This document shows, piece by piece, positions 1-63,925 of a DNA stretch of 63,925 nt. Location of the stretch: positions 66,444,741-66,508,665 of the forward strand of contig NC_068986.1 in assembly GCF_001194135.2 (NCBI RefSeq), given 5' to 3'. Origin of the DNA: Octopus bimaculoides (lineage: Eukaryota). The notes beneath the pieces were generated by a model that had not been told where the DNA came from, ran no database searches, and saw nothing but the letters and a program-made list of their open reading frames with translations. Each line of letters opens with the position of its first letter. The stretch's first letter is position 1. Both the position numbers and the translations under genes were made by a program.

Positions 1-21
1 ATATATATATATATATATATA

Positions 22-375
22 TATAATGAATGAGGGAAATGGAAAATAGAGTTAGCAAGAATCTTTATTCAATACAATGATCATTTTGACCCATCTTGCA
101 TCTGTCCCTTGTGGGTGAGATATTGTACAGCTAATTATGTTGCATCTACCAGTGTGGAATGCATCTTGTTAGGTGTCTCTTTTTAAATAAGATACTCCGC
201 TAAATATACTCAGTTTCGCTTGACATGTTGTGGTTGTCAGTAGATGAGACACCTGATGAGATGCATTCTGTACAATATCCCACCTGCAAGGGACAGATGC
301 AAGATTGGTCAAAACAATAATTGTATTGAATAATGATCCTTGCTAACTCCATTTTCTATTTCCCTCATTCATTAT
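22..375. repeat. Fold-back (inverted repeat), Penelope-like remnant
   Basis: Arms ~22-180 and ~246-375 are reverse complements (e.g. cttgcatctgtccctt / aagggacagatgcaag; gaatgagggaaat / atttccctcattc). It follows a (TA)n tract. Confidence 0.75.
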
Positions 376-629
376 AAATTCAATGAACACTGCAGAATTC
401 CTGACATAGATCCAGTGACACTTATATCATAACTGTGGATGACATCAAGTAGTCTAAATGGTGAAAGTGCTCCAATTGGCATACAACTAATCATATACCC
501 AAGATCCAAATAATTACTTATATTTATCTATATATATAAAAGGGTGTTTGTGTGTGTGTGTGTCTTCCTTATGCATTCAAAAACTGAGTTTCTGATTTTG
601 ACATATGAGGTATCAAAAGATTCATGTGC

Positions 630-2790
630 AGGGGTCTTGATTTTGTTTTTGCATGCTTAGACGATATCCTTATTGCAAGCCAAAATGCAGAGCTATACAA
701 GAAGCATCTAGAGGTTCTTTTTGATAGACTGGAATAGTATGGCCTAGTAATCAACCACACCAGATGTACTTTTGGTGTTAGAGAAATTGACTTCCTGGGA
801 CATCAAATCACAGGTGCTTGTGCTACGCACCTGCCAGCAAAAGTGAAAGCTATCTTATCCTTTTCATACTCCACCACAAGCAAGGCTCTACACTAATTTC
901 TGGGTATGGCAAACTTTTACCATCACTTCATTCTTTCTGCAGCAAGAGTGATGAGACCCCTATACACTGTCAAAGATGGTTCAAGAAAACAGGTGGAGTA
1001 GGATGGTGCAATGACCTCAGCTTTAAATCCACAAAACAAGCCCTGGCTAAAGCAATCATGCTGTCCCATCCTCATATGTCAGCTTGGACTGCACTCACAG
1101 TCGATGCCTTCAACACAGCCATTCAGGGTGTTTTGGAACAACACATCAATGGTCAGTGGTGACCACTTGCCTTCTTCAGTCAGAAACTACGACCTCCTGA
1201 ACAGAAATACAGTGCTTTTGACAGGGAACTGCTAGTTATCCATCTAAGAGTCTGCCACTTTCACTATTTTCTTGGAGGTTGCACGTTTACAGTGTTCACA
1301 GACCACAAACCACCTTTGCTATGAACAAGCTTTGGAGCCTTGGTCTGCATGCCAGCAATGACAGCTATTAGCCATTTCTGAGTACACCACAGGCACGTAG
1401 CTGGAAAAAGCAACACAGTCACCAATGCACTGCTTTGTGCCCCTACCTGCTCTCACACCTACCTAGCCCCAATAATGGAAGGCCTGGATTATGAGGCAAC
1501 AGACAGATGACGAGATCAGGGCCTACTGCACTGCTATCATGTAAATTTCCTTGCAGGATATGCACCTTGGCTCCAATAGCACAATCTTACTGTGTGACAT
1601 ATCTACTGGGAAGCCACAACTGATCATCTCATTAGCCTGGTGCAAGAAGGTTTTTGACATCATTTACCGACTGTCCCACCCAGGTACTAGAGCCACATGG
1701 TGCCTGCTATCAAGCAAATTTATCTCGCACGGTATGGCCAAGCAAATTGGGGAGTGGACCAAGACCTGCATCCCCTGTGAACAAGCCAAGGTATATCAGC
1801 ACACTAAAGCACCCCCACTTGGCAACTATGAACCACCACAGGCCCATTTCAGCCATGTCAACATTGATCTTGTTGGCCCCCTACCACCTTCGCAGGGGTG
1901 CTTGTACCTACTGGCCTTGGCAGACTTCTACATTCATTGGCCTGAGGTTATACCTCTCTGCTGCACAGAAATACAAGAAGTCAGCTGAGCCTTCATCACA
2001 AACTGGATTGCCTGTTTTGGTATCCCAGACAACATCGCATCCAATCAGGGTCTACAATTCATCTCAAAGCTGTAAAATGACATGTGTGACCTTTTTGGAA
2101 TCACAATGAAGTGCACAACAGCCTACCATCCACAGGCCAATGGGTTAGTGGAGAGATTCCACTACTGCCTGAAGGAATCCCTGATAACCAGACTTAACAG
2201 GCTCAAGTGGCTTGATCAACTTCCATGGGTGATACTAGGAATCCATACCACCCCAACGAAAATCTCAATACTTCTTATGCAGAAATGGTTTATAGTGCCC
2301 TTCTTACAGTGTCAGGAGAGTTCCTTCTGAACGTGAAGCCAGACCCAGATGTCAAAAAGTACCTCACACAACTGAGAAACAGTGTGGGCCAGTTGTGCCC
2401 TATTCCCATGTCAACACATGGCACACCTAGATCATCTGTACCAAATAACCTCCACACTGCTAACTTCGTGTTCATTTGATGTGACACACAACAAAAACCC
2501 TCCAGTTACCCTATGATGGCCCATATGAAGTCATATGTCTGGGAGACAAATCATTCCAACTCCTAATTGGTGGGTGACAAGACAGTTTCTATTGATAGGT
2601 TGAAACCAGCCCATTTCAATATTGACAGCTCCATCCAAGTAACTCAACCACCAAACAGGAGCCACCCCAAGCAAATCACACCAACCCTTGGCAAGGAGTA
2701 GTCACCAATGAGCCAAATAACCACACACACACGTGCAGGGCAGTTAAAAGGCTTTCCCAGTTCCAATGACAGTCAACAGTTCTGGTGGGG
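630..2790 (+). mobile_element. Ty3/Gypsy LTR retrotransposon, decayed pol (RT-RNaseH-integrase), 5' truncated
   Basis: Frameshifted translations include FACLDDILIAS (degenerate YxDD), VDAFNTAIQGVLEQ (RNaseH), HPG..ATW..CIPCEQAK (integrase zinc finger), FSHVNIDLVGPLPPSQG and TTAYHPQANGLVERFH (integrase core). Many stops and frameshifts. Confidence 0.95.
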
Positions 2791-2797
2791 AGCTATA

Positions 2798-2976
2798 TGT
2801 AGGGCACTGTCCAAGGATTTATGACAGATGAACTGTTGACAGGAACTTCACTGTGAGCTAGCTAGGGAGCTGGTCTGTAGCGAAGTTGACTTCTAGTTAA
2901 GCGGGCTTCTACGAAGCAGGAGTTGACTGGCAGCTGTCACCTTCATATGTTCAACTAAATAAAACTTTCACTAACA
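2798..2976 (+). mobile_element. 3' LTR of the Gypsy element
   Basis: Purine-rich tract ggtggggagc precedes TGTAGGG. The segment ends ...ctaACA and contains an internal AATAAA. Confidence 0.7.
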
Positions 2977-3171
2977 CATTCTGGGTCTCTGTTAATTTTT
3001 TGTGTATAGCTTAATTAAAGCTATACCAGATTGATTATCCTGGATATAATCCATGAAGAAAAAGTCTTTTGTGATGTCCCCCAATCCAAGAGATTTAATG
3101 AATCATTAGCAATGTGTACAATTTCAGCTTCTTGCACTTCTTTAAGAATAAAAATATTTTACTTTTTACCA

Positions 3172-3390
3172 TGGTGACAAGCTGGCAGAATCATTAACAT
3201 ACCAGGCAAAAATGCTTAGTGACATTTAGCCTGTTTTCACATTCTGAGCTCAAATTCTGCTGAGGTAGACATTGCTTTTAATCCTTTCAGGGTCAATAAA
3301 ATAAGTATCAGTTGAGCACTGGGGTCAATGTAATCAACTAGCCCCCTACCCCAAAATTGCTGGTCTTGTACCAAAAATTGAAGCCAATGT
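3172..3390 (+). mobile_element. tRNA-derived SINE (family A)
   Basis: Motif gctggcagaatcattaac...ttctgagctcaaattctgctgagg...ataagtatcag recurs many times in the window. Confidence 0.8.
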
Positions 3391-3449
3391 TTTACTTTTA
3401 ACAGCCTTCAAACACATTGTAGAGAGAACACAAACATGTACTATTCATT

Positions 3450-3790
3450 TGGAGACCTCCTTTGGTCACGAATGACCATGGGATTGCACCTAGAAAGTTA
3501 CCCTCCAAGGCACAAGTCTGGGCAAGGTTGTTTATGGAAGACCAGCAGTCGCCCATGCATACCAGCCTTCCCTCTCCATGCCACCGATGTCATCCAAGGG
3601 AAAGGCAAAAGCCGATACAGCTTGGCACCTGTGACGTCGCAACTCATTTCAGCAGCTGAGTGAACTGAAGCAACGTGAAATAAAGTGTCTTGCTCAAGAA
3701 CACAACACGCAGCCTTGTCTGAGATTTGAACTCACAACCTCATGGTCGTAAGTTCGATGCTCTAACCACTGAGCCATGCACCTTCACTGT
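3450..3790 (-). mobile_element. tRNA-derived SINE (family D)
   Basis: Reverse complement of the copies at 27920, 43110 and 51165. Head has A-box-like (ggctcagtggttagagc) and B-box-like (gagttcaaatc) motifs. Confidence 0.8.
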
Positions 3791-4981
3791 TCATTAATTT
3801 CACTATAATTTTAATTTGCAAATTATTTTGGGTATGATGTATTCATAACTCCATCCATCAAATGATCTGCAATGTTGGATAAACTATGCTAAAACTGCAA
3901 ACTCTGACTAACTGATATAGATGTCTCTTGCCTGCAAACAAAGCTCAAACCATTCTTTCTATAAGCATGTAAATTTACTTCAGAGCTTAATTCTTAATTT
4001 CTCAAAATTATCCTCCCTTCTCTTTGAAAGATTCTAACAGTTGCCACTAAAATTGTCACTTTTTTCAACAAAGAGGAAAATTTCAATTAATTAAAAAAAT
4101 TTTTCGTTGAAGACAGAATGAACTAAACAAACTAGGAGGAGACATATGAGATGGAGAGTTGCTGAAGAGGTCACAGGAAGTGTGACAAAAGATTTCCAGA
4201 CAATGGACATAAAATAAGAACAATAATAAACAAGTGAAGAATGAATATATAGTGCATGTGTTTATTTGGCAAGTTTTAAAAAAGTGACCATCTCAAAATA
4301 TTCAGAATATCATTCTTGAAATATAATGGCCAACATTTTGAAGAAAGGGTTGTTGTTTTTCTTTCCTGTTCAGTACTGAGTACTTAATGAGACACTTGTC
4401 ACTTTTACAGTGCTACCACCCCTTGTCTCTCTACACTGTCACATGAACATTATTATTGTATAAAATATCAGCTTTGATTTCAGTTTTCATGTTCTCTGTA
4501 CATTTTCTAAGGTCAAATGAGTTTACCAAATTTAATTTTAAGCAGGCACTATCTCTTTATGTCAATGAGTTCAAGTGTTTATTATTGAAGTTTGTGGGGG
4601 GTATTAATAAGTTGTCAGTATTATCTTTCCAACTATTTTGTACATATATGTGCTTACTGTATATATATATACACTTGACTTCGTGAGTGTATATGAACAA
4701 GCACAAGTAAGAATTATATTTGTATTTTGTATTTATATTTACTTGCATGAATCTATACATGTATATATGAATATATGTATGTACGCACTGACAAATATAT
4801 AGCTACAACCATGTGTGCGAATATACTAATATGCATGATACAAATATATGCCTTCATCCTCTCAATCAGAAACACACACACACACACACACACACACTTA
4901 TATAAGTTTTCAAAATTTGCAGCAGATCAGTTGATGTTTTCCTGATACTGTGTGCTGTCAACTTTAAACAGAAATATAAGA

Positions 4982-4989
4982 ATGGCTAC
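4982..4989 (+). CDS. Candidate orphan gene, coding exon 1 (ATG GCT AC; microexon 4972-4989)
   Basis: Acceptor ctttaaacag at 4971, agaATGG start context, donor gtaagt at 4990. Phase 2 joins the exon at 9661. Confidence 0.4.
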
Positions 4990-5144
4990 GTAAGTATTTT
5001 CTATCCCTATTACTTTCCTGTTCTGTACCTTATTAGTTTTTTTTTTTTTTTAGATGGTCTAGGTTTTAGATCACTGGACTATGCTTAACTTCATCTCTTT
5101 TGGTTCAAAGTTAATAATCAATTTTGATTGTTGTCCCTTTAGAG

Positions 5145-5328
5145 CAACAATTTCCAGTCTGGGGTCTATAGAGTCCCGAGGCTTGTGGTGCTGTAAGAGC
5201 CATAAAGTAGAATTGGGGTTATGTTCAAAACTTGTTGAGCAGACAGACCTTTCAAAACCTGTGGCTACCATGGAAAATTCATTTAAATAAAAGGGGACCT
5301 TTAGTAGTAGAGAGATCAGGAACCGTTG
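5145..5328. mobile_element. hAT/Charlie-like MITE (degraded)
   Basis: Ends caacaatttccagtctggggtc and ggaaccgttg resemble Charlie-type TIRs. The TSD is imperfect. Confidence 0.45.
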
Positions 5329-5357
5329 CTCTCTAGTTAATAAAATATGCATCAGTG

Positions 5358-5555
5358 CAAGTTGAAAATCCCTTATTTGAAATTCCTGGGACTGAAAGTG
5401 TGGCAGATTTTGGATTTTTGGGGATTTCAGAATATTTTTACAATTGCATCCTTGGGGTAAGACCCAAGTCCAAAAACAATATCCATTTACATTTCATAAT
5501 ATGTTTGCTCTGAAAGTAATTTTGCACAAAATTTTAATAGTTTTATATACAATGA
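5358..5555 (+). mobile_element. Tigger/pogo-like DNA transposon end fragment
   Basis: caagttgaaaatcccttatttgaaattcctgggac...gacccaagtc...aaagtaattttgcacaaaattttaatag resembles my recollection of Tigger4/MER46 termini. Not aligned to a database. Confidence 0.5.
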
Positions 5556-6723
5556 TACCTTCAGAAAGGTATGATGCTATTATGCTATGTTTTGATTAAA
5601 AGGTTACAGTATATGTGCACCATTTGTATTATATTTTTTGGTACTGGTAATAGGTTATATGTAGGGTATAAAAACAGAGCGCTGAATATGATTATAGGTA
5701 AATAAAATGAAAACTGGGATATGTGGATATTTTGAAAATATTTCTCAAAGTGACAACTGTACCTTGCATTGTTACAGGCTACCCTTTGGTAAGATATAAC
5801 ATCTGTTCAACCACCCTGCCATGGATGTGACAAAGTCATGGGACTGCTGCATGGCAGATTGCAAAGAGATAGTAGAAGAGCTCAACTGAGTCAATGGTGC
5901 TTCTTACATTGATGTTCCTTCACTGATTGCCCAGTATCATATATCCATGTATAAGCTCTCAAATCAATGGGGTCAGTAATAGAGATATATGATATACCAA
6001 GCTGTATAACTGCTCGTATATGACCCTTAATAAGGTTCTTCTTACTACTATCAAAACAATGCTGATAAAAACCTAGTTCAAAGGAGCAACTACATTTGTA
6101 ACACTAACCCATCTTAACTTAATCTAAAATATTTATAGCTTTGCCTCTAATTGTCTTCTTTGCTCCTTTTTTGACACTGTATAAAATTTATCGAAGTTGC
6201 CTCTCTCTCTTTCTCTATTACTGCCCTGGCTCTGAAAGGTGCAGTTATTCCATTGTCTCCTTAACTGCAATGTGCCCTCCCTTTCCTATGCCAACCACCT
6301 ATACTGGAAACCTCTCTCCTGTACCAGAACATCTCTTGGCAATCCTTCTTCTCCTGGCCTTTGACCTCCTCCCTCAGTAGTGTCATTTAAATTGCTGCAA
6401 TACAAACACTGTAGCATTTTATTTTGTATCAAACAAAATTAAAACATGACTGTCTAGTATTTATTATTATTTAGTTAATTAATTAACCAGTTAACTATTC
6501 TATCTGTTTATAATGAATTAACTATCTTTATTTTTATTTATTTACTTGTATTTGTATTAACATTGCTTGTACTAATGCTTGTATAACATCCACTTCCAAT
6601 GGAGGTAGCAGTAATTAATTAACCAATTAACTATTTATCTATTGATAAGAAATTAACTATTTTTATTTTTTGGAGATGTACTTGCATAGCAAGTGACCTG
6701 ATCTGAGATCGTGTGCGGGAACG

Positions 6724-6915
6724 AAAACAATTGCAGCGTGGAAGGTGTTTATAAGCCATTTAAGAAACACACAAAAACCATTAGATTCACTTCAATATTT
6801 ATATTTAATTTTCCAAAATATTTTCGTCGCTTTGAGACCATGACCTGTTGAAGTGAATCTAACAGTTTTGTGTGTTTCTTAAATGCTTATAAACACCTTC
6901 CATGCTGCAATTGTT
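6724..6915. repeat. Fold-back element with ~70-bp arms
   Basis: aaacaattgcagcgtggaaggtgtttataagc...agattcacttcaa (6724-6795) is the reverse complement of 6848-6915. Confidence 0.85.
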
Positions 6916-7104
6916 TATTTTTATTTTTATATCTATTTATTAACTTGTATTTGTATTAATATTGCTTGTACTAATACTTGTATAGCAACCACTTCCAGTG
7001 GAGGCAGCAAGTATAACACAAATGAATGATGGTAGATTAAATATGAGGACAACTGTTATGACATGTCTATTAGCAAATACTCATTAGAATCTTGTTTTCA
7101 GATG

Positions 7105-7777
7105 CTGAAAGCTGCTGTTCCCTCTCTCCATGTTACCTCCTGAGCTAGTATGCTCTGCTGGATGTGTAATGTCAGTATGCATGTATGACAGAATGTAAGC
7201 ATCTTGAGAGAAAAATTGGGTATAAGAAGCATCAGATGTAGTGTGCAAGAGAGACGACTGTCCTGGTATGGTCATGTGGTGCATATGGATGAGAACAGCT
7301 TTAGGAAGAAGAAACGATCTCTTACATGTGGAAGAGATAGATCCAAGAAAACATTGGATGAGGTGGTGAAACATGATCTGTGGATGCTGAGTCTCATGAA
7401 GGTGATGACAAGTGACTGAAGCCTTGGGTGATTTGCTGTGCTTGAGAAAACATGTCAAGCTAAGGGAAATCATAGCTGTGGCCAGTGCCAGTGACAAGTA
7501 AAAGGCACCTGTGCTGGTAACATTAAATGCACCTGTGCCAGTGACATGTAAAAGGCACAGGTGTCAATGATATGTAAAAGGTACCCATGCTGGTGACACA
7601 TAAAAATACTCATACTAGTACATGTAAAGGCACCTAGTACATTCTATGGAGTGGCTGGCATTAGGAAGGGCATCTTGCTGTAGAAACCAATCCAAAACAG
7701 ATGGAGCCCAGTGCTGCTCTCCGGCTTACCAGCTTTAGTCAAACTGTCTTACCCATGCTTATATGGAAAACAGATGA

Positions 7778-7790
<13 letters not shown>
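7105..7790 (+). mobile_element. RTE-clade LINE 3' fragment with (GAT)n tail
   Basis: Translates LREKLGIRSIRCSVQERRLSWYGHVVHMD...KTLDEVVKHDL, followed by the recurrent 3' UTR and (GAT)n at ~7773-7852. Confidence 0.9.
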
Positions 7791-7811
<21 letters not shown>

Positions 7812-7816
7812 GATGG

Positions 7817-7854
<38 letters not shown>

Positions 7855-8589
7855 GCTCCATTACAAAACTATTTGCTTTATACTGAAGTAAAAATAGTTG
7901 CAGCATTTTATAGTCATGAGGTCAAATCCGATTAAAAAAAAGCCGTTTCTACTCCTAAGTGAGAAGTTCCTTTGGTAAAATCATTATCATTGACATTATT
8001 GTACTTATCCTAATCAGTACTATCAATGTCATCATCATCATCATTATCATCATCATCAGCAGTAGTAGCATGTTGTTGTTAGCCTCTCCTCAAGGCACCA
8101 GGTTTTAAGAATTATTTTCCTACTCTTCCTCCCAAAGCATTACTTCACCTGTTGGGTTGGCCTATAGGGAATGTGCATCTAGTTGTAAACATCATCATTC
8201 TCATCAACAGCACCATCATCACTATAATCATCATGTTTAGCATCATTAGCTGCATCATTGTCAGGTAATCATGGACAAACTCCTTCATTGGTATGCACTT
8301 CAATATCTTGCACTGATTATAACTGCTTAGGTATGATTCTCTGTAGTGCAAAGCCAGCTCAGTACATTGCAAATGTTTCAGTGGTAACCATGAAGAGACA
8401 ACTAATAAATACAAGAAGACATTAGAAGAGCACATCTTGCATGCCAAGGCATATGGTGGTTGTTGTCACAGAGTCTGTTGTATTGCTGAACCTTAATTGC
8501 ATTGGCAACAAACATTGCTGAAAAAGCACATGCAAACTTTAGACTATTTCTTTACATTAGACGACTTCTACCTCTCTTAATCTCTGTTT

Positions 8590-8822
8590 CTTATTTCTTT
8601 ACTCTCCACAAGGGGCTACACTCAGAGGGGACAAACAAAGACAGACAAACGGATTAAGTCGATTATATCGACCCCAGTGCATAACTGGTACTTATTTAAT
8701 CGACCTCGAAAGGATGAAAGGCAAAGTCAACCTCAGCAGAATTTGAACTCAGAACGTAGCAGCAGACGAAATACCGCTAAGCATTTCGCCTGGCATGCTA
8801 ACGTTTCTGCCAGCTCGCCACC
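8590..8822 (-). mobile_element. tRNA-derived SINE (family A), near full length
   Basis: CpG-retaining copy: ...ctcagaacgtagcagcagacgaaataccgctaagcatttcgcc...gccagctcgccacc. Confidence 0.85.
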
Positions 8823-8979
8823 TTAATCTCTGTTTCTTAGTGTGTAATGTGAGATGTGAATACAAATTACGACCAGCTTACATCATGATATTGCAAGAAC
8901 AGAATTATTATAAAGAAAATTTACCTGCATCAAAAGTAATGTACCTAAATCTTGGTGAAACCTAGACACATTAATCTTA

Positions 8980-9500
8980 GGTGCAGGCATGGCTGTGTAG
9001 TAAGAAGCTTGCTTCCCAACCACATGGTTCAGGGTTCAGTCCTACAGGGTGGCAATTTGGACAAGTGTTTTCTACTATAGTCTCAGGTCAACCAAAGCCT
9101 TGTTAGTAGATTTGGTAGACTGATAGAAGCCCATCATTTCCGGTGTCATCTATTTGTTCCTATTACCATTCTATACCCATATAACACTGTGTTTTGGACC
9201 ATCTGCATATTGAGTTCTACATCAGGTTATTAGTCACACCATGCCTAAGTGAAATATTAATATGTATATATGTATGTATGTATGTGTGTGTCTTTCTGTC
9301 TGTGTTTGTCCTCCACTGCTACATGACAACCGGTGTTAGTGTGTTTACATCCCCATAACTAAGTGCTTTGGCAAAAGAGACCAATAGAATAAGTACCAGG
9401 CTTAAAAAAGAATAAGTATTGGAGTTGATTGATTCAACTAAAAATCCAAGGCAGTGCCCCAGCATGGCCACAGTCTAATGGCTGAAACAGATAAAAGAAA
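8980..9500 (+). mobile_element. SINE (family B)
   Basis: ggcatggctgtgtagtaagaagcttgcttcccaaccacatgg head. Further copies at ~16520, 23690, 24340, 24980, 34005, 35120-35455, 35955, 38130, 40015, 48420, 49160, 61230 and 62825. Confidence 0.8.
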
Positions 9501-9660
9501 AGATCTATCTTTAGAGGGTGTCATCACTCATCTAACATGCCTGAGTACATGACCTGGCTTGAATGTAAATCCTTGGAGAATCAAAAACAAACAGAAGCAG
9601 TTATGAGAAAATGGTGTTAGAAATTAACACTAAATCATCATGCCTAATTCATACTTTCAG

Positions 9661-9775
9661 AAATGACCATCACTTTAGAATGATTTCATATCGTGTACCT
9701 TCACAGAATACAAAATTGAAAAAATTAACCAAGACAAGTCTAATTACTGATTATTGGTTAAAGCCGCTTATGAAG
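9661..9775 (+). CDS. Candidate orphan gene, exon 2
   Basis: Acceptor catactttcag, donor AAG|gtaaga, only one open frame (phase 2 to 0): NDHHFRMISYRVPSQNTKLKKLTKTSLITDYWLKPLMK. Confidence 0.55.
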
Positions 9776-10229
9776 GTAAGATATATTCTTTTTTAAAAAA
9801 ATTGCCAGTATTCAAGTAAAGCCATAGCCTAATGTATGGAACCAGCAAAAGAGTAAATGCATCGTTGTGTGGTAAGAAGTCCACTTCACAATAGTATGGC
9901 TCCAGGTGCAATTCCACAGCACAGTACCTTGTGTAAGTATCATTTACAGTAGACTTAAGGTCTCTGGTCTACATATACTTTGCAAATAGAATTTGGTTCA
10001 TGGAAATTGAGAAAAATACAATATATATGTATACATTGTGTGTGTGTGTGTGCAAATTTTGTGTGAATTAGGAGACTGCAACAACTGGAATTTTATAAAT
10101 AGAATTATGAACCTTTTCTATTATGAGGGCTTATATACACTGTATTAGACTATTTTCTATTATCAATATATGGTGAAAGCACATAATTCTATTTATAATA
10201 TATACACATTCTGCACAAATGTCATTGTG

Positions 10230-10730
10230 GAGTGGTAGTAGATGAATTCAGTCTGCATCCATTGTCCTGCAGCCTTAGTGTGGGCTGATCCCCGCAACAT
10301 GCTGCTTTGAATGGCACAATTAGAAGGGGCCGTGACACGGCTGGCTTCTTGTCCCAACTTGAGCCTGCAGACCTCAGCTGTGGGGGCTGTAAGTGCCCCC
10401 TTCCCATTTGGAGGAGGTAGATCTCTAGTCTGAGATGTGAAGTGCAGTAACACATTCTCCAGCTTCAATCTTGCAGCATTGGCTGTAAGTCTGGGTGTCA
10501 CCACTCATAATGTGGAGGAGAGAAAAATTAACGAATACAGGGGCCTTACTATCAATTTGTGCCAGCTACCATCAAGAAATCAGGTGTTCTTGAACCCCAT
10601 ACTACTGATTTCCTCCAGAAAATAGGGTCAACAGTGGCCTGTCAGAAAAATGAGCACCACAAGGTGGAGTGACTGCTGCAGCAAGTGTCATTGGCCATCC
10701 TCTGTAGTACTGACATCTTGGTCATTACCA
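10230..10730 (+). mobile_element. Non-LTR retrotransposon remnant with restriction-like endonuclease domain (CRE/R2-type)
   Basis: Translates (with stops) HAALNGTIRRGRDTAGFLSQLEPADLS...GEKN*RIQG..QFVPATIKKSGVLEPHTTDFLQKIG...LLQQVSLAIL, matching the H..LN / E.RK..KY / FVP.A.ETSG pattern of RLE C-termini. Confidence 0.7.
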
Positions 10731-13224
10731 TGGGTCATGGCTGAGCACACCATTTATTCTGGGGTATCTGGTTCATCGTCCCGTCCCCTTCCATCTTCCA
10801 CTGATTTACCCTACCTTTTTTCTTTTCTTTCTTTTCCTTTCTTTCTCTTTTTCCCAGTTTCTTCATATTTAAATTTTATAATTATTTTGATTACAATAAT
10901 TTACTTGAATACTAAACAAAGAAGAAAAAATAAAATAAAAATATGTGTACATATTGACCTTGTTTGTGTTTATGCTTATACTGCTGTTATGGTAATGTTC
11001 TGTCTATTTTTATTTCCTGTAACTAGGTAGTTCAGCAAATAAAAATTGATAAAATAAGTTTCAGATCGAAATAACTACTGTGATATTGATAGGATCAACT
11101 AAATCCTGACAATTCACTCCTTGACTGTAGTCCAATGATTGAAACAGGCAAAAATCAAAAAGAATGCACATCTTCCACATACAGGCAACCACTTAGATCA
11201 TTTCATAAAAATACAGATCTGAAAAAAATAGTTGGAATTAGGATTTTGTAACTCACTGGAGTGAGGCAAGTACAATGGTATTTATCTTGCCTAAAGAAAC
11301 AGCATGTATTAAACAAGAGGATTATCCGTAATTTTACTTATAGTTTGATATTTACCTACAGGCCAACATGTTTGAGACATTTAGAAAGTTAACCTTTAGA
11401 AGACAACAATTTACATGTACTAAAATTACATAATGAAATTTGGATGGGTTTGTGTTAGGAAAGGCATTCAGCTGTAAAAACCATGCCAAAACAGACACAG
11501 AAGTCTGGTACAGGCTCCTGCCTGGCCAGCTCCTGTCAAACCATTTAATCCATGCCAGCATGGAAAGTGGACGGTAAATGATGATGATGATGATGATGAT
11601 GACGATGACGACGACGACAATGACGACGACGATGTCCTTCCTTTGTAACTCCTGATTTTATTTTAAACAAAATTTCAAAACACAAAACTTAAATGACGCA
11701 ACCTCAAGTGAATTCATTAATACATAGTATTACCACTTAATCAATTAAATATTCTCTCTCAATACATACTCCTAATATAATTTAAATTTGATTTTGTAGG
11801 CTAGCATTGAAAATGTGACTATATTAATCTAACTTTGTTTTATGAGTTATAGTTTTGTTTAACAAGATAAGCTAAGCAAAAACTGTGCACAATAAAAATT
11901 CTCAATTTTATTTAATTGGGGATGGTTAACATTACAACATTTATCATATATTAGTAATAATCTGATTCATTCTAGGAATCTTATAAGAAAAATAATAAAG
12001 CTCAGTTATTGTATGATAAGTTTGATGCATTAAAATAGAGAAGCAGAATGGCAAAATTATTAATAAGCATCTAACAAGACTGAAGTAAGTCTGCCTGTTT
12101 AGCATTGCCATTCAATTTCATTATCTTAATTTGTTAAATTTAAAGTGTATTGGATTTCAGAGATATTCTAAGTATTGAATGAACATTAACGACCTTGTGG
12201 TTTATAAAACTGAAGGTCGTATAATTATGTGGTGAGAGAACAAGTACAGAATTACTGAATTAGAATTGATAGCTCACAAGTATTTAAATGAAAGTGATTT
12301 GGATCTCAGAAGTATTTTAAGTGAGTTGAAGATAGTATAGAACTATAACAATAAAGCATTTAGTGCAGGGCTTCTGATAATGTTTAAAACCATAGAAAAT
12401 GCCAGTCTTGCTCTGACTGGCTCTGCATTCCATCTTTTGTTTTGATTGAGTAAAGCTCTGTTTGTTATCTGGAATAATACTCTACTTCAGAGAGTGGAAG
12501 AGAATGCACTTCTAGAAGATATCCTGCATTTATAACTGAGCTAACCTTTATCACCCAGTTCACCACATATATGTATGTATGGATGGATGGATGTGTATAT
12601 ATATGTTTTCTTTGGGATTTATTTTATGTTTTTTCCTTTGCAAGACTCAAGCTGGTCACTAACATAATGAGAAGGCTCTTTTGCCTAAGTCAAGACAGAT
12701 TTTGGTTATTTTCATGCCATAGAACTGCCCATGAAGAGTTGATGAACCTACTCAACAGCAAAAATTTCATTGTTTTTAAAACAATTATTTGTCTATAGAG
12801 TACTGACATGCAAACCAAAGTGTTGATGTTTATAGCTCTTTGTACCATATCTTTGTTAAGACTAATATTCCTCAGTGACTCTTCTCCCCATGTATCTTCC
12901 CTGTAGCAAATAAGTACAAAAAAAGAAAAGAATAGTATTGTTTCACCATTATTGTGGCATCTATTGAATGACAGCTTTTTTTGTTGGGATGCTACACCCT
13001 AAATTTTCCCAATAGTGTTGAAGAAAGCAAATGGAAATCCTTTTCAGTATGTTCTCCCTGTAATTTCAACATCAAGATGTTTACTTGAGGTGGTAGATTT
13101 GAGATTGTTTTTTACCATAACATATGGTCAACTCAAACATCTGTTTTTCTCTTTTTCAATTCATTTCTTAGTAATAATGTTGTTATAAACAATGACTATA
13201 ATGATAATAACACTCTTTATAATC

Positions 13225-14375
13225 AAACAACCTGAGAACTGGCAAGCCAGGAGGCTGAACTAGGCTCCAATCTGATTTGGCAAGGTTTCTACAGCTGGAT
13301 GCCCTTCTTAATGCCAACAACTCTGAGAGTGTAGTGGGTGCTTTTAGGTGCCAATGGCACGGGAGCCAGTCAGGCAGCACTGGTATTGGCTATGCTCGAA
13401 TGGTGTTTTTTATGTGCTACTGGCACAGGTGCCAGTCAAGTGGCACTGGCATTGGCCATGCTTGAATGGTGCTTTTTACATGCCAGGCAGGCAGCGCTGG
13501 CATCGGCCATGCTCAAATTGTGCTTTTTACATGCCACTTGCATGGGTGCCAGTCAAGTAGGACTGGCATTGGCCACAACTATGATTTCACTCAGTTCAAC
13601 AGGTCTTCACAAGCACAGCATATTGACCAACAATTGAAAGGTGCTTTTCAACGGGGCAGTTAAAAAGCATTGGCATCAACCATGACTACGATCTCACTTG
13701 GCTTGCCAGGTCTTCTCAAGCATGACATATCTCCAAAGGTCTTGGTCACTTGTCATTGCCTCTGTAAGGCCCAACGCTCGTAGTCATACTTCATCACCTC
13801 ATCCCATGTCTTCCTGTGTCTACCTCTTCCACAGGTTCCCGCCACTGTTAGGGTGTGACATTTCACATAGCTATCCTCATTTATACATATCACATGACCA
13901 TACCAGCACAGTCGTCTCTCTTGCACACCACATCTGATGCTTCTTATGTCCAACTTTTCTCTCAGAGTGCTTACACTCTGTCATGTATGCACACTGACAT
14001 TACACATCCAGTGGAGCATACTAACTTCATTTCTTTCAAGTCTATGTATGTCCTCAGCAGTCACAGCCCATGTTTCACTGCCATGTAGTATGGCGTACAC
14101 AGGCATCATACAGTCTACCTTTCACTCTGAGCAAGAGGCTCTTTGTTACCAACAGAGATAGGAACTCTCTGAACTTTGCTCAGGCTATTCTTATTCTAGC
14201 AGCTATGCTCTCAGAACATCCACCTCCGCTACTGACTTGGTCACCTAGGTAACGGAAGCTATCAGCAACTTCTAGTTTTTTCCCCTGGCATGTGATAGAA
14301 TCTGTTTTCTGTACATCTTTGGTGTTTATTGCACCTGTGCATCTGTCACACACAAAAACTATCTTCCCCATAACT
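13225..14375 (-). mobile_element. RTE-clade LINE 3' fragment
   Basis: LEVADSFRYLGDQVSSGGGCSESIAARIRIA and IRSIRCGVQERRLCWYGHV...GRGRHRKTWDEV, followed by the family 3' UTR. Confidence 0.92.
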
Positions 14376-14379
14376 TCTG

Positions 14380-16036
14380 CAGTTCCAAAACCAATTCACT
14401 CCAAATTTGGCAAGAATATTACCCATGCTTAATTGACTGTTTTAAACTAATGTTTTGTCAAGTTTATTAGCATTAAATTTGCAATTTACTGGATTAAACT
14501 TAGTTTTTGGCTTACAACTTCCGCCATTTACTCACACGTGAAGGATTGTGGGGCAGTTCTACCTTGCTGATTTGATCTGTTTACATTAGTGTTTACTTAA
14601 ACCCCCCCACTATTATCGCCTATGGTCATGATGCCCCCCACCACTTCAGCACAAATTTTCTCTAATTACCCTCTGCTCATGGTGATAACACAGGGTGAAC
14701 TGCAAGCATGACCTTTGACATGTAGGCGTGAACACTATTAATGTGCACCCCACTTTTTTGATCTGTGTACATTAGTGTTTATTTAACCCCCACCATTATT
14801 GCTTATGGCCATGATGCCCCCTCCTTTACTCACTTCCCCTCCCCCTATTATCGCCAACAACCATAATGCCTCCTTTTCACCACCATTTTCCTTAATGACA
14901 TTATGTCAATGGCCAATATGGAGTGAACTGTGAACATAACCTTTGACCTATGTGTGTGAACACTATTGATTGTCCACTGTAGTGAGCCTATCTGATTAGT
15001 TCTTTGACTGAATTTCATTGGTGGAACACAATTCACCTGATCATGCCAGTGTGAAATTATGATTACTGATGCGCTTCCGAGCATATCTGATATGTGCTTC
15101 GGCTTACAGGTTAGGCCTACCATTTGATCTACATTATTGCTTTAACTTCATACTTCCTGTTGAAATTTTTCATTGTCCCCATACTCAATTAAACTAGCTC
15201 TTTCACACTGTTTCTGCCTACCAGTTTTTAGCTCATGTGCTGTTAAAAAATATTGCATTCAGTGTCTTTGTGTTCACATAGCTAACTGTCTGTCCCTGCT
15301 TCCACCTTTTTTTAATAATATGTTTAGTAGGTTCACTTTTTATACAATGTGCCAAATTTGCTTTTCAGTGTCCCCTTTTGCCCATTTTTTAAAACTCACA
15401 ATTTAAACATAGTCCAATACTACTGCCATGCCATCTAAAAAAAGAATGCACCTTGGCCATAAAACAGAGTCTGCTTCAGCTGCCAAAAGGAGGTGGGCGA
15501 GCCATGTTTTTTTCAAGGCCAGTAATGTAGGATGCTCAAAATTTATTCGTACTTGCCTTAAATGTGGTCTACAGAGAGGTGTTGTAGGCACTTCATGCAC
15601 CAACTGCTTTCAAATTCGTGAACCCCAGTGTCTCCACTACACCAGTGCAACCTTGCAGACCTGATATGTTGTGAGTGCTACTGTAGTTATGCTTTCAAAG
15701 TTACTAACTTTCCTTAACCATGTTTCTTTTCCTTTGTCCAACCTAGGTTTGTCATCTGTTTTCACAGAGTTCCCCATTTCACAGCAACATTTCTATTGCT
15801 TTCAGTGTAGAGGGAAAAAAAGGCCCTTTTCAGGGTCACTTTACATACGATTGTTATACCACCTGAGAACACATTACAGCCCTTTTCAGAACTTCATATT
15901 AAACTGTTACCACTTGGTTTCAGCGGTACTCGGCAACCAATTTGGCATTAACGTTATTTATGACACAGGAAATTTACTAAAGTATCAAAAACATTGTAGT
16001 ATTTGAATCCCAAGCAATCCCAGGTACTTCTGCTAG
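14380..16036 (+). mobile_element. Helitron-like non-autonomous element
   Basis: Ends cccaggtacttctgCTAG|T, has internal imperfect repeats (14560-14650 vs 14760-14830) and a short ORF at 15428-15664. Confidence 0.5.
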
Positions 16037-16831
16037 TATATATATTTATAAATATATATATAAATACATATATGCATGTATGTATGTATGTATGTATGTA
16101 TGTATTGGTAGTTAGCTAGATAAACACAGTCTTGAGATGTATATTTACATGAAACACAGAAAATACAGATTACAGAATCAAGAAAACAATAACAAAAGAA
16201 CTGAAAAATCTTACAGTCTTATCTCAACAACTATTTCAAGAAGCCTATAACTTAATGTAATAACCATATTCATATGTAGCATCTGCAAGATTTCATAGGT
16301 GTGTGTCCTGCAACTGGTCCCAAGGTGTCTTTTCTCATGAGCAAGTCATATGTGATGACAGAAGTACACCTCAATCTCATTGTGAATGGAGGACAAAATT
16401 AAATGATTACAGATAGGCAAAATTACATTCGAAATTTTAAGTCTCTGTATCATCAGTTCACTGATTGTTGCATGTCATCAGCTTATGCATATTCAGTGCA
16501 CATTAGCACTGTCATTGAGAAATATATATACATGATTGGCTTTTCTTCAGTTTCTATCTACCAAATCCACTCACAAGGCTTTGGTTGGCTTGTGATAGTA
16601 CTAGAATACATTTGCCTAAGGTTCTGCACAGTAAGACTGAACTGGGAAGCATGTAGTTTGGAAGCAAATTTCTAATTACACAGTTACACAAGCGCTTATA
16701 ACCATGACTGCACTTAGGATATTTACTTACAAAAAAAAAAAAAAAAAAAAAAAAAAGTAGATATCTGTTAGAGTTTAAATAATGCACTATACTCTAAAGA
16801 GTTAATATGATATCTAATATGTCTTATGTAG

Positions 16832-16883
16832 AATGACAAACCAATGTGTCCTTGGTTGCTAAAGGGATCTTCTGGAAATGATT
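16832..16883 (+). CDS. Candidate orphan gene, exon 3
   Basis: Acceptor gtcttatgtag, donor gtaagt, phase 0 to 1: NDKPMCPWLLKGSSGND. Bridges exons 2 and 4 in frame. Confidence 0.5.
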
Positions 16884-16991
16884 GTAAGTATTCTCTTGAA
16901 TAATACTTCCTTTGTATTAACAAATAGAGTTATTTATGAAAATAACTACTCACACACATGCACACACACACACACATATATATATTGCATA

Positions 16992-17029
<38 letters not shown>

Positions 17030-17983
17030 CACACACACACACCCATAATATATATATGTATGTATATATAAAATAAATTGAAATTGCACTAAGAGTGTAT
17101 ACAAGATGATTTATCTATATTAATATTAATATGCTTCACTGGTTTCATATTTGTGTGGTTTTCAAAGGTGCAAGATTTGAGGGTTGTGAAAGAGTATTGC
17201 GAATGATGCATTTTACGACACAACTCCACATCCCTCATATCTTACACTTTCTAATGTCGGATTCTCTAGGGTTGGAAGCAAACAAAATTTATTCGTACTT
17301 GCCTTAAATGTGGTCTACAGAGAGGTGAAACTGGTTAAGTGTATCAATATAAATATTAATAAATTTTCCTAAACATTCTCAGTGCATTTTCAGCTTCTTT
17401 TATTTCATTTATACTGAAACTATACATACTTATATATATGTAAATGCATGTCAGGACTGAAATCTCATGTGAATGAAATCAAAATAATACTGTAATAAAT
17501 ATGCTTTGAAGATGTATAATTCTCAATTCCTTTTTATGATGTCTTGAATATATACTCTGCATGTTGCATAAAATCTAAGGAAGCAAACTTAGGGTGTATC
17601 TGTCTAGTGAAGTACAGTGTAACTGTTTATCTTAATTTTATATTTTCCCTATCATTCAATGTAGTTAGCTGGAACCAGAGTACTAATAAAGTAGCTGCCC
17701 AGATTCCAAATCCCTATTCCATATATATTTATATATATACATATATTAATATTAGTTTACAGTATTATAAATCCATTATGGCTGATCTTACCAATCAGTT
17801 TTGCATTAGGGGTTCAATGGAGTGTTAGGTAACAGTCCGATTATGTAAGCTGTACTCTTCAGAGGAAGCTGTTAGGAAATGAAATATGGTGACTGCCATA
17901 TTTCATACATGCATACATACACACATACATACATATATATATATATATGCATGTGTGTGTGTGTGTATATATATAAAAAATGA

Positions 17984-18118
17984 ACAGAATGCGATAAAAA
18001 AATCCAAGGCTATGAAAGATTTCAGAACATTTATAAAGAGAAGGTCTTACAGCTGTTTCCGTGTAGAGGCTTACAGCTGTTTCTGTGTAGCCTTGGATTT
18101 TTTATCTCATTCTGTTAA
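17984..18118. repeat. Short fold-back between (TA)n tracts
   Basis: aacagaatgcgataaaaaaatccaaggcta / tagccttggattttttatctcattctgtt. The loop contains a tandem cttacagctgttt duplication. Confidence 0.8.
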
Positions 18119-18353
18119 TTTTTTATATATATGCATGCTAATATATGACCTACGCTGGATTCCTCATTTGTATAATCATCGAACCTGGAGCTTAGCTATA
18201 GTCTGTCCATAGCAATTATTCAGCATTACCTGACACTTTTGGGTCTTCTTGACACCATTACCTCTCATAACCTATATATATGTTGTTATATTTGGGAATG
18301 GTCATCTTTTGTTAGTAAACACATGCATTATTTATTTGATTTTCGCTTTAGCC

Positions 18354-18356
<3 letters not shown>

Positions 18357-18402
<46 letters not shown>

Positions 18403-18442
18403 CATTATTATTATTATCATTATTATTATTATTATTATTATT
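18357..18442. repeat. (ATT)n microsatellite
   Basis: Direct reading; explains the poly-Ile and poly-Leu ORFs. Confidence 0.98.
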
Positions 18443-18585
18443 AGTTTATTTGTTAGAATTCTTTCATCACACATTATGAAGTCTATTCAACGACTTTCTG
18501 TCTCACATACCACAGAAAAACAAAATGGAATAAGCAGGACAAGAGGTGACATGTAAGACAAAAAGTTAGGAAGGGCACGCAAGAT

Positions 18586-19224
18586 TTTCCTCTCAATCTT
18601 TGAATTTTTCCATTGAAAATTTCAAATTGATAAAAGTGATATTTTATGGAAACAAAACTGTAGCTATGTATAAGATTCAGAGAAGGAATCTAAAGTTGAA
18701 ATATAAATTGGAATTGAATAAATATAATTCAACTAAAATTAACATGAAGATAGATGAACACCTTAAGATAATAATGTTGCAAAAATATAAACTAGAAGAA
18801 CAAACTTTAGGTTAGTTAAAATATGTTTGTGACATATAAATTCTTAAGGCAAATTCACTGCAGTTGTCAAGGAGATAAAATTCTCTTTTATGATAAAAGG
18901 TGTAAAAATTGTAGCTTAATGAAAATGAGTCAACATTAGTGATTGAGTTTTTAGTTAAAGCTACAGCTTTAATCTGCCCAGCGTTAATTCCTTTTGGTAT
19001 TTCCCATTGAGGAAGGCTAAAAAGTCAGAAACACAAGACAAGGAATCCACTAGGGGGAAACATTGGATAGATATGGTGTTTTTATTCAATTCCAATTTTT
19101 ATTTTAACTTTGGATTCTCTCTCTGAATCTACAGTTTTGCTACAGCTACAGTTTTGGTTTCATAAAATATCACTTCTATCAATTTGAAATTTCCAATGGA
19201 AAAATTCAAGGATTGGGAAGAAAA
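18586..19224. mobile_element. MITE with ~80-bp terminal inverted repeats
   Basis: tttgaatttttccattgaaaatttcaaattgataaaagtgatattttatggaaacaaaactgtagct is the reverse complement of 19144-19224. Confidence 0.75.
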
Positions 19225-19323
19225 ACTTACATTGAAATTGTTAAAACTAATTTGTTGTTGGCAGATCAAATCCTCTGCTCATATACAGCTGAGAATATTT
19301 AGTGTCTTTGTTCTGTTGTTCAG

Positions 19324-19488
19324 CTACTTCTCTGTCACATATCAAGAATCCTAAGAAACTTCAGTTATCCCACACTCAGCCTATTGACCGCTCAGAGCAT
19401 ACTCGTGCTTTAAATTCAGCTAAAATGAGTAAAGTAGACCTACTGAAGAGGAAATATTGGTATGAAGAACCGAAACCTGTATCTATCT
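19324..19488 (+). CDS. Candidate orphan gene, exon 4
   Basis: Acceptor tctttgttctgttgttcag, donor gtaagt, 165 nt open, phase 1 to 1: TSLSHIKNPKKLQLSHTQPIDRSEHTRALNSAKMSKVDLLKRKYWYEEPKPVSI. Non-repetitive. Confidence 0.65.
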
Positions 19489-20128
19489 GTAAGTTGATTA
19501 TTTTTGGTGATAATTATATTTGTTACGATTGTTTTCTATGAAACTTTTCTAAAATGTTTTGTGCAGAAGTAAGACACATAAACTGATAGAAACACAAATA
19601 AACTGGAAAAGATTGAAGGGCATATAAATAGACTGACAGTGGGACTAGCTATTTAGATAGTTATATCTCGCTTGTTAAAAAGCTGAAGGTGAAGACAAAT
19701 TTCTGGAGTTCATAGCTAAATGGAAATGCTACACTGATTATGCTGCTTTTCGTAGTTATGTTAGGCATAACATAATCATCATCATTATCATGATCCACAT
19801 TTAACATCCATTTTCCATGCTGGCATGGGTTGGGTGGTTTGACAGGAGCTGGCCAAGCTCTACTATTGTCTGCTTTGACATGGTTTTTATGGTTGGAAAC
19901 CCTTCCTAACACCATCACTTTACAGAGTGTACAAAGTGCTTTTTATGAGGCACCAAGAACAGTGAGGTCTGTTGAAGGGAGTCAATACTACACCCCTCAG
20001 TTGTGTGGGTTGTGGTATCGAGGGAAGTGAATTTGTGCCAGATGATGAGAGATTAGAGTATGACAGAGGGACAGAAACAAGTATCTTGCTACAAAGGAGA
20101 TACATGGCTATCCCAGATGGAAAAGGAG

Positions 20129-20159
<31 letters not shown>

Positions 20160-20173
20160 GGGGAGAGAGAGAT

Positions 20174-20211
<38 letters not shown>

Positions 20212-20339
20212 CTGTATCAGAGTATGCTCTCAAGTTGGTTCTTATTCTATCAGTCTCTTTTGTTGAACTGCTTAGTTGCAGGGATGTAAACAAATCAATG
20301 CTAGTTCTATATTTAAGAGATGAGGAATTATATACATTA

Positions 20340-20480
20340 TTTACATTTGATGGATATTTGTCCTCATCTTGTTTGTTGTTAACACAACGTTTTGGCTGAT
20401 ATACCCTCCAAACTTCATCAGGTGTCTTGGGGAAATTTCAAACCTGGGATCTCATTCCTAAGGTATTTTTCGATGTTGTT
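20340..20480 (-). mobile_element. Penelope-like terminal repeat remnant
   Basis: gacacCTGATGAag...atcagccaaaacg, next to (ATT)n. Shares gacacctgatga with the element at 22-375. Confidence 0.45.
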
Positions 20481-20481
20481 G

Positions 20482-20547
<66 letters not shown>

Positions 20548-20789
20548 TCAATGCCTGGAATAATAGATAGAGAACACCACTGGAAATCATGAAAACTAAA
20601 AGAAGCAGCATATATGCTAGGACACAACAACCTCCTAAGCATATGGGAACCGGTATTAAGGAAGGATAGGAAAATATTAGATTTATAAGCCCTAAAATTC
20701 ACTCCATGGCATATGGCATAGTGGTTAAGAGTGCGGGCTACTAACTCCAAGATTCCGAGTTCGATTCCAGTCAGTGACCTGAATAATAA

Positions 20790-21990
20790 TAATAATAATT
20801 AATTCTTGTTTTATTGGCCACAAGGGATAATATAAATCAAAACATGTAAGGACAAACACAGGACAATAAAAAAGAAAGGTCTGTATAAACATTTGATAAC
20901 AACGAAAATATAACAAGTACAAAACTCCCAACAGGGGGAGGTGCTTTAAAGATTACTCATGGAAAAACCCATAAAAGCCTTTTCTCCGTTTTATACCATT
21001 TTTTTTACAGTTGTATTCTCAGAATTGGTCCATCCATACTGGACATTCTTCTGACATTCACCCACCTTTCAACAAATTTGCTACGAGACAACACTTCCCT
21101 CTCTACTCTCACCTTCCTTTTCAAGTGGAACTTGAAAAAGTTGATGAGGCCTTGGCCAAAGAGGAAAGTGTCTGACTTTAGCCCTTTCAAATGGGTCTAC
21201 CATACCACCTCTTTTGCTACAGCCACCAGACAAATGAAAATTGCCTTGCTCTCCCAGTTAAAGGAGGTCGGTGGGGCAATCTTCACTATGGATTCAGCTG
21301 ATAGCTGGATCTGTTCTACATGCGACAGTAGCTGTTTGGCATAAACCCACAGGTCAGCAATATTTGGGCACTGGACAAGTGCGTGCAGAACAGTTTTATG
21401 GCTCTGAGTACACCTTGGGCAGGCCTGGCTGCTGGCACTTCCATGCCGGTAGAGTTTATCTTGAACAGGCAGCGCCCCTCAATAGCGCTGCCAGGCAAGG
21501 GACTTTTGGAAGTTATCCATGGGCCTCAGCCCGAAAGTTCTGCCAAACAAACTGCTTAGCAGATCATCATCGACACCTAGAGTTTCCCCAAGAATGTCTT
21601 TGCACTTTTCCTGCTTGACAGCACTCAAAGTGCCAAGCGCCCTTTCTCGGTGTACGTTTGATCCAAGATTGCAGCTCCGTCAAAGAGACGAGCTGTGGAA
21701 AGGAGAGTCTGATGAACAGTGACCACACCTGCTCACCGTCCAAAAAAGACTTGAGATGCTGTAGCCTGTGCGCATGTCTGCACATCAGCAACCACGGAAT
21801 GCCAAGGCCTCTGTTCAGTGGCTGTTGACAGCAAATGGAGCTCCTGACCAGTGGTACCTGACCCTTCCACAGAAAATGGAAAAGCAAGTGCACCAGCTTG
21901 GTCAACCAGCGGTCAGGTAGCACTTTTGGGTCTACTGTAGGCAATATGTGTTTTTTGTGAGGTCTGGGGGTGGCAAAGGGAAAGGCTACC
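20790..21990 (-). mobile_element. L1/Tx1-like LINE 3' fragment
   Basis: LFHFLWKGQVPLVRSSICCQQPLNRGLGIP...(ORF2 C-terminal region), then AATAAA and a (TTA)n tail at ~20790. Confidence 0.65.
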
Positions 21991-22132
21991 CTAAGCAGCA
22001 CACACTCTAGCTATGCTAGTGACTTTAGTGGTACCCTTAGGATTGAACATGTGACTGATTCTCATGTAACTGAATCTGTGTTGGTTCACATAGCTTTTAT
22101 TTCAGAACTGGATTCTTTTTTATTATTTTCAG

Positions 22133-22197
22133 CCAGCAAATATTCAATGGGTGCAAAGAATCACTTTCTTGGACTTTCTGATGCCCCAAGGAGCTAG
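22133..22197 (+). CDS. Candidate orphan gene, terminal exon 5
   Basis: Acceptor ttttttattattttcag, phase 1: SKYSMGAKNHFLGLSDAPRS*. AATAAA at 22447. Confidence 0.5.
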
Positions 22198-22354
22198 AAT
22201 TCTAACTAACAATTTTCAAGAAGCAATGTTGTTTAATAAGAAACATCTTTCCCTAATGTTTGTGTCTGATAAACTCATCAGTATTCCTGTTTTGATTATG
22301 TGAACAACATATGAATTATGTCATACTTCCAAAATTGAAGTGCTATTTCACATA

Positions 22355-22389
<35 letters not shown>

Positions 22390-22609
22390 TCTCTGTCTCT
22401 CTCACCATCCCATCCACACACATGAAAATTATTAAGTGATTATCTTAATAAATTAATCAACAAAATGCCTAATTGTATTTTTTCTTATGAAAAGTAACTT
22501 TCTTACTGTTGTGAAGGTTATGAAATTTTTTCTCAATTTTAGTTTTGGCAACATCCACAGTTTGTATTGTATGCTCTGGAAGCCTATGTTGAAGCAATTA
22601 CAATGAGTT

Positions 22610-23100
22610 TGACTTGTGTGTCCTATATTTTGTTTTACTGGTGAGTCAGAGAAGGAAGTAATTATGTCCCCATATTTATTTTGGGCCTCAGAAGCTGGAT
22701 CCCCTCTCAAAGACCCTGGCAAAGAGTATCGATGGCTTCGATATCAGAGCTCTGAGAACTATCAAGAACATCAGATGGTGCCATCACATTTCCAACAAAG
22801 AACTGCATGCATGCATCAATCCACAATCTCCCATCTCATAACAATCTGTCACATGCACTGGTGAAGACATGTCCGCTGTTTCCCACTAGATCATCCTACC
22901 AGGGCTTTATTTGATGCAGAAACTGCAGGCTGGAAGAGGCCTCATGGCAGACTCTGCACCAGAAGGCTAGACGTGATTGGGGAGAATCTCCAGAGGCTCA
23001 ACATCACCTTGGAGAACGCAGAGGGGTTGGCATAGGACCACCAGCGATGGAGAGCACTGGTGAACCTGATTGGCTCTACACATGATGACACCTCTGGAAC
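22610..23100 (+). mobile_element. LINE (RTE/L2-type) 3' fragment
   Basis: PILFYW*VRE...IDGFDIRALRTIKNIRWCHHISNKEL...QRWRALVNLIGS, typical of the ORF2 C-terminus. Confidence 0.7.
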
Positions 23101-25729
23101 CACTAACTTAGAATGACTCCAGTCTCATCAAGCAAGATCATGAAGCTTCTGAGATTGGTGAAAGGAAAATGAGGAAGTTATCTTCAAATGGAAGACTTAT
23201 ACTTGCAACAGAGTGAACTATGAAAAAAGTACCCAAGTACCAAGTGATGATGTTAAACTAGGGTGATAGATTAAATCTATCACCCAAAAAGAACAGCATG
23301 CAAAGAGCTGGAATGAATGCTTCAAGGCATCTTGTCCAATGCTCTCATAATCCTGACAATCTACTCGTTTCCCTTGATAGGAACTTTATTTTATCCACCC
23401 TAAAAGGATAAAAGGCAAAATTAATTCTGGAAAAATTTGAACTCAAAATTTTGAGAACCAGAGTAAATACCACACTAACAGCTCTGCCAAATAGCTACTT
23501 ATTTTTCAATTGAATTTCTTTTTTCTCTGACAAAGGGGAAATGCCAAAATGTCATATTCCACTTCTCTATATAACAGTATAGAAATTCATACAAAGTCAT
23601 GAATTTCATTGTATAACCATTGCCAACACCAACCATCACTAATTTTCTCATATTTTGCGTTTTATTATGCATGCATAATGAAATGTAGGTGCTGGTATAG
23701 CTGTGTGGTAAGAAGCTTGCTCCCCAACCTCATGGTTCTGTGTTCAGTCCCACTGCATTGCATCTTCGGCAAGTGTCTTCTGCTATAATATGAAGCCAAC
23801 CAAAGCATTGTGAGCACATTTGGTTGACAGAAACTGAAAGAAGCTTGCTGTATATGTGTATATATGTATATATGTGTGAGTGTGTGTATGTTTGCATTTC
23901 CTTGTCTTGACATCGCATGATAGATGTAAATGATAGTCACTATCATACAAGCAGTGTCATTCATTTCCAATATTCTGCAAGAACATGTCTGGCCATGGAG
24001 AAATATAATCTTGTTTGGAAACAGGTAAGGGTTGGCAACAGGAAGGGCATCTAGCCATAGAAGACCTACTTCAATAAACTCTGTCCAGCCTCTACAAGCA
24101 TGGAAAAATGAATGTTAAAATGATGATGATGATGATGAATAAATGGGTACATGTGAGACATAAGTGCAGTCAGGGGCCTGCAATCATCCTGGAAAACTGC
24201 CTTGAAAGAGTTAGTTAAACAAATCAACCCCAGTACAAGTCTGGTACTTATTCAATTGATCTCTTATGCTGGACTGCTAAGTTACAGGAACATAAACAAA
24301 CCAACATATTTGTCAAGAGGCAGTGGTGGGGAACACACAGGCATACATGCGCGCACACACACATACACATGAAGGGCTTCCTTACAGTTTCTATCTATTA
24401 TATTCACTCACAACACATTGTTTATTCTGGGGCTATTGTAGAAGACACTTGCTCAGTTGGCCTGAACCCAAAACTTCATGGTTGCAAAGTGAGCTTCTTT
24501 GTCAATAGTCTTTCTCTTTTATCATCTTGAGTTTCTCTTCCTCTTCAGTGATTCCCAATATGACATCGATAGAGTGAAAACTTTCTCTCTTGTGTTACTT
24601 CTTCCCTTTGAGAACTTTGATGAAAGCAATGTTGTTTTGCACTTCATATTAGTAAAGCTTTCAATTGTTTCTGGGAAGAGAACCTTCTAGCTAAGCTGCT
24701 TGTTTATTTTTTACATCCATCTCTCAGTTCTCGGAATGTAAGCCACAGCATGTACCAACAGAGCTTTCTTTGATTTCTGTCAACTCTGGCACACACTAAG
24801 GTTCAATAATGTCTCCCATATTCTTTTTACTATATATCAATGACCCAGTTGCTGTCACCGACTTTCTGTTACCTTTAATGCAGATGGTACCAAGTTTCAT
24901 CTCTCTTTCACCTTCCACACACAAATAACATCAATATGCAACTGAAAGACCTCACTCCAGACACGTATTGAATCCATGATCGTGGCTGTGTGGTAAGAAG
25001 CTTCCCAACCTCACGGTTTTGAGTTCAGTTCCACTGTGTGGAACCTTGGGCAAGTGTCTTCTACTATACCCTCAGGTTGACCAAAGCTTTATGAGAGGAT
25101 TTAGTAGATGGAAACTGAAAGAAGACCATTATATACATATACATACACACACACACACACACGCACGTGTGTGTCCTCACCACTGCTTGATAACTGGTAC
25201 TGGTGAGTTGTAGCTTAGCAGTTCTGCAAAAGAAACTGATAAAATAAGTACCAGGCTTAAAAAAAAAAAAATAAGTACAGGTGTTGATTCATTCAACTAA
25301 AAATTCTTCAAGTGCTCCTGTATGGTTACAGTCTCATGACTGAAATGCATAAAAGATAAAATTTGTTGCTTCTAATAGTACATAGATACAATCATCACAC
25401 ATGTTACAGAACCTGTTTGGTGTTTCATTCCCTAGTTATACTGATAAAAATGCAAATGAAACCCCCAGACTCATTACATATGCTAGACCTCACAATCTGA
25501 TAATCTCTCAGGGTGACCTTCATGTATATAAAAAGCTGCATCTAAAGACAGAATTCTTCTTTAGAGCCAGAAAATACTTAAGCTCTGATTAATTTCTAGC
25601 CCACCATAGGGAACTCAAAGTATGCACAAACTGGAACACTGCTAACATTTGTGGGTCAGTGCTGTTGCTATACATACTAACATTCTAGATCATTTCCAAA
25701 AGAAGGTTATATGATTGAAACAAATCAGC

Positions 25730-26492
25730 ATTGTCTTGACATCGGACTTCATTTGATGTGCCTTTATGGGGCGTGGTGACTTTGAAAGCTTGATTGCTGC
25801 TTTGTTTCAAGGTCGTGGTCATAACACCAGCTCTCATCATTAGTGATGATCTTCAAAAAAAGATCTGGATCAACTTCCAACTGTTTTTTCAGTTCACAAC
25901 AGGCATTCAGTGATGACTGCTTTTGATCTGTGAGCAAGTGAGGCACAAATTTTGCTGCAACTCTTTCCATTCATAATTCCTTGCTCAAAATTCGTTGACA
26001 GGAGCTCCAGAACATATCAGTCATATAAGCAAGTTTATCAATTGTTCAGCAATGGTCTTCTAAGATCTGTTTGTGAATTTTCATGATGTTCCCATTCATT
26101 CAGTAGACTGTCGGTCACCCTGAATGAGGTTGGTCTTCAAGCAACAAGTGACTGTTCCTAAAATGTGAAAACCACTTGTAAACTTGTGTTTTACTCATGG
26201 CAGTGTCCGTGAAAGCTGTTTGAAGCATGACAACTGTTTTCCCCAGCAGAAAACAGAAATTCACAGAAACACGCTGTTCTTTTGTTTCAGCCATAGCAAA
26301 AATTGACAAACAGGGGAGAAGCGCCGTAAAGCAAAGACACACTGTGTGGCAGTACAACTTTACTCACCATCACCGGTTGGCAGACTGATGCCTGAGGATC
26401 ATATCAAGTGGCTTCTAGCGGTGGAATCCTGAACTGCAATCAGCTTGCCTTGCAGAGAATGTTTCCAATTACTTTTGGGTACCACCCTTGTA
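25730..26492 (-). pseudogene. Mariner transposase remnant with 5' TIR
   Basis: EQRVSVNFCFLLGKT...MSKTQVYKWFSHF, and RVAAKFVPHLLT...IITNDESWCYDHDLETKQQS (WVPHEL-like linker and first catalytic D). Terminus TA|CAAGGGTGGTACCCAAAAG. Confidence 0.9.
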
Positions 26493-26703
26493 TATGTTTA
26501 TCTACATACTGAATTACAAATTATGTAATTTTATATAATGCCTGATACAGTTGGTTATATAGGTAAGAGTGAGTTATCTAATACACATATCAATGAAAAC
26601 TGCTTTACTATTCACTGAATTTTGCCATACTTGATGTTACTGTATATTTTTATGAGTATTTATGGGATTTGGCCATCCACACCAGTGTGAAAGCATGGTA
26701 CAC

Positions 26704-26803
26704 TATTATCTAAACATATTTATTTTATATTATATATCAGTATTATCTAAACATATTTATTATATATCATATATCAGTATTATCTAAACATATTTATTTT
26801 ATA
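26704..26803. repeat. Tandem repeat, ~37-bp unit x ~3
   Basis: tattatctaaacatatttatt... occurs three times. Confidence 0.85.
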
Positions 26804-27229
26804 AAATTATATCGAAAGAATACCATATTGTAATGTCTAACATAATCTTATCAATATCTACAATGCAACATTAGTAATGAGTACGGTAAGAGGACTAATT
26901 TACTTCAAATATGCAGAGTATGTAAGAGATCTCTAACATACAGATAACAAAGAGGACTTAATAGGAAAAATGGATAAGTGAGGGTTTTATGTCAGTAGAA
27001 CTAACATATTTGTAAATGGAAGGGTGAATTTATATATGGGAATGAGATAATTACTTCAGATAAGTTGGCATGATAATTATATAATCAAAATACATCTGAA
27101 AGTTTACATTTAACTCTTTATAAAAAAATGGTTGAACTACTGTTTCTCTTTCTTTTCTGCAGAATGCTTTAATATCTCTGCTCACCATTTTATGATTTTA
27201 TTCATGTTTAGCACCAGGCCATCCTTGAC

Positions 27230-27450
27230 TGAACAGTCATTAAGACATTAAGAGGCATTGCAGTCATGGTCATCACATCATCCTTCTATCAGGCATTGCA
27301 TAACAGAGCATCCATGACTTTCGGAAACATTTTTTCACTCTCAGAATTGCTGAAACATGGAATAAACTACCCACATCAGTTGTTAGCTACCGGGACACTA
27401 CATCCTTCAAAACTTCCATGCTTCCCAAAATTTACCAATAGTACACCCGA
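27230..27450 (+). mobile_element. CR1-like LINE 3' end
   Basis: FRKHFFTLRIAETWNKLPTSVVS...SFKTSML, the classical FF..R....WN.LP motif. Confidence 0.8.
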
Positions 27451-27919
27451 TGCCCTCCTCCCACCTTTTTGCTTTAAAGACTTATTCACTGTTCACCTCC
27501 TGTGCATATTCTATGTACTGCTCATGCAGTTTTGGTTACTTTTCCTGCACCTGAGAACTGTATACAATAACTTCATTATATTATATTATATAATGTACCT
27601 CTCCCTTTTTAAGAAAGTAAAGGCTAATTTGAAGGAGAATTATCTGTTATATCTAGCAAACTAAATGATATATTTATCTGAGAGGTGAATGCTACAGAGC
27701 CAGAAGTAATCTCTGAAAGAGCCTGAGTCCTAAAGCTGATGTCAATTCACTTATATGTCTTATCATTGCAATCACGGTCAAACATTACTGACAAAGTCTC
27801 TCCACAATTCATGATTTTCCATTGCTCATGGCAACTGCTCCTCACTGAGGTTTGTATTATTTAATGCCCTTGTAAAAGAATGATATGAACTTCAAACAAT
27901 CCCATTCATCTCTCTCAGC

Positions 27920-28250
27920 CCAGTGCTTAGAGTGTTAGGCTCACAATCAAGAGGTAGCGAGTTCAATTCATGGACTGGGCTCTGTATTGTTTTCTTGTGT
28001 AAGACACTTTATTTCATGTTGCTCCAGTTCACTCAGCTGTAAAAATAAATTGCAACATCATTGGTGCCAAGCTGCACCAGCCTTTGCCTTTCCCTTAGAT
28101 AACACTGGTGGTGTGGGGAGGGGAGGCTGGTATGCATGGGCGACTGCTGGTCTTGCATAGACAACCTTGCCTGGATTTGTACCTTGGAGGAGAACTTTCA
28201 AGGTGCAATTCTATGGTCATTCATGGCCAAAGGGAGTCTTTACCCTTTAC
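27920..28250 (+). mobile_element. SINE family D
   Basis: Same sequence as 43110-43440 and 51165-51470. Confidence 0.85.
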
Positions 28251-28849
28251 CCTGCTCCTAAGCAAGTAGTTATATATATTATTTATCTGTAACTAGTGAG
28301 ATAAACAGTAATTCCTAGAATTTTTATAATCATCTATAACTATCAAAAGCCAAACTAATTTATTAAAAATGGCTGTGATTAAGATGTCCATTTTGCAACC
28401 ATATTGTTTTAGGTTCAGTCCCATTGAGTAACATGTTGGGCAAGTGTCTTCTACTGTAGCCTCAGACTGGAGTGAAATTACTAAATGAAAACTACCTGTC
28501 ATATGTATGATTTTTCTTTGAATTTACTTAAGTTCTTTTTAAGAGAGTTCAAGTTGGTTGCTAACAGAGTGACAAGACTTTTTCAGTTAAGAGAGTTCCT
28601 GGTGTTTGTAATAATGTGGTTGAGCTGGTGTGTTAGTTGAACTATTAGTTGAACTATTAGTTGAACTATTGATGCATGCACTCTGTATTTGTCTATGTTG
28701 CTCATATACATGTCACTGGCCACTACAAGTTATTTCTCTAAGCTCACTTTTGTTTTTATATACAGCAGTCAGTTGAAGAAAGAATCAATGGGGGAAGAAA
28801 ATGTCTAACCTATGAGGACAACTTGCTTCAGGATAGTGGAATGGCAATC

Positions 28850-29220
28850 ATCATCATCATCATCATCGTTTAATGTCCGCTTTCCATGTTAGCATGGGTT
28901 GGACGATTCGACTGAAGACTGGTGATCCAGATGGCTACACCAGGCTCCAATCTGATTTGGCAGAGCTTCTACAGCTGAATGCCCTTCCTAACGCCAACCA
29001 CTTCGAGAGTGTAGTGGGGGCTTTTACGTGCCGCCGGCACAAAGGCCAGTCAGTCGGTACTGGCAACGGCCACGCTCAAAATGGTGTATTTTACATGCCA
29101 CCTGCACAGGAGCCAGTCCAGCGGCACTGGCAACGATCTCACTCGAATGAATCTTCACGTGCCAGGAATGCAAAGCTGCGGCACAAGTGCCAGGAAGGCG
29201 ACGCTGGTAACGATCACACT
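28850..29220 (-). mobile_element. RTE LINE 3' UTR fragment
   Basis: (CAT)n-cgtttaatgtccgctttccatg... family end. Other copies at 33690, 39210, 41000, 52165, 52745, 53520, 55250, 57030 and 62540. Confidence 0.9.
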
Positions 29221-32200
29221 TGAAAGGTGGTGCCATCACAATTTCGCTTTCAAATGTTGACAAATTAAGAACATGCATGGGGGACCATGGTGGATGGTGT
29301 GCTTGCATGAAATCATTAAAGCATCGGGAGGACAACCAAACTCAACTAACTTGTTGAAGCACGGAATAAACTAACCACATTAATTGTTAGGTGTCCCTGA
29401 CACCATATTCTTAAAAAATTCCCTGCTTTCCAAAATTTGCCAATGCTACTCTGATGTGCCTATGCACCCTTTCATCTTTGTGACTCTTAGGCTCTTTTAC
29501 TGTTTAGTGTTCTGTCTCTTTGTGTTTTTAATCCTTCGCACTATGCATGCGTTTTAGGCTATCATTGCTGTCTTTCTTTACTTGACTTATTGCTGCTTTC
29601 TGTTCTCTCTTTTGCTTGAACACTGTATATAATAAAATCACCACCACCATATCGCTGATGATAATGATGATGATGATGATGGAGGTGGTGGTATCATGGG
29701 TTGGATGGTTTGACAGAGATTCAGTGAGTCAAGGACTGCATTGTAACCAGTGTCTGCTTTGGCATGGTCTTTATGGCTGGATGGCCCTTCCTAACACCAA
29801 CCATTTTACAGTGTGTATGTATATATACAGACACCAAAACATTTACATACAGATTTTGATGATTGCCATCGTTTTAATGCACACTTTTACTTGCCTGCTT
29901 TGCATGGATCGTACAGAATTCCTTGAGGTTGAATTGGCAGGATGTCCTTCCTGTTGTCAAGTAAAATTCTATTTCCAAACGGCAAGGAATGTCCTCATGA
30001 AATGTTGGAAATAAGGGATGCTGCTTGTATGACAGTGACACTTGTGCACAGCTATTGTGCAATAAAGAGAGAGAGAGAGAGAGAGGGAGAGAGATGGCTT
30101 CTTTCAGTTTTTGTCCACTAAATCCACTTGCAAGACTTTGGTCTGCCTTAACCTATAGCAAATGATACTAGTCCAAAGTGCTGTGTAGGGTGGTGGTGGT
30201 GGTGGTGGGGGGTTTGAATTTGAAAGCCTGTAGTTGGGAGGCCATGCATGCACCTATGCTAACAACAACAGCAACAATAATAACAATAATAATAATCCTT
30301 TCTACTACAGGCACAAGGTATGAAATTTTGGGGGTTGGGATTAGTTGATTACACCGACCCCAGTGCTTGCTGGGTACTTTATTTTATTGATCCTAAAAGG
30401 ATGATAGTCAAAGTTGACTTTGCAAGATTTGAACTGAGCATATAAAGAGCTAGAACAAACACTACAAAGCCTTATTTCTGAGGCCCTAATGATTCTGCTA
30501 ATCCAACAGAATGAAATGATGATGAGACAACAGAACAGTGACGATGACAGCTAAATAGTGATAATCTAATTCTTTGTCAATGATGAACATATTGAAGAAC
30601 AGAATTAGAAAAGAAATTCTCAAAATGGGAGTGAAGCCTGGAATCAAGAGATTTTAAAGAAAACCCTGCAAAGACAAGGTTTTAGCTTATAAAAAAGAAG
30701 TGGCCATTGTTGACATGCAGAAAAATGAATATGTACGCATTCTATTTAGTGTACCCAATGTAAACTATAGTTGCACAAAAGGTGCAGTGGGATTGAAGAC
30801 AGGATAACAAAGGAGAAGCATTTTGTATGTGGGAGATGCACAGAAGTAGTTAGCGCTAAGAACCCAATGAAATAAACTGCCTGGTAGTAAAACATGAGCA
30901 TTGATTGCAGATGTATGAAGGCTGGATAATAATGTCAGTGTGCATTAACACTAGAGCACAAATGAGTGAAGAGAAAATGCTGAGTATGATTTAGATATTA
31001 TATGCCAGAGAAGAGATTGAGCTGGTATAGGCATGTCTTCTGTTGGGAGGATGACAATTGAATAAAAAAGTGTTAAGAGATCAAAGTGATAGGAAACTAT
31101 GCTGAAGTGATGAAAACTAATATCGATTTCAAATTTTGGTACAAGGCCTGAAATTTTGGGGGAGTGTGTAAGTCAATTGCTTTTACCCCAGTACTCAACT
31201 GGTACTTATTTTATCGACCCTGAAAAGATGAAAGGCAAAGTCAACTTTGGCGGAAATTGAACTCAGATTGTAAAGGTGGATGAAATGCCTCTAAGCATTT
31301 TGCCTGGTGTGCTTATGATTCTGCCTTCTTACTGCCTTTGTGATGAAAGCTAATATCAGGAAGCTGAATCTTGTGAAGGAAATGACAAAAAAACTGCAAC
31401 AAGCATTGAGACAATGCTGGATAAGACCCATCCAGTACATGCAAACATAGAAAAACAAGCATAAAATGATGATGGTGGTGGCAGCTGAGATGGTGATGAT
31501 GATGAAGGTGATCTTATATAAGTTGGAGAGTTTTGTAAATGTAAACCCTTATCATGAATTCCTAGAGGAAACAATCTTTATTGCAAAATATACTTCATAA
31601 CAAATGGTCGGTTAAGTAAGCAGACTAATGATTTTAAACCTTGTACAGGTTTGCTGCAAATGTTTTGCTTGCTTGTCAATTCTCCTTTGTTTGTGATATT
31701 TATTTCAAATTCATTTGACCTTTCCACGAGTTATTCTAATGTAAAAGACAGCAAGATTTCATGAATGACATGTTGAATTGTTCATCTTATATCAACATCA
31801 GAAATGAACTACAATCAGCTAATGCTGATGTCAGTCCAGATAATAATGATGGTAGTGATAGTCTTGATAATGGTTGTTTGATGATAGAGATAATGGTTGT
31901 TTGATGATAGAGATAATGATTGTTATTGTTTAGCAACAGCTCTAGTTAGCTCTGCTTGAGCAGACCTAATGTACGTCGATAATTGACTAACTTCTTATGG
32001 GCAACCTATATGTTTGCATCTCAAGCTTTGCAGACACAGCATGTCTCAGTCAAACTCTGTCATATGATCAACATCTTTAGGCATTTATTTTCACAGGTTT
32101 AGGATTTAAAACGTGGTGTCTCCATTTTAAAAATAATGTGGAGTATATTGGAGTAAAATTTATCAGGTAATTCTAGCAAGTTGAGGGATTATTAAAGAAG

Positions 32201-32399
32201 TTCCCTAGTTGGGTCACTAGTGAAAATAATGCTAAGGTTGAGGTAATAATAATTACTTGTTCTAATTAATCATCATTATTCAGACATTTATCTTCATCAT
32301 TCCTACAATGTAGTCTGTTGTGCAGACCTCAACTTACTCTATCGATTGATATTACCCACTAATTTTTCTGCATTTTTCTTTAGTTATTATTCAGGTAGT

Positions 32400-32740
32400 C
32401 TCTGGCATGATCTAGAGAACCGGTATAGGTATTCCATTGGTTATGATGACGAGGGTTCCTGTTGATCTGATCAACGGAACAGCCTCCTCATGAAATTAAC
32501 ATAGAAGTGGCTGAGCACTCCACAGAAATGTGTACTCTTAATGTAGTTCTCAAGGAGATTCAGTGTGACACAGGATTTGGCCCTTTGAAATACAGGCACT
32601 ACTCATTTTTGCCAGCTGAGTGATCTGGAGAAATGTGAAATAGAGTGACTTGCTCAAGGACACAAAACACAACCATGTAGCAAAATCATGACCATAAGAT
32701 CATGAGTCAAATACTCAAACCACTAAGTCACATGCCTTCA
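32400..32740 (-). mobile_element. SINE sharing the family D head
   Basis: ccagctgagtgatctggagaaatgtgaaatagagtgacttgctcaaggacac matches the family D 5' part, with a different 3' body. Confidence 0.65.
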
Positions 32741-33387
32741 CTGGGGTAGATAATGACTGGGTTATTTCACTTCACTTACTCGGCCTTACGCAGCCTTAAT
32801 ACAAAGCTTACTCACCCGTGATACACTTCTTAAAGCCAACTACTTTACAGAATGTATTGGATACTTTTTGTTACATGACATTGACACTAGTAAAGTCACC
32901 AAGTAACTTGCAAGATAAAGAAAAAGAAGCTACTTTAACTGAGGGAATTTGCTGTAGAGAAGGTGGGGGCTGTGGTTTTATCCCAGGTATTGCTAAAGTA
33001 TCACAGTGAGACAGACAGAGGTGACTTGCTGCAGAATAGATACATAACTATTTTGTATTATACAGGAGTGGGTAACAGTAGCTGGAAAGAAAATGAAGAT
33101 GAAGATGTTGGTGATGTGGTGTAAGAGTATATGCACAAGGTACAAGAAATTGAGAAGAGAGAATATGGACAGAGGATCAGGAAGGGTGGATGGATAAGTT
33201 CATAGGAGAGTGAGAAGAGAGTGACAGATGGTTAGAGATGGAGATAGAAATTAATGTAGAGAATGATGTACAAGGTGGTGGTGAATGTACAAGGTAATCA
33301 GTGGTAAATTCCAGTATGGGGTGTGGAGGGAAAGATAAAAGGAATAGCTCAATAAGTGACAGTACAGGAGGGATGGAGAGTAACAGT

Positions 33388-33515
33388 NNNNNNNNNNNNN
33401 NNNNNNNNNNNNNNNNNNNNNNNNNNNNNNNNNNNNNNNNNNNNNNNNNNNNNNNNNNNNNNNNNNNNNNNNNNNNNNNNNNNNNNNNNNNNNNNNNNNN
33501 NNNNNNNNNNNNNNN
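33388..33515. other. Assembly gap
   Basis: Run of N. Other gaps at 34634-35105, 45366-45689 and 53622-53817. Confidence 1.
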
Positions 33516-34601
33516 ATAAAAGGAATAGCTCAATAAGTGACAGTACAGGAGGGATGGAGAGTAACAGTATGATAAACCTGAAAATAAGGAGATAATGTGC
33601 TGGGTAGGAGTGAGAGATGTATAGAGACAGAGAGAGAGAGTGTGTGTGTGTGTGTGAAGAGGTAGATCTAGGAAGGTGTCAGACAAGGTGGTGAAATATC
33701 ATCTTTGGTTGTTGAGTCTCCCGGAGGCAATGAAAAGTGACCAAGACTTCTGGCAATTTGATGTGCTTGAGAAGACATGGCAAGCTAAGTGAAATTGTAG
33801 TCGTGGTCAGTGGTGGTAACACATAAAAGGCACCCAGTACACTTTGTAAAATGGCTGGTGCTAGGAAGGGTATCCAACTGAAAAAAAAAAACCAAGCCAA
33901 AACAGACAGGAGCCTGGTGCAGCTCTCTGGCTTACCAGGTCCTGTGAAGCCATTTAACCCATGCCAGCAAGGAAAACGGACGTATGATGATGATGGTGAT
34001 GATATATAGGTATGGCTGTGTGGTTAAAAGTTTGATTCCCAGCCACATGGTCTCAGGTTCAGTTCCACTTTATAGCACCATGGGTAAGTGTCTTAAGTGT
34101 CTACTACTATAAACTATAGATCTAGTAGATGGAAACTCAAAGAAGCCTATCATATATACATGTATATTTACCTATATGTATGTGTATGTGCGTCTTATTG
34201 TCTAGTTGCATTGACTTCATGTAATGGTTGTAAACAAATATCACCACCATGTAAGCGGCATCTTCCATGGAAAACATGTCTGGTCATGAGGAATATTACC
34301 TTAGTTGGAAACAGGAAGGACTTCTGGTCGTAGAAAATCTACTACAACAAATTCTGTCCAACCTATGCAAACATGGAAACATACATGCAACCTATGCAAA
34401 CATCCATAATATATGCACACATACATATATTTATACACACGCATATATATATATATAAACAGTGGCTCAGCAAAAGAGATCGATAGAATGAGTATCAGGC
34501 TTAAAAAAATAAGCACTGGGGTTGATAAGTTTGACTAAAATTCTTCAAGGTGGTGTCCCAGCATGGCTACAGTCTCGACTGAAACAGGTAAAAGATGTAC
34601 A

Positions 34602-34633
<32 letters not shown>

Positions 34634-36979
34634 NNNNNNNNNNNNNNNNNNNNNNNNNNNNNNNNNNNNNNNNNNNNNNNNNNNNNNNNNNNNNNNNNNN
34701 NNNNNNNNNNNNNNNNNNNNNNNNNNNNNNNNNNNNNNNNNNNNNNNNNNNNNNNNNNNNNNNNNNNNNNNNNNNNNNNNNNNNNNNNNNNNNNNNNNNN
34801 NNNNNNNNNNNNNNNNNNNNNNNNNNNNNNNNNNNNNNNNNNNNNNNNNNNNNNNNNNNNNNNNNNNNNNNNNNNNNNNNNNNNNNNNNNNNNNNNNNNN
34901 NNNNNNNNNNNNNNNNNNNNNNNNNNNNNNNNNNNNNNNNNNNNNNNNNNNNNNNNNNNNNNNNNNNNNNNNNNNNNNNNNNNNNNNNNNNNNNNNNNNN
35001 NNNNNNNNNNNNNNNNNNNNNNNNNNNNNNNNNNNNNNNNNNNNNNNNNNNNNNNNNNNNNNNNNNNNNNNNNNNNNNNNNNNNNNNNNNNNNNNNNNNN
35101 NNNNNATATATATATATATATATACGATGGGTTTCTTTCAGTTTACGTCTACCAAATCCACTCACAAGGCTTTGGTTGGCCCAAGGTTATAGTAGAAGTC
35201 ATTTGCCCAAAGTGCCACGCAGTGGAACTGAACCTGGAACCATGTGGTTTGTAAGCAAGCTACTTACCACACAGCTACTCCTATGCCTATGGTGAACTTC
35301 TTTCAGTTTCTGTCTATCAAATCCATTCACAAGGCTTTGGTTGGCCCGAGGCTATGGTAGAAGATACTTGCCAAAGGTGCCATGCAGTGGGACTGAACCT
35401 AGAACCATGTGGCTGGGAAGCAAGCTTCTTACCACATAGCTACTCCTGTGCCTATATATATTGATTTCTTCCTTACATACAAGAACATTATTAGGTGGAG
35501 AGGAATTCCGTCAACTGATCAGTGAAAGTGAATTACTGGTAAAAGAGAGAGAGAGAGGAGGGGGACAAAAATGTTGCGATGTTCAGGTGTAAGTAAAATA
35601 GCAATAAACTAGCATCATAACTAGGCCAGAGTTGACTAACCAAGGGCTTATATTCTACTCAATGGTGTTCACAGAATGAAACACAAATGGTATGGATTTT
35701 AGAAAGAGTATATAAAACTGTTGCAGGCAAGGCTGTGTAGTTAAGAAGTTCACTTCACAACATGGTTTTGGATTTGATTCCACTGAGTGGTTCTATACTC
35801 TATTTTAATCTTAAGCTGATCAATGGCTTGAGATTAAAATCTCAATGGCTTGAGAATTTAATCTCAATGTAAGTGTGTGTGTGTGTGTGTGTGTGGTGGT
35901 AGTGGTGGGGGTTGTGAGGGAAATTTGGTAAATGGAAAGTATATGGAAGCCTGTCGTGTGGCTGTGTAGTTAAGAGGCTTGCTTCCCAACCATGTGGTCT
36001 TGGGTTCAGTCCCACTGCAACACATTAGGCAAATGTCTTCTGCTATAGTCCTTGTCAACTTTGGTTGCCCTGTGAGTGGATTTAGTAAATGGAAACTGAA
36101 GGAAACCTGTTGTATGTGTGTTTGTGTCTACCTTGTCTAGACATTATGTGAAAATTGTAAATGAACAATATAATTTCTAGTCTTTGGGGAGGGGATAAGT
36201 TGATTATATTGATCCTAGTGTTCAGCTGATCCTCATTTAATGGATTCTGAAGAGATGAAAGGTAAAGTGAACCTCAGTGGAATTTGAATTTAGAATGTAA
36301 AGATGGATGAAATGCTACTAAGCATTTTGCGCAGTGTTATAACAATTCTGCAAACATGCCACCTTAACATGAAATTAAATATATTAGCTGAAAATAAAGT
36401 TTGGCATCAGGGAGGACATCTGGCTGCAGAATAATACCTCAAGAAGTCTCAATTAACTCATGTCAGTATGGAAGCATACACAAAAACAATAATGATGAAA
36501 TGGTAACATATAATTGTTTTTTAAATATTTTAGAATTTCATAAATGAGATTTTACGTATGTATAAAAATAAAAATAAACACTGTATAATTGATTTCATAC
36601 ATTGACTGACGGGCAACAGTTTACAGGGAAAGGGTATCGACTCATTGAATTCATTGCAGTGCATGACTTTGTAAATACTTCATCAATCCTGGTTGGTTGA
36701 AAGGCAAAGTTGACAGTAGCAATTAGTGGTGCTAGTGGGGGCGTCTTTTCCGTCAAGAGGGTAGGTAATGTCAATGACCTTTCACAGGACCTCTGAAATT
36801 AGTGCAAAGGATGGAGGGAAGGTATCCTCAAACCAAAGACCTTTCCTGAATGTTTGCAACAGAGTGGACTCCATTAAAGACACTGAAAGTACCAGGTAAT
36901 GGTGTTAAACTGGGTGAAAGATTAAGCCTACCACCCAGATTTGAATTCAGAATGGAGATGGATGAAATAAAAATTGGCA

Positions 36980-37400
36980 CCAGGCCAGCAATTTTAGGGG
37001 AGGGTTAAGTTGATTAAGTGCTTAACTGGTACTTATTTTATCGACTCAGAAAGGATGAAAGGCAAAGTCAACCTGGCAGAATTTGATCTCAGAACATGAA
37101 GACTGATGAAATGCCTCCAAGCATTTTCTCTGGCATACTAACAATTCTGCCAGTTCACCACCTTAAGATGAAATAAAATATTGGTTTCAAATTTTGGCAC
37201 AAAGCCAGCAAGTTTAGGGGAAGGAGTAAATTGATTCTATTGACTCCAGTGCTCCACTTGTACTTATTTAATTGGCCCTGAAAGGATGAAATGCAAAGTC
37301 GACCTCAGTGGAATTTGATCTCAGAACGTAAAGATGGCTGAAATGCCACTAAGCATTTTGTCAAGTATGTTAAGGATTAAGCCAACTTGCTGCCTTAAGA
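36980..37400 (-). mobile_element. Two tandem SINE family A copies
   Basis: Two consecutive gaaaggatgaaa(g/t)gcaaagtc...ctcagaac...aagcatttt units. Confidence 0.8.
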
Positions 37401-37429
37401 TTAAATAAAATATTGTAAGACACTTTGGT

Positions 37430-37850
37430 TTTTGTACCTATCCTCATTTATGTTCATGAATGTTTGGTAATGACTGAAAGAATATGGTCATGAATACAAG
37501 CGACCAAAGTAGGATTCCTCCGAAGGATCTCTGGAGTAATATTACTCAACAAAGTGTGTAGCTGAGGGATCAGTGAGTCTTTCCATGTCAAACTGTTACT
37601 CCTACACACTCGGAGACGTTACAGCTCTGGTACAGCAGACATGTGATTAGAATGTTGCAGAAAAGAATCATAAGACAGATTCTTCAATTAGGAGACCTAG
37701 GGTAGACAAAAAACGAAATGGTTGGATAATATGCATTTCTCAGTTGGTCACACTTGGGAATCCAGCTGGAAAGTCTAATGATGGTTGCTTCTGATAGGAT
37801 CCAATGGAGAAGGTGCCTGAGGACACCATACCCATGACTCTTCCAGGAAT
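37430..37850 (+). mobile_element. Old RTE LINE fragment
   Basis: ILIYVHECLVMTERIWS*IQATKVGFLRRISGVILLNKV...GRQKTKWLDN. Confidence 0.8.
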
Positions 37851-38686
37851 TGTGAGCAGAGAAGATGGATGGATGGATACACTTTCTGTTTCTGCCAATC
37901 CACTGGCATAAAAATTCAAGCCATAGAGGCCAGAATTGAACAAGTTGTCAGTTATCTGACTAACATTGTAAATGACAGTGTGTCCTTTTCTCTCTCAGTT
38001 TGTGTCTTCACCACCTGATATGTGCATTAAAAGCAATCAGCTGTTATGGTACTTTCACTATCTCTGTATTTCATTGAAAAACTGACAGATTGCTAAGTTA
38101 GCTGAAAATTGAGTACAAATATATTTGGAGACACTAGCTGTATGCTTAAGAAGTCAGCTTCCCAACCATGTAGCCTTGGGTTCAGTACCACACCTGATAC
38201 CTTGTGAAAGTGTCTTCTATGATAACACCGGGTTGACTAATGCCTTGTGAGATTTGGTAGACAGAACCCATTGAGTATATATATATACACAAATACATGT
38301 GTGTGTGTGTGTGTGTGTGAATGCATGTGTATGTGTGTGTATATGTATATATGCATGCAAACTATGAATGTATGTATGAATATGTGTGTGTTTTCCTTTG
38401 TTACATGATGGTAGTAAAAGAGCATTGTTTATTTCCAATCCTCAGTGCAAAACATGTCTGTCTATGGGGAAATATTACCTTGGTGGGAAACAGGTGAGTG
38501 TTGGTGACAGAAAGGGCATCTGACAGGAGAATATGACTAAAAAATTCCGTTTGATTCAAGGAAGCATAGAAAAAATGGACATGATAATAACGATGATGAT
38601 GATTGATTGATTGACTGAGTGAGAGAGTGATGAAATAAATGTCAATGTTTAGTCATAATACTGTATCAAACATTTAATTCCAAGAA

Positions 38687-38719
38687 TCATAAAATTATTG
38701 AATATTTCGTTTTCTTCCT
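38687..38719 (-). CDS. FBH1: Possible FBH1 terminal coding exon
   Basis: Strong acceptor cttgtatttctttgcag, phase 0: RKKTKYSIIL*. Supported only by splice signal and phase. Confidence 0.25.
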   Translation of the reverse strand, partial: RKKTKYSIIL

Positions 38720-40314
38720 CTGCAAAGAAATACAAGCACTTCAATATAGAAATCACAGACAGCTTTATATAGAATCAATTATTACTGAGTAGTTTCTGTT
38801 TCCTTGCAGAGAAAAGCCAGAGTTGGTTCCATATTGGAGACACATCGTTTACAAACTATTCCTCCTTCAAATATGTGACTCATCTACAAGAGAAAATAAT
38901 CAGATGAGAGACATCAATAAAAGATACAAATATTTTGGTATGTAAGGCAAAGAGTCATGCTTTGATAAGGTCTCAGATTCAGAATCATTGAAAACAAAAC
39001 CCTATATTGGAAATATAACAGCAAGACAAAAGAGAAACAGAAGGCTCCTTACATTAAAATGAAAGATTGTTTATGATGGTTTTGTTAATAGTTCAGTCAA
39101 TAGCAACTTATTCAAGACTCCAAGTATAACTCAGAATAGGTACCAGGAAAAAGCATAGGAATTATTTCTTTGTATGACCATTTCCTCATGCTAACATGGA
39201 TTAGTTGAATATCATCATCATCATCATCATCATCGTTTAATGTCCGCTTTCCATGCTAGCATGGGTTGGACGATTTGACTGAGGACTGGTGAAACCGGAT
39301 GGCAACACCAGGCTCCAAATGCTGGGGTAATGCTTACAGTAGGATACCTTTCCTGCTGTGAGCCCTTACTAGTTTTTCATGTAAGATAGTTTTCAATTTA
39401 CTTGCTTTTGAAAGCAAAGAGCTACCAAAGGATTTGTTGACAGGGAAATAACATAGAACAATGGCCACGGCTCAGTAACTCTTTTTATGCAAACATAGGA
39501 GATAAAGATTCATATCATCATTGTTTAATGTCAAATAACTTGCATCATGACAGTCTCTTTGCAGAGATCAGAATCAATATTTGTGTTCCACCTGCCTTGA
39601 TACCTAGTCTCCAAGTTGCTCAAGCTTGATGCTTTTTATTTACTGAATATACTTAAACCATGATTTTTGTTTTCACTTTTGTAGTTGCATTTACTTTAAA
39701 TGATATTGAAAAACTGTTCCCAAAGTTATGTCAAGCTCCATATATGGGTTTGCATTTGATGAAGCCAAATCTATCCTTAGAAATGCTGACAATACTGGAA
39801 ATGTTGAAAAATGGACATTTGAATTTGTGAAAAATCTTGATGTGATAGAGCAAAATGGATTTCATTTTCGAAATCAGCATTGATTTTTGAAATCAGACAC
39901 CAGGCAACAAAAACCATGTTCCCCAATGTTATAGGAGAACTTTATTACAATTATTGATATGTAGAAAACTTGCCACACGAATAACGCTGCGCATATGTAT
40001 ATACACTTTTTTGTAGGTGCGGGCATGGCTCTGTGGTTAGGAAGCTTGCTTCCCAGCTACATGGTTTTGGGTTCAGTCCCACCGCGTGGCATCTTGGGCA
40101 AGTGTCTTCTGCTATAGCCCCGAGCCGACCGAAGCTTTGTGATTGAATTTGGTACGCGGAAGTTACTGCCATGTGTGTATATGTCTGTGTATGTGCTTGT
40201 GCCTCTCTCCGAAAGAGAGAGAGAGGGATGGATATTCTTTTGGAAATATTTGTACAAGGTTGAAGATAAAAGAAATTTGAAAGAGAAGAATATAAAAGAA
40301 AATATTAATCTTAC

Positions 40315-40452
40315 CGTTTGAACAGTTTCTCTGCAGAGAAAAATATCTGTTTTCTTGCTTTTTTGTTTTACAACTGAAATACACATGCTACAAACCAAGG
40401 ATTTTCCACAAGTTTCCAATCCATCAAACATTACAACTTGCAAACTTGAACC
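40315..40452 (-). CDS. FBH1: FBH1 exon, Cys-containing C-terminal region
   Basis: ttttttttcacag|GSSLQVVMFDGLETCGKSLVCSMCISVVKQKSKKTDIFLCRETVQT|gtaaga, phase 0 to 0. Confidence 0.75.
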
Positions 40453-42843
40453 CTGTGAAAAAAAACATACAGTTATATAAAATTAAATTTCAATGAATCA
40501 AACATCAAATAGCTCCTTAATGTTTGAGTGACAACATTAAATAATTACAATCTTTAACATGACTGATGAATAAATCTTTAAGGTGGCTTTGAAGTAGAAG
40601 TTTATATTTCCAATATAAGGTTTCAAAACGATTAACAATATCGAAACCTATGTTAGAAGTAAAGATTAAGGTTCTGAGTTCAAACATAGCCTAAACAAGT
40701 GTATACATTCTCTCTTTTACAAACACACACATACAAGTGTGTGTGTATGTGTTGTAAAACTCTGCTGTCTCACATTAATTTCTTTCCTTTCAACTTTTCC
40801 CTGAAGAAATGCTCATCCAAAACATTGGATTTTTCAATCCCCACAGCAAGTTCACTGCACTCACTTTATTGATTTTACTATATAATATAAATCTTGCTGA
40901 TACAGACCAATACCAGCCTCTTTGGAGTCTGATCTCTCTTTCTCTCTCTCTCTCACACACAAACACATAAATATATACATACATATATGATGCCATGTAA
41001 AAAGCATTGTGCTGGTGCCACATTAAAAGCACTGTGCTGATACCACATAAAAGTACCCAATACACTCTGTAAAAGGGCTGGCATTAGGAAGGGCATCCAG
41101 CTGTAGAAACCATGCCAGACCAGACAATGGAGCTTGTGCAGCCCCTAACCTTACCAGCTCTTGTCAAACTGTTCAGCCTATGCCAGCATGGAAAACAAAG
41201 AATTGGGTGGAGTAAGTTCAGGGCACTATTATCTCTGTTGGTGATAAAAGTGAAAAGCAGATTGTATGATGCTTGTAGACAAACATCAATGCTACATGCA
41301 GAGGAGATGTGAAAACTAGAAAGGAATGAGTCTAGTAAGCTCTGATGGATGTGCAACCTCAGTGTGCAGGTACAACAAAGAACGAAGGTATTGAAGGAAA
41401 AATTGGACACAAGAGGAATCAGACTTAGTGTGCAAGACAGAAGATGCATATGGATGACAACAACTGTTGTACAGAAGAGCCAATCACTTAAAGTGATAGT
41501 ATTTGTGGAAGAGGGAGACCCAGGAATACATGGGACAAAGTAGGAAGGTTGATCTCAAGATGTTGAGTCACACAGTGAAGATGAAGGACCAAGATGACTG
41601 GTGTTTCATAGAGATCGATAAAACTCATTAACCAAAATGAAAGTGAGGCCCTAAAAGCATTCTGCTTATGTCTCTACACTCACTAGGCTCTGGTCCAGCA
41701 CTCAGCCTATGTAAAGTGGCTGGCATTAGGAAGTGCTTCCAGCCATAAAAACCATGCCAAAACAGACAAAATGGAGCCTGGACAGCTCTCAAGCTGACTA
41801 GTTCCTGTTAAGCCATCAAGGTATCCACACCTCTCATCTTTTTAATGCCCATCCCTCAATCACTTTTCAAACAGCTGCAGTAATCATATAACAGCAGAAT
41901 CTGCACATATTTCTTCCCCTTTCTGCTATTAGTTACCTCCCTCTCTCCTGAAACTACCTCCTTTAACATCTATCTCTCATTCCCAATATCATCCTTTCCT
42001 ACTTTATTTTCTATTGATCACCTCTTTCTGTACCTCCAGTTGTTTCGCCTTCATATCTGAGCTACATCTTAGGACTATTATTCTTCATTTTTAACACCCA
42101 CCATATCTTGTCGACGGCTCTCCCAATGTTTCTCCACTCACTATAGCCACCACTATGTATCTCTAACCACCATCTCTGTCCCTGTATATCTTACTCAATC
42201 AGCACATCATCTTCCTATTTTGCAATCTATCCACAGGTTTTCCATATTTCCTGATCTATCAAAAAATTATTACACTATTGCACTCTATCCCTCCTGTTAC
42301 TGCTGACCACTTCGTAGATCCCCAGCACCACTCTTGTACATCATTTATTACATTAACTTCTAAATTTAATCACCTGTCCCACTCTTATCACTCTCATCAT
42401 CATCATTATTTAACATCCGTTCTTCATACTGGCATGGGTTGGATGGCTTAACAGGAACTAGTCAGCTTGAGAGCTGTCCAGGCTCCATTTTGTCTGTTTT
42501 GGCATGGTTTTTATGGCTGGAAGCACTTCCTAATGCCAGCCACTTTACATAATGTACTAGGTGCTTTTAATGTGACATTGACATGGGCACTTTTATATGG
42601 CACTGGCACAGGCGCTTTTATGAGACACTGGCACAGGTGCCTTTGCATGGCACTAGCACACTTCAGTTCATATTTTCAAGTACAATCATTTTCTTGTACC
42701 TTGAAGGTATGCTCTAACACATCATCAACATCCTTATCTCTTTTTCAGTTACTCCCACCCACTTCAATATAATTTTCTGAAATCATTACTCATCAATGTT
42801 ATTCTCACAAACTTTATATTAGAATCAAAATCTGAATACTCAC

Positions 42844-42944
42844 ACTAAACTCACTAATTAGATGGTGTAAATAGTCTGTTAAATACAGAGAATACTTTGC
42901 TCGAGTTATGGCCACATAAAATAGATTTCTCTCATCTTGCGTAT
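42844..42944 (-). CDS. FBH1: FBH1 exon, helicase motif VI
   Basis: ttttag|DTQDERNLFYVAITRAKYSLYLTDYLHHLISEFS|gtgagt, phase 1 to 0. Confidence 0.95.
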
Positions 42945-43850
42945 CTAAAAATAATAAAAGAAAGAATTATACTGAAATGCTTAAATATGATTAAGGATTA
43001 TGAAATTATCATCAAAAACAACATTTATGGGAAGTGAGTAGCTAGGATGTTAGCCTTGCTGTTGGCAAAGATATTTAATTGTCCACTTAGTTGATATTTA
43101 GTTATAGTTGCTCTCAGTGATTAGTGTCGAGCTTACAATCTTGAGGTAGTGAGTTCAATTCCTGGATCGGGCTGTGTATTGTGCTCTTGAGCAAGGCACT
43201 TTTTTCACATTTCTCCAGTTCACTCAGCTGTAGAAATGAGTTGCAATGTCATTAGTTCCAAGTTGTATTGGCCTCTGCCTTTCCCTTGGATAACACTGGC
43301 AGCATGGAGAGGGGAGGCTAGTATGCATGGGTGACTGCTAGTCTTCCATAAACAACCTTGCCTGGATTTGCCTGGAAAGGGTAACTTTCTAGGTGCAATC
43401 TCATGGTCATTCATGACTGAAGGAGGTCTTTACCTTTCACCCTTTAGCTGCAAGTGAGCCCTGGTTAAACAGACCTATGATCAAAAGTATTTAGGTACAA
43501 CATTTCTAAGAAGTACATCGTTCAATGTGTCCTTTCATTTATTAAGACAGCAGGGTGTGATTTGAAGATTTGGTTATGCAGGCCGGATAAACAAGAGTAA
43601 GTGGGCTGGATTCAAGTATAAACTAAACTTTGTGGCTCAAATAGGGACAATTATTTCTAACAACCCTATTCATAATGAAGGCCAAAATAAATGTATGAAG
43701 GGGTCAAAATACATTGTAACAACTTTATTAACAAAAAGGAAAGAATAAGAAGTGTTAGCAAAGTTTGCATGATGTGTAGAGAAATGTGTAGAAAAATCTC
43801 ATTAAATTACATGGTATACATACAGTTCTATTAAATAAGAGTCCTTAGAG

Positions 43851-44100
43851 CAGTGGTTCTTAACACTTATTATCATCTGTGGACCCCTTTGATTCCTACT
43901 TTATGCTACTGGCCTCCATAGCAATTTCATGCATTAAAATATGCTATTATATTTTTATAGTTAAATATTATAAGGAATTGTATGAAATATTTTGTGTATT
44001 GAATAAGTATAACCAATTTTATGGCACGTAAATGTTAACAACAAAATCTTAGGTCATACCAATTCGCAAGGGCCATATGGACCCCAGTTGAGAACCACTA
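43851..44100. mobile_element. hAT/Charlie-type MITE with perfect 8-bp TSD
   Basis: TIRs cagtggttct / agaaccacta. TSD ccttagag at 43843-43850 and 44101-44108. Confidence 0.9.
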
Positions 44101-44236
44101 CCTTAGAGTTAGGACAGAGAGAGGAATCATTCAATTGGATGCATACAATTCTTGAGAAAACCAATGTTTGATAAAAAGTCTAATGACTGAAAACAAATAA
44201 ACAATAAAAGAGATAGAAGTAAAGATAAAATGACAT

Positions 44237-44465
44237 TAGCCCTTTCGATTTCAACCTGCCTGAGAGTGCCCCTGGTTCTATGGCACAAATCTCTTATTTT
44301 AAAGTGATTTAAATTAAATTCTACCATCAAAGTTTCATGTTAATTTATATTCCAAATATCACTTTAAAAACGACAAAGTCATTTTATTAAATTCTTCATT
44401 ATTTTCAAAATTAACTGAAACAACGGTAGTGTATTTCAAAAGAAATATGGTAACAAAAAGAATAA
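44237..44465. mobile_element. piggyBac-type MITE (degraded)
   Basis: Begins ttagccctttcg and ends gtaacaaaaagaataa; degenerate TTAA-CCCTTT ends. Confidence 0.45.
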
Positions 44466-45689
44466 TCATTAATTTTGGTTGAAAAAAAAAAGACAGGGGA
44501 GGTAACTCTGAAAATTAAATTAATTACAAACAGAATGCAAGTATGCAGTAGAGTATGAGCTTCATCTTTTACAAGTAATGGCAGTGTTGTCAACATTCTC
44601 TTTCTCCATTGGGCTATCACACAATTTTCGATCGATCAATTAAATTTTCTCTCTTCTGTTTGTTTTATCTATCAATCTATTTATCCTTCTCCAACGAATA
44701 CTTTTTCCACTTCTGTATGTCAACTGCAATCACTGAGGTTGTCTTTCTTTGGTAGCGCCCCTTGTGGGTAATAAAAATTTTTGTCTTTCTTTGGTAGTTT
44801 AACTACTACACCCTTTGTCTACTCTTCTAGCACTGCTCTGTTTTCCCAACAGGTGTTGCAATCATTTGGTTAGATCTTGTACCGTGGTGTTTCCTTCGTT
44901 CTTCAGTAACACAGAATACTCAAGATCATTTACAGGAACAGAATCACAAACTCTGAAGTCCTGACAAGAGCCAATTTGTGCAGCATGCTAGAGATTGTGG
45001 CAAAAAGAATTAGACTGGCAGGTCATGTCTTTTCTCCTAACTGCCACTAGAATAAGTACCCAAGACAGCTATACAATGGTTACAACCAAAAGGATGAAAA
45101 AAGAGAGAGATATACAAAAAGACAAGGCATGCCACCTTCAAAGATCTGAAGAAACTTAGCATCCTTGGGAAGATCTATGCGACTATGCTCAAAACTGGGA
45201 TTATTGAAGATGTCTTGCTGCCAATATACAAACCAACTGTATGGAAGGGACTAAGACTAAGCATACCTATGAATGAAATAACTAATTATATCTAAGAACA
45301 GAGTTCTAGTGATGGTAGAATATAATTGGGTTTAGAAGAACTGAATGAGAGAGAGAGAGAGAGAGNNNNNNNNNNNNNNNNNNNNNNNNNNNNNNNNNNN
45401 NNNNNNNNNNNNNNNNNNNNNNNNNNNNNNNNNNNNNNNNNNNNNNNNNNNNNNNNNNNNNNNNNNNNNNNNNNNNNNNNNNNNNNNNNNNNNNNNNNNN
45501 NNNNNNNNNNNNNNNNNNNNNNNNNNNNNNNNNNNNNNNNNNNNNNNNNNNNNNNNNNNNNNNNNNNNNNNNNNNNNNNNNNNNNNNNNNNNNNNNNNNN
45601 NNNNNNNNNNNNNNNNNNNNNNNNNNNNNNNNNNNNNNNNNNNNNNNNNNNNNNNNNNNNNNNNNNNNNNNNNNNNNNNNNNNNNNNNN

Positions 45690-45741
<52 letters not shown>

Positions 45742-45958
45742 AAGTTGTCAGAATGATTAAGGCATTGGATCATGCTTCCATTCTTGTGTCTGGATTTTAC
45801 CATTCTGGATAGTCACTAATTTTTGCTCTAATAAATCATAGTTATTTATTTAAATTTGAAGAATTATTAAAACTCAAGGATTGTTGATGAATTTCATGCT
45901 TGTTATGAGAAATTAGATAAGGAAGTGGTAATGAATAAGGAGTTTTAATTACACAAAC

Positions 45959-46036
45959 CTAAGTTGAAGTCATCAAGAATCTTCACAGTATCAAATTCAA
46001 GGCCTTTAGATTTGTGGGCAGTAGTGAAGACCATTT
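45959..46036 (-). CDS. FBH1: FBH1 exon, helicase motif V
   Basis: ttttattttag|EMVFTTAHKSKGLEFDTVKILDDFNL|gtttgt, phase 1 to 1. Confidence 0.95.
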
Positions 46037-46606
46037 CTAAAATAAAAGAAAAATTAAGAGAAAAAAATAACAAAAAGAAAAATGCAAAAAGAAAAACACA
46101 CACACACAAAAAAACCCCCCAACATTATCATTCTTGTCATCATTTAATGTTCCTTTTTCCATACTTGCATGGGTCAAAGAGAATTTGATGAAGTAGATTT
46201 TATGCAACTGGATGCCTTTCCAATTACCAACCCTCACCTGGTTCCAAACAAAGTAATACTTTCCTATGGCCAGACATGTGTTTCTTAGAAGACTGGAAAC
46301 AAATGACATCACCAGTATTATGAAGATGCTTGTTTATGACCGTCACATGATGTCAAGACAAGGATTTACATGAACACACATATGGATATATCTACTAATC
46401 TGTAATATTATTTTGCTTGTAATGGTGTTGCGTATTGAAGTCCTATGCTTTAAACAATCTTAAATATGGAGCAAAATTGAAATTATTAACATAATTTGCT
46501 TACTGGAGTAATCAAGTTTCAATGGAGTTGTAATGGCATCATTGTAATATAATGTACACCAGACTTCACTATTTGACATGGTTGTGTGCCAGATATTGGA
46601 TCAGTT

Positions 46607-46772
46607 TTAACCCTTTAGCATTCAGATTAATCTATCAACAGTAATGCTTATTTATTTACATTGTTTCAAATTAACTATGCATTATCTCATGACTTCAAGA
46701 TGTCAATGAAGTGGTAGCTTATTTTGCATAACATTGCATATTTGGGCCAGATAAGGCCTGCTCAAAGATTAA
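46607..46772. mobile_element. piggyBac-type MITE
   Basis: TTAA|ccctttagcattcag ... ctcaaaga|TTAA. Confidence 0.6.
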
Positions 46773-46789
46773 TAATTTTCCTCATTCAT

Positions 46790-47035
46790 TACTTGTCACT
46801 GATCATCTTTTCTGCTATCTGGCACTCTATAGTTTCCTAAAGAATGGTCTTTGTAAGATCTTGTTACATGGCTATAACATCTCAGCTCTCTTTTCTTTAC
46901 TGCTGTGTGAAGTTCATCATGGAGACCAATGTGATGCTGGATGGGTTTCTGAACCTGCTCATTTGTGATATGGTCTGAGTATGTGATACTTAAGATGCTG
47001 CAGTAACATCTCATTTCTAGTGCCTGCATTTTTCT
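46790..47035 (-). mobile_element. RTE-like LINE fragment
   Basis: QALEMRCYCSILSITYSDHITNEQV...VKKRELRCYSHVTR. Confidence 0.8.
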
Positions 47036-47040
47036 TTGAA

Positions 47041-47621
47041 ATTATGTTCTGAAATTCCTTTATGTTTTTTTTCATATATCAAGGGAACTACTGGTTTTGG
47101 ATTGAATGTGCTTCGTGATATCCATTCTCTATTAGTTGGTGAAAGCCCAGTTAAAGGTAACACTTTGTCAAGCATTACTTCTTTATCAGTAGTAAATAAG
47201 TAAATGTCTCCTAATCCTGGCTGTGATGCTCCCCAACTACTCTTGCTCATGATTAGAGATGCACATATTGTCAGCCACTAAGGGACATGCTCAAGTGACT
47301 GACAAGCAAATCTGTGGTATTGCTATAACAATATTTCTGCTTCAGCAACTCAGCACTGTTTGAAATGTAATGGAACATATATCAGTTTCAAAACATTGAT
47401 GTCCAGGTCACAAAAGCAAAGTTTGAAGGGAATAGTAGGCATTTCCTTTGATTTCTAGATAGAAACAAATAAGAAATGACACTTACTGACCAAAGAAGAA
47501 ACATATAAAAATTTTGTTACACAGTGTGATAGAAGCCACCCAAGATATCATGCAGTGAGGTTGCACCTGAAACTACATGAATACCAATTAAATGTCCTAA
47601 CTACAGAACCATGTCTGTGCC
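47041..47621 (+). repeat. Inverted copy of 49810-50392, including an antisense copy of an FBH1 exon (47084-47156)
   Basis: Reverse-complement match over ~580 bp with only scattered mismatches and small indels. Confidence 0.97.
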
Positions 47622-48850
47622 GATTCTGAAGCACATACATACAACAAAATGGAGAGTACCAGACACAACAGTCTGAATTTGCTCTTCATGGTAATGTTTC
47701 TACCTCTCCATTGTTTGGTTTGCATGGACTGTGTACATCTTGTAAAAATTTCTGGGTTGACCCTTTATCATTAATGATTGTCCTCAAAGATTTGTGTTGC
47801 TACTATCTTTAGTTTCTGTCCTTGTACAGAGAAGTCTGTTTTGATGATTGTAAAGTCATATTATATAATTAGTTCTGAAGAACTCTCACTGCCATTCTTG
47901 TTCGTCTTGTGGTCATTTTAATGATTTTTCTTCATGCAGACATAAGTTTATGAGTTAAATATATTTCAAATAGGCATATTGTCATTCTTCACCAGGGTCA
48001 AACATCCTGAGATCCAAACTCACTGCTTCTGCTTTATTGGCCTTTCTTGCCAAGAATAATTGCCCAGTACACATATTTTTCAACCAACAGATATTGTCCA
48101 GTCACATTACATGGCCATATGATATAAATAATAATAATAATAAAAAAATGTAAATTAAGAAAACATCTAGGCATTAAGGAAATGTATCAGTGTGCAAAAA
48201 TGGCAGCTTCACTCTTATGGTCATGTGATGTGAATGGGCAATATCTATTGGTTCAAAAAATATGTACCAGGCAGCCACGACATGCACCTTATATGTCATG
48301 AAAATTGACACTGCATGTCCAAACAACTTTTTTCAACTTATTACCTTAAGCTATATAACTCTCAGATAATGGGCTATGAGTGTATAAGTTCAAAAGATAT
48401 ACTGTATTGTGTTTATGAACAGTAGCTGTATGGTTAAGAAGTTAGCCTTGTAATCACAAGGCTTTGAGTTCAATCCACCGCATGGTACTTTGAGCACTTG
48501 AGCAAATGTATTCTACTATAGCCTCAAATTGATCAGTTTGAGTAGAATTTGGTAGATAAACTGTGTGAAGAAGCCTTTCACATATGTGTCTGTGTTTATA
48601 CCAATCTAAAAATTAGTTTGTTTATACTGTGTCCCTTTCTTTCCTATAACATATTGGTTTGACAAATAAAGAACAGTAGAGTAAATATCAGATTGACATA
48701 AGTACTAGGGTTGACATGAAGGAGGCACCCCAGTATGACTGCTGTTCAATAACAGAAGCCCATGAAAGATTAATGCATTATAACCCACTCGATCCATAAG
48801 TTATAATTTTAAATTTAATCATAAGTCACATTTACAAAAAGATAACTTAC

Positions 48851-49036
48851 CAGCATCTCGAATTTCTTTTATTTCTGACTCCTGGAAGAAGTTTAGGATC
48901 TTTGGCAGATGAATGGCATATGTCTGTGCAATTTGAATCTGTCCCAGCAGCTCATAGTCACAAGAGTGTTCAGCATATCGTTTCAAAGCATGAAAACTAG
49001 AGAACCGAGCAACAAAACTAGGTTTGTTCTGAGAGG
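48851..49036 (-). CDS. FBH1: FBH1 exon
   Basis: ctttgtattgcag|ASQNKPSFVARFSSFHALKRYAEHSCDYELLGQIQIAQTYAIHLPKILNFFQESEIKEIRDA|gtaagt, phase 1 to 1. Confidence 0.88.
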
Positions 49037-50278
49037 CTGCAATACAAAGAATATATTAATACTCATGTAAGATTGGCCAGAAGAAGAATGGTTGAAATCC
49101 CTCATCCAAACTATAATAATTAATAAGAATGTTAAAAGATTAAACATATCAATTACAAAAGGAAAGGCATGCCTATGTGATAAAAAGTTTGCTTCCCAAC
49201 TATGTGGCTCAGGGTTCAGTTCCATGAGTGGCACCTTGGGCAAGTGTCTTCTACTATAGCCTCAGGCTGACCAAAGCCTTGTGAGTAGATTTGGTGGATG
49301 AAAATTGAAAGAGGCTCATCTTATATGTGTGTGTGTGTGTTTGTTTGTCTCCCATCATCACTTAACCACTAGTGTTGGTGTGTTTACATCCCCATAACTT
49401 AGCAGTTTGGCAACAGAGACTGGTAGAATAAGTCTGACTAAAATTCTTCAAGATGGTGCTCCATCATGGCCACAGTTGAATGACTGAAAAAAAAATACAG
49501 AAAAGACAATTCTACTCATCAGCTCTTTCAAATAACAGTTGGTATGTTGCTGTGGTTAAAATTAACTGGGAGCTTGTATTAAGTATATACAAGGTAAAAA
49601 TCTGGAATTAGAGGAAATTGATGATGATCTCATGTCAATAACAGTTGGACATTAGGAGAGACCATTGAAGCACTTTGTAAATTCAGTTGTTTTGAAGAGT
49701 GAAGAACTTAGTGTTTCAAGATTTGCCCTTCAGTGGGTGGTAATTGTATTTAATGAACTGTTTAAGTATTTAGACCAGTGAATAAAGGTCTATTGATATA
49801 TGGATAATTGGCACAGACATGGTTCTGTGGTTAGGACATTTAATTGGTATTCATGTAGTTTCAGGTGCAACCTCACTGCATGACATCTTGGGTGGCTTCT
49901 ATCACAGTGTCATAAAATTTTAATATTTTTCTTCTTTGGTCAGTAAGTGTCATTTCTTATTTATTTCTATCTAGAAATCAAAGGAAATGCCTACTATTCC
50001 CTTCAAACTTTGCTTTTGTGACCTGGACATCAATGTTTTGAAATTGATATATGTTCCATTACATTTCAGACAGATTCAGTGCTGAGTTGCTGAAGCAGAA
50101 ATATTGTTATAGCAATACCACCGATTTGCTTGTCAGTCACTTGAGCATGTCCCTTAGTGGCTGACAATATGTGCATCTCTAATCATGAGCAAGAGTAGTT
50201 GGGGAGCATCACAGCCAGGATTAGGAGACATTTACTTATTTACTACTGATAAAGAAGTAATGCTTGACAAAGTGTTAC

Positions 50279-50351
50279 CTTTAACTGGGCTTTCACCAAC
50301 TAATAGAGAATGGATATCACGGAGCACATTAAATCCAAAACCAGTAGTTCC
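50279..50351 (-). CDS. FBH1: FBH1 exon (73 nt; the duplicated exon)
   Basis: ttttttcatatatcaag|GTTGFGFNVLRDIHSLLVGESPVK|gtaaca, phase 0 to 1. It is needed to connect the 51854 donor (phase 0) to the 49036 acceptor (phase 1). Confidence 0.85.
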
Positions 50352-50954
50352 CTTGATATATGAAAAAAAATAAAGGAATATCAGAACATAATATAAGAAT
50401 ATCAAAACATGAAACATAAGTGAAATATGGTAATGTACTTGATGCTATATGTTACATTGCTATGTTAACTTGTAGAAAACCATTGGGATCTTGCAGATGA
50501 CCCATCTTCAATGTAAAACCTAAATTCAAATGATCATTGACCAATCAGAACAAAAGAGATGCAAACAGAACAAATGAATCCTGATATAACAGACCTAGAA
50601 CAAGTGTCTCAGATGTGACCATCCAGTCTTTTACAAGAATAGTGTGACAGGACTACATTGTCCAACTTATCATTCTTTTTTGTTAAGGAGGTAGCATGTG
50701 GTTTGAGGGAAATTCAACCAATATCTTTAGCAGGTCAAGCAACTGTGAAGAGACACCTTAGTTAGTTTCTAAAAACCTAATTGTAACACTGAATACCAAT
50801 CCTCCAGTAAAAACCACTTCCAAAGAATGACTCTTAATCAATGTAACAATGAAGAGGAATGTGAGAAAAAGTGCTTTCTTTTTTTGTCTGTTTATCACAT
50901 TTTTTTTTTTACATAAAAGGTTACTATGCTTTGGATAATTCTGAAAATGTTAGA

Positions 50955-51515
50955 TTAAACCTTTAGCATTTAAACTGGCCATATTTGGCCAAAATATTCT
51001 ATCTGTGTTATGTTCAAATTGGTCAGATCCAGCCTCTCATATTTACCTTAAAATGTCATTGTAAAAATAAACAATCACATCATGAAATCTTGAAGCTATG
51101 AGATAACACATGATTAATTGAAAACAATGTGAATGAATAACCATTACATTTGGCTGAAAGCTCATGGTTCAGGGGTTAGGGTGTCGGGCTTACAATTGTC
51201 AGGTTGTGAGTTTGATTCCTGGACTGGGCTGTGTTGTATTCTTGTGCAAGACACTTTATTTCATATTGCTCCAGTTTACTCAGCTGTAGAAATGAGTTGT
51301 GATGTCATTGGTGCCAAGCTGTATTGGCCTTTGCCTTTCTCTTGGATAACACTGGTGGTGTAGAGAGGGAAGGCTGGTATGCATAGGTGACTGCTGGTCT
51401 TCCATAAACAACCTTGCCCAGAACTTTCTAGGTACAATCCCATGGTCATTCATGACCAAAGTGGGTATTTAACCTTTTTACATTTGAGTGAGTAATCTGA
51501 ATGCTAAAGAGTTAA
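50955..51515. mobile_element. piggyBac-type MITE with nested SINE D (51165-51470)
   Basis: TTAA|acctttagcatt ... aatgctaaagag|TTAA. Confidence 0.75.
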
Positions 51516-51853
51516 GTACTGTATCTGCTCAAGCTAGATTAAAGGAGACAAACTCAGAAATGTATGGAAAATGATCTTAAAACACTTGTTATTGATAGGT
51601 TGAAAGACAAAGTCAAATCTAGTTGAACCAGAACAGGATCTGAGAAAGGCAAAGTCAAATAAGTGTAACGTATTTAGTATTGGTACTTGACAATCTATAG
51701 ATAATTTCATTATCTTTTAACAAGATGAGATTGATTAACTAAAACATGCAAGTTATGTTAGTATTGATATATCTCTTGAACATTTTGCATAACAAACTCA
51801 AAGTAAACTTCATATGTTGAAAAATGAAAAATATTGATAAAACGAATTTTTAC

Positions 51854-51978
51854 CCCAACAAAAGCCATTTTTATTCGAGGTTTTTTGTTGTAACCAAGCT
51901 GGACTGCTTCAGAAAATAGTGTAAAGTTGCACCGAGCAATGTAAGCAAGTTGTCCAATAGTTTCCCCTTTGATAGTTG
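51854..51978 (-). CDS. FBH1: FBH1 exon
   Basis: ttttttctacag|STIKGETIGQLAYIARCNFTLFSEAVQLGYNKKPRIKMAFVG|gtaaaa, phase 1 to 0. Confidence 0.9.
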
Positions 51979-54539
51979 CTGTAGAAAAAACAAAATTCAA
52001 AATATAAGCTAAATGGTAACTGTAAGAATATTGTAGTAAGTTATAAATTGCTCAGTTTTATTCTTTCTTTTAATGGTAACTACAAATCTTAGTAGAGTGA
52101 AATAGTGATTTCATGCTATCACAGAAGTTCTATATTTTTGAGTGGGGGAAATGTAATGTGCTGCTCAGGATTTTCGAGCGAGATCGTTGCCAGTGCCCCT
52201 GGACTGGCTCTTGTGCGGGTGGCACATAAAATACACCATTTTGAGCGTGGCTGTTGCCAGTACCGCCTGACTGGCCTTCGTGCGGGTGACACGTAAAAGC
52301 ACCCACTACACTCTCTGAGTGGTTGGCGTTAGGAAGGGCATCCAGCTGTAGAAACTCTGCCAAATCAGATTGGAGCCTGGTGTAGCCATCTAGTTTCACC
52401 AGTCCTCAGTCAAATCGTCCAACCCATGCTAGCATGGAAAGCGGACGTTAAACGACGACGATGATGATGATGATGATGATTTCCTCAAATGTAAATGAAG
52501 TTAAATAGTCTCAATCAGGAATTGAAACAATATTGCTGTCTTGACTTGTCTGATGCTTAATGTTCCTTTAGTGGCACATGTTACAGTGGTGTAACCATTT
52601 AATTATCATCCAGTTGAACTCACTCAGATTTTCTCAACTCAATCACACTGGCCATCATAACTCCAACTAACATTTGGAAGTCAGCAGAGCAACATCCAGT
52701 GCCTGTACAGAACTAGTTGATGAAGATTTTTGTTGGACAGCTGACTTCATCATCATCATCGTTTAACGTCCACTTTCCATGCTGGCATGGGTTGGACGGT
52801 TTGACTAAGGACTAGCGAGCCAAATGGATGCACCAGGCTCCAATCTGATCTGGCAGAGTTTCTACAGCTGGATGCCCTTCCTAACATCAACCACTCCGAG
52901 AGTGTAGTGGGTGCTTTTATGTGCCACCAGCATGAGGGCCAGTCAGGCGGTACTGGCAATGGCCACGCTCAAATGGTGTTTTCCACGTACCACCGACACA
53001 AGTGTCAGTAAGGTGATGCTGGTAACGATCACACTCGAATGGTACTCTTTATGTGCCACCGGCACGGGGGCCATGCAGCGGCCCTGGCCACGATCACACT
53101 TGGATGGTGCTCTATGCGCTCTACTAGCACGGATGTCAGTCATGCAGTGCTGTCATTGAATTCGATTCCGATTTCCCTTGCCTCAAAAGGTTTCCAGAAG
53201 CATAATTTAGTGTCCAATGAAAGAAAGGTATGCCTGGCTCTCAAGCAGTGTCCTGCATAATGTATGTGCCTCTCTCAAATGATATTAGTGATTTTGAGAA
53301 GACTGCTATACAATCTTTGTTTGGTCAGATACTTTTCCAGGAAATATTCAAAATGATACAATGGTGTGAATATCATTAAAGTTTGCCTTTAGGTGTTAGG
53401 TGAGTGTTTAAGCAGTGAACCCACACATAGCACTGATTCCTCAGATGCACAAAAGAAATTTCTTTTCAGCTTGCTTGAAGCCCTCAAGAACAGATCATGC
53501 TTTTGCGAGAAATAACTTAGTTATCATCATCATCATCATCATCGTTTAACGTCCGCTTTCCATGCTAGCATGGGTTGGATGATTTGACTGAGGACTGGTG
53601 CAACCGGATGGCTACACCAGGNNNNNNNNNNNNNNNNNNNNNNNNNNNNNNNNNNNNNNNNNNNNNNNNNNNNNNNNNNNNNNNNNNNNNNNNNNNNNNN
53701 NNNNNNNNNNNNNNNNNNNNNNNNNNNNNNNNNNNNNNNNNNNNNNNNNNNNNNNNNNNNNNNNNNNNNNNNNNNNNNNNNNNNNNNNNNNNNNNNNNNN
53801 NNNNNNNNNNNNNNNNNCGCCAACCACTCAGAGAGTGTAGTGGGTGCTTTTACGTGTCACCCGCACGAAAACGGCCACGCTCGAAATGGTGTCTTTTATG
53901 TGCCACCCGCACAAGAGCCAGTCCAGGGGCACTGGCAATGATCTCGCTCGAAAACCCTACAAGGCCAGTCAGGCGGTACTGGCAACGGTCACGCTCAGGA
54001 TGGTACATCTTATGTGCCACCCGCACAAGAGCCAGTCCAGGGGCACTGGCAACGATCTCACTTGGCTTGTGACAAGTAAATATAAATATATTACTTAAGA
54101 TTTTTCACATCATCTGGTTTACTATTGATTGCTTAACAAAAAAAAAAAAAGTTAGTCAAGAGAAATGGAAGAAGAGGAGGTAGAAGAAGAGGAGAAACAA
54201 TGCTCTTCAGCTTCACAGGTTCTTCCAGACTGGTGAGATTGATGTAACTGATGTCTAGCCTGAAATCTGAATATGCTACTACTATATTAGTAAGAAAAAC
54301 TTGGGTGGAGAGAGAACATGAGTGTTCTAACCTAAATACATATAATAGAGTGAACTTCATTAATGGTACCAGCTAAAAAACTAATTATGATTTCAAATAT
54401 TTAAGTTTTTTGTACAAAATCAAGAAAGGTAATCAAAATATAATTAAACAGATACTCTGAGTCTTCTGAAACAGTTTCTATATTCTGGAAATTTGCTGCT
54501 CAGAAATTAATGGCAAAATAGAATCAGTAAGTAACTTAC

Positions 54540-54636
54540 ATTTATTTGTCCCACCAACTAGGATTTCTTTGGAACGACAAGATCTCTGGAGAAAGCAGTT
54601 GGCAGCAAAAGCTATTTCAGGTCCAAATCTGAAAGA
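54540..54636 (-). CDS. FBH1: FBH1 exon, helicase motif IV
   Basis: tttttcag|SFRFGPEIAFAANCFLQRSCRSKEILVGGTNK|gtaagt, phase 0 to 1. Confidence 0.95.
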
Positions 54637-54905
54637 CTGAAAAAGAGAAAGAAACACAGAAAATTTAAAATGTGGTCGAAAATAGTTTATTTTTAAAATC
54701 AAAAGTTATGTCTTAATAATAGTTGATGGCTACTACAACCTTCAACATAACCATTTAAAACCATTATTAACTTAGTGAATATTTGAATAGTAAGGTCATT
54801 TAGTGCATGATGAAAATGCCAGTACAGCGGTTTCTCATATTATTGATGTTATTTTGGTATTATTTTTTGCTGATTAATTTCAAGAAAGACAATGATGCTA
54901 CTTAC

Positions 54906-55042
54906 TTGAGTAAGGTAGAATATTTGGTTTGCTTCAATACTTTGCATGGCATTAATTGCACCACGAAATGCATAAATTTGTTGATTTGGGTCTCCAACTA
55001 GAATTTTAGCTTGTGGCTGTGACAACAATATGTCAGCAATGG
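54906..55042 (-). CDS. FBH1: FBH1 exon, helicase motif III
   Basis: tttgttacag|[46 protein letters not shown]|gtaagt, phase 1 to 0. Confidence 0.96.
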
Positions 55043-55984
55043 CTGTAACAAAAAATTTAACTTTATAAGACTTAGAAAACCTGTAACTGGCACAGTGTTG
55101 AACCTACTGTCAAAGCATAAAATCTACAAGCCTGGGTTTACAGATCTTAAATCTTAACACAAGACTCCATTCTCACTTCTTTGCTGGTAAGTGTTAAGAC
55201 AAATATAAGCATTTGCACAATTTTGTCTTTCATCCTTCAGAATCATTATCATCATCACCATCATTTAATGTCTGTTTTCTATGCTGGAATGGACTGAATG
55301 GTTTGACAAGAATTGACCAGGCTCTATGTCTGATTTGGCATGGTTTCTATGGCTGGATGCCCTTCCTAATGCCAACCACTTTACAGAGTGTGCTGGGTCC
55401 TTTTTAAGCGGCACTAGCACAGATGCTTTTATGTGGTGCTTCTTACATGATACCAGCACAAGTGCTTTATAAATGGTGCCAGCACATGTGCTTTTTTAAC
55501 ACGGCACTGGCATGAGTGCTTTTTATGTGGTGCCAGCACAGGACATAAAGAATTTGCCTATAGGGATAGACTGCCACAGACAAAATATGCAGTAGTCAAT
55601 GTGAATGAACATATTCTAGAATGCAGTATCCAGTACAGCCATATGTTTTCCATGCAGCCATATGTCAGAAAAGTAACTGAAAATAACAATGACAAATGAT
55701 GCAAAATAAAGAAGCTCAGCCAAGACAAAAGAGTGATAATGTCTTGGTCAAAGCCATTTTTCTTCAGTCATGTCAGACTTGCTTCAGAGAAAGACATGAA
55801 CAATACATTTCCCAATTTCTTATTGTCTGATGTGCATGACTTTGTGCATAGTAATGAAAAATTCATTCTGGGTTTAGTCACAAAATGTAGCACTTTGGCA
55901 AATGTCTTCTACTACAGCCGTGGGTTGACCAATGCTGTGTGAGTGAATTTTGTAGATGGAAATGATCCAGAAGCCTGTCATATG

Positions 55985-56026
<42 letters not shown>

Positions 56027-56548
56027 CATATGTCTTTGATCCCCACCACTGCTTGACAACTGGTGTTGGTTTGTTTAGCAGTTTGGGAAACAAAATCGAT
56101 ACAATAAGCACCAGACTTGAAAATAAGTACTGAGGTCAATCTGTTTAACTAAAACCCTTCAAGGTGGTGTCCCAGCATGGCCACAGTCCAATGACTGAAA
56201 CAAGTAAAAGATAAAAGGTAAAAAGATACATACAAGTTAATCAAGAAGGAGCATTCTTAGATTGACAAACAGAACACTGACTGCACAATCACCACCATCA
56301 CTGTCACTATTCAACATCTGTTTTTCCATGCTTGCATGGGTTGGTTGATTTGAGAGGAGCTGATGATCTGGAGAACTGTACCAAGCTCATCTGCTTTGGC
56401 ATAGTTAGAGGGGAAAGGAATGCAGTGAGCAGTGAACACGGATAGAGGGAAGGGTGTTACGAAGATGAATTGTAGGGGAAAGATTCGACAGGCACAGGTT
56501 GTGTGCAGGGGCATATCATCAAGGAAATAAATATAAAAAAATAGTAAC

Positions 56549-56741
56549 CTGGAGTGAGATCTTGAGCTTCATCCACCAAAATGACATCATAGGATCCCAG
56601 TTTTGGTCTACTTAGTTGGAAAAGCTTCAAATATCCATCATGTGTCATTTTAACGGTGGTGTCATCAATATCTATCATTTTATTCCAATACTGCTGAGCA
56701 TCTTTTAGACATCCGTCAGGGTCAACATTGCCTTGAAAAGT
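56549..56741 (-). CDS. FBH1: FBH1 exon, helicase motif II (Walker B)
   Basis: tattttag|TFQGNVDPDGCLKDAQQYWNKMIDIDDTTVKMTHDGYLKLFQLSRPKLGSYDVILVDEAQDLTP|gttact, phase 0 to 1. THDGYLKL.QL and DEAQD are FBH1 hallmarks. Confidence 0.96.
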
Positions 56742-58019
56742 CTAAAATAGATAACATTTAAGCACTTAGAATAAAAGACAACAAAGTTCATTAAACAAAG
56801 TTTTACTGAAAAGAATCCGTCGACAAACTGTTAATTAAAGAGAGACAAATCATTTTCATTATCAGCAATATCTTCGTCAAAACTATTAACCAATAATATG
56901 AATACAATACGATTGTTAGAACACTAATTTTTCTGGATATGTTAGAGAGTCTAAGAGAGATAATTCTTCCATGCAATTTTATTTTTTACTCATCAAGTGC
57001 AAAATTAAATTTCATGCTTATTCGAGTAATCATCATCATCGTTTAACGTCCGCTTTCCATGCTAGCATGAGTTGGACGATTTGACTGAGGACTGGTGAAA
57101 CCGGATGGCAACACCAGGCTCCAATCTAATTTGGCAGAGTTTCTACAGCTGGATGCCCTTCCTAACGCCAATGATGTTAAATATCTACCAAGAAAAACAA
57201 AAGTATTTGTGTTTCCTTCAAGTTACGTAGCCTAAATAGATTCGACATGTCTCAACAACGATTAGTTTCAACATGAGACATTCCTCAAGAAAAGATAGAT
57301 TGGTATATAAACACTTCCCACAATAAAAGAGTTAAGGAACTTCGATACAATGTTGCAAAGTCGTACTTTTAAATGTGTGTGTGTGTGTGTATGTGCGTGC
57401 GCGCGCTAGTGTGTGTATAGATAGATAGATAGATAGATAACGATGCAAATAAACAAATAAAGAAGCTTGGGCTTGACATATAAAATATACACATATATAT
57501 ATATATACATGTAAATAGAGAAACATAGACTGAAAATATTCAGACAATGAATATTCATGTATAAATATATATTTATATATTATCAGAGCATATTTACACA
57601 GAGTACAAACACACAGAAAACTAAGAGGAAAAGGTATGGTATTACAGGCCTGACAGCTGTTTCTGGGGGCTTGGAGTTATGTAATAATGTTGGCAGATAG
57701 AGTTTGTACAAGAATATGCAATGAGTAATGGATGCATATAAACACTACAGAAAATCTGGCTTCCATCTTCTGGGTGGAGAGATTGGTATCTAACATTTCA
57801 AGATCATAATGTAGGAAAATTTGAAGGTAGAATGGAGAAGAGGAAGGTCAATAGAAGTGGAGGGAGGAGTAGGCAGCTGACGTGTGTGTGTGTGGGGTGG
57901 AGTGGGTGGGGTAGGGGTAGTGTTAAAATAAAGGACAAGAAGAAATAAAAGAGAAAGAGCAAGAAGAGGGAGAGAGTTAGTGACCAAAGTATTGAGAGAT
58001 GTAGAAGTGGTGAGTTGAG

Positions 58020-58200
58020 AGACTCTTGTGGAATGTGACCAAATGAGGTTTATTTTCAACACATTTCCCCTTGTGGTCCACACATTTCTTCCATTGGTGT
58101 TGCAGTATTTGGATTACTTTATATAAAATCTGAGCTGCTTTACTATATTGCTCTGAAGACGGTGAGATTATGGCTGAAAGCTCAGTTAAGCTTTCTTCCA
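58020..58200 (-). mobile_element. Mariner 3' end fragment
   Basis: ILQHQWKKCVDHKGKCVENK resembles the mariner C-terminal RW.KC...G.Y.E motif. Confidence 0.7.
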
Positions 58201-58283
58201 ATATAAACTGTTATGAGAATATAAATATCACAAGACGAACTTATTTCCCCTTGGGGTTCAAAGACAGTCTCACTAGTGCTGGG

Positions 58284-59167
58284 GGATCTTTACCTTTTGA
58301 ACGGCAGATCGAGAAATTAATCGTTTTTTTTGTAACTAAACACTTTCAAACTTCGGACACTGGTAGAATGTGTCATATAAAACATCTTTTACTCTTAGTG
58401 TTGTTGAGAAAAGTTTATATTTTGAAAGTTATTTTGTGTTAAAGTTGTCGTATTTCAGTAATTTCAGCCAATCAATGCTGAATAAAATTACTGTTAACAA
58501 CAACTATCAGTGGTATATATTTCATTTGTCACTGTTATTTATGACATCGTTCATGCGTTTGTACTGGTTTTAGCATTAGGGGGTTAGGGTTAGGGTTTTA
58601 GAGTTAGGGTGAGGGTTATGGTTAGAGTTTTAGGGTTAGGATTGGGGTTTTAGGGTTAGGGTTGGGATTTTAGGGTTAGAGTTACGGAAAAAAGTGAAAA
58701 ATGAAGAAATTGAAGGGGGTGGGGGGCAAAAAAGTCTTTCTGAAAATAGTAGCTGAAAAACAGGAAAAAGAAACAAAAAAAAAAACTAAAAGCAGTAGAA
58801 ATGCACGAACAATTGTGGTGGTGCCATGAAGTAAACATGCTTCAGATACACTCATTTATTCATAAAAACGTAACTGAGATGAAATATGTCATAAATAACA
58901 GTGACAAACGAAATATAGACTGCCGGAAGTTGTTGTTGACAAACAACAGCAGTAATTTTATTCAGCTGAATACATGTCATTGATTGGTTGAAATTACCGA
59001 AATATGACAATTTTAACACGAAATAACTTTGAAAATATAAACTTTTCTCAGCAACACTAAGAGTAAAAAGATGTTTTATATGACACATTCTACTAGTGTC
59101 TGAAGTTTGAAAGTGTTCAGTTACAAAAAATTAATTTCTCGAACTGCTGTTCAAAGGGTAAAGATCC
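58284..59167. mobile_element. TIR element with ~270-bp inverted arms and an internal telomere-like tract
   Basis: ggatctttaccttttgaacggcag / ctgctgttcaaagggtaaagatcc. Flanks gtgctggg / atgctggg (7 of 8 match). Confidence 0.85.
58575..58685 (+). repeat. Degenerate (TTAGGG)n interstitial telomeric repeat
   Basis: ttagggttagggttttagagttagggtgagggttatggttagag... Confidence 0.85.
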
Positions 59168-59410
59168 ATGCTGGGGGCATGGAAGAAAAGCACCCAGTTC
59201 ATGCTATAAGGTGGTTGTCTTTAGGAAGGGCATCCAGCTGTAGAAACCAAGCCAAAGCAGACACTGGAGCATGATGCAATCTTTGAGTCCATGAGATGAT
59301 GATGATTATTATTTTCAAATCATTTGTTCAACGATACATGTATGCAGAATTGTGAATGTGTGAAATTCTAAAGATAGAAAACAAGATAGTTTAGCATTGA
59401 ATCTACCAAC

Positions 59411-59612
59411 CTCTATGTACGTTGTCGTATTCATAAAATCACTGATGTGTTCAAAGGTTATTTTTGGATCTTTTGAAGTCAAGAATTTCTCTAGTATGAA
59501 CAGTACCATTCTGGCCCTTAGAGTATGGCTTTGATTATTAACACGTGGAAGAGCTGATTCAACATCTCTGACTTTAGGAGTCCCAGGATGAAGTTTCTGG
59601 TTCATTGCATAC
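59411..59612 (-). CDS. FBH1: FBH1 exon
   Basis: tttatgttgcag|RYAMNQKLHPGTPKVRDVESALPRVNNQSHTLRARMVLFILEKFLTSKDPKITFEHISDFMNTTTYIE|gttggt, phase 2 to 0. Confidence 0.9.
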
Positions 59613-60370
59613 CTGCAACATAAATTTAATTAATTTATTTATTATCTATGTAATTCAATCAACATGTTGATTGAATGTCTGAATGTCTAGAGTAGTGGAT
59701 GATGTAAATAAGATGTTGTTATTATTTTAATAAGAAAGGTAGTGAGTTGGCAGAATCATTAGCATGCTTGACAAAATGTTTAGTGGCATTTCATCCTTAC
59801 AAGGGTTGATGTAATTGACTAGCCCCGTCCCTCAAAATTTCAGGCCTTGTGTCTATAGTATTTGACTTAGCTCTTCCCCTCCTTTAAAATTTTCAGCTAG
59901 GTATCAAAAACAATTATTATTTATCCTTCGTGATATATTTTGTGACTCAATTGTCCCCGTGAGGCTGGGAGGGAAGTGGGGGTATCAGTCTTGAGTGCAA
60001 GATGAGGCTTTTCTCTATCTCTCTTTTTTGCTTAATAGGAACTCCAGTCTGCTGTAAATTTTGATTATATTTTGTATTCAGCACTTGTTTATTTGAAGAC
60101 AAGAAAATCTGGAAAGTCTGTAATATTATTTATGGAAACACTCATTATTACAGATATGGTATCCTCACAGCTCACAGCTGATGAAATGCATTTGTATATC
60201 TTCCTATGATGCTTTTTCACACAAGCAGCAAAAGACAAATGTTCCAGTCCCTTTATTATATTCTTGTCACTTAACAACTGGTATAAGCCACCTCCCTTAA
60301 TCAAGGGGTCTTGTGAGTTACTTGACCTCACTGGCATGAAAGAAAAAGGGCAAAATTCTGCTTTAAGCAC

Positions 60371-60812
60371 ACCATATAACTCCTCATAACTTTTTTAACT
60401 TCAGAAATTTTCAGAAAATGTTTGTGAATTTGTGATCTACACACAGGAGTTAATACGATTATGTAAAAACCTCAAAAGATTAGTGATATAAGAGCTATTT
60501 AGCTATCTATTTAGTTTTTTATTTTTAGCACATCTCATGTCCACCTCATACATTTCTCGTTTGTTTATCACTCTGACATATTGATGTTTTCCAATATCTT
60601 TCTCCACATAAACCTATTTAATGGTCTATTAGTGGGATTTAAGTTAAAAATTCAGACAGCCTAAATTTCAAACTGTGATTGAAAAAAAAATTTCTAAAAA
60701 TTAAAAAAAATTTTGTTTTCATAGTCATGTGAATTTCTGTGTGTAGAATACAAATTTTCAAAAATTTTCTGAAGCTTCCAAAAAATAGGAAAATTATGAG
60801 GGCTTATATGGT
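60371..60812. mobile_element. MITE
   Basis: accatataactcctcataa / ttatgagggcttatatggt with further arm similarity. The same end motif occurs at ~10120-10136. Confidence 0.7.
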
Positions 60813-61031
60813 ATACTAGAAAAAGCACTCACTACCCTCTGTAAAGTGGTTGGCATTAGAATGAGCATCCAGCTGTAGAAACTGTGCCAAAATAAGACAT
60901 TGAAGCTTGACGTAGTCTTCTGATCTGACAGATCTTGTCAAACCATCCAGCCCATGCCAATATGGAATACAGATGCTAAATAATGATGATGATTATGACA
61001 TGAATCAAAACACATTTGTAAACCCACTTAC

Positions 61032-61121
61032 CTTATACCCTTTTTCTTGAAAGCTAGCCCATGTCCTGTCATACAGTGGACATTTGGAGGGAATACAGTT
61101 TTGGCATGTTCACATACTGAC
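61032..61121 (-). CDS. FBH1: FBH1 exon (after motif Ia), the most 5' exon found in the window
   Basis: tatgtcttctacag|SVCEHAKTVFPPNVHCMTGHGLAFKKKGIR|gtaagt, phase 2 to 2. Corresponds to the FP.NV.C.T.H..A segment. Confidence 0.92.
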
Positions 61122-61381
61122 CTGTAGAAGACATAGAAAAATAGCAGGAGTTTCTTTGAAAACTAATGTAAAAATCATTATAGGTTAAAACTAGATGAGG
61201 TAAATAATTTACAAATACTAAAAATTTAGGGCTCTGTGGTAGAAACTTACTTCCAAACCATATGGTTCTCAGTTCAGTCCTACTGTGGCACCTCAGGCAA
61301 GTATCTTCTACTAAAGCCTTGGGCCAACCAAAGCCTTCTGATTTGGAAGATAGAAATTGAAAGAAGCTCATCGTATATGTT

Positions 61382-61441
<60 letters not shown>

Positions 61442-63139
61442 GTGTTTGTCTTTGTGTCTATGTTTGTCCTCCACCACTGATTGACAACTAGTACTGGTGT
61501 GATTAAGGCCATGTAACTTAGCGATTGGTAAAATAAGTACCAGGCTTAAAAAAAAGTAACAGGGTCATTTCCTTTGACTAAAAATTCTCCATGGTGGTGC
61601 CCCAGCATGACTGCAGCAAGTAAAATATAAAAGATAATAATAAATAGAAGACTTTTATATCAAAGAATTTGCACTATAAACTGAATGTTCAACATAGTCT
61701 CTAACTGCTATAAGTTAAGGGACACTCTGAATCATCAAGGTATGTCTTCTTTGTTTTCATGACTACCTACCACTGACTGTCCAAGTATATAACTTACTAC
61801 ATGCATGTACATACATACATACATGCATGTATGCATGCCTACATACTTGCTTGCACACATACATGCATGCATACATACATTACATACATACATACATATA
61901 TACATATACATACATATAAATATACATACATGCACACATATATTTGTGAGGCCTCTGTTTATCATAACAGAAAAGTAAGAGTCTTCGAGTGAGTTGGAGG
62001 TGATATATTGTAATATTGATAGTGAAGAGAAGGCACTGAAGAGATAATGGTTAATTGAGTCTGCATCAAAATATTTCTTACATTGGTACAAGGCAATAAA
62101 TATGTAGGAGAGGTTTATAAATAATACAAACAATCCTAGTTCATGACTTGAACTTGTTTTAATGAAATTCAGAAGATGAAAGGATTAAAAACAAAGTCAG
62201 AATTACTGAGATTTAAACTCTGTTAATCATCATTATCATCATCACTCAGTGTTTTGAACCTGGATTTTGTCCCCGTTAACAAGGGTGGCTGGATCTACCT
62301 TAATACCATAGCAACCAAGGTAGGTAGATGCAGCCCACCCCAACCTTTGGGTTGGTTAGTTCCCAATCTCCTTTGCTATCACGAGGCTTTTTTGGAGCTG
62401 GATTTTCTACAGGGAGCATGCCCTTGCTTACCCTCACCCTCAGTTTCTAGATATGAGTGGTCCTGAGAGCAAGGACTCTACCACGATTTTTAAGAAATGT
62501 AGTGGAAAACTAGCTCAGGAAGGCAGGGATGCTACTCCCTGAGACCCCTTTTGCATATGGATGAAGACAACTGTATCAAGAAGTGCTGATCTCTAATTGT
62601 GGAGGGAACATGTGGAGGGGTAGACCCAGGAAGACATGGAATGAAGTAGTGAGAAAGGATCTTTAGACATTGGGTCTTGCAGAGGGGATGGCAAGGGACT
62701 GAGACCTCTAGCAGTTTGCTGCGCTTGTCAAGACACATCAAATTAAGTAAACTTGTGGTTGTCTTTGCATACAGGCATGTCTCCTATATTCCCCTTCAGC
62801 TGAGCAATCCTAATCTTGCAGGCTCGTGCCCAAGGTGCCATGCAGTGGGACTGAACCCGGAACCATGTGGTTAGTAAGCAAGCTACTTACTGTACAGCCA
62901 ATATATATGTATAACTATGTGTCTGTGTGTCTTTGTATCTGTTGTCTTCCACCACCTCTTGACAACTGGTATTAGTGTGTTTACATCCCTACTACTTAGC
63001 AACTTGGCAAAAGAGACTGATAGAATAAGAACTAGGCTTAAAAATAAGTGTGGGGGTTGACTTGTTTGACTAAAATTCTATAAGTTGGTGCCCCAACATG
63101 GCCACAGTCAATTGACTGAAACAACTAAAAGATATATAT

Positions 63140-63606
63140 ATATCAATTTAAATAAGAGCTATAATGCAATCCATCGTAAAAACTTTTTTAGTGACCTATG
63201 TACATTTCGATGCAATATCCCAACTCACTCCTGTATGTTATAAAATATGGAATATTGTATCTCTTCAGGGTCAGATATGATTAATTCATAGCAGACAGTA
63301 AATAACAGACAACATTAATAGTTGTCCTTAAATTACATGTGTATAAACAGGTTGAAATGATATGAAACATATTGACAATATGTTTCATGTCATTTCAACC
63401 TGTTTATACACATGTAATTTAAGGACAACTATTAATGTTGTCTTATTTACTGTCTGCTATGAATTAATCAAATCTGACCCTGAAGAGATACAATATTCCA
63501 TATTTTATAACACAGGAGTGAGTCGGGATATTGCATCAAAATGTTCATAGGTCATTAAAAAAGTCTTTACAATGGATCACATTATAGCTCTTATTTAAAT
63601 TGATAT
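63140..63606. repeat. Near-perfect ~467-bp palindrome
   Basis: Centre gaaacatattg-a-caatatgtttc at 63375. Arms pair out to atatcaatttaaataagagctataatg / cattatagctcttatttaaattgatat. Confidence 0.97.
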
Positions 63607-63619
63607 GCACACAAAATTG

Positions 63620-63905
63620 TATGATTAACAACCTTTCATACGAGAATTTTGCTACGTTGATAACAGGTACAATATTTTTACCAAATTGTTGGTAGAGATC
63701 TAGAAATACAAATATCGCCATGATAGATCGCTGACCACAACATTCAAATTTTTTTCTCCGTGTTTTTCTCCTTATTCTTTCTGTTGAAGAGCGTAGCTTG
63801 AAACGCTAAAGACTTTCTCTATTCCTGAGCGTTAAACTAATACATCCTTTTGTTGTTTACACCACCTGTCCTCGTCTGTTGTTGTTTTTTTTGTAAATTC
63901 TCCCA
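63620..63905 (+). mobile_element. Penelope-like terminal repeat remnant next to (TA)n
   Basis: ttgaagagcgtagcttgaaacgct...agcgtt hammerhead-like remnant. Family assignment is from recall, not alignment. Confidence 0.35.
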
Positions 63906-63925
63906 TATATATATATATATATATA

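What the first reader, a model, noticed from the sequence alone, without database searches (positions are those of the whole stretch)
4972..22452. Hidden five-exon plus-strand gene for an unrecognised 134-aa basic protein
Seen: five non-repetitive segments, each with canonical splice signals (three gtaagt donors and one gtaaga), join with matching phases (2, 0, 1, 1) into a 405-nt CDS: MATNDHHFRMISYRVPSQNTKLKKLTKTSLITDYWLKPLMKNDKPMCPWLLKGSSGNDSTSLSHIKNPKKLQLSHTQPIDRSEHTRALNSAKMSKVDLLKRKYWYEEPKPVSISSKYSMGAKNHFLGLSDAPRS*. The ATG has A at -3 and G at +4, and AATAAA follows at 22447. The ORF track cannot see it. I recognise no domain. Small Lys/Ser-rich proteins of this kind are often ciliary or sperm microtubule-associated or lineage-specific (inference only). 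The acceptor at 4971 implies a further upstream exon, so the N-terminus could be longer.
Basis: partly seen in the sequence, partly recalled or inferred. Interest (0 to 1): 0.7.

Follow-up and report, generated by a model that had tools for sequence, protein, structure and literature searches.

The report
Already-annotated small octopus orphan gene

Summary

The gene is neither hidden nor unrecognised. The peptide is 100% identical over its full length to Octopus bimaculoides LOC106877207 isoform X2 (XP_014781542.1, UniProt A0A0L8GFR8). The window is CM046606.1 from position 66,444,741.

Orthologues exist in O. sinensis and O. vulgaris (88-91% identity). In O. sinensis every splice site, the ATG, the stop and the AATAAA are kept, and the only CDS indel is in-frame.

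The splice signals alone do not beat chance: 55% of random sequences of this size and composition give an equally good chain.

Nothing outside Octopus matches in 1.84 billion representative proteins, Pfam or the PDB. AlphaFold gives pLDDT 51, meaning disordered. The protein has pI 10 and no signal peptide or membrane segment.

Constraint is weak and odd. dN/dS is about 1.2 (13 nonsynonymous, 3 synonymous changes), yet exon divergence is half that of introns.

The ciliary idea found no support, and Flattop is explicitly rejected.

Verdict: an ordinary, already-annotated, lineage-restricted orphan gene encoding a small disordered basic protein of unknown function.

The parts
4693..4706 (+). Coding part of the alternative first exon (ATGAACAAGCACAA, 'MNKHK', phase 2, donor gtaaga at 4707), used by annotated isoforms X1 (136 aa) and X3 (109 aa)
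   Evidence: Located by six-frame search and read directly. The annotated CDS span of 17,505 nt runs from 4693 to 22197. The ATG, the 14-nt length and the GTAAGA donor are kept in O. sinensis.
4982..4989 (+). Coding part of the first exon of isoform X2 (ATGGCTAC, 'MAT', phase 2, donor gtaagt at 4990). The 5' boundary of this exon was not determined.
   Evidence: Identical in O. sinensis.
9661..9775 (+). Coding exon 2 (115 nt), shared by all N-terminal isoforms; donor gtaaga
   Evidence: Ortholog at L001 15462-15576 with AG/GT kept.
15059..15109 (+). Alternative first coding exon of an older 110-aa model (P0005, 'MITDALPSISDMCFGLQ'); donor gttagg
   Evidence: Poorly conserved in O. sinensis.
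15806..16006 (+). Alternative terminal exon of isoform X3, giving a 66-aa non-conserved tail and a stop at 16004-16006
   Evidence: The O. sinensis counterpart carries frame-breaking indels, so this tail is probably not a functional protein segment.
16832..16883 (+). Coding exon 3 (52 nt); donor gtaagt
19324..19488 (+). Coding exon 4 (165 nt); donor gtaagt. O. sinensis has an in-frame 9-nt deletion here, and its isoform X1 uses an in-frame alternative acceptor 21 nt upstream.
22133..22197 (+). Coding part of the terminal exon (62 nt plus stop TAG at 22195-22197). This is the most conserved block, with no differences from O. sinensis.
22198..22470 (+). Probable 3' UTR, holding a (CA)n microsatellite at 22357-22387 and AATAAA at 22447-22452
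   Evidence: AATAAA is conserved in O. sinensis. The cleavage site itself was not determined.

Best explanation
This is the known gene LOC106877207 of Octopus bimaculoides (chromosome CM046606.1), on the plus strand at window 4693-22470. It is a small spliced gene with two alternative first coding exons, both phase 2 and each with its own ATG, and four constitutive downstream exons. The main product is a 134/136-residue protein that is very basic (pI 10), rich in Lys and Ser, and has no signal peptide, membrane segment, domain or predicted fold. It is a taxonomically restricted ('orphan') gene, detectable only in Octopus species in the databases searched. It evolves fast at the amino-acid level while keeping its reading frame, splice sites and a strongly conserved C-terminal third. 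Shown: the gene structure, its identity to existing models, its orthologues, the absence of detectable relatives, and the low-confidence, largely unstructured model taken as predicted disorder. Inferred: the transcripts rest on RNA evidence, because an 8-nt first coding exon is very hard to predict ab initio and recurs in four gene models from at least three annotation sources. Inferred with low confidence (about 0.2) as the mechanism: an intracellular, intrinsically disordered basic protein that works through short conserved aromatic-basic motifs (DYWLKP, CPWLLKG, KYWYEEPKP, SKYSMGAKNHF) by docking on an acidic partner such as nucleic acid or a cytoskeletal surface. It would act as a binder, not as an enzyme or a folded structural unit.
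For: The peptide is 100% identical with 100% coverage to XP_014781542.1 / XP_052824796.1 / A0A0L8GFR8. The window equals CM046606.1 from 66,444,741 with 0 mismatches in 32 kb, and the annotated CDS span equals 4693-22197. The O. sinensis and O. vulgaris orthologues are 88-91% identical. In O. sinensis all eight intron-end dinucleotides, the ATG, the stop and the AATAAA are kept, and the only CDS indel is an in-frame 9-nt deletion. Noncoding DNA around the gene has 0.0084 indel events per base, 77% of them frame-breaking. Under neutral drift, P(ORF intact) = 0.018, or 0.005 including the splice sites. CDS substitution divergence is 3.8% against 7.3% in aligned introns (p = 0.003). The last 41 codons have 2 changes in 123 nt (p = 0.005). 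The coding frame has 0 internal stops against 11 in each other frame. Both alternative first exons supply an ATG in the same phase. As an internal control, the isoform-X3 tail exon is not frame-conserved. There are no relatives outside Octopus among 1.84e9 representative proteins, no Pfam hit and no PDB sequence hit with a single sequence or a profile. AlphaFold gives pLDDT 50.7 and pTM 0.15, with one helix at residues 95-102. The protein has pI 10.04, K+R 24, S+T 26, and a maximum 15-residue hydropathy of 0.11.
Against: Protein-level purifying selection is not visible. Nei-Gojobori dN/dS is 1.16 (13 nonsynonymous, 3 synonymous). The changes fall 9/3/4 on codon positions 1/2/3, so there is no third-position excess. 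Only one close species pair could be compared, so the counts are small. If the exons simply evolve at half the neutral rate for RNA-level reasons, an intact ORF is not very surprising (my rough estimate is P about 0.13). No RNA-seq, ribosome-profiling or peptide evidence could be examined here. No paper mentions the gene. 'Octopus-only' depends on which cephalopod proteomes the databases hold, and small genes are often left unannotated. The proposed binding mechanism rests only on composition and motif conservation.
Confidence: 0.8

Rival explanations
1. The spliced transcript is real, but the ORF is not maintained for a protein. On this reading the locus is a conserved spliced non-coding RNA, or a very young proto-gene whose 134-codon ORF is tolerated and not selected.
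For: dN/dS is 1.16 with no third-position excess. There is no homologue, domain or fold. Exon conservation is at the nucleotide level, with synonymous sites no more diverged than nonsynonymous ones. Some annotated isoforms (X3, P0005) carry non-conserved coding tails or heads.
Against: The coding frame has 0 stops against 11 in each other frame over 405 nt, and 134 open codons at that stop density would be rare (my estimate: about 1e-5). The ATG sits in a good context and the stop lies in the last exon. Two alternative first exons each provide an in-phase ATG, and both are conserved in O. sinensis. The only CDS indel between species is a multiple of three, while 77% of nearby noncoding indels are not.
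Confidence: 0.14
2. It is a diverged ciliary or sperm-flagellar microtubule-associated (inner) protein, whose similarity to known families is too weak to detect.
For: It is small, basic, Ser/Lys-rich and disordered on its own, with conserved Trp/Tyr motifs, which is the general look of many microtubule inner proteins (my own knowledge, not a test). It has a 'MATN' start like Flattop. In octopods, genes dating to the octopod ancestor are reported to peak in male reproductive tissue (PMC7656900).
Against: No Pfam family matches at E up to 10, including PF22611 Flattop. No PDB chain matches at E up to 10 with a sequence or a profile, although solved axoneme structures are in that library. BLASTP against Flattop finds only a trivial 13-residue match, E 0.30. 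hhalign of the Octopus profile against a Flattop profile gives probability 0.1%. True Flattop is 46% identical between human and scallop, so a real mollusc orthologue would be obvious. No RFX X-box lies within 1.5 kb upstream of either ATG, and the window total of 5 is at the chance level of 3.45. Axonemal structural proteins are normally conserved far beyond one genus (my own knowledge).
Confidence: 0.04
3. It is a chance chain of open segments with splice-like signals, propagated by ORF-seeking gene predictors, and not a real gene.
For: Equally good chains arise in 55% of random sequences of this size and composition, and several exist elsewhere in the window. I could not inspect RNA evidence.
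Against: The same structure, including an 8-nt first coding exon, appears in four gene models from at least three annotation sources across three species. All splice sites, the start, the stop and the poly(A) signal are conserved, and the frame is kept. Exons are half as diverged as introns.
Confidence: 0.02

Closest known systems
RefSeq gene LOC106877207 (Octopus bimaculoides), isoform X2 XP_014781542.1 / XP_052824796.1; UniProt A0A0L8GFR8
   Same: The protein is identical over all 134 residues. The chromosome, strand and CDS span are the same, and the alternative isoforms X1 and X3 map to exons found in the window.
   Different: Nothing differs. This is the same gene. It carries no functional name in any source.
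LOC115212749 (Octopus sinensis) and CAI9723753.1 (Octopus vulgaris)
   Same: They are orthologues. They share 88-91% identity, and the O. sinensis gene has the same five coding exons with the same phases and conserved splice sites.
   Different: They are 131 aa long because of an in-frame 3-codon deletion. O. sinensis and O. bimaculoides differ by 13 amino-acid changes. The last three introns are shorter and the first longer (5453/4577/1204/852 nt against 4671/7056/2440/2644 nt).
Taxonomically restricted (orphan) genes of animals, as described for octopods in PMC7656900
   Same: It has no detectable homologue outside a narrow clade. The protein is short, disordered and fast-evolving, with dN/dS near 1.
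   Different: It has five coding exons and alternative first exons. This is more elaborate than the one- or two-exon structure usual for recently de novo born genes (my own knowledge). That favours an older gene diverged beyond recognition or not annotated elsewhere. Its tissue of expression is unknown here.
Flattop / CFAP126 (Pfam PF22611), a ciliary microtubule inner protein
   Same: It is a small protein starting MATN/MATH, with conserved Trp residues.
   Different: There is no sequence or profile similarity. The invariant Flattop core (ANDRGHL, PWG-F-GTW) is absent. Flattop is conserved across deuterostomes and molluscs, whereas this protein is seen only in Octopus.

Membership tests
RefSeq gene LOC106877207 (identity, not just family) | Protein sequence identical over its full length | tested here: met
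   100% identity and 100% coverage at 134 aa. An exact look-up returns XP_014781542.1, XP_052824796.1 and A0A0L8GFR8.
RefSeq gene LOC106877207 (identity, not just family) | Same genomic place and CDS span | tested here: met
   The window equals CM046606.1 from 66,444,741 with 0 mismatches in 32,197 bases. The called gene span of 17,505 nt equals window 4693-22197.
Protein-coding gene (as opposed to a spliced non-coding RNA) | Reading frame, start, stop and splice sites conserved in another species | tested here: met
   All are kept in O. sinensis, and the single CDS indel is 9 nt. P = 0.018 (ORF) or 0.005 (with splice sites) under neutral drift.
Protein-coding gene (as opposed to a spliced non-coding RNA) | Purifying selection on amino acids (dN/dS well below 1, third-position excess) | tested here: not met
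   dN/dS is 1.16 (Nd 13, Sd 3). Substitutions fall 9/3/4 by codon position. Only one close species pair was available, so power is low.
Protein-coding gene (as opposed to a spliced non-coding RNA) | Direct evidence of transcription, splicing and translation | not testable with these tools
   No RNA-seq, ribosome-profiling or proteomics data were reachable. No paper cites the gene or its accessions.
Taxonomically restricted (orphan) gene | No detectable homologue outside a narrow clade | tested here: met
   A profile HMM search of 1.84e9 representative proteins returned only Octopus proteins. The word-indexed search of 5.8e9 clusters gave the same result. The limit is that unannotated cephalopod genomes could not be searched at the DNA level.
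Taxonomically restricted (orphan) gene | Absence of the gene, or of its ORF, at the syntenic locus of outgroups | not testable with these tools
   No genome of another octopod, squid or Nautilus is available in the collections.
Ciliary / sperm microtubule inner proteins | Sequence or profile similarity to a known family member or a solved axonemal chain | tested here: not met
   There were no Pfam hits apart from noise at E 0.088 to an ABCA1 domain, and no PDB hits at E up to 10 with a sequence or a profile.
Ciliary / sperm microtubule inner proteins | RFX X-box near the promoter (usual for ciliary genes in animals; my own knowledge) | tested here: not met
   Five matches in the window against 3.45 expected by chance. 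None lies between 3179 and 14239, so none is within about 1.5 kb upstream of either ATG. This is weak negative evidence only.
Ciliary / sperm microtubule inner proteins | Expression in testis or ciliated tissue and axonemal localisation | not testable with these tools
   No expression or localisation data were reachable.
Flattop / CFAP126 (PF22611) | Match to the family profile, including the invariant ANDRGHL and PWG-F-GTW core | tested here: not met
   PF22611 is not hit. BLASTP gives E 0.30 over 13 residues. hhalign gives probability 0.1%. The core columns are defined.

The most novel reading that the evidence does not exclude
The gene is a truly Octopus-lineage-born protein-coding gene, either de novo or diverged beyond recognition. 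It has already acquired five coding exons and alternative in-phase start exons. Its disordered basic product has a lineage-specific role, for instance in male reproductive or neural tissue, where octopod-restricted genes are reported to be enriched (PMC7656900). The unusual pattern would then reflect relaxed or positive selection on a young protein, combined with exonic RNA-level constraint. That pattern is exon divergence at half the intron level, dN/dS of about 1 or more, and an excess of first-position changes.
Probability: 0.25. Interest if true: 0.35.

Novelty: already known. Interest (0 to 1): 0.12.

Why it matters
It matters little for biology as it stands. The gene model has been public since the 2015 O. 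bimaculoides annotation and is present in RefSeq for two Octopus species, always as 'uncharacterized protein'.

The check is useful for the scan in two ways.

- Canonical splice signals plus matching phases are not by themselves evidence, since about half of random 64-kb sequences yield an equivalent chain. Such findings need external support.

If the gene is confirmed as expressed and translated, it would be one more example of a fast-evolving cephalopod-restricted microprotein. That is of modest interest for studies of orphan-gene origin.

Tried and rejected
1. Flattop/CFAP126 homology, a lead from the MATN start and the Trp motifs. Rejected by BLASTP, Pfam and profile-profile comparison.

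2. Any ciliary microtubule-inner-protein membership by sequence. Nothing was found in Pfam or the PDB. The X-box scan was at chance level and empty near the promoter.

3. Structure-based annotation. The AlphaFold model is too poor (pLDDT 50.7, pTM 0.15). I therefore did not run fold search, because its matches would be meaningless.

4. Paralogues in the window. tBLASTn finds only the gene's own exons.

5. Exon versus intron conservation as an exon detector. The two Octopus species are too close (7% intron divergence) for more than a twofold contrast.

6. Literature look-ups by LOC, XP and UniProt identifiers returned no papers.

7. Look-up of the O. sinensis X2 product by exact sequence failed, because only the longest isoform is indexed. 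The X1 look-up worked.

8. tRNA and Rfam scans of the window found nothing.

9. I ran no further search on weak hits or on the neighbouring helicase gene. The exhaustive HMM search and the PDB match already answered those questions.


Full report
**1. Is the observation in the sequence?**

Yes. Reading the five segments and splicing them mechanically gives a 405-nt CDS from exons 4982-4989, 9661-9775, 16832-16883, 19324-19488 and 22133-22197.
- The exon lengths are 8/115/52/165/65 nt, so the phases are 2,0,1,1.
- The donors are gtaagt, gtaaga, gtaagt and gtaagt. The acceptors are cag, tag, cag and cag, each behind a pyrimidine-rich tract.
- The ATG has A at -3 and G at +4. The stop TAG is at 22195-22197, and AATAAA is at 22447-22452.
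- Exons 2-5 are single-copy in the window; exon 1 is too short to test.
- The other two frames of the spliced CDS have 11 stops each, and the coding frame has none.

**2. Is it more than chance?**

Not on the signals alone. I enumerated every chain of at most five exons that meets the same standard: GTAAG[TA] donors, YAG acceptors with at least 9 of 15 upstream pyrimidines, an ATG with purine at -3 and G at +4, introns of 60-7100 nt, and a CDS of at least 405 nt.
- The minus strand of the window has 6 distinct such chains.
- The plus strand with the gene masked has 5.
- Of 60 first-order Markov simulations of the window, 55% contain at least one, with a median longest chain of 416 nt.

The case has to rest on outside evidence.

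**3. Outside evidence: the gene is already annotated**

- The peptide is 100% identical over 100% of its length to 'uncharacterized protein LOC106877207 isoform X2 [Octopus bimaculoides]'. The accessions are XP_014781542.1, XP_052824796.1, UniProt A0A0L8GFR8 and an EukProt entry.
- The window is CM046606.1 (assembly GCA_001194135.2) starting at 66,444,741, with no mismatch over the 32 kb compared. The called gene span of 17,505 nt corresponds exactly to window 4693-22197.
- Other annotated products map onto the window:
  - Isoform X1 (136 aa) and X3 (109 aa) start in an upstream alternative first exon (ATG 4693, 14 coding nt, donor gtaaga at 4707) that splices directly to exon 2.
  - X3 ends in an alternative terminal exon at 15806-16006.
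  - An older 110-aa model starts at 15059-15109.
- No other gene is called within 10 kb on either side in either species.

Inference: an 8-nt first coding exon is very hard to predict ab initio. The gene-model sources are the original O. bimaculoides gene set behind UniProt, NCBI's models for O. bimaculoides and for O. sinensis, and the O. vulgaris annotation. Its recurrence across these implies transcript evidence. I could not look at the reads.

**4. Conservation**

Orthologues exist in O. sinensis (LOC115212749, 131 and 138 aa) and O. vulgaris (CAI9723753.1, 131 aa), at 88-91% identity. I fetched the O. sinensis locus (L001).
- All five coding exons are present there, with every GT and AG kept.
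- The ATG, the stop, the alternative first exon (ATG, 14 nt, GTAAGA) and the AATAAA are conserved.
- The only CDS indel is an in-frame 9-nt deletion.
- In 13.8 kb of aligned noncoding DNA around the gene, substitutions are 7.3% and indel events are 0.0084 per base, 77% of them not a multiple of three. Under that neutral regime, simulation gives P(ORF intact) = 0.018, or 0.005 when the eight splice dinucleotides are included.
- CDS substitution divergence is 3.8% (15 of 396; p = 0.003 against noncoding). The last 41 codons have 2 changes in 123 nt (p = 0.005).
- As an internal contrast, the X3-specific tail exon has frame-breaking indels in O. sinensis.

The classical coding signature is missing, however. 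Nei-Gojobori gives Nd 13 and Sd 3, so dN/dS = 1.16. The 16 changes fall 9/3/4 on codon positions 1/2/3. With one close species pair the numbers are small. Honestly stated, the frame and the exon sequence are constrained, but selection on the amino-acid sequence is not demonstrated. If the exons merely evolve at half the neutral rate for RNA-level reasons, an intact ORF has a probability of roughly 0.13 (my estimate). The non-coding rival is therefore weakened mainly by three points: the stop-free frame, the two in-phase alternative start exons, and the stop codon lying in the last exon.

**5. What is the protein?**

- There is no Pfam family. The only line is noise, E 0.088 to an ABCA1 regulatory domain.
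- There is no PDB chain at E up to 10, with the sequence or with a three-species profile.
- A profile HMM search that reads all 1.84 billion representative proteins returns only the Octopus proteins themselves.
- AlphaFold2 with the shallow alignment gives mean pLDDT 50.7 and pTM 0.15. No residue is above 70, and there is one short helix at residues 95-102. The protein is predicted to be disordered, so I did not run a fold search on such a model.
- Composition: 15.4 kDa, pI 10.04, 24 Lys+Arg against 10 Asp+Glu, 26 Ser+Thr and 9 Pro. The maximum 15-residue hydropathy is 0.11, so there is no signal peptide or membrane segment.
- Conservation is blocky. The variable patches lie around residues 24-25, 58-60 and 80-90, between conserved stretches that hold all three Trp residues (DYWLKP, CPWLLKG, KYWYEEPKP) and the invariant C-terminus SKYSMGAKNHFLGLSDAPRS.

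**6.

The ciliary or sperm microtubule idea has no support.
- The Pfam and PDB searches were empty, although the PDB copy contains chains from many solved axonemes.
- I followed the one resemblance I could recall: Flattop/CFAP126 also starts MATN and has conserved Trp motifs.
  - My recalled sequence is Flattop (PF22611, 263 bits).
  - BLASTP against the Octopus protein finds only a 13-residue match at E 0.30.
  - True Flattop is 46% identical between human and scallop and has an invariant ANDRGHL / PWG-F-GTW core.
  - A profile-profile comparison of the Octopus alignment with a diverse Flattop alignment gives probability 0.1%.
- An RFX X-box scan gives 5 matches in the window against 3.45 expected, and none lies within about 1.5 kb upstream of either ATG.
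- 'Lineage-specific' is the part of the guess that fits.

For context, a comparative octopod genome study reports that genes dating to the octopod ancestor are most highly expressed in male reproductive tissue, and species-specific genes in neural tissue (PMC7656900). This is a base rate, not evidence about this gene.

**7. Best explanation and rivals**

- Best (0.8): the known gene LOC106877207, a lineage-restricted, alternatively started, five-coding-exon gene for a small disordered basic intracellular protein.
- Mechanism I would bet on (about 0.2, inference from composition and motif conservation only): it docks through short aromatic-basic motifs on an acidic partner such as nucleic acid or a cytoskeletal surface.
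- Rivals: a real transcript whose ORF is not selected as a protein (0.14), a diverged ciliary or sperm microtubule protein (0.04), and a chance chain propagated by predictors (0.02).

**8. Novelty and score**

The gene is already known as a model, and its function is unknown everywhere. The five-exon structure with alternative in-phase first exons argues against a very recent de novo birth (my own knowledge of typical de novo genes). It favours an older gene that has diverged or is unannotated elsewhere, which DNA-level searches of other cephalopod genomes would settle. Interest is low, at 0.12.

**9. Limits**

- No RNA, ribosome-profiling or peptide data were reachable.
- No cephalopod genome other than the two Octopus loci was reachable.
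- Only one species pair was available for rates.
- 'No homologue' means none among annotated proteins in the databases searched.

Noticed in passing
window 56460-56741, minus strand: An open segment matches human F-box DNA helicase 1 (FBH1, PDB 9xzj_F residues 530-587, E 6e-12), including the helicase motif 'VILVDEAQDLTP'. A second gene, an FBH1-like helicase, therefore lies on the opposite strand downstream, convergent with LOC106877207. Its other exons were not mapped.
   Followed up: partly
window 791-2109, plus strand: Decayed LTR-retrotransposon pol fragment upstream of the gene. It has an RNase H-like domain (PF17919, E 2.6e-6, just below the gathering score) and an integrase zinc-binding domain (PF17921, E 2.9e-8) in broken frames.
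   Followed up: partly
window 21200-22010, minus strand (intron 4, ending about 120 nt before exon 5): Non-LTR retrotransposon fragment (zf-RVT, PF13966, E 1.5e-6). About 2.2 kb of the window (19734-21914) corresponds to only about 100 nt in O. sinensis. The element is therefore an insertion in the O. bimaculoides lineage or a deletion in O. sinensis, and it explains much of the intron-4 size difference (2644 against 852 nt).
   Followed up: partly
window 7626-7796, 11447-11600; 9260-9498, 23683-23894, 24982-25356; 13244-13437, 28851-29110: Several short interspersed repeat families (about 150-400 nt, 69-84% identity) each hit many places in the O. sinensis locus as well. They are probably SINE-like elements, and they fill much of the introns and flanks. 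They were not classified. There are no tRNA or Rfam matches in the window.
   Followed up: no
window 33388-33515, 34634-35105, 45366-45689, 53622-53817: Four assembly gaps (runs of N), at least some flanked by microsatellites such as (TA/TATA)n and (GA)n. The 'ORFs' listed across them are artefacts.
   Followed up: no
CDS of the gene compared with L001 (O. sinensis): The substitution pattern is odd. Exons are half as diverged as introns, yet 13 of the 16 changes are nonsynonymous and 9 of 16 hit first codon positions. This may be small-number noise or relaxed or positive selection combined with RNA-level constraint. It remains unexplained.
   Followed up: partly
window 13337-13575 (intron 2): Tandem repeat with a 66/117-nt unit, about 2 copies, 79-82% matches. 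Long trinucleotide arrays (TTA)30 at 18354-18443 and (TTA)20 at 20485-20543 lie in introns 3 and 4.
   Followed up: no
window 14240-14253 (intron 2): A perfect palindromic match to the RFX X-box pattern (GTCACCTAGGTAAC). The window-wide count is at chance level (5 against 3.45 expected), so it is probably meaningless.
   Followed up: no
L001 about 21389-21409, and window 19303-19323: O. sinensis isoform X1 (138 aa) uses an alternative acceptor 21 nt upstream of exon 4, adding 7 in-frame residues. The same 21 nt are also stop-free and in frame in O. bimaculoides, by my reading.
   Followed up: no

What the first reader, a model, noticed from the sequence alone, without database searches (positions are those of the whole stretch)
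47041..50392. Inverted duplication of a whole FBH1 exon gives the pre-mRNA its own antisense partner
Seen: 49810-50392 and 47041-47621 are ~580-bp inverted copies, roughly 96-97% identical by manual count, with a perfect stretch of ~195 bp. The sense copy holds the 73-nt coding exon 50279-50351, ~40 nt of upstream polypyrimidine tract and ~470 nt of downstream intron. The antisense copy keeps the exon and both splice signals (47084-47156) with two substitutions (TTT Phe vs TTG Leu; CTC vs CTT). The 2.2-kb loop contains the next exon (48851-49036). Known: long intramolecular duplexes are ADAR substrates, coleoid cephalopods recode mRNA extensively by A-to-I editing, and flanking inverted repeats promote exon skipping and back-splicing. 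Inference: the duplex could act as an editing-complementary sequence for the exon (many codons are editable, and editing the acceptor A would kill the splice site). It could instead hide the exon; skipping 73 nt or 73+186 nt shifts the frame and would act as an NMD switch on a DNA-repair helicase. It could also drive circularisation of the looped 186-nt exon.
Basis: partly seen in the sequence, partly recalled or inferred. Interest (0 to 1): 0.85.

Follow-up and report, generated by a model that had tools for sequence, protein, structure and literature searches.

The report
Inverted exon copy beside a LINE
A 585-bp piece of a DNA-repair helicase gene (one coding exon plus its flanking intron sequence) sits a second time, back-to-front, two introns downstream and joined to a truncated jumping-gene fragment, so the gene's primary transcript could fold on itself, but nothing yet shows this is used rather than an accident.

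Summary
Window 47041-47625 (+) and 49806-50392 are inverted copies: 567 of 581 aligned bases are identical, with 3 indels and a 199-bp perfect block. There are only two copies in the window, and both lie in one gap-free contig. The sense arm holds a real 73-nt exon of an FBH1-type helicase on the minus strand (E=4.8e-65 to solved FBH1). The copy keeps both splice signals and differs in the exon by two substitutions. The 2180-nt loop holds the next exon, which is 186 nt.

New here: the copy's left breakpoint coincides, within 0-3 nt, with the 5' truncation point of a non-LTR retrotransposon ORF2 tail in the opposite orientation. This is the topology of LINE "twin priming", so the copy is most likely a by-product of a retrotransposition event. 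The copy's exon part is no better conserved than the rest.

Folding pairs 564 positions, including both splice sites. Hyper-editing by ADAR, exon skipping and back-splicing of the looped exon are therefore reasonable predictions, but none could be tested here. Nor could I test the taxon, independent reads or orthologous loci. I rate it a new member of known kinds, of moderate interest.

The parts
49806..50392 (-). Sense arm (source copy): 41 nt of upstream intron 3' end (polypyrimidine tract, AG, likely branch point), the 73-nt exon, and 473 nt of the downstream intron 5' end
50279..50351 (-). 73-nt coding exon of the FBH1-type helicase (GTTGFGFNVLRDIHSLLVGESPVK, phase 0 start, 1 nt carried over)
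47041..47625 (+). Inverted copy of the arm. It is helicase-sense on the plus strand, so it is antisense within the minus-strand pre-mRNA. It lies in the intron that follows the 186-nt exon
47084..47156 (+). Pseudo-exon inside the copy. AG and GT are kept. There are two substitutions: TTT>TTG (F>L) at 47104 and CTC>CTT (synonymous) at 47113
47626..49805 (-). 2180-nt loop between the arms. It contains the 186-nt exon and SINE-family copies (48404-48595, 49165-49500)
48851..49036 (-). 186-nt coding exon in the loop (ASQNKPSFVARFSSF...EIKEIRDA). Acceptor TTGCAG|CC, donor GCTG|GTAAGT. Skipping it alone stays in frame
46799..47041 (-). Post-RT tail of a non-LTR retrotransposon ORF2. It is 5'-truncated at the copy's left breakpoint, and its sense strand is opposite to the helicase-sense strand of the copy. 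The 3' UTR extends leftwards to at least about 46590
51854..51985 (-). Upstream neighbouring exon (...KGETIGQLAYIARCNFTLFSEAVQLGYNKKPRIKMAFVG). The donor GTTGGG|GTAAAA is at 51854. The 5' boundary is approximate
45954..46036 (-). Downstream neighbouring exon (EMVFTTAHKSKGLEFDTVKILDDFNLG). The acceptor TTTTAG|AAATGG is at 46036. The 3' boundary is approximate

Best explanation
This is a young local inverted duplicate of one FBH1 exon with its flanking intron sequence. It sits 2.2 kb downstream in the same gene and is fused at its outer end to a 5'-truncated LINE in the opposite orientation.

Most likely origin: both pieces arrived in one retrotransposition event. First-strand cDNA copied the LINE RNA from the left nick. 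The 3'-OH on the other side of the break primed a second synthesis on the unspliced helicase pre-mRNA tethered at that site, or on nearby DNA. This is twin priming. The arrangement is therefore an accident of LINE activity, not a purpose-built element.

Consequence: every primary transcript contains a 585-nt, 97.6%-matched stem closing a 2.18-kb loop. How much of it forms depends on a race with co-transcriptional splicing.
- If the stem forms first, it buries the branch point, the acceptor and the donor of the 73-nt exon. It also offers a long duplex to ADAR, giving promiscuous A-to-I editing of both arms, exon included. And it brings together the splice sites around the looped 186-nt exon, favouring its skipping or back-splicing.
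- If the first two introns are spliced first, only the 73-bp exon:pseudo-exon duplex (-123 kcal/mol) remains possible.

Shown: the sequence anatomy, the LINE junction and orientation, and the folding potential. Inferred: a single-event origin, and every RNA-level outcome and its size.
For: - The repeat is real and unique in the window.
- The exon and gene are real.
- 46799-47041(-) has 1246 relatives at E<=1e-3. In longer relatives, the matching stretch lies 65-120 residues after the end of Pfam RVT_1 (P0159, P0121).
- tblastn of RT-bearing relatives hits only 47041->46856 and nothing right of 47625. The LINE therefore ends at the breakpoint and was not split by a later insertion.
- The orientation is opposite, which PMC13174262 (text to its Figure 7, read) gives as the signature of twin priming, as against template switching.
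- The substitution spectrum between the arms is ordinary, with no A>G excess. The exon part is not conserved beyond the rest.
- No TIRs flank the copy.
- The fold pairs 564 positions including the splice sites.
- Nearby inverted copies are the main ADAR substrates across metazoans (PMC9989829).
[quoted passage not shown] Inverted repeats of 30-40 nt are enough for this (PMC4201285, abstract listed).
Against: - No target-site duplication was found around the LINE+copy composite, and the LINE's 3' end is not defined.
- No clear microhomology is visible at either junction.
- The 199-bp perfect block is somewhat longer than uniform mutation predicts (P=0.014). That could reflect gene conversion, assembler collapse or constraint.
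- The scaffold is a gapped draft, and I could find no independent assembly or reads.
- A DNA-level template switch gives the same product and cannot be told apart from an RNA template.
- No RNA evidence of any kind is available.
Confidence: 0.55

Rival explanations
1. One reading: the antisense copy is a functional regulatory element, kept by selection. It would act as an editing-complementary sequence that recodes the exon, as an NMD switch that hides the 73-nt exon, or as a driver of a functional circRNA from the 186-nt exon.
For: - The geometry and energetics fit all three roles.
- 11 of 18 exon adenosines would recode, including the conserved Asp of the D-I motif that aligns with FBH1.
- The perfect block covers part of the exon and the adjacent intron, and it is longer than expected (P=0.014).
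- The arrangement has been tolerated long enough to accumulate about 2.4% divergence.
Against: - The LINE-joined, twin-priming-like origin points to an accident.
- The copy's exon part is not better conserved than its intronic part (2/73 versus 15/518, P=1).
- One of its two exon changes is non-synonymous, and both create mismatches in the duplex.
- A 585-bp near-perfect duplex predicts non-selective hyper-editing, unlike the short imperfect duplexes of site-selective recoding (own knowledge).
- There is no cross-species or RNA evidence.
- The cephalopod premise is unverified.
Confidence: 0.1
2. Assembly artefact: only one copy exists. The second is a diverged haplotype or a read-through chimera that the assembler placed upside-down in a draft scaffold.
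For: - The window is a gapped draft, with N-runs at 33388-33515, 34634-35105, 45366-45689 and 53622-53817.
- The 199-bp identical block exceeds typical k-mer and short-read lengths, so that stretch may have been resolved only by pairing information (inference).
- No independent assembly could be found.
Against: - Both arms and the loop lie in one gap-free stretch, 45690-53621.
- The arms differ by 14 substitutions and 3 indels spread along their length, so two distinct sequences were read.
- Both junctions are sharp and run into unique, non-gap sequence.
- The left junction is a biologically sensible LINE 5' truncation, which an assembler error would not create.
Confidence: 0.1
3. A DNA-level inverted duplication unrelated to the LINE, made by a replication template switch (fork stalling or microhomology-mediated break-induced replication) or by filler-DNA capture during break repair. 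On this view the LINE sits at the breakpoint by coincidence, or only because it created the break.
For: - The source and the copy are only 2.2 kb apart and inverted, the usual outcome of short-range template switches (own knowledge).
- No TSD or poly(A)-type tail supports classical target-primed insertion.
- The copy is colinear with genomic DNA, so nothing requires an RNA template.
Against: - The LINE's 5' truncation point and the copy's end coincide within 0-3 nt, and the LINE does not continue beyond the copy. This is hard to explain if the two events are independent.
- The relative orientation is the one twin priming predicts.
Confidence: 0.2
4. The hairpin is a precursor of endogenous small RNAs (hpRNA or proto-miRNA type) that silence FBH1 mRNA through the 73-nt exon sequence.
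For: - Inverted duplication of a gene fragment is the known birth route of hpRNA loci and young plant miRNA genes (own knowledge; hpRNA context in PMC10317233, listed).
- The stem is long and nearly perfect.
Against: - The structure is intronic and nuclear, with a 2.2-kb loop that carries an exon. It is not a separate transcription unit.
- Only 73 of 585 nt would match mature mRNA.
- ADAR editing of such duplexes antagonises dicing (own knowledge).
- No small-RNA data are available.
Confidence: 0.04

Closest known systems
Inverted-repeat dsRNA in pre-mRNAs (IRAlu-type ADAR hyper-editing substrates)
   Same: Two inverted copies lie a few kb apart in one transcript and form a long, near-perfect intramolecular duplex. 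This is the main class of ADAR substrate across metazoans (PMC9989829).
   Different: The arms are not transposon copies. They are a unique gene segment that includes a complete coding exon with its splice signals, so hyper-editing would reach coding sequence and splice sites rather than only intronic or UTR repeats.
Exon-intron editing-complementary-sequence duplexes (GluA2 Q/R-site type)
   Same: A coding exon pairs with a complementary sequence in a downstream intron, so editing must happen before that intron is removed. After fast splicing, the 73-bp exon:pseudo-exon duplex (-123 kcal/mol) would have this configuration.
   Different: Known ECS duplexes are short and imperfect, lie in the adjacent intron, are conserved and are site-selective (own knowledge). 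This one is 585 bp, 97.6% matched, young, two introns away, and shows no sign of conservation.
Intronic reverse-complementary matches that drive back-splicing and exon skipping (Alu pairs; C. elegans zip-2; mouse Sry inverted repeats)
   Same: Complementary sequences in the introns on both sides of an exon bring its splice sites together (PMC8330042; PMC4201285). Here 473 and 469 nt bracket the 186-nt exon. As at Sry, the repeats are a locus-specific duplication rather than a dispersed repeat.
   Different: One arm also contains the preceding exon and its splice sites, so pairing competes with normal use of that exon as well. No back-splice evidence is available.
LINE twin-priming chimeras and 5' inversions
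   Same: A 5'-truncated LINE abuts a non-LINE segment in the opposite orientation. PMC13174262 states this as the hallmark of twin priming and reports antisense mRNA/LINE-1 chimeras without splicing features.
   Different: The partner would be unspliced pre-mRNA, or DNA, from the very gene being hit, 2.2 kb upstream of the insertion site. The element is a non-L1 invertebrate-type LINE. No TSD was found.
hpRNA or proto-miRNA loci born by inverted duplication of target-gene fragments
   Same: An inverted duplicate of part of a gene yields a long hairpin with sequence identity to that gene's mRNA.
   Different: Here both arms lie inside the parent gene's own introns and exon, the loop is 2.2 kb, and small-RNA production is unknown.

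Membership tests
FBH1 (F-box DNA helicase 1) | UvrD-type SF1 helicase motifs in the canonical order | tested here: met
   [33 protein letters not shown] and VAITRAK lie on the minus strand in order. Pfam gives UvrD-helicase, UvrD_C and UvrD_C_2.
FBH1 (F-box DNA helicase 1) | Closer to FBH1 than to other UvrD-family helicases | tested here: met
   Solved FBH1 9xzj_F matches at E=4.8e-65 over query 4-281, against E>=4.6e-06 for every other helicase. The best named database hits are 'F-box DNA helicase 1(-like)'.
FBH1 (F-box DNA helicase 1) | N-terminal F-box domain | tested here: inconclusive
   Pfam found no F-box in the four upstream minus-strand open segments I scanned, out of many between 57 and 63.8 kb. 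Small exons and sequence beyond the window end were not covered.
Intramolecular inverted-repeat ADAR substrate | Two inverted copies in one transcription unit, a few kb apart, predicted to form a long duplex | tested here: met
   Both arms lie between mapped exons of the same minus-strand gene. The loop is 2180 nt. 564 pairs form in the MFE fold, and the duplex is -998 kcal/mol.
Intramolecular inverted-repeat ADAR substrate | Clustered A-to-G mismatches between RNA and DNA | not testable with these tools
   No RNA-seq or matched DNA reads are available.
Site-selective ECS duplex | Short imperfect duplex that positions one or a few adenosines | tested here: not met
   The duplex is 585 bp and 97.6% matched. 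The exon is paired at 71 of 73 positions, with only two mismatches.
Site-selective ECS duplex | Conservation of the complementary sequence across species | not testable with these tools
   No orthologous locus could be retrieved. Within this genome the exon part of the copy is not better preserved than the rest.
RCM-driven circRNA / exon skipping | Reverse-complementary sequences in both introns flanking the exon | tested here: met
   473 nt in intron 50278-49037 pair with 469 nt in intron 48850-46037 at -814 kcal/mol. They lie 769 nt and 1225 nt from the exon's splice sites.
RCM-driven circRNA / exon skipping | Back-splice or skipped junction reads | not testable with these tools
   No transcript data are available.
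LINE twin-priming chimera | 5'-truncated LINE directly abutting a non-LINE segment | tested here: met
   ORF2-tail homology runs up to 47041-47038, and the arm homology starts at 47041. There is no LINE sequence right of 47625.
LINE twin-priming chimera | The two segments lie in opposite orientation | tested here: met
   LINE sense is on the minus strand and helicase sense is on the plus strand. The criterion comes from PMC13174262.
LINE twin-priming chimera | Target-site duplication flanking the whole composite, and a defined LINE 3' end | tested here: not met
   No shared 8-mer was found, and no acceptable 10-14-mer with 1-2 mismatches, between 47626-47665 and 46037-46800. The only hits were in a CA-rich low-complexity run. 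The 3' end was traced only to about 46590. Many non-L1 LINE clades give short TSDs or none (own knowledge), so this weakens the case without excluding it.
hpRNA / endo-siRNA locus | Small RNAs of 20-23 nt mapping to both arms | not testable with these tools
   No small-RNA data are available.

The most novel reading that the evidence does not exclude
A LINE insertion reverse-transcribed the unspliced pre-mRNA of the gene it landed in. In one step this gave a coding exon a perfect intronic antisense partner, an 'instant ECS'. The host now uses it to recode or dose a DNA-repair helicase through A-to-I editing and splice-site masking. This would show a general route by which retrotransposition creates new editing or splicing switches at unique, non-repeat exons.
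Probability: 0.08. Interest if true: 0.7.

Novelty: new member of a known kind. Interest (0 to 1): 0.35.

Why it matters
If the stem forms in vivo, this locus is a clean natural experiment. It offers a long, nearly perfect duplex built from unique sequence, with a coding exon, its branch point and both its splice sites in one arm, and the next exon in the loop. One RNA-seq data set with matched DNA could show how editing, exon definition, exon skipping and back-splicing compete on one transcript of a DNA-repair helicase.

The LINE junction also offers a concrete, testable route by which retrotransposition could give an exon its own antisense partner. That bears on how exon-complementary sequences arise. 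My keyword searches found no described case of an exon's own inverted duplicate in that role, though such searches cannot prove there is none.

Without RNA or comparative data, it remains a well-characterised structural oddity whose parts and predicted behaviour all belong to known categories.

Tried and rejected
- Word-indexed protein searches with the two-exon peptide and with the LINE-tail peptide found nothing. Only the 299-aa concatenated peptide worked. No homologue above 48% identity exists in that collection, so no close relative's locus could be fetched.
- Exact look-up of ten small ORFs that span the breakpoints or lie in the arms, loop and nearby exons found none on record, so no independent assembly is available.
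- Source names for the nearest LINE-tail and FBH1 relatives were all unnamed ENA or Logan entries, so the taxon is not established.
- Pfam on the LINE-tail peptide itself gave nothing meaningful. Identity was established indirectly, through the exhaustive HMMER search followed by Pfam on the longer hits.
- One Pfam call failed because the DNA references contained stop codons, and one literature query was rejected for its syntax.
- The searches for a TSD and for microhomology were negative.
- A search for TIRs or other DNA-transposon marks around the copy was negative, so I rejected the idea of a Pack-MULE or Helitron-type gene-fragment capture.
- I rejected the idea that the copy landed in an older LINE, because no LINE remainder lies beyond 47625.
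- I rejected the idea that the arms are dispersed repeats, because only the two copies exist in the window.
- I rejected the idea that the copy came from hyper-edited RNA, because there is no A>G excess.
- I rejected the idea of a larger, older inverted duplication extending outwards. The 46607-46725 matches to 51064-51515 are only 80-84% identical, out of register, and belong to a repeat family.
- Rfam and tRNA scans of the window were empty.
- Literature searches for an exon-derived ECS, and for FBH1 in octopus, returned nothing relevant.
Full report
**1. The observation**

- The repeat finder reports three collinear inverted blocks that join into one pair, 47041-47625 and 49806-50392.
- BLAST of 49700-50500 against the whole window returns only itself and this partner, at 95.9% identity over 591 columns.
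- A global alignment gives 14 substitutions (8 transitions, 6 transversions) and three indels of 2, 6 and 2 bp. That is 567 of 581 aligned bases identical, with JC distance 0.0245.
- The longest perfect block is 199 bp, sense 50321-50123 and copy 47114-47312.
- Both ends of the homology are sharp.
- The window is a gapped draft scaffold with four N-runs. None lies between 45690 and 53621, so both arms and the loop sit in one contig.

**2. The gene and the exon**

Open segments on the minus strand carry UvrD-type helicase motifs in order.
- A concatenated 299-aa peptide hits 1485 proteins at E<=1e-10. The best named hits are "F-box DNA helicase 1(-like)" at 38-48% identity. Pfam gives UvrD-helicase and UvrD_C.
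- Against solved structures, FBH1 (9xzj_F) scores E=4.8e-65 over query 4-281. All other helicases score E>=4.6e-06.
- tblastn of homologues maps exons at about 56714-56547, 55043-54906, 54645-54544, 51985-51854, 50351-50279, 49036-48851, 46036-45954 and 42942-42856.
- The 73-nt exon (GTTGFGFNVLRDIHSLLVGESPVK) aligns in its proper place to P0001 residues 214-238 and to FBH1 "[24 protein letters not shown]". It is a genuine coding exon.
- Splice junctions and phases are consistent across 51854 | 50351-50279 | 49036-48851 | 46036.
- The copy's pseudo-exon (47084-47156, plus strand) keeps AG and GT. It differs by TTT>TTG (F>L) and CTC>CTT (synonymous).
- An F-box was not found in the upstream segments I scanned. 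That part of the family definition stays open.

**3. What flanks the copy**

Just outside the copy's left end, the minus strand encodes FQRKMQALEMRCY...RELRCYSHVTR (46799-47041).
- The exhaustive HMMER search finds 1246 relatives at E<=1e-3, 171 of them at E<=1e-10. The match starts at query residue 2.
- In longer relatives the matched stretch lies after the end of a Pfam RVT_1 domain. In P0159, RVT_1 covers 68-148 and the match covers 213-273. In P0121, RVT_1 covers 2-93 and the match covers 216-273.
- So this is the post-RT tail of a non-LTR retrotransposon ORF2.
- tblastn of these RT-bearing relatives hits only 47041->46856 and nothing to the right of 47625. The element is truly 5'-truncated at the breakpoint, within 0-3 nt. 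It is not an older LINE that the copy split.
- Its sense strand (minus) is opposite to the helicase-sense strand of the copy (plus).
- I found no terminal inverted repeats and no target-site duplication. The LINE's 3' end could be traced only to about 46590.

**4. Origin (inference)**

A 5'-truncated LINE joined head-on to a non-LINE segment in the opposite orientation is what twin priming produces. PMC13174262 states that RNA processing or template switching gives same-orientation chimeras, whereas twin priming gives opposite orientations. It also reports antisense mRNA/LINE-1 chimeras without splicing features.

Working through the strands, the steps would be as follows.
- First-strand cDNA (plus strand) grows rightwards from the left nick over the LINE RNA, up to 47040.
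- The minus-strand 3'-OH at 47626 primes a second synthesis that makes 47625->47041.
- The template of that second synthesis, read 5'->3', equals the sense, unspliced helicase pre-mRNA from 50392 to 49806.
- That RNA is tethered at the site, because the insertion point lies 2.2 kb downstream in the same transcription unit.

A DNA-level template switch, or filler capture at the LINE-induced break, gives the same product and cannot be excluded. The differences between the arms are ordinary point mutations with no A>G excess.

**5. Is anything selected?**

- The exon part of the copy is no better conserved than the rest: 2 events in 73 nt against 15 in 518 (Fisher P=1).
- The 199-bp perfect block is mildly longer than uniform placement of 17 events predicts (P=0.014). 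Gene conversion, assembler collapse over an identical stretch, or weak constraint could each explain this.
- With one genome, nothing more can be said.

**6. What the transcript can do (prediction)**

- The minimum-free-energy fold of the 3461-nt pre-mRNA segment pairs 564 arm-to-arm positions. It pairs 71 of 73 exon nucleotides, the acceptor A and G, and the donor G and U.
- A yUnAy branch-point candidate, with its A at 50381 (29 nt from the acceptor G at 50352), also lies inside the arm.
- Duplex energies: whole arms -998 kcal/mol against about -167 shuffled. Exon alone against pseudo-exon is -123, against -22.6 +/- 4.1 shuffled. The intronic parts alone are -814.
- The exon has 18 adenosines, 11 of them non-synonymous if read as G. 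One is the conserved Asp of the D-I pair.
- Reading frames: skipping the 73-nt exon, or both exons, creates early stops. Skipping only the looped 186-nt exon is in frame, removing 62 aa.
- Whether the stem forms depends on a race. The antisense arm is transcribed 2.2-3.3 kb after the sense arm. By then the 1502-nt and 1242-nt introns (lengths) may or may not have been removed. This point is inference.

**7. Background in the window**

- Other inverted pairs exist, but they are multi-copy repeat families at 73-95% identity or artefacts of N-runs.
- The exon-bearing pair is the longest and cleanest real one.
- Rfam and tRNA scans are empty.

**8. Comparison with known systems**

The predicted behaviour belongs to three known classes.
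- Inverted-repeat ADAR substrates (PMC9989829).
- Exon-intron editing duplexes.
- Repeat-driven back-splicing and skipping (PMC8330042; PMC4201285).

The inferred origin belongs to LINE twin-priming chimeras (PMC13174262).

What is unusual is the combination. The arms are unique gene sequence carrying a complete exon with all its splice signals, and the source is the very gene that was hit. It fails the test for a site-selective ECS, because the duplex is long and near-perfect. It also lacks the TSD expected of a textbook L1 event.

My keyword searches found no published case of an exon's own inverted duplicate serving as its partner, and nothing on FBH1 in octopus. These negative results are weak evidence.

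**9. What could not be done**

- The taxon was not established. The dsRNA mechanisms invoked are common to metazoans.
- No independent assembly, reads, orthologous loci or RNA data could be reached.

**10. Verdict**

The physical premises hold, but the functional claims are untested, and the LINE junction plus the lack of extra conservation favour an accidental origin.
- It is a new member of known kinds.
- Interest is 0.35: a neat, sharply testable locus without evidence of function.

Noticed in passing
window 41708-41817 and 42442-42551: A 110-nt perfectly complementary inverted pair, 624 nt apart, just downstream (in gene sense) of the VAITRAK exon (about 42942-42856). The sequence belongs to a multi-copy family also seen at 40956-41144 and 60797-60937.
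   Followed up: partly
window 52167-52474 with 52747-52973, 53523-54062 and 57029-57171: A multi-copy repeat family forms several 89-95% inverted pairs in the intron between exons at about 54544 and 51985, and beyond. This is a second, transposon-derived source of possible dsRNA in the same pre-mRNA.
   Followed up: partly
window 46607-46725 with 51064-51147 and 51478-51515: The 3' UTR region of the LINE fragment beside the copy has 80-84% inverted relatives about 0.7-1.1 kb beyond the sense arm. This gives a weak outer inverted pair that brackets both the 73-nt and the 186-nt exons. The matches are out of register with the main duplication, so they are not part of it.
   Followed up: partly
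window 49165-49500 and 48404-48595: SINE-like family copies lie inside the loop. The first has at least 15 relatives across the window at 69-86% identity. The two loop copies are in direct orientation to each other, so they do not pair.
   Followed up: partly
window 1551-2479 (+): A degenerate retroelement integrase region, frame-shifted across several ORFs (Pfam Integrase_H2C2 at 2.9e-08, rve_3 at 9.4e-05).
   Followed up: partly
window 33388-33515, 34634-35105, 45366-45689, 53622-53817: Four N-runs of 128-472 nt mark this as a gapped draft scaffold. Two of them lie inside introns of the helicase gene (45366-45689 and 53622-53817), so intron content there is incomplete.
   Followed up: yes
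whole window, protein level: The best FBH1 homologue in a 5.8-billion-protein collection is only 48% identical, and none of ten exact ORF products is on record. This species and its close relatives therefore seem to be missing from the searchable collections.
   Followed up: partly
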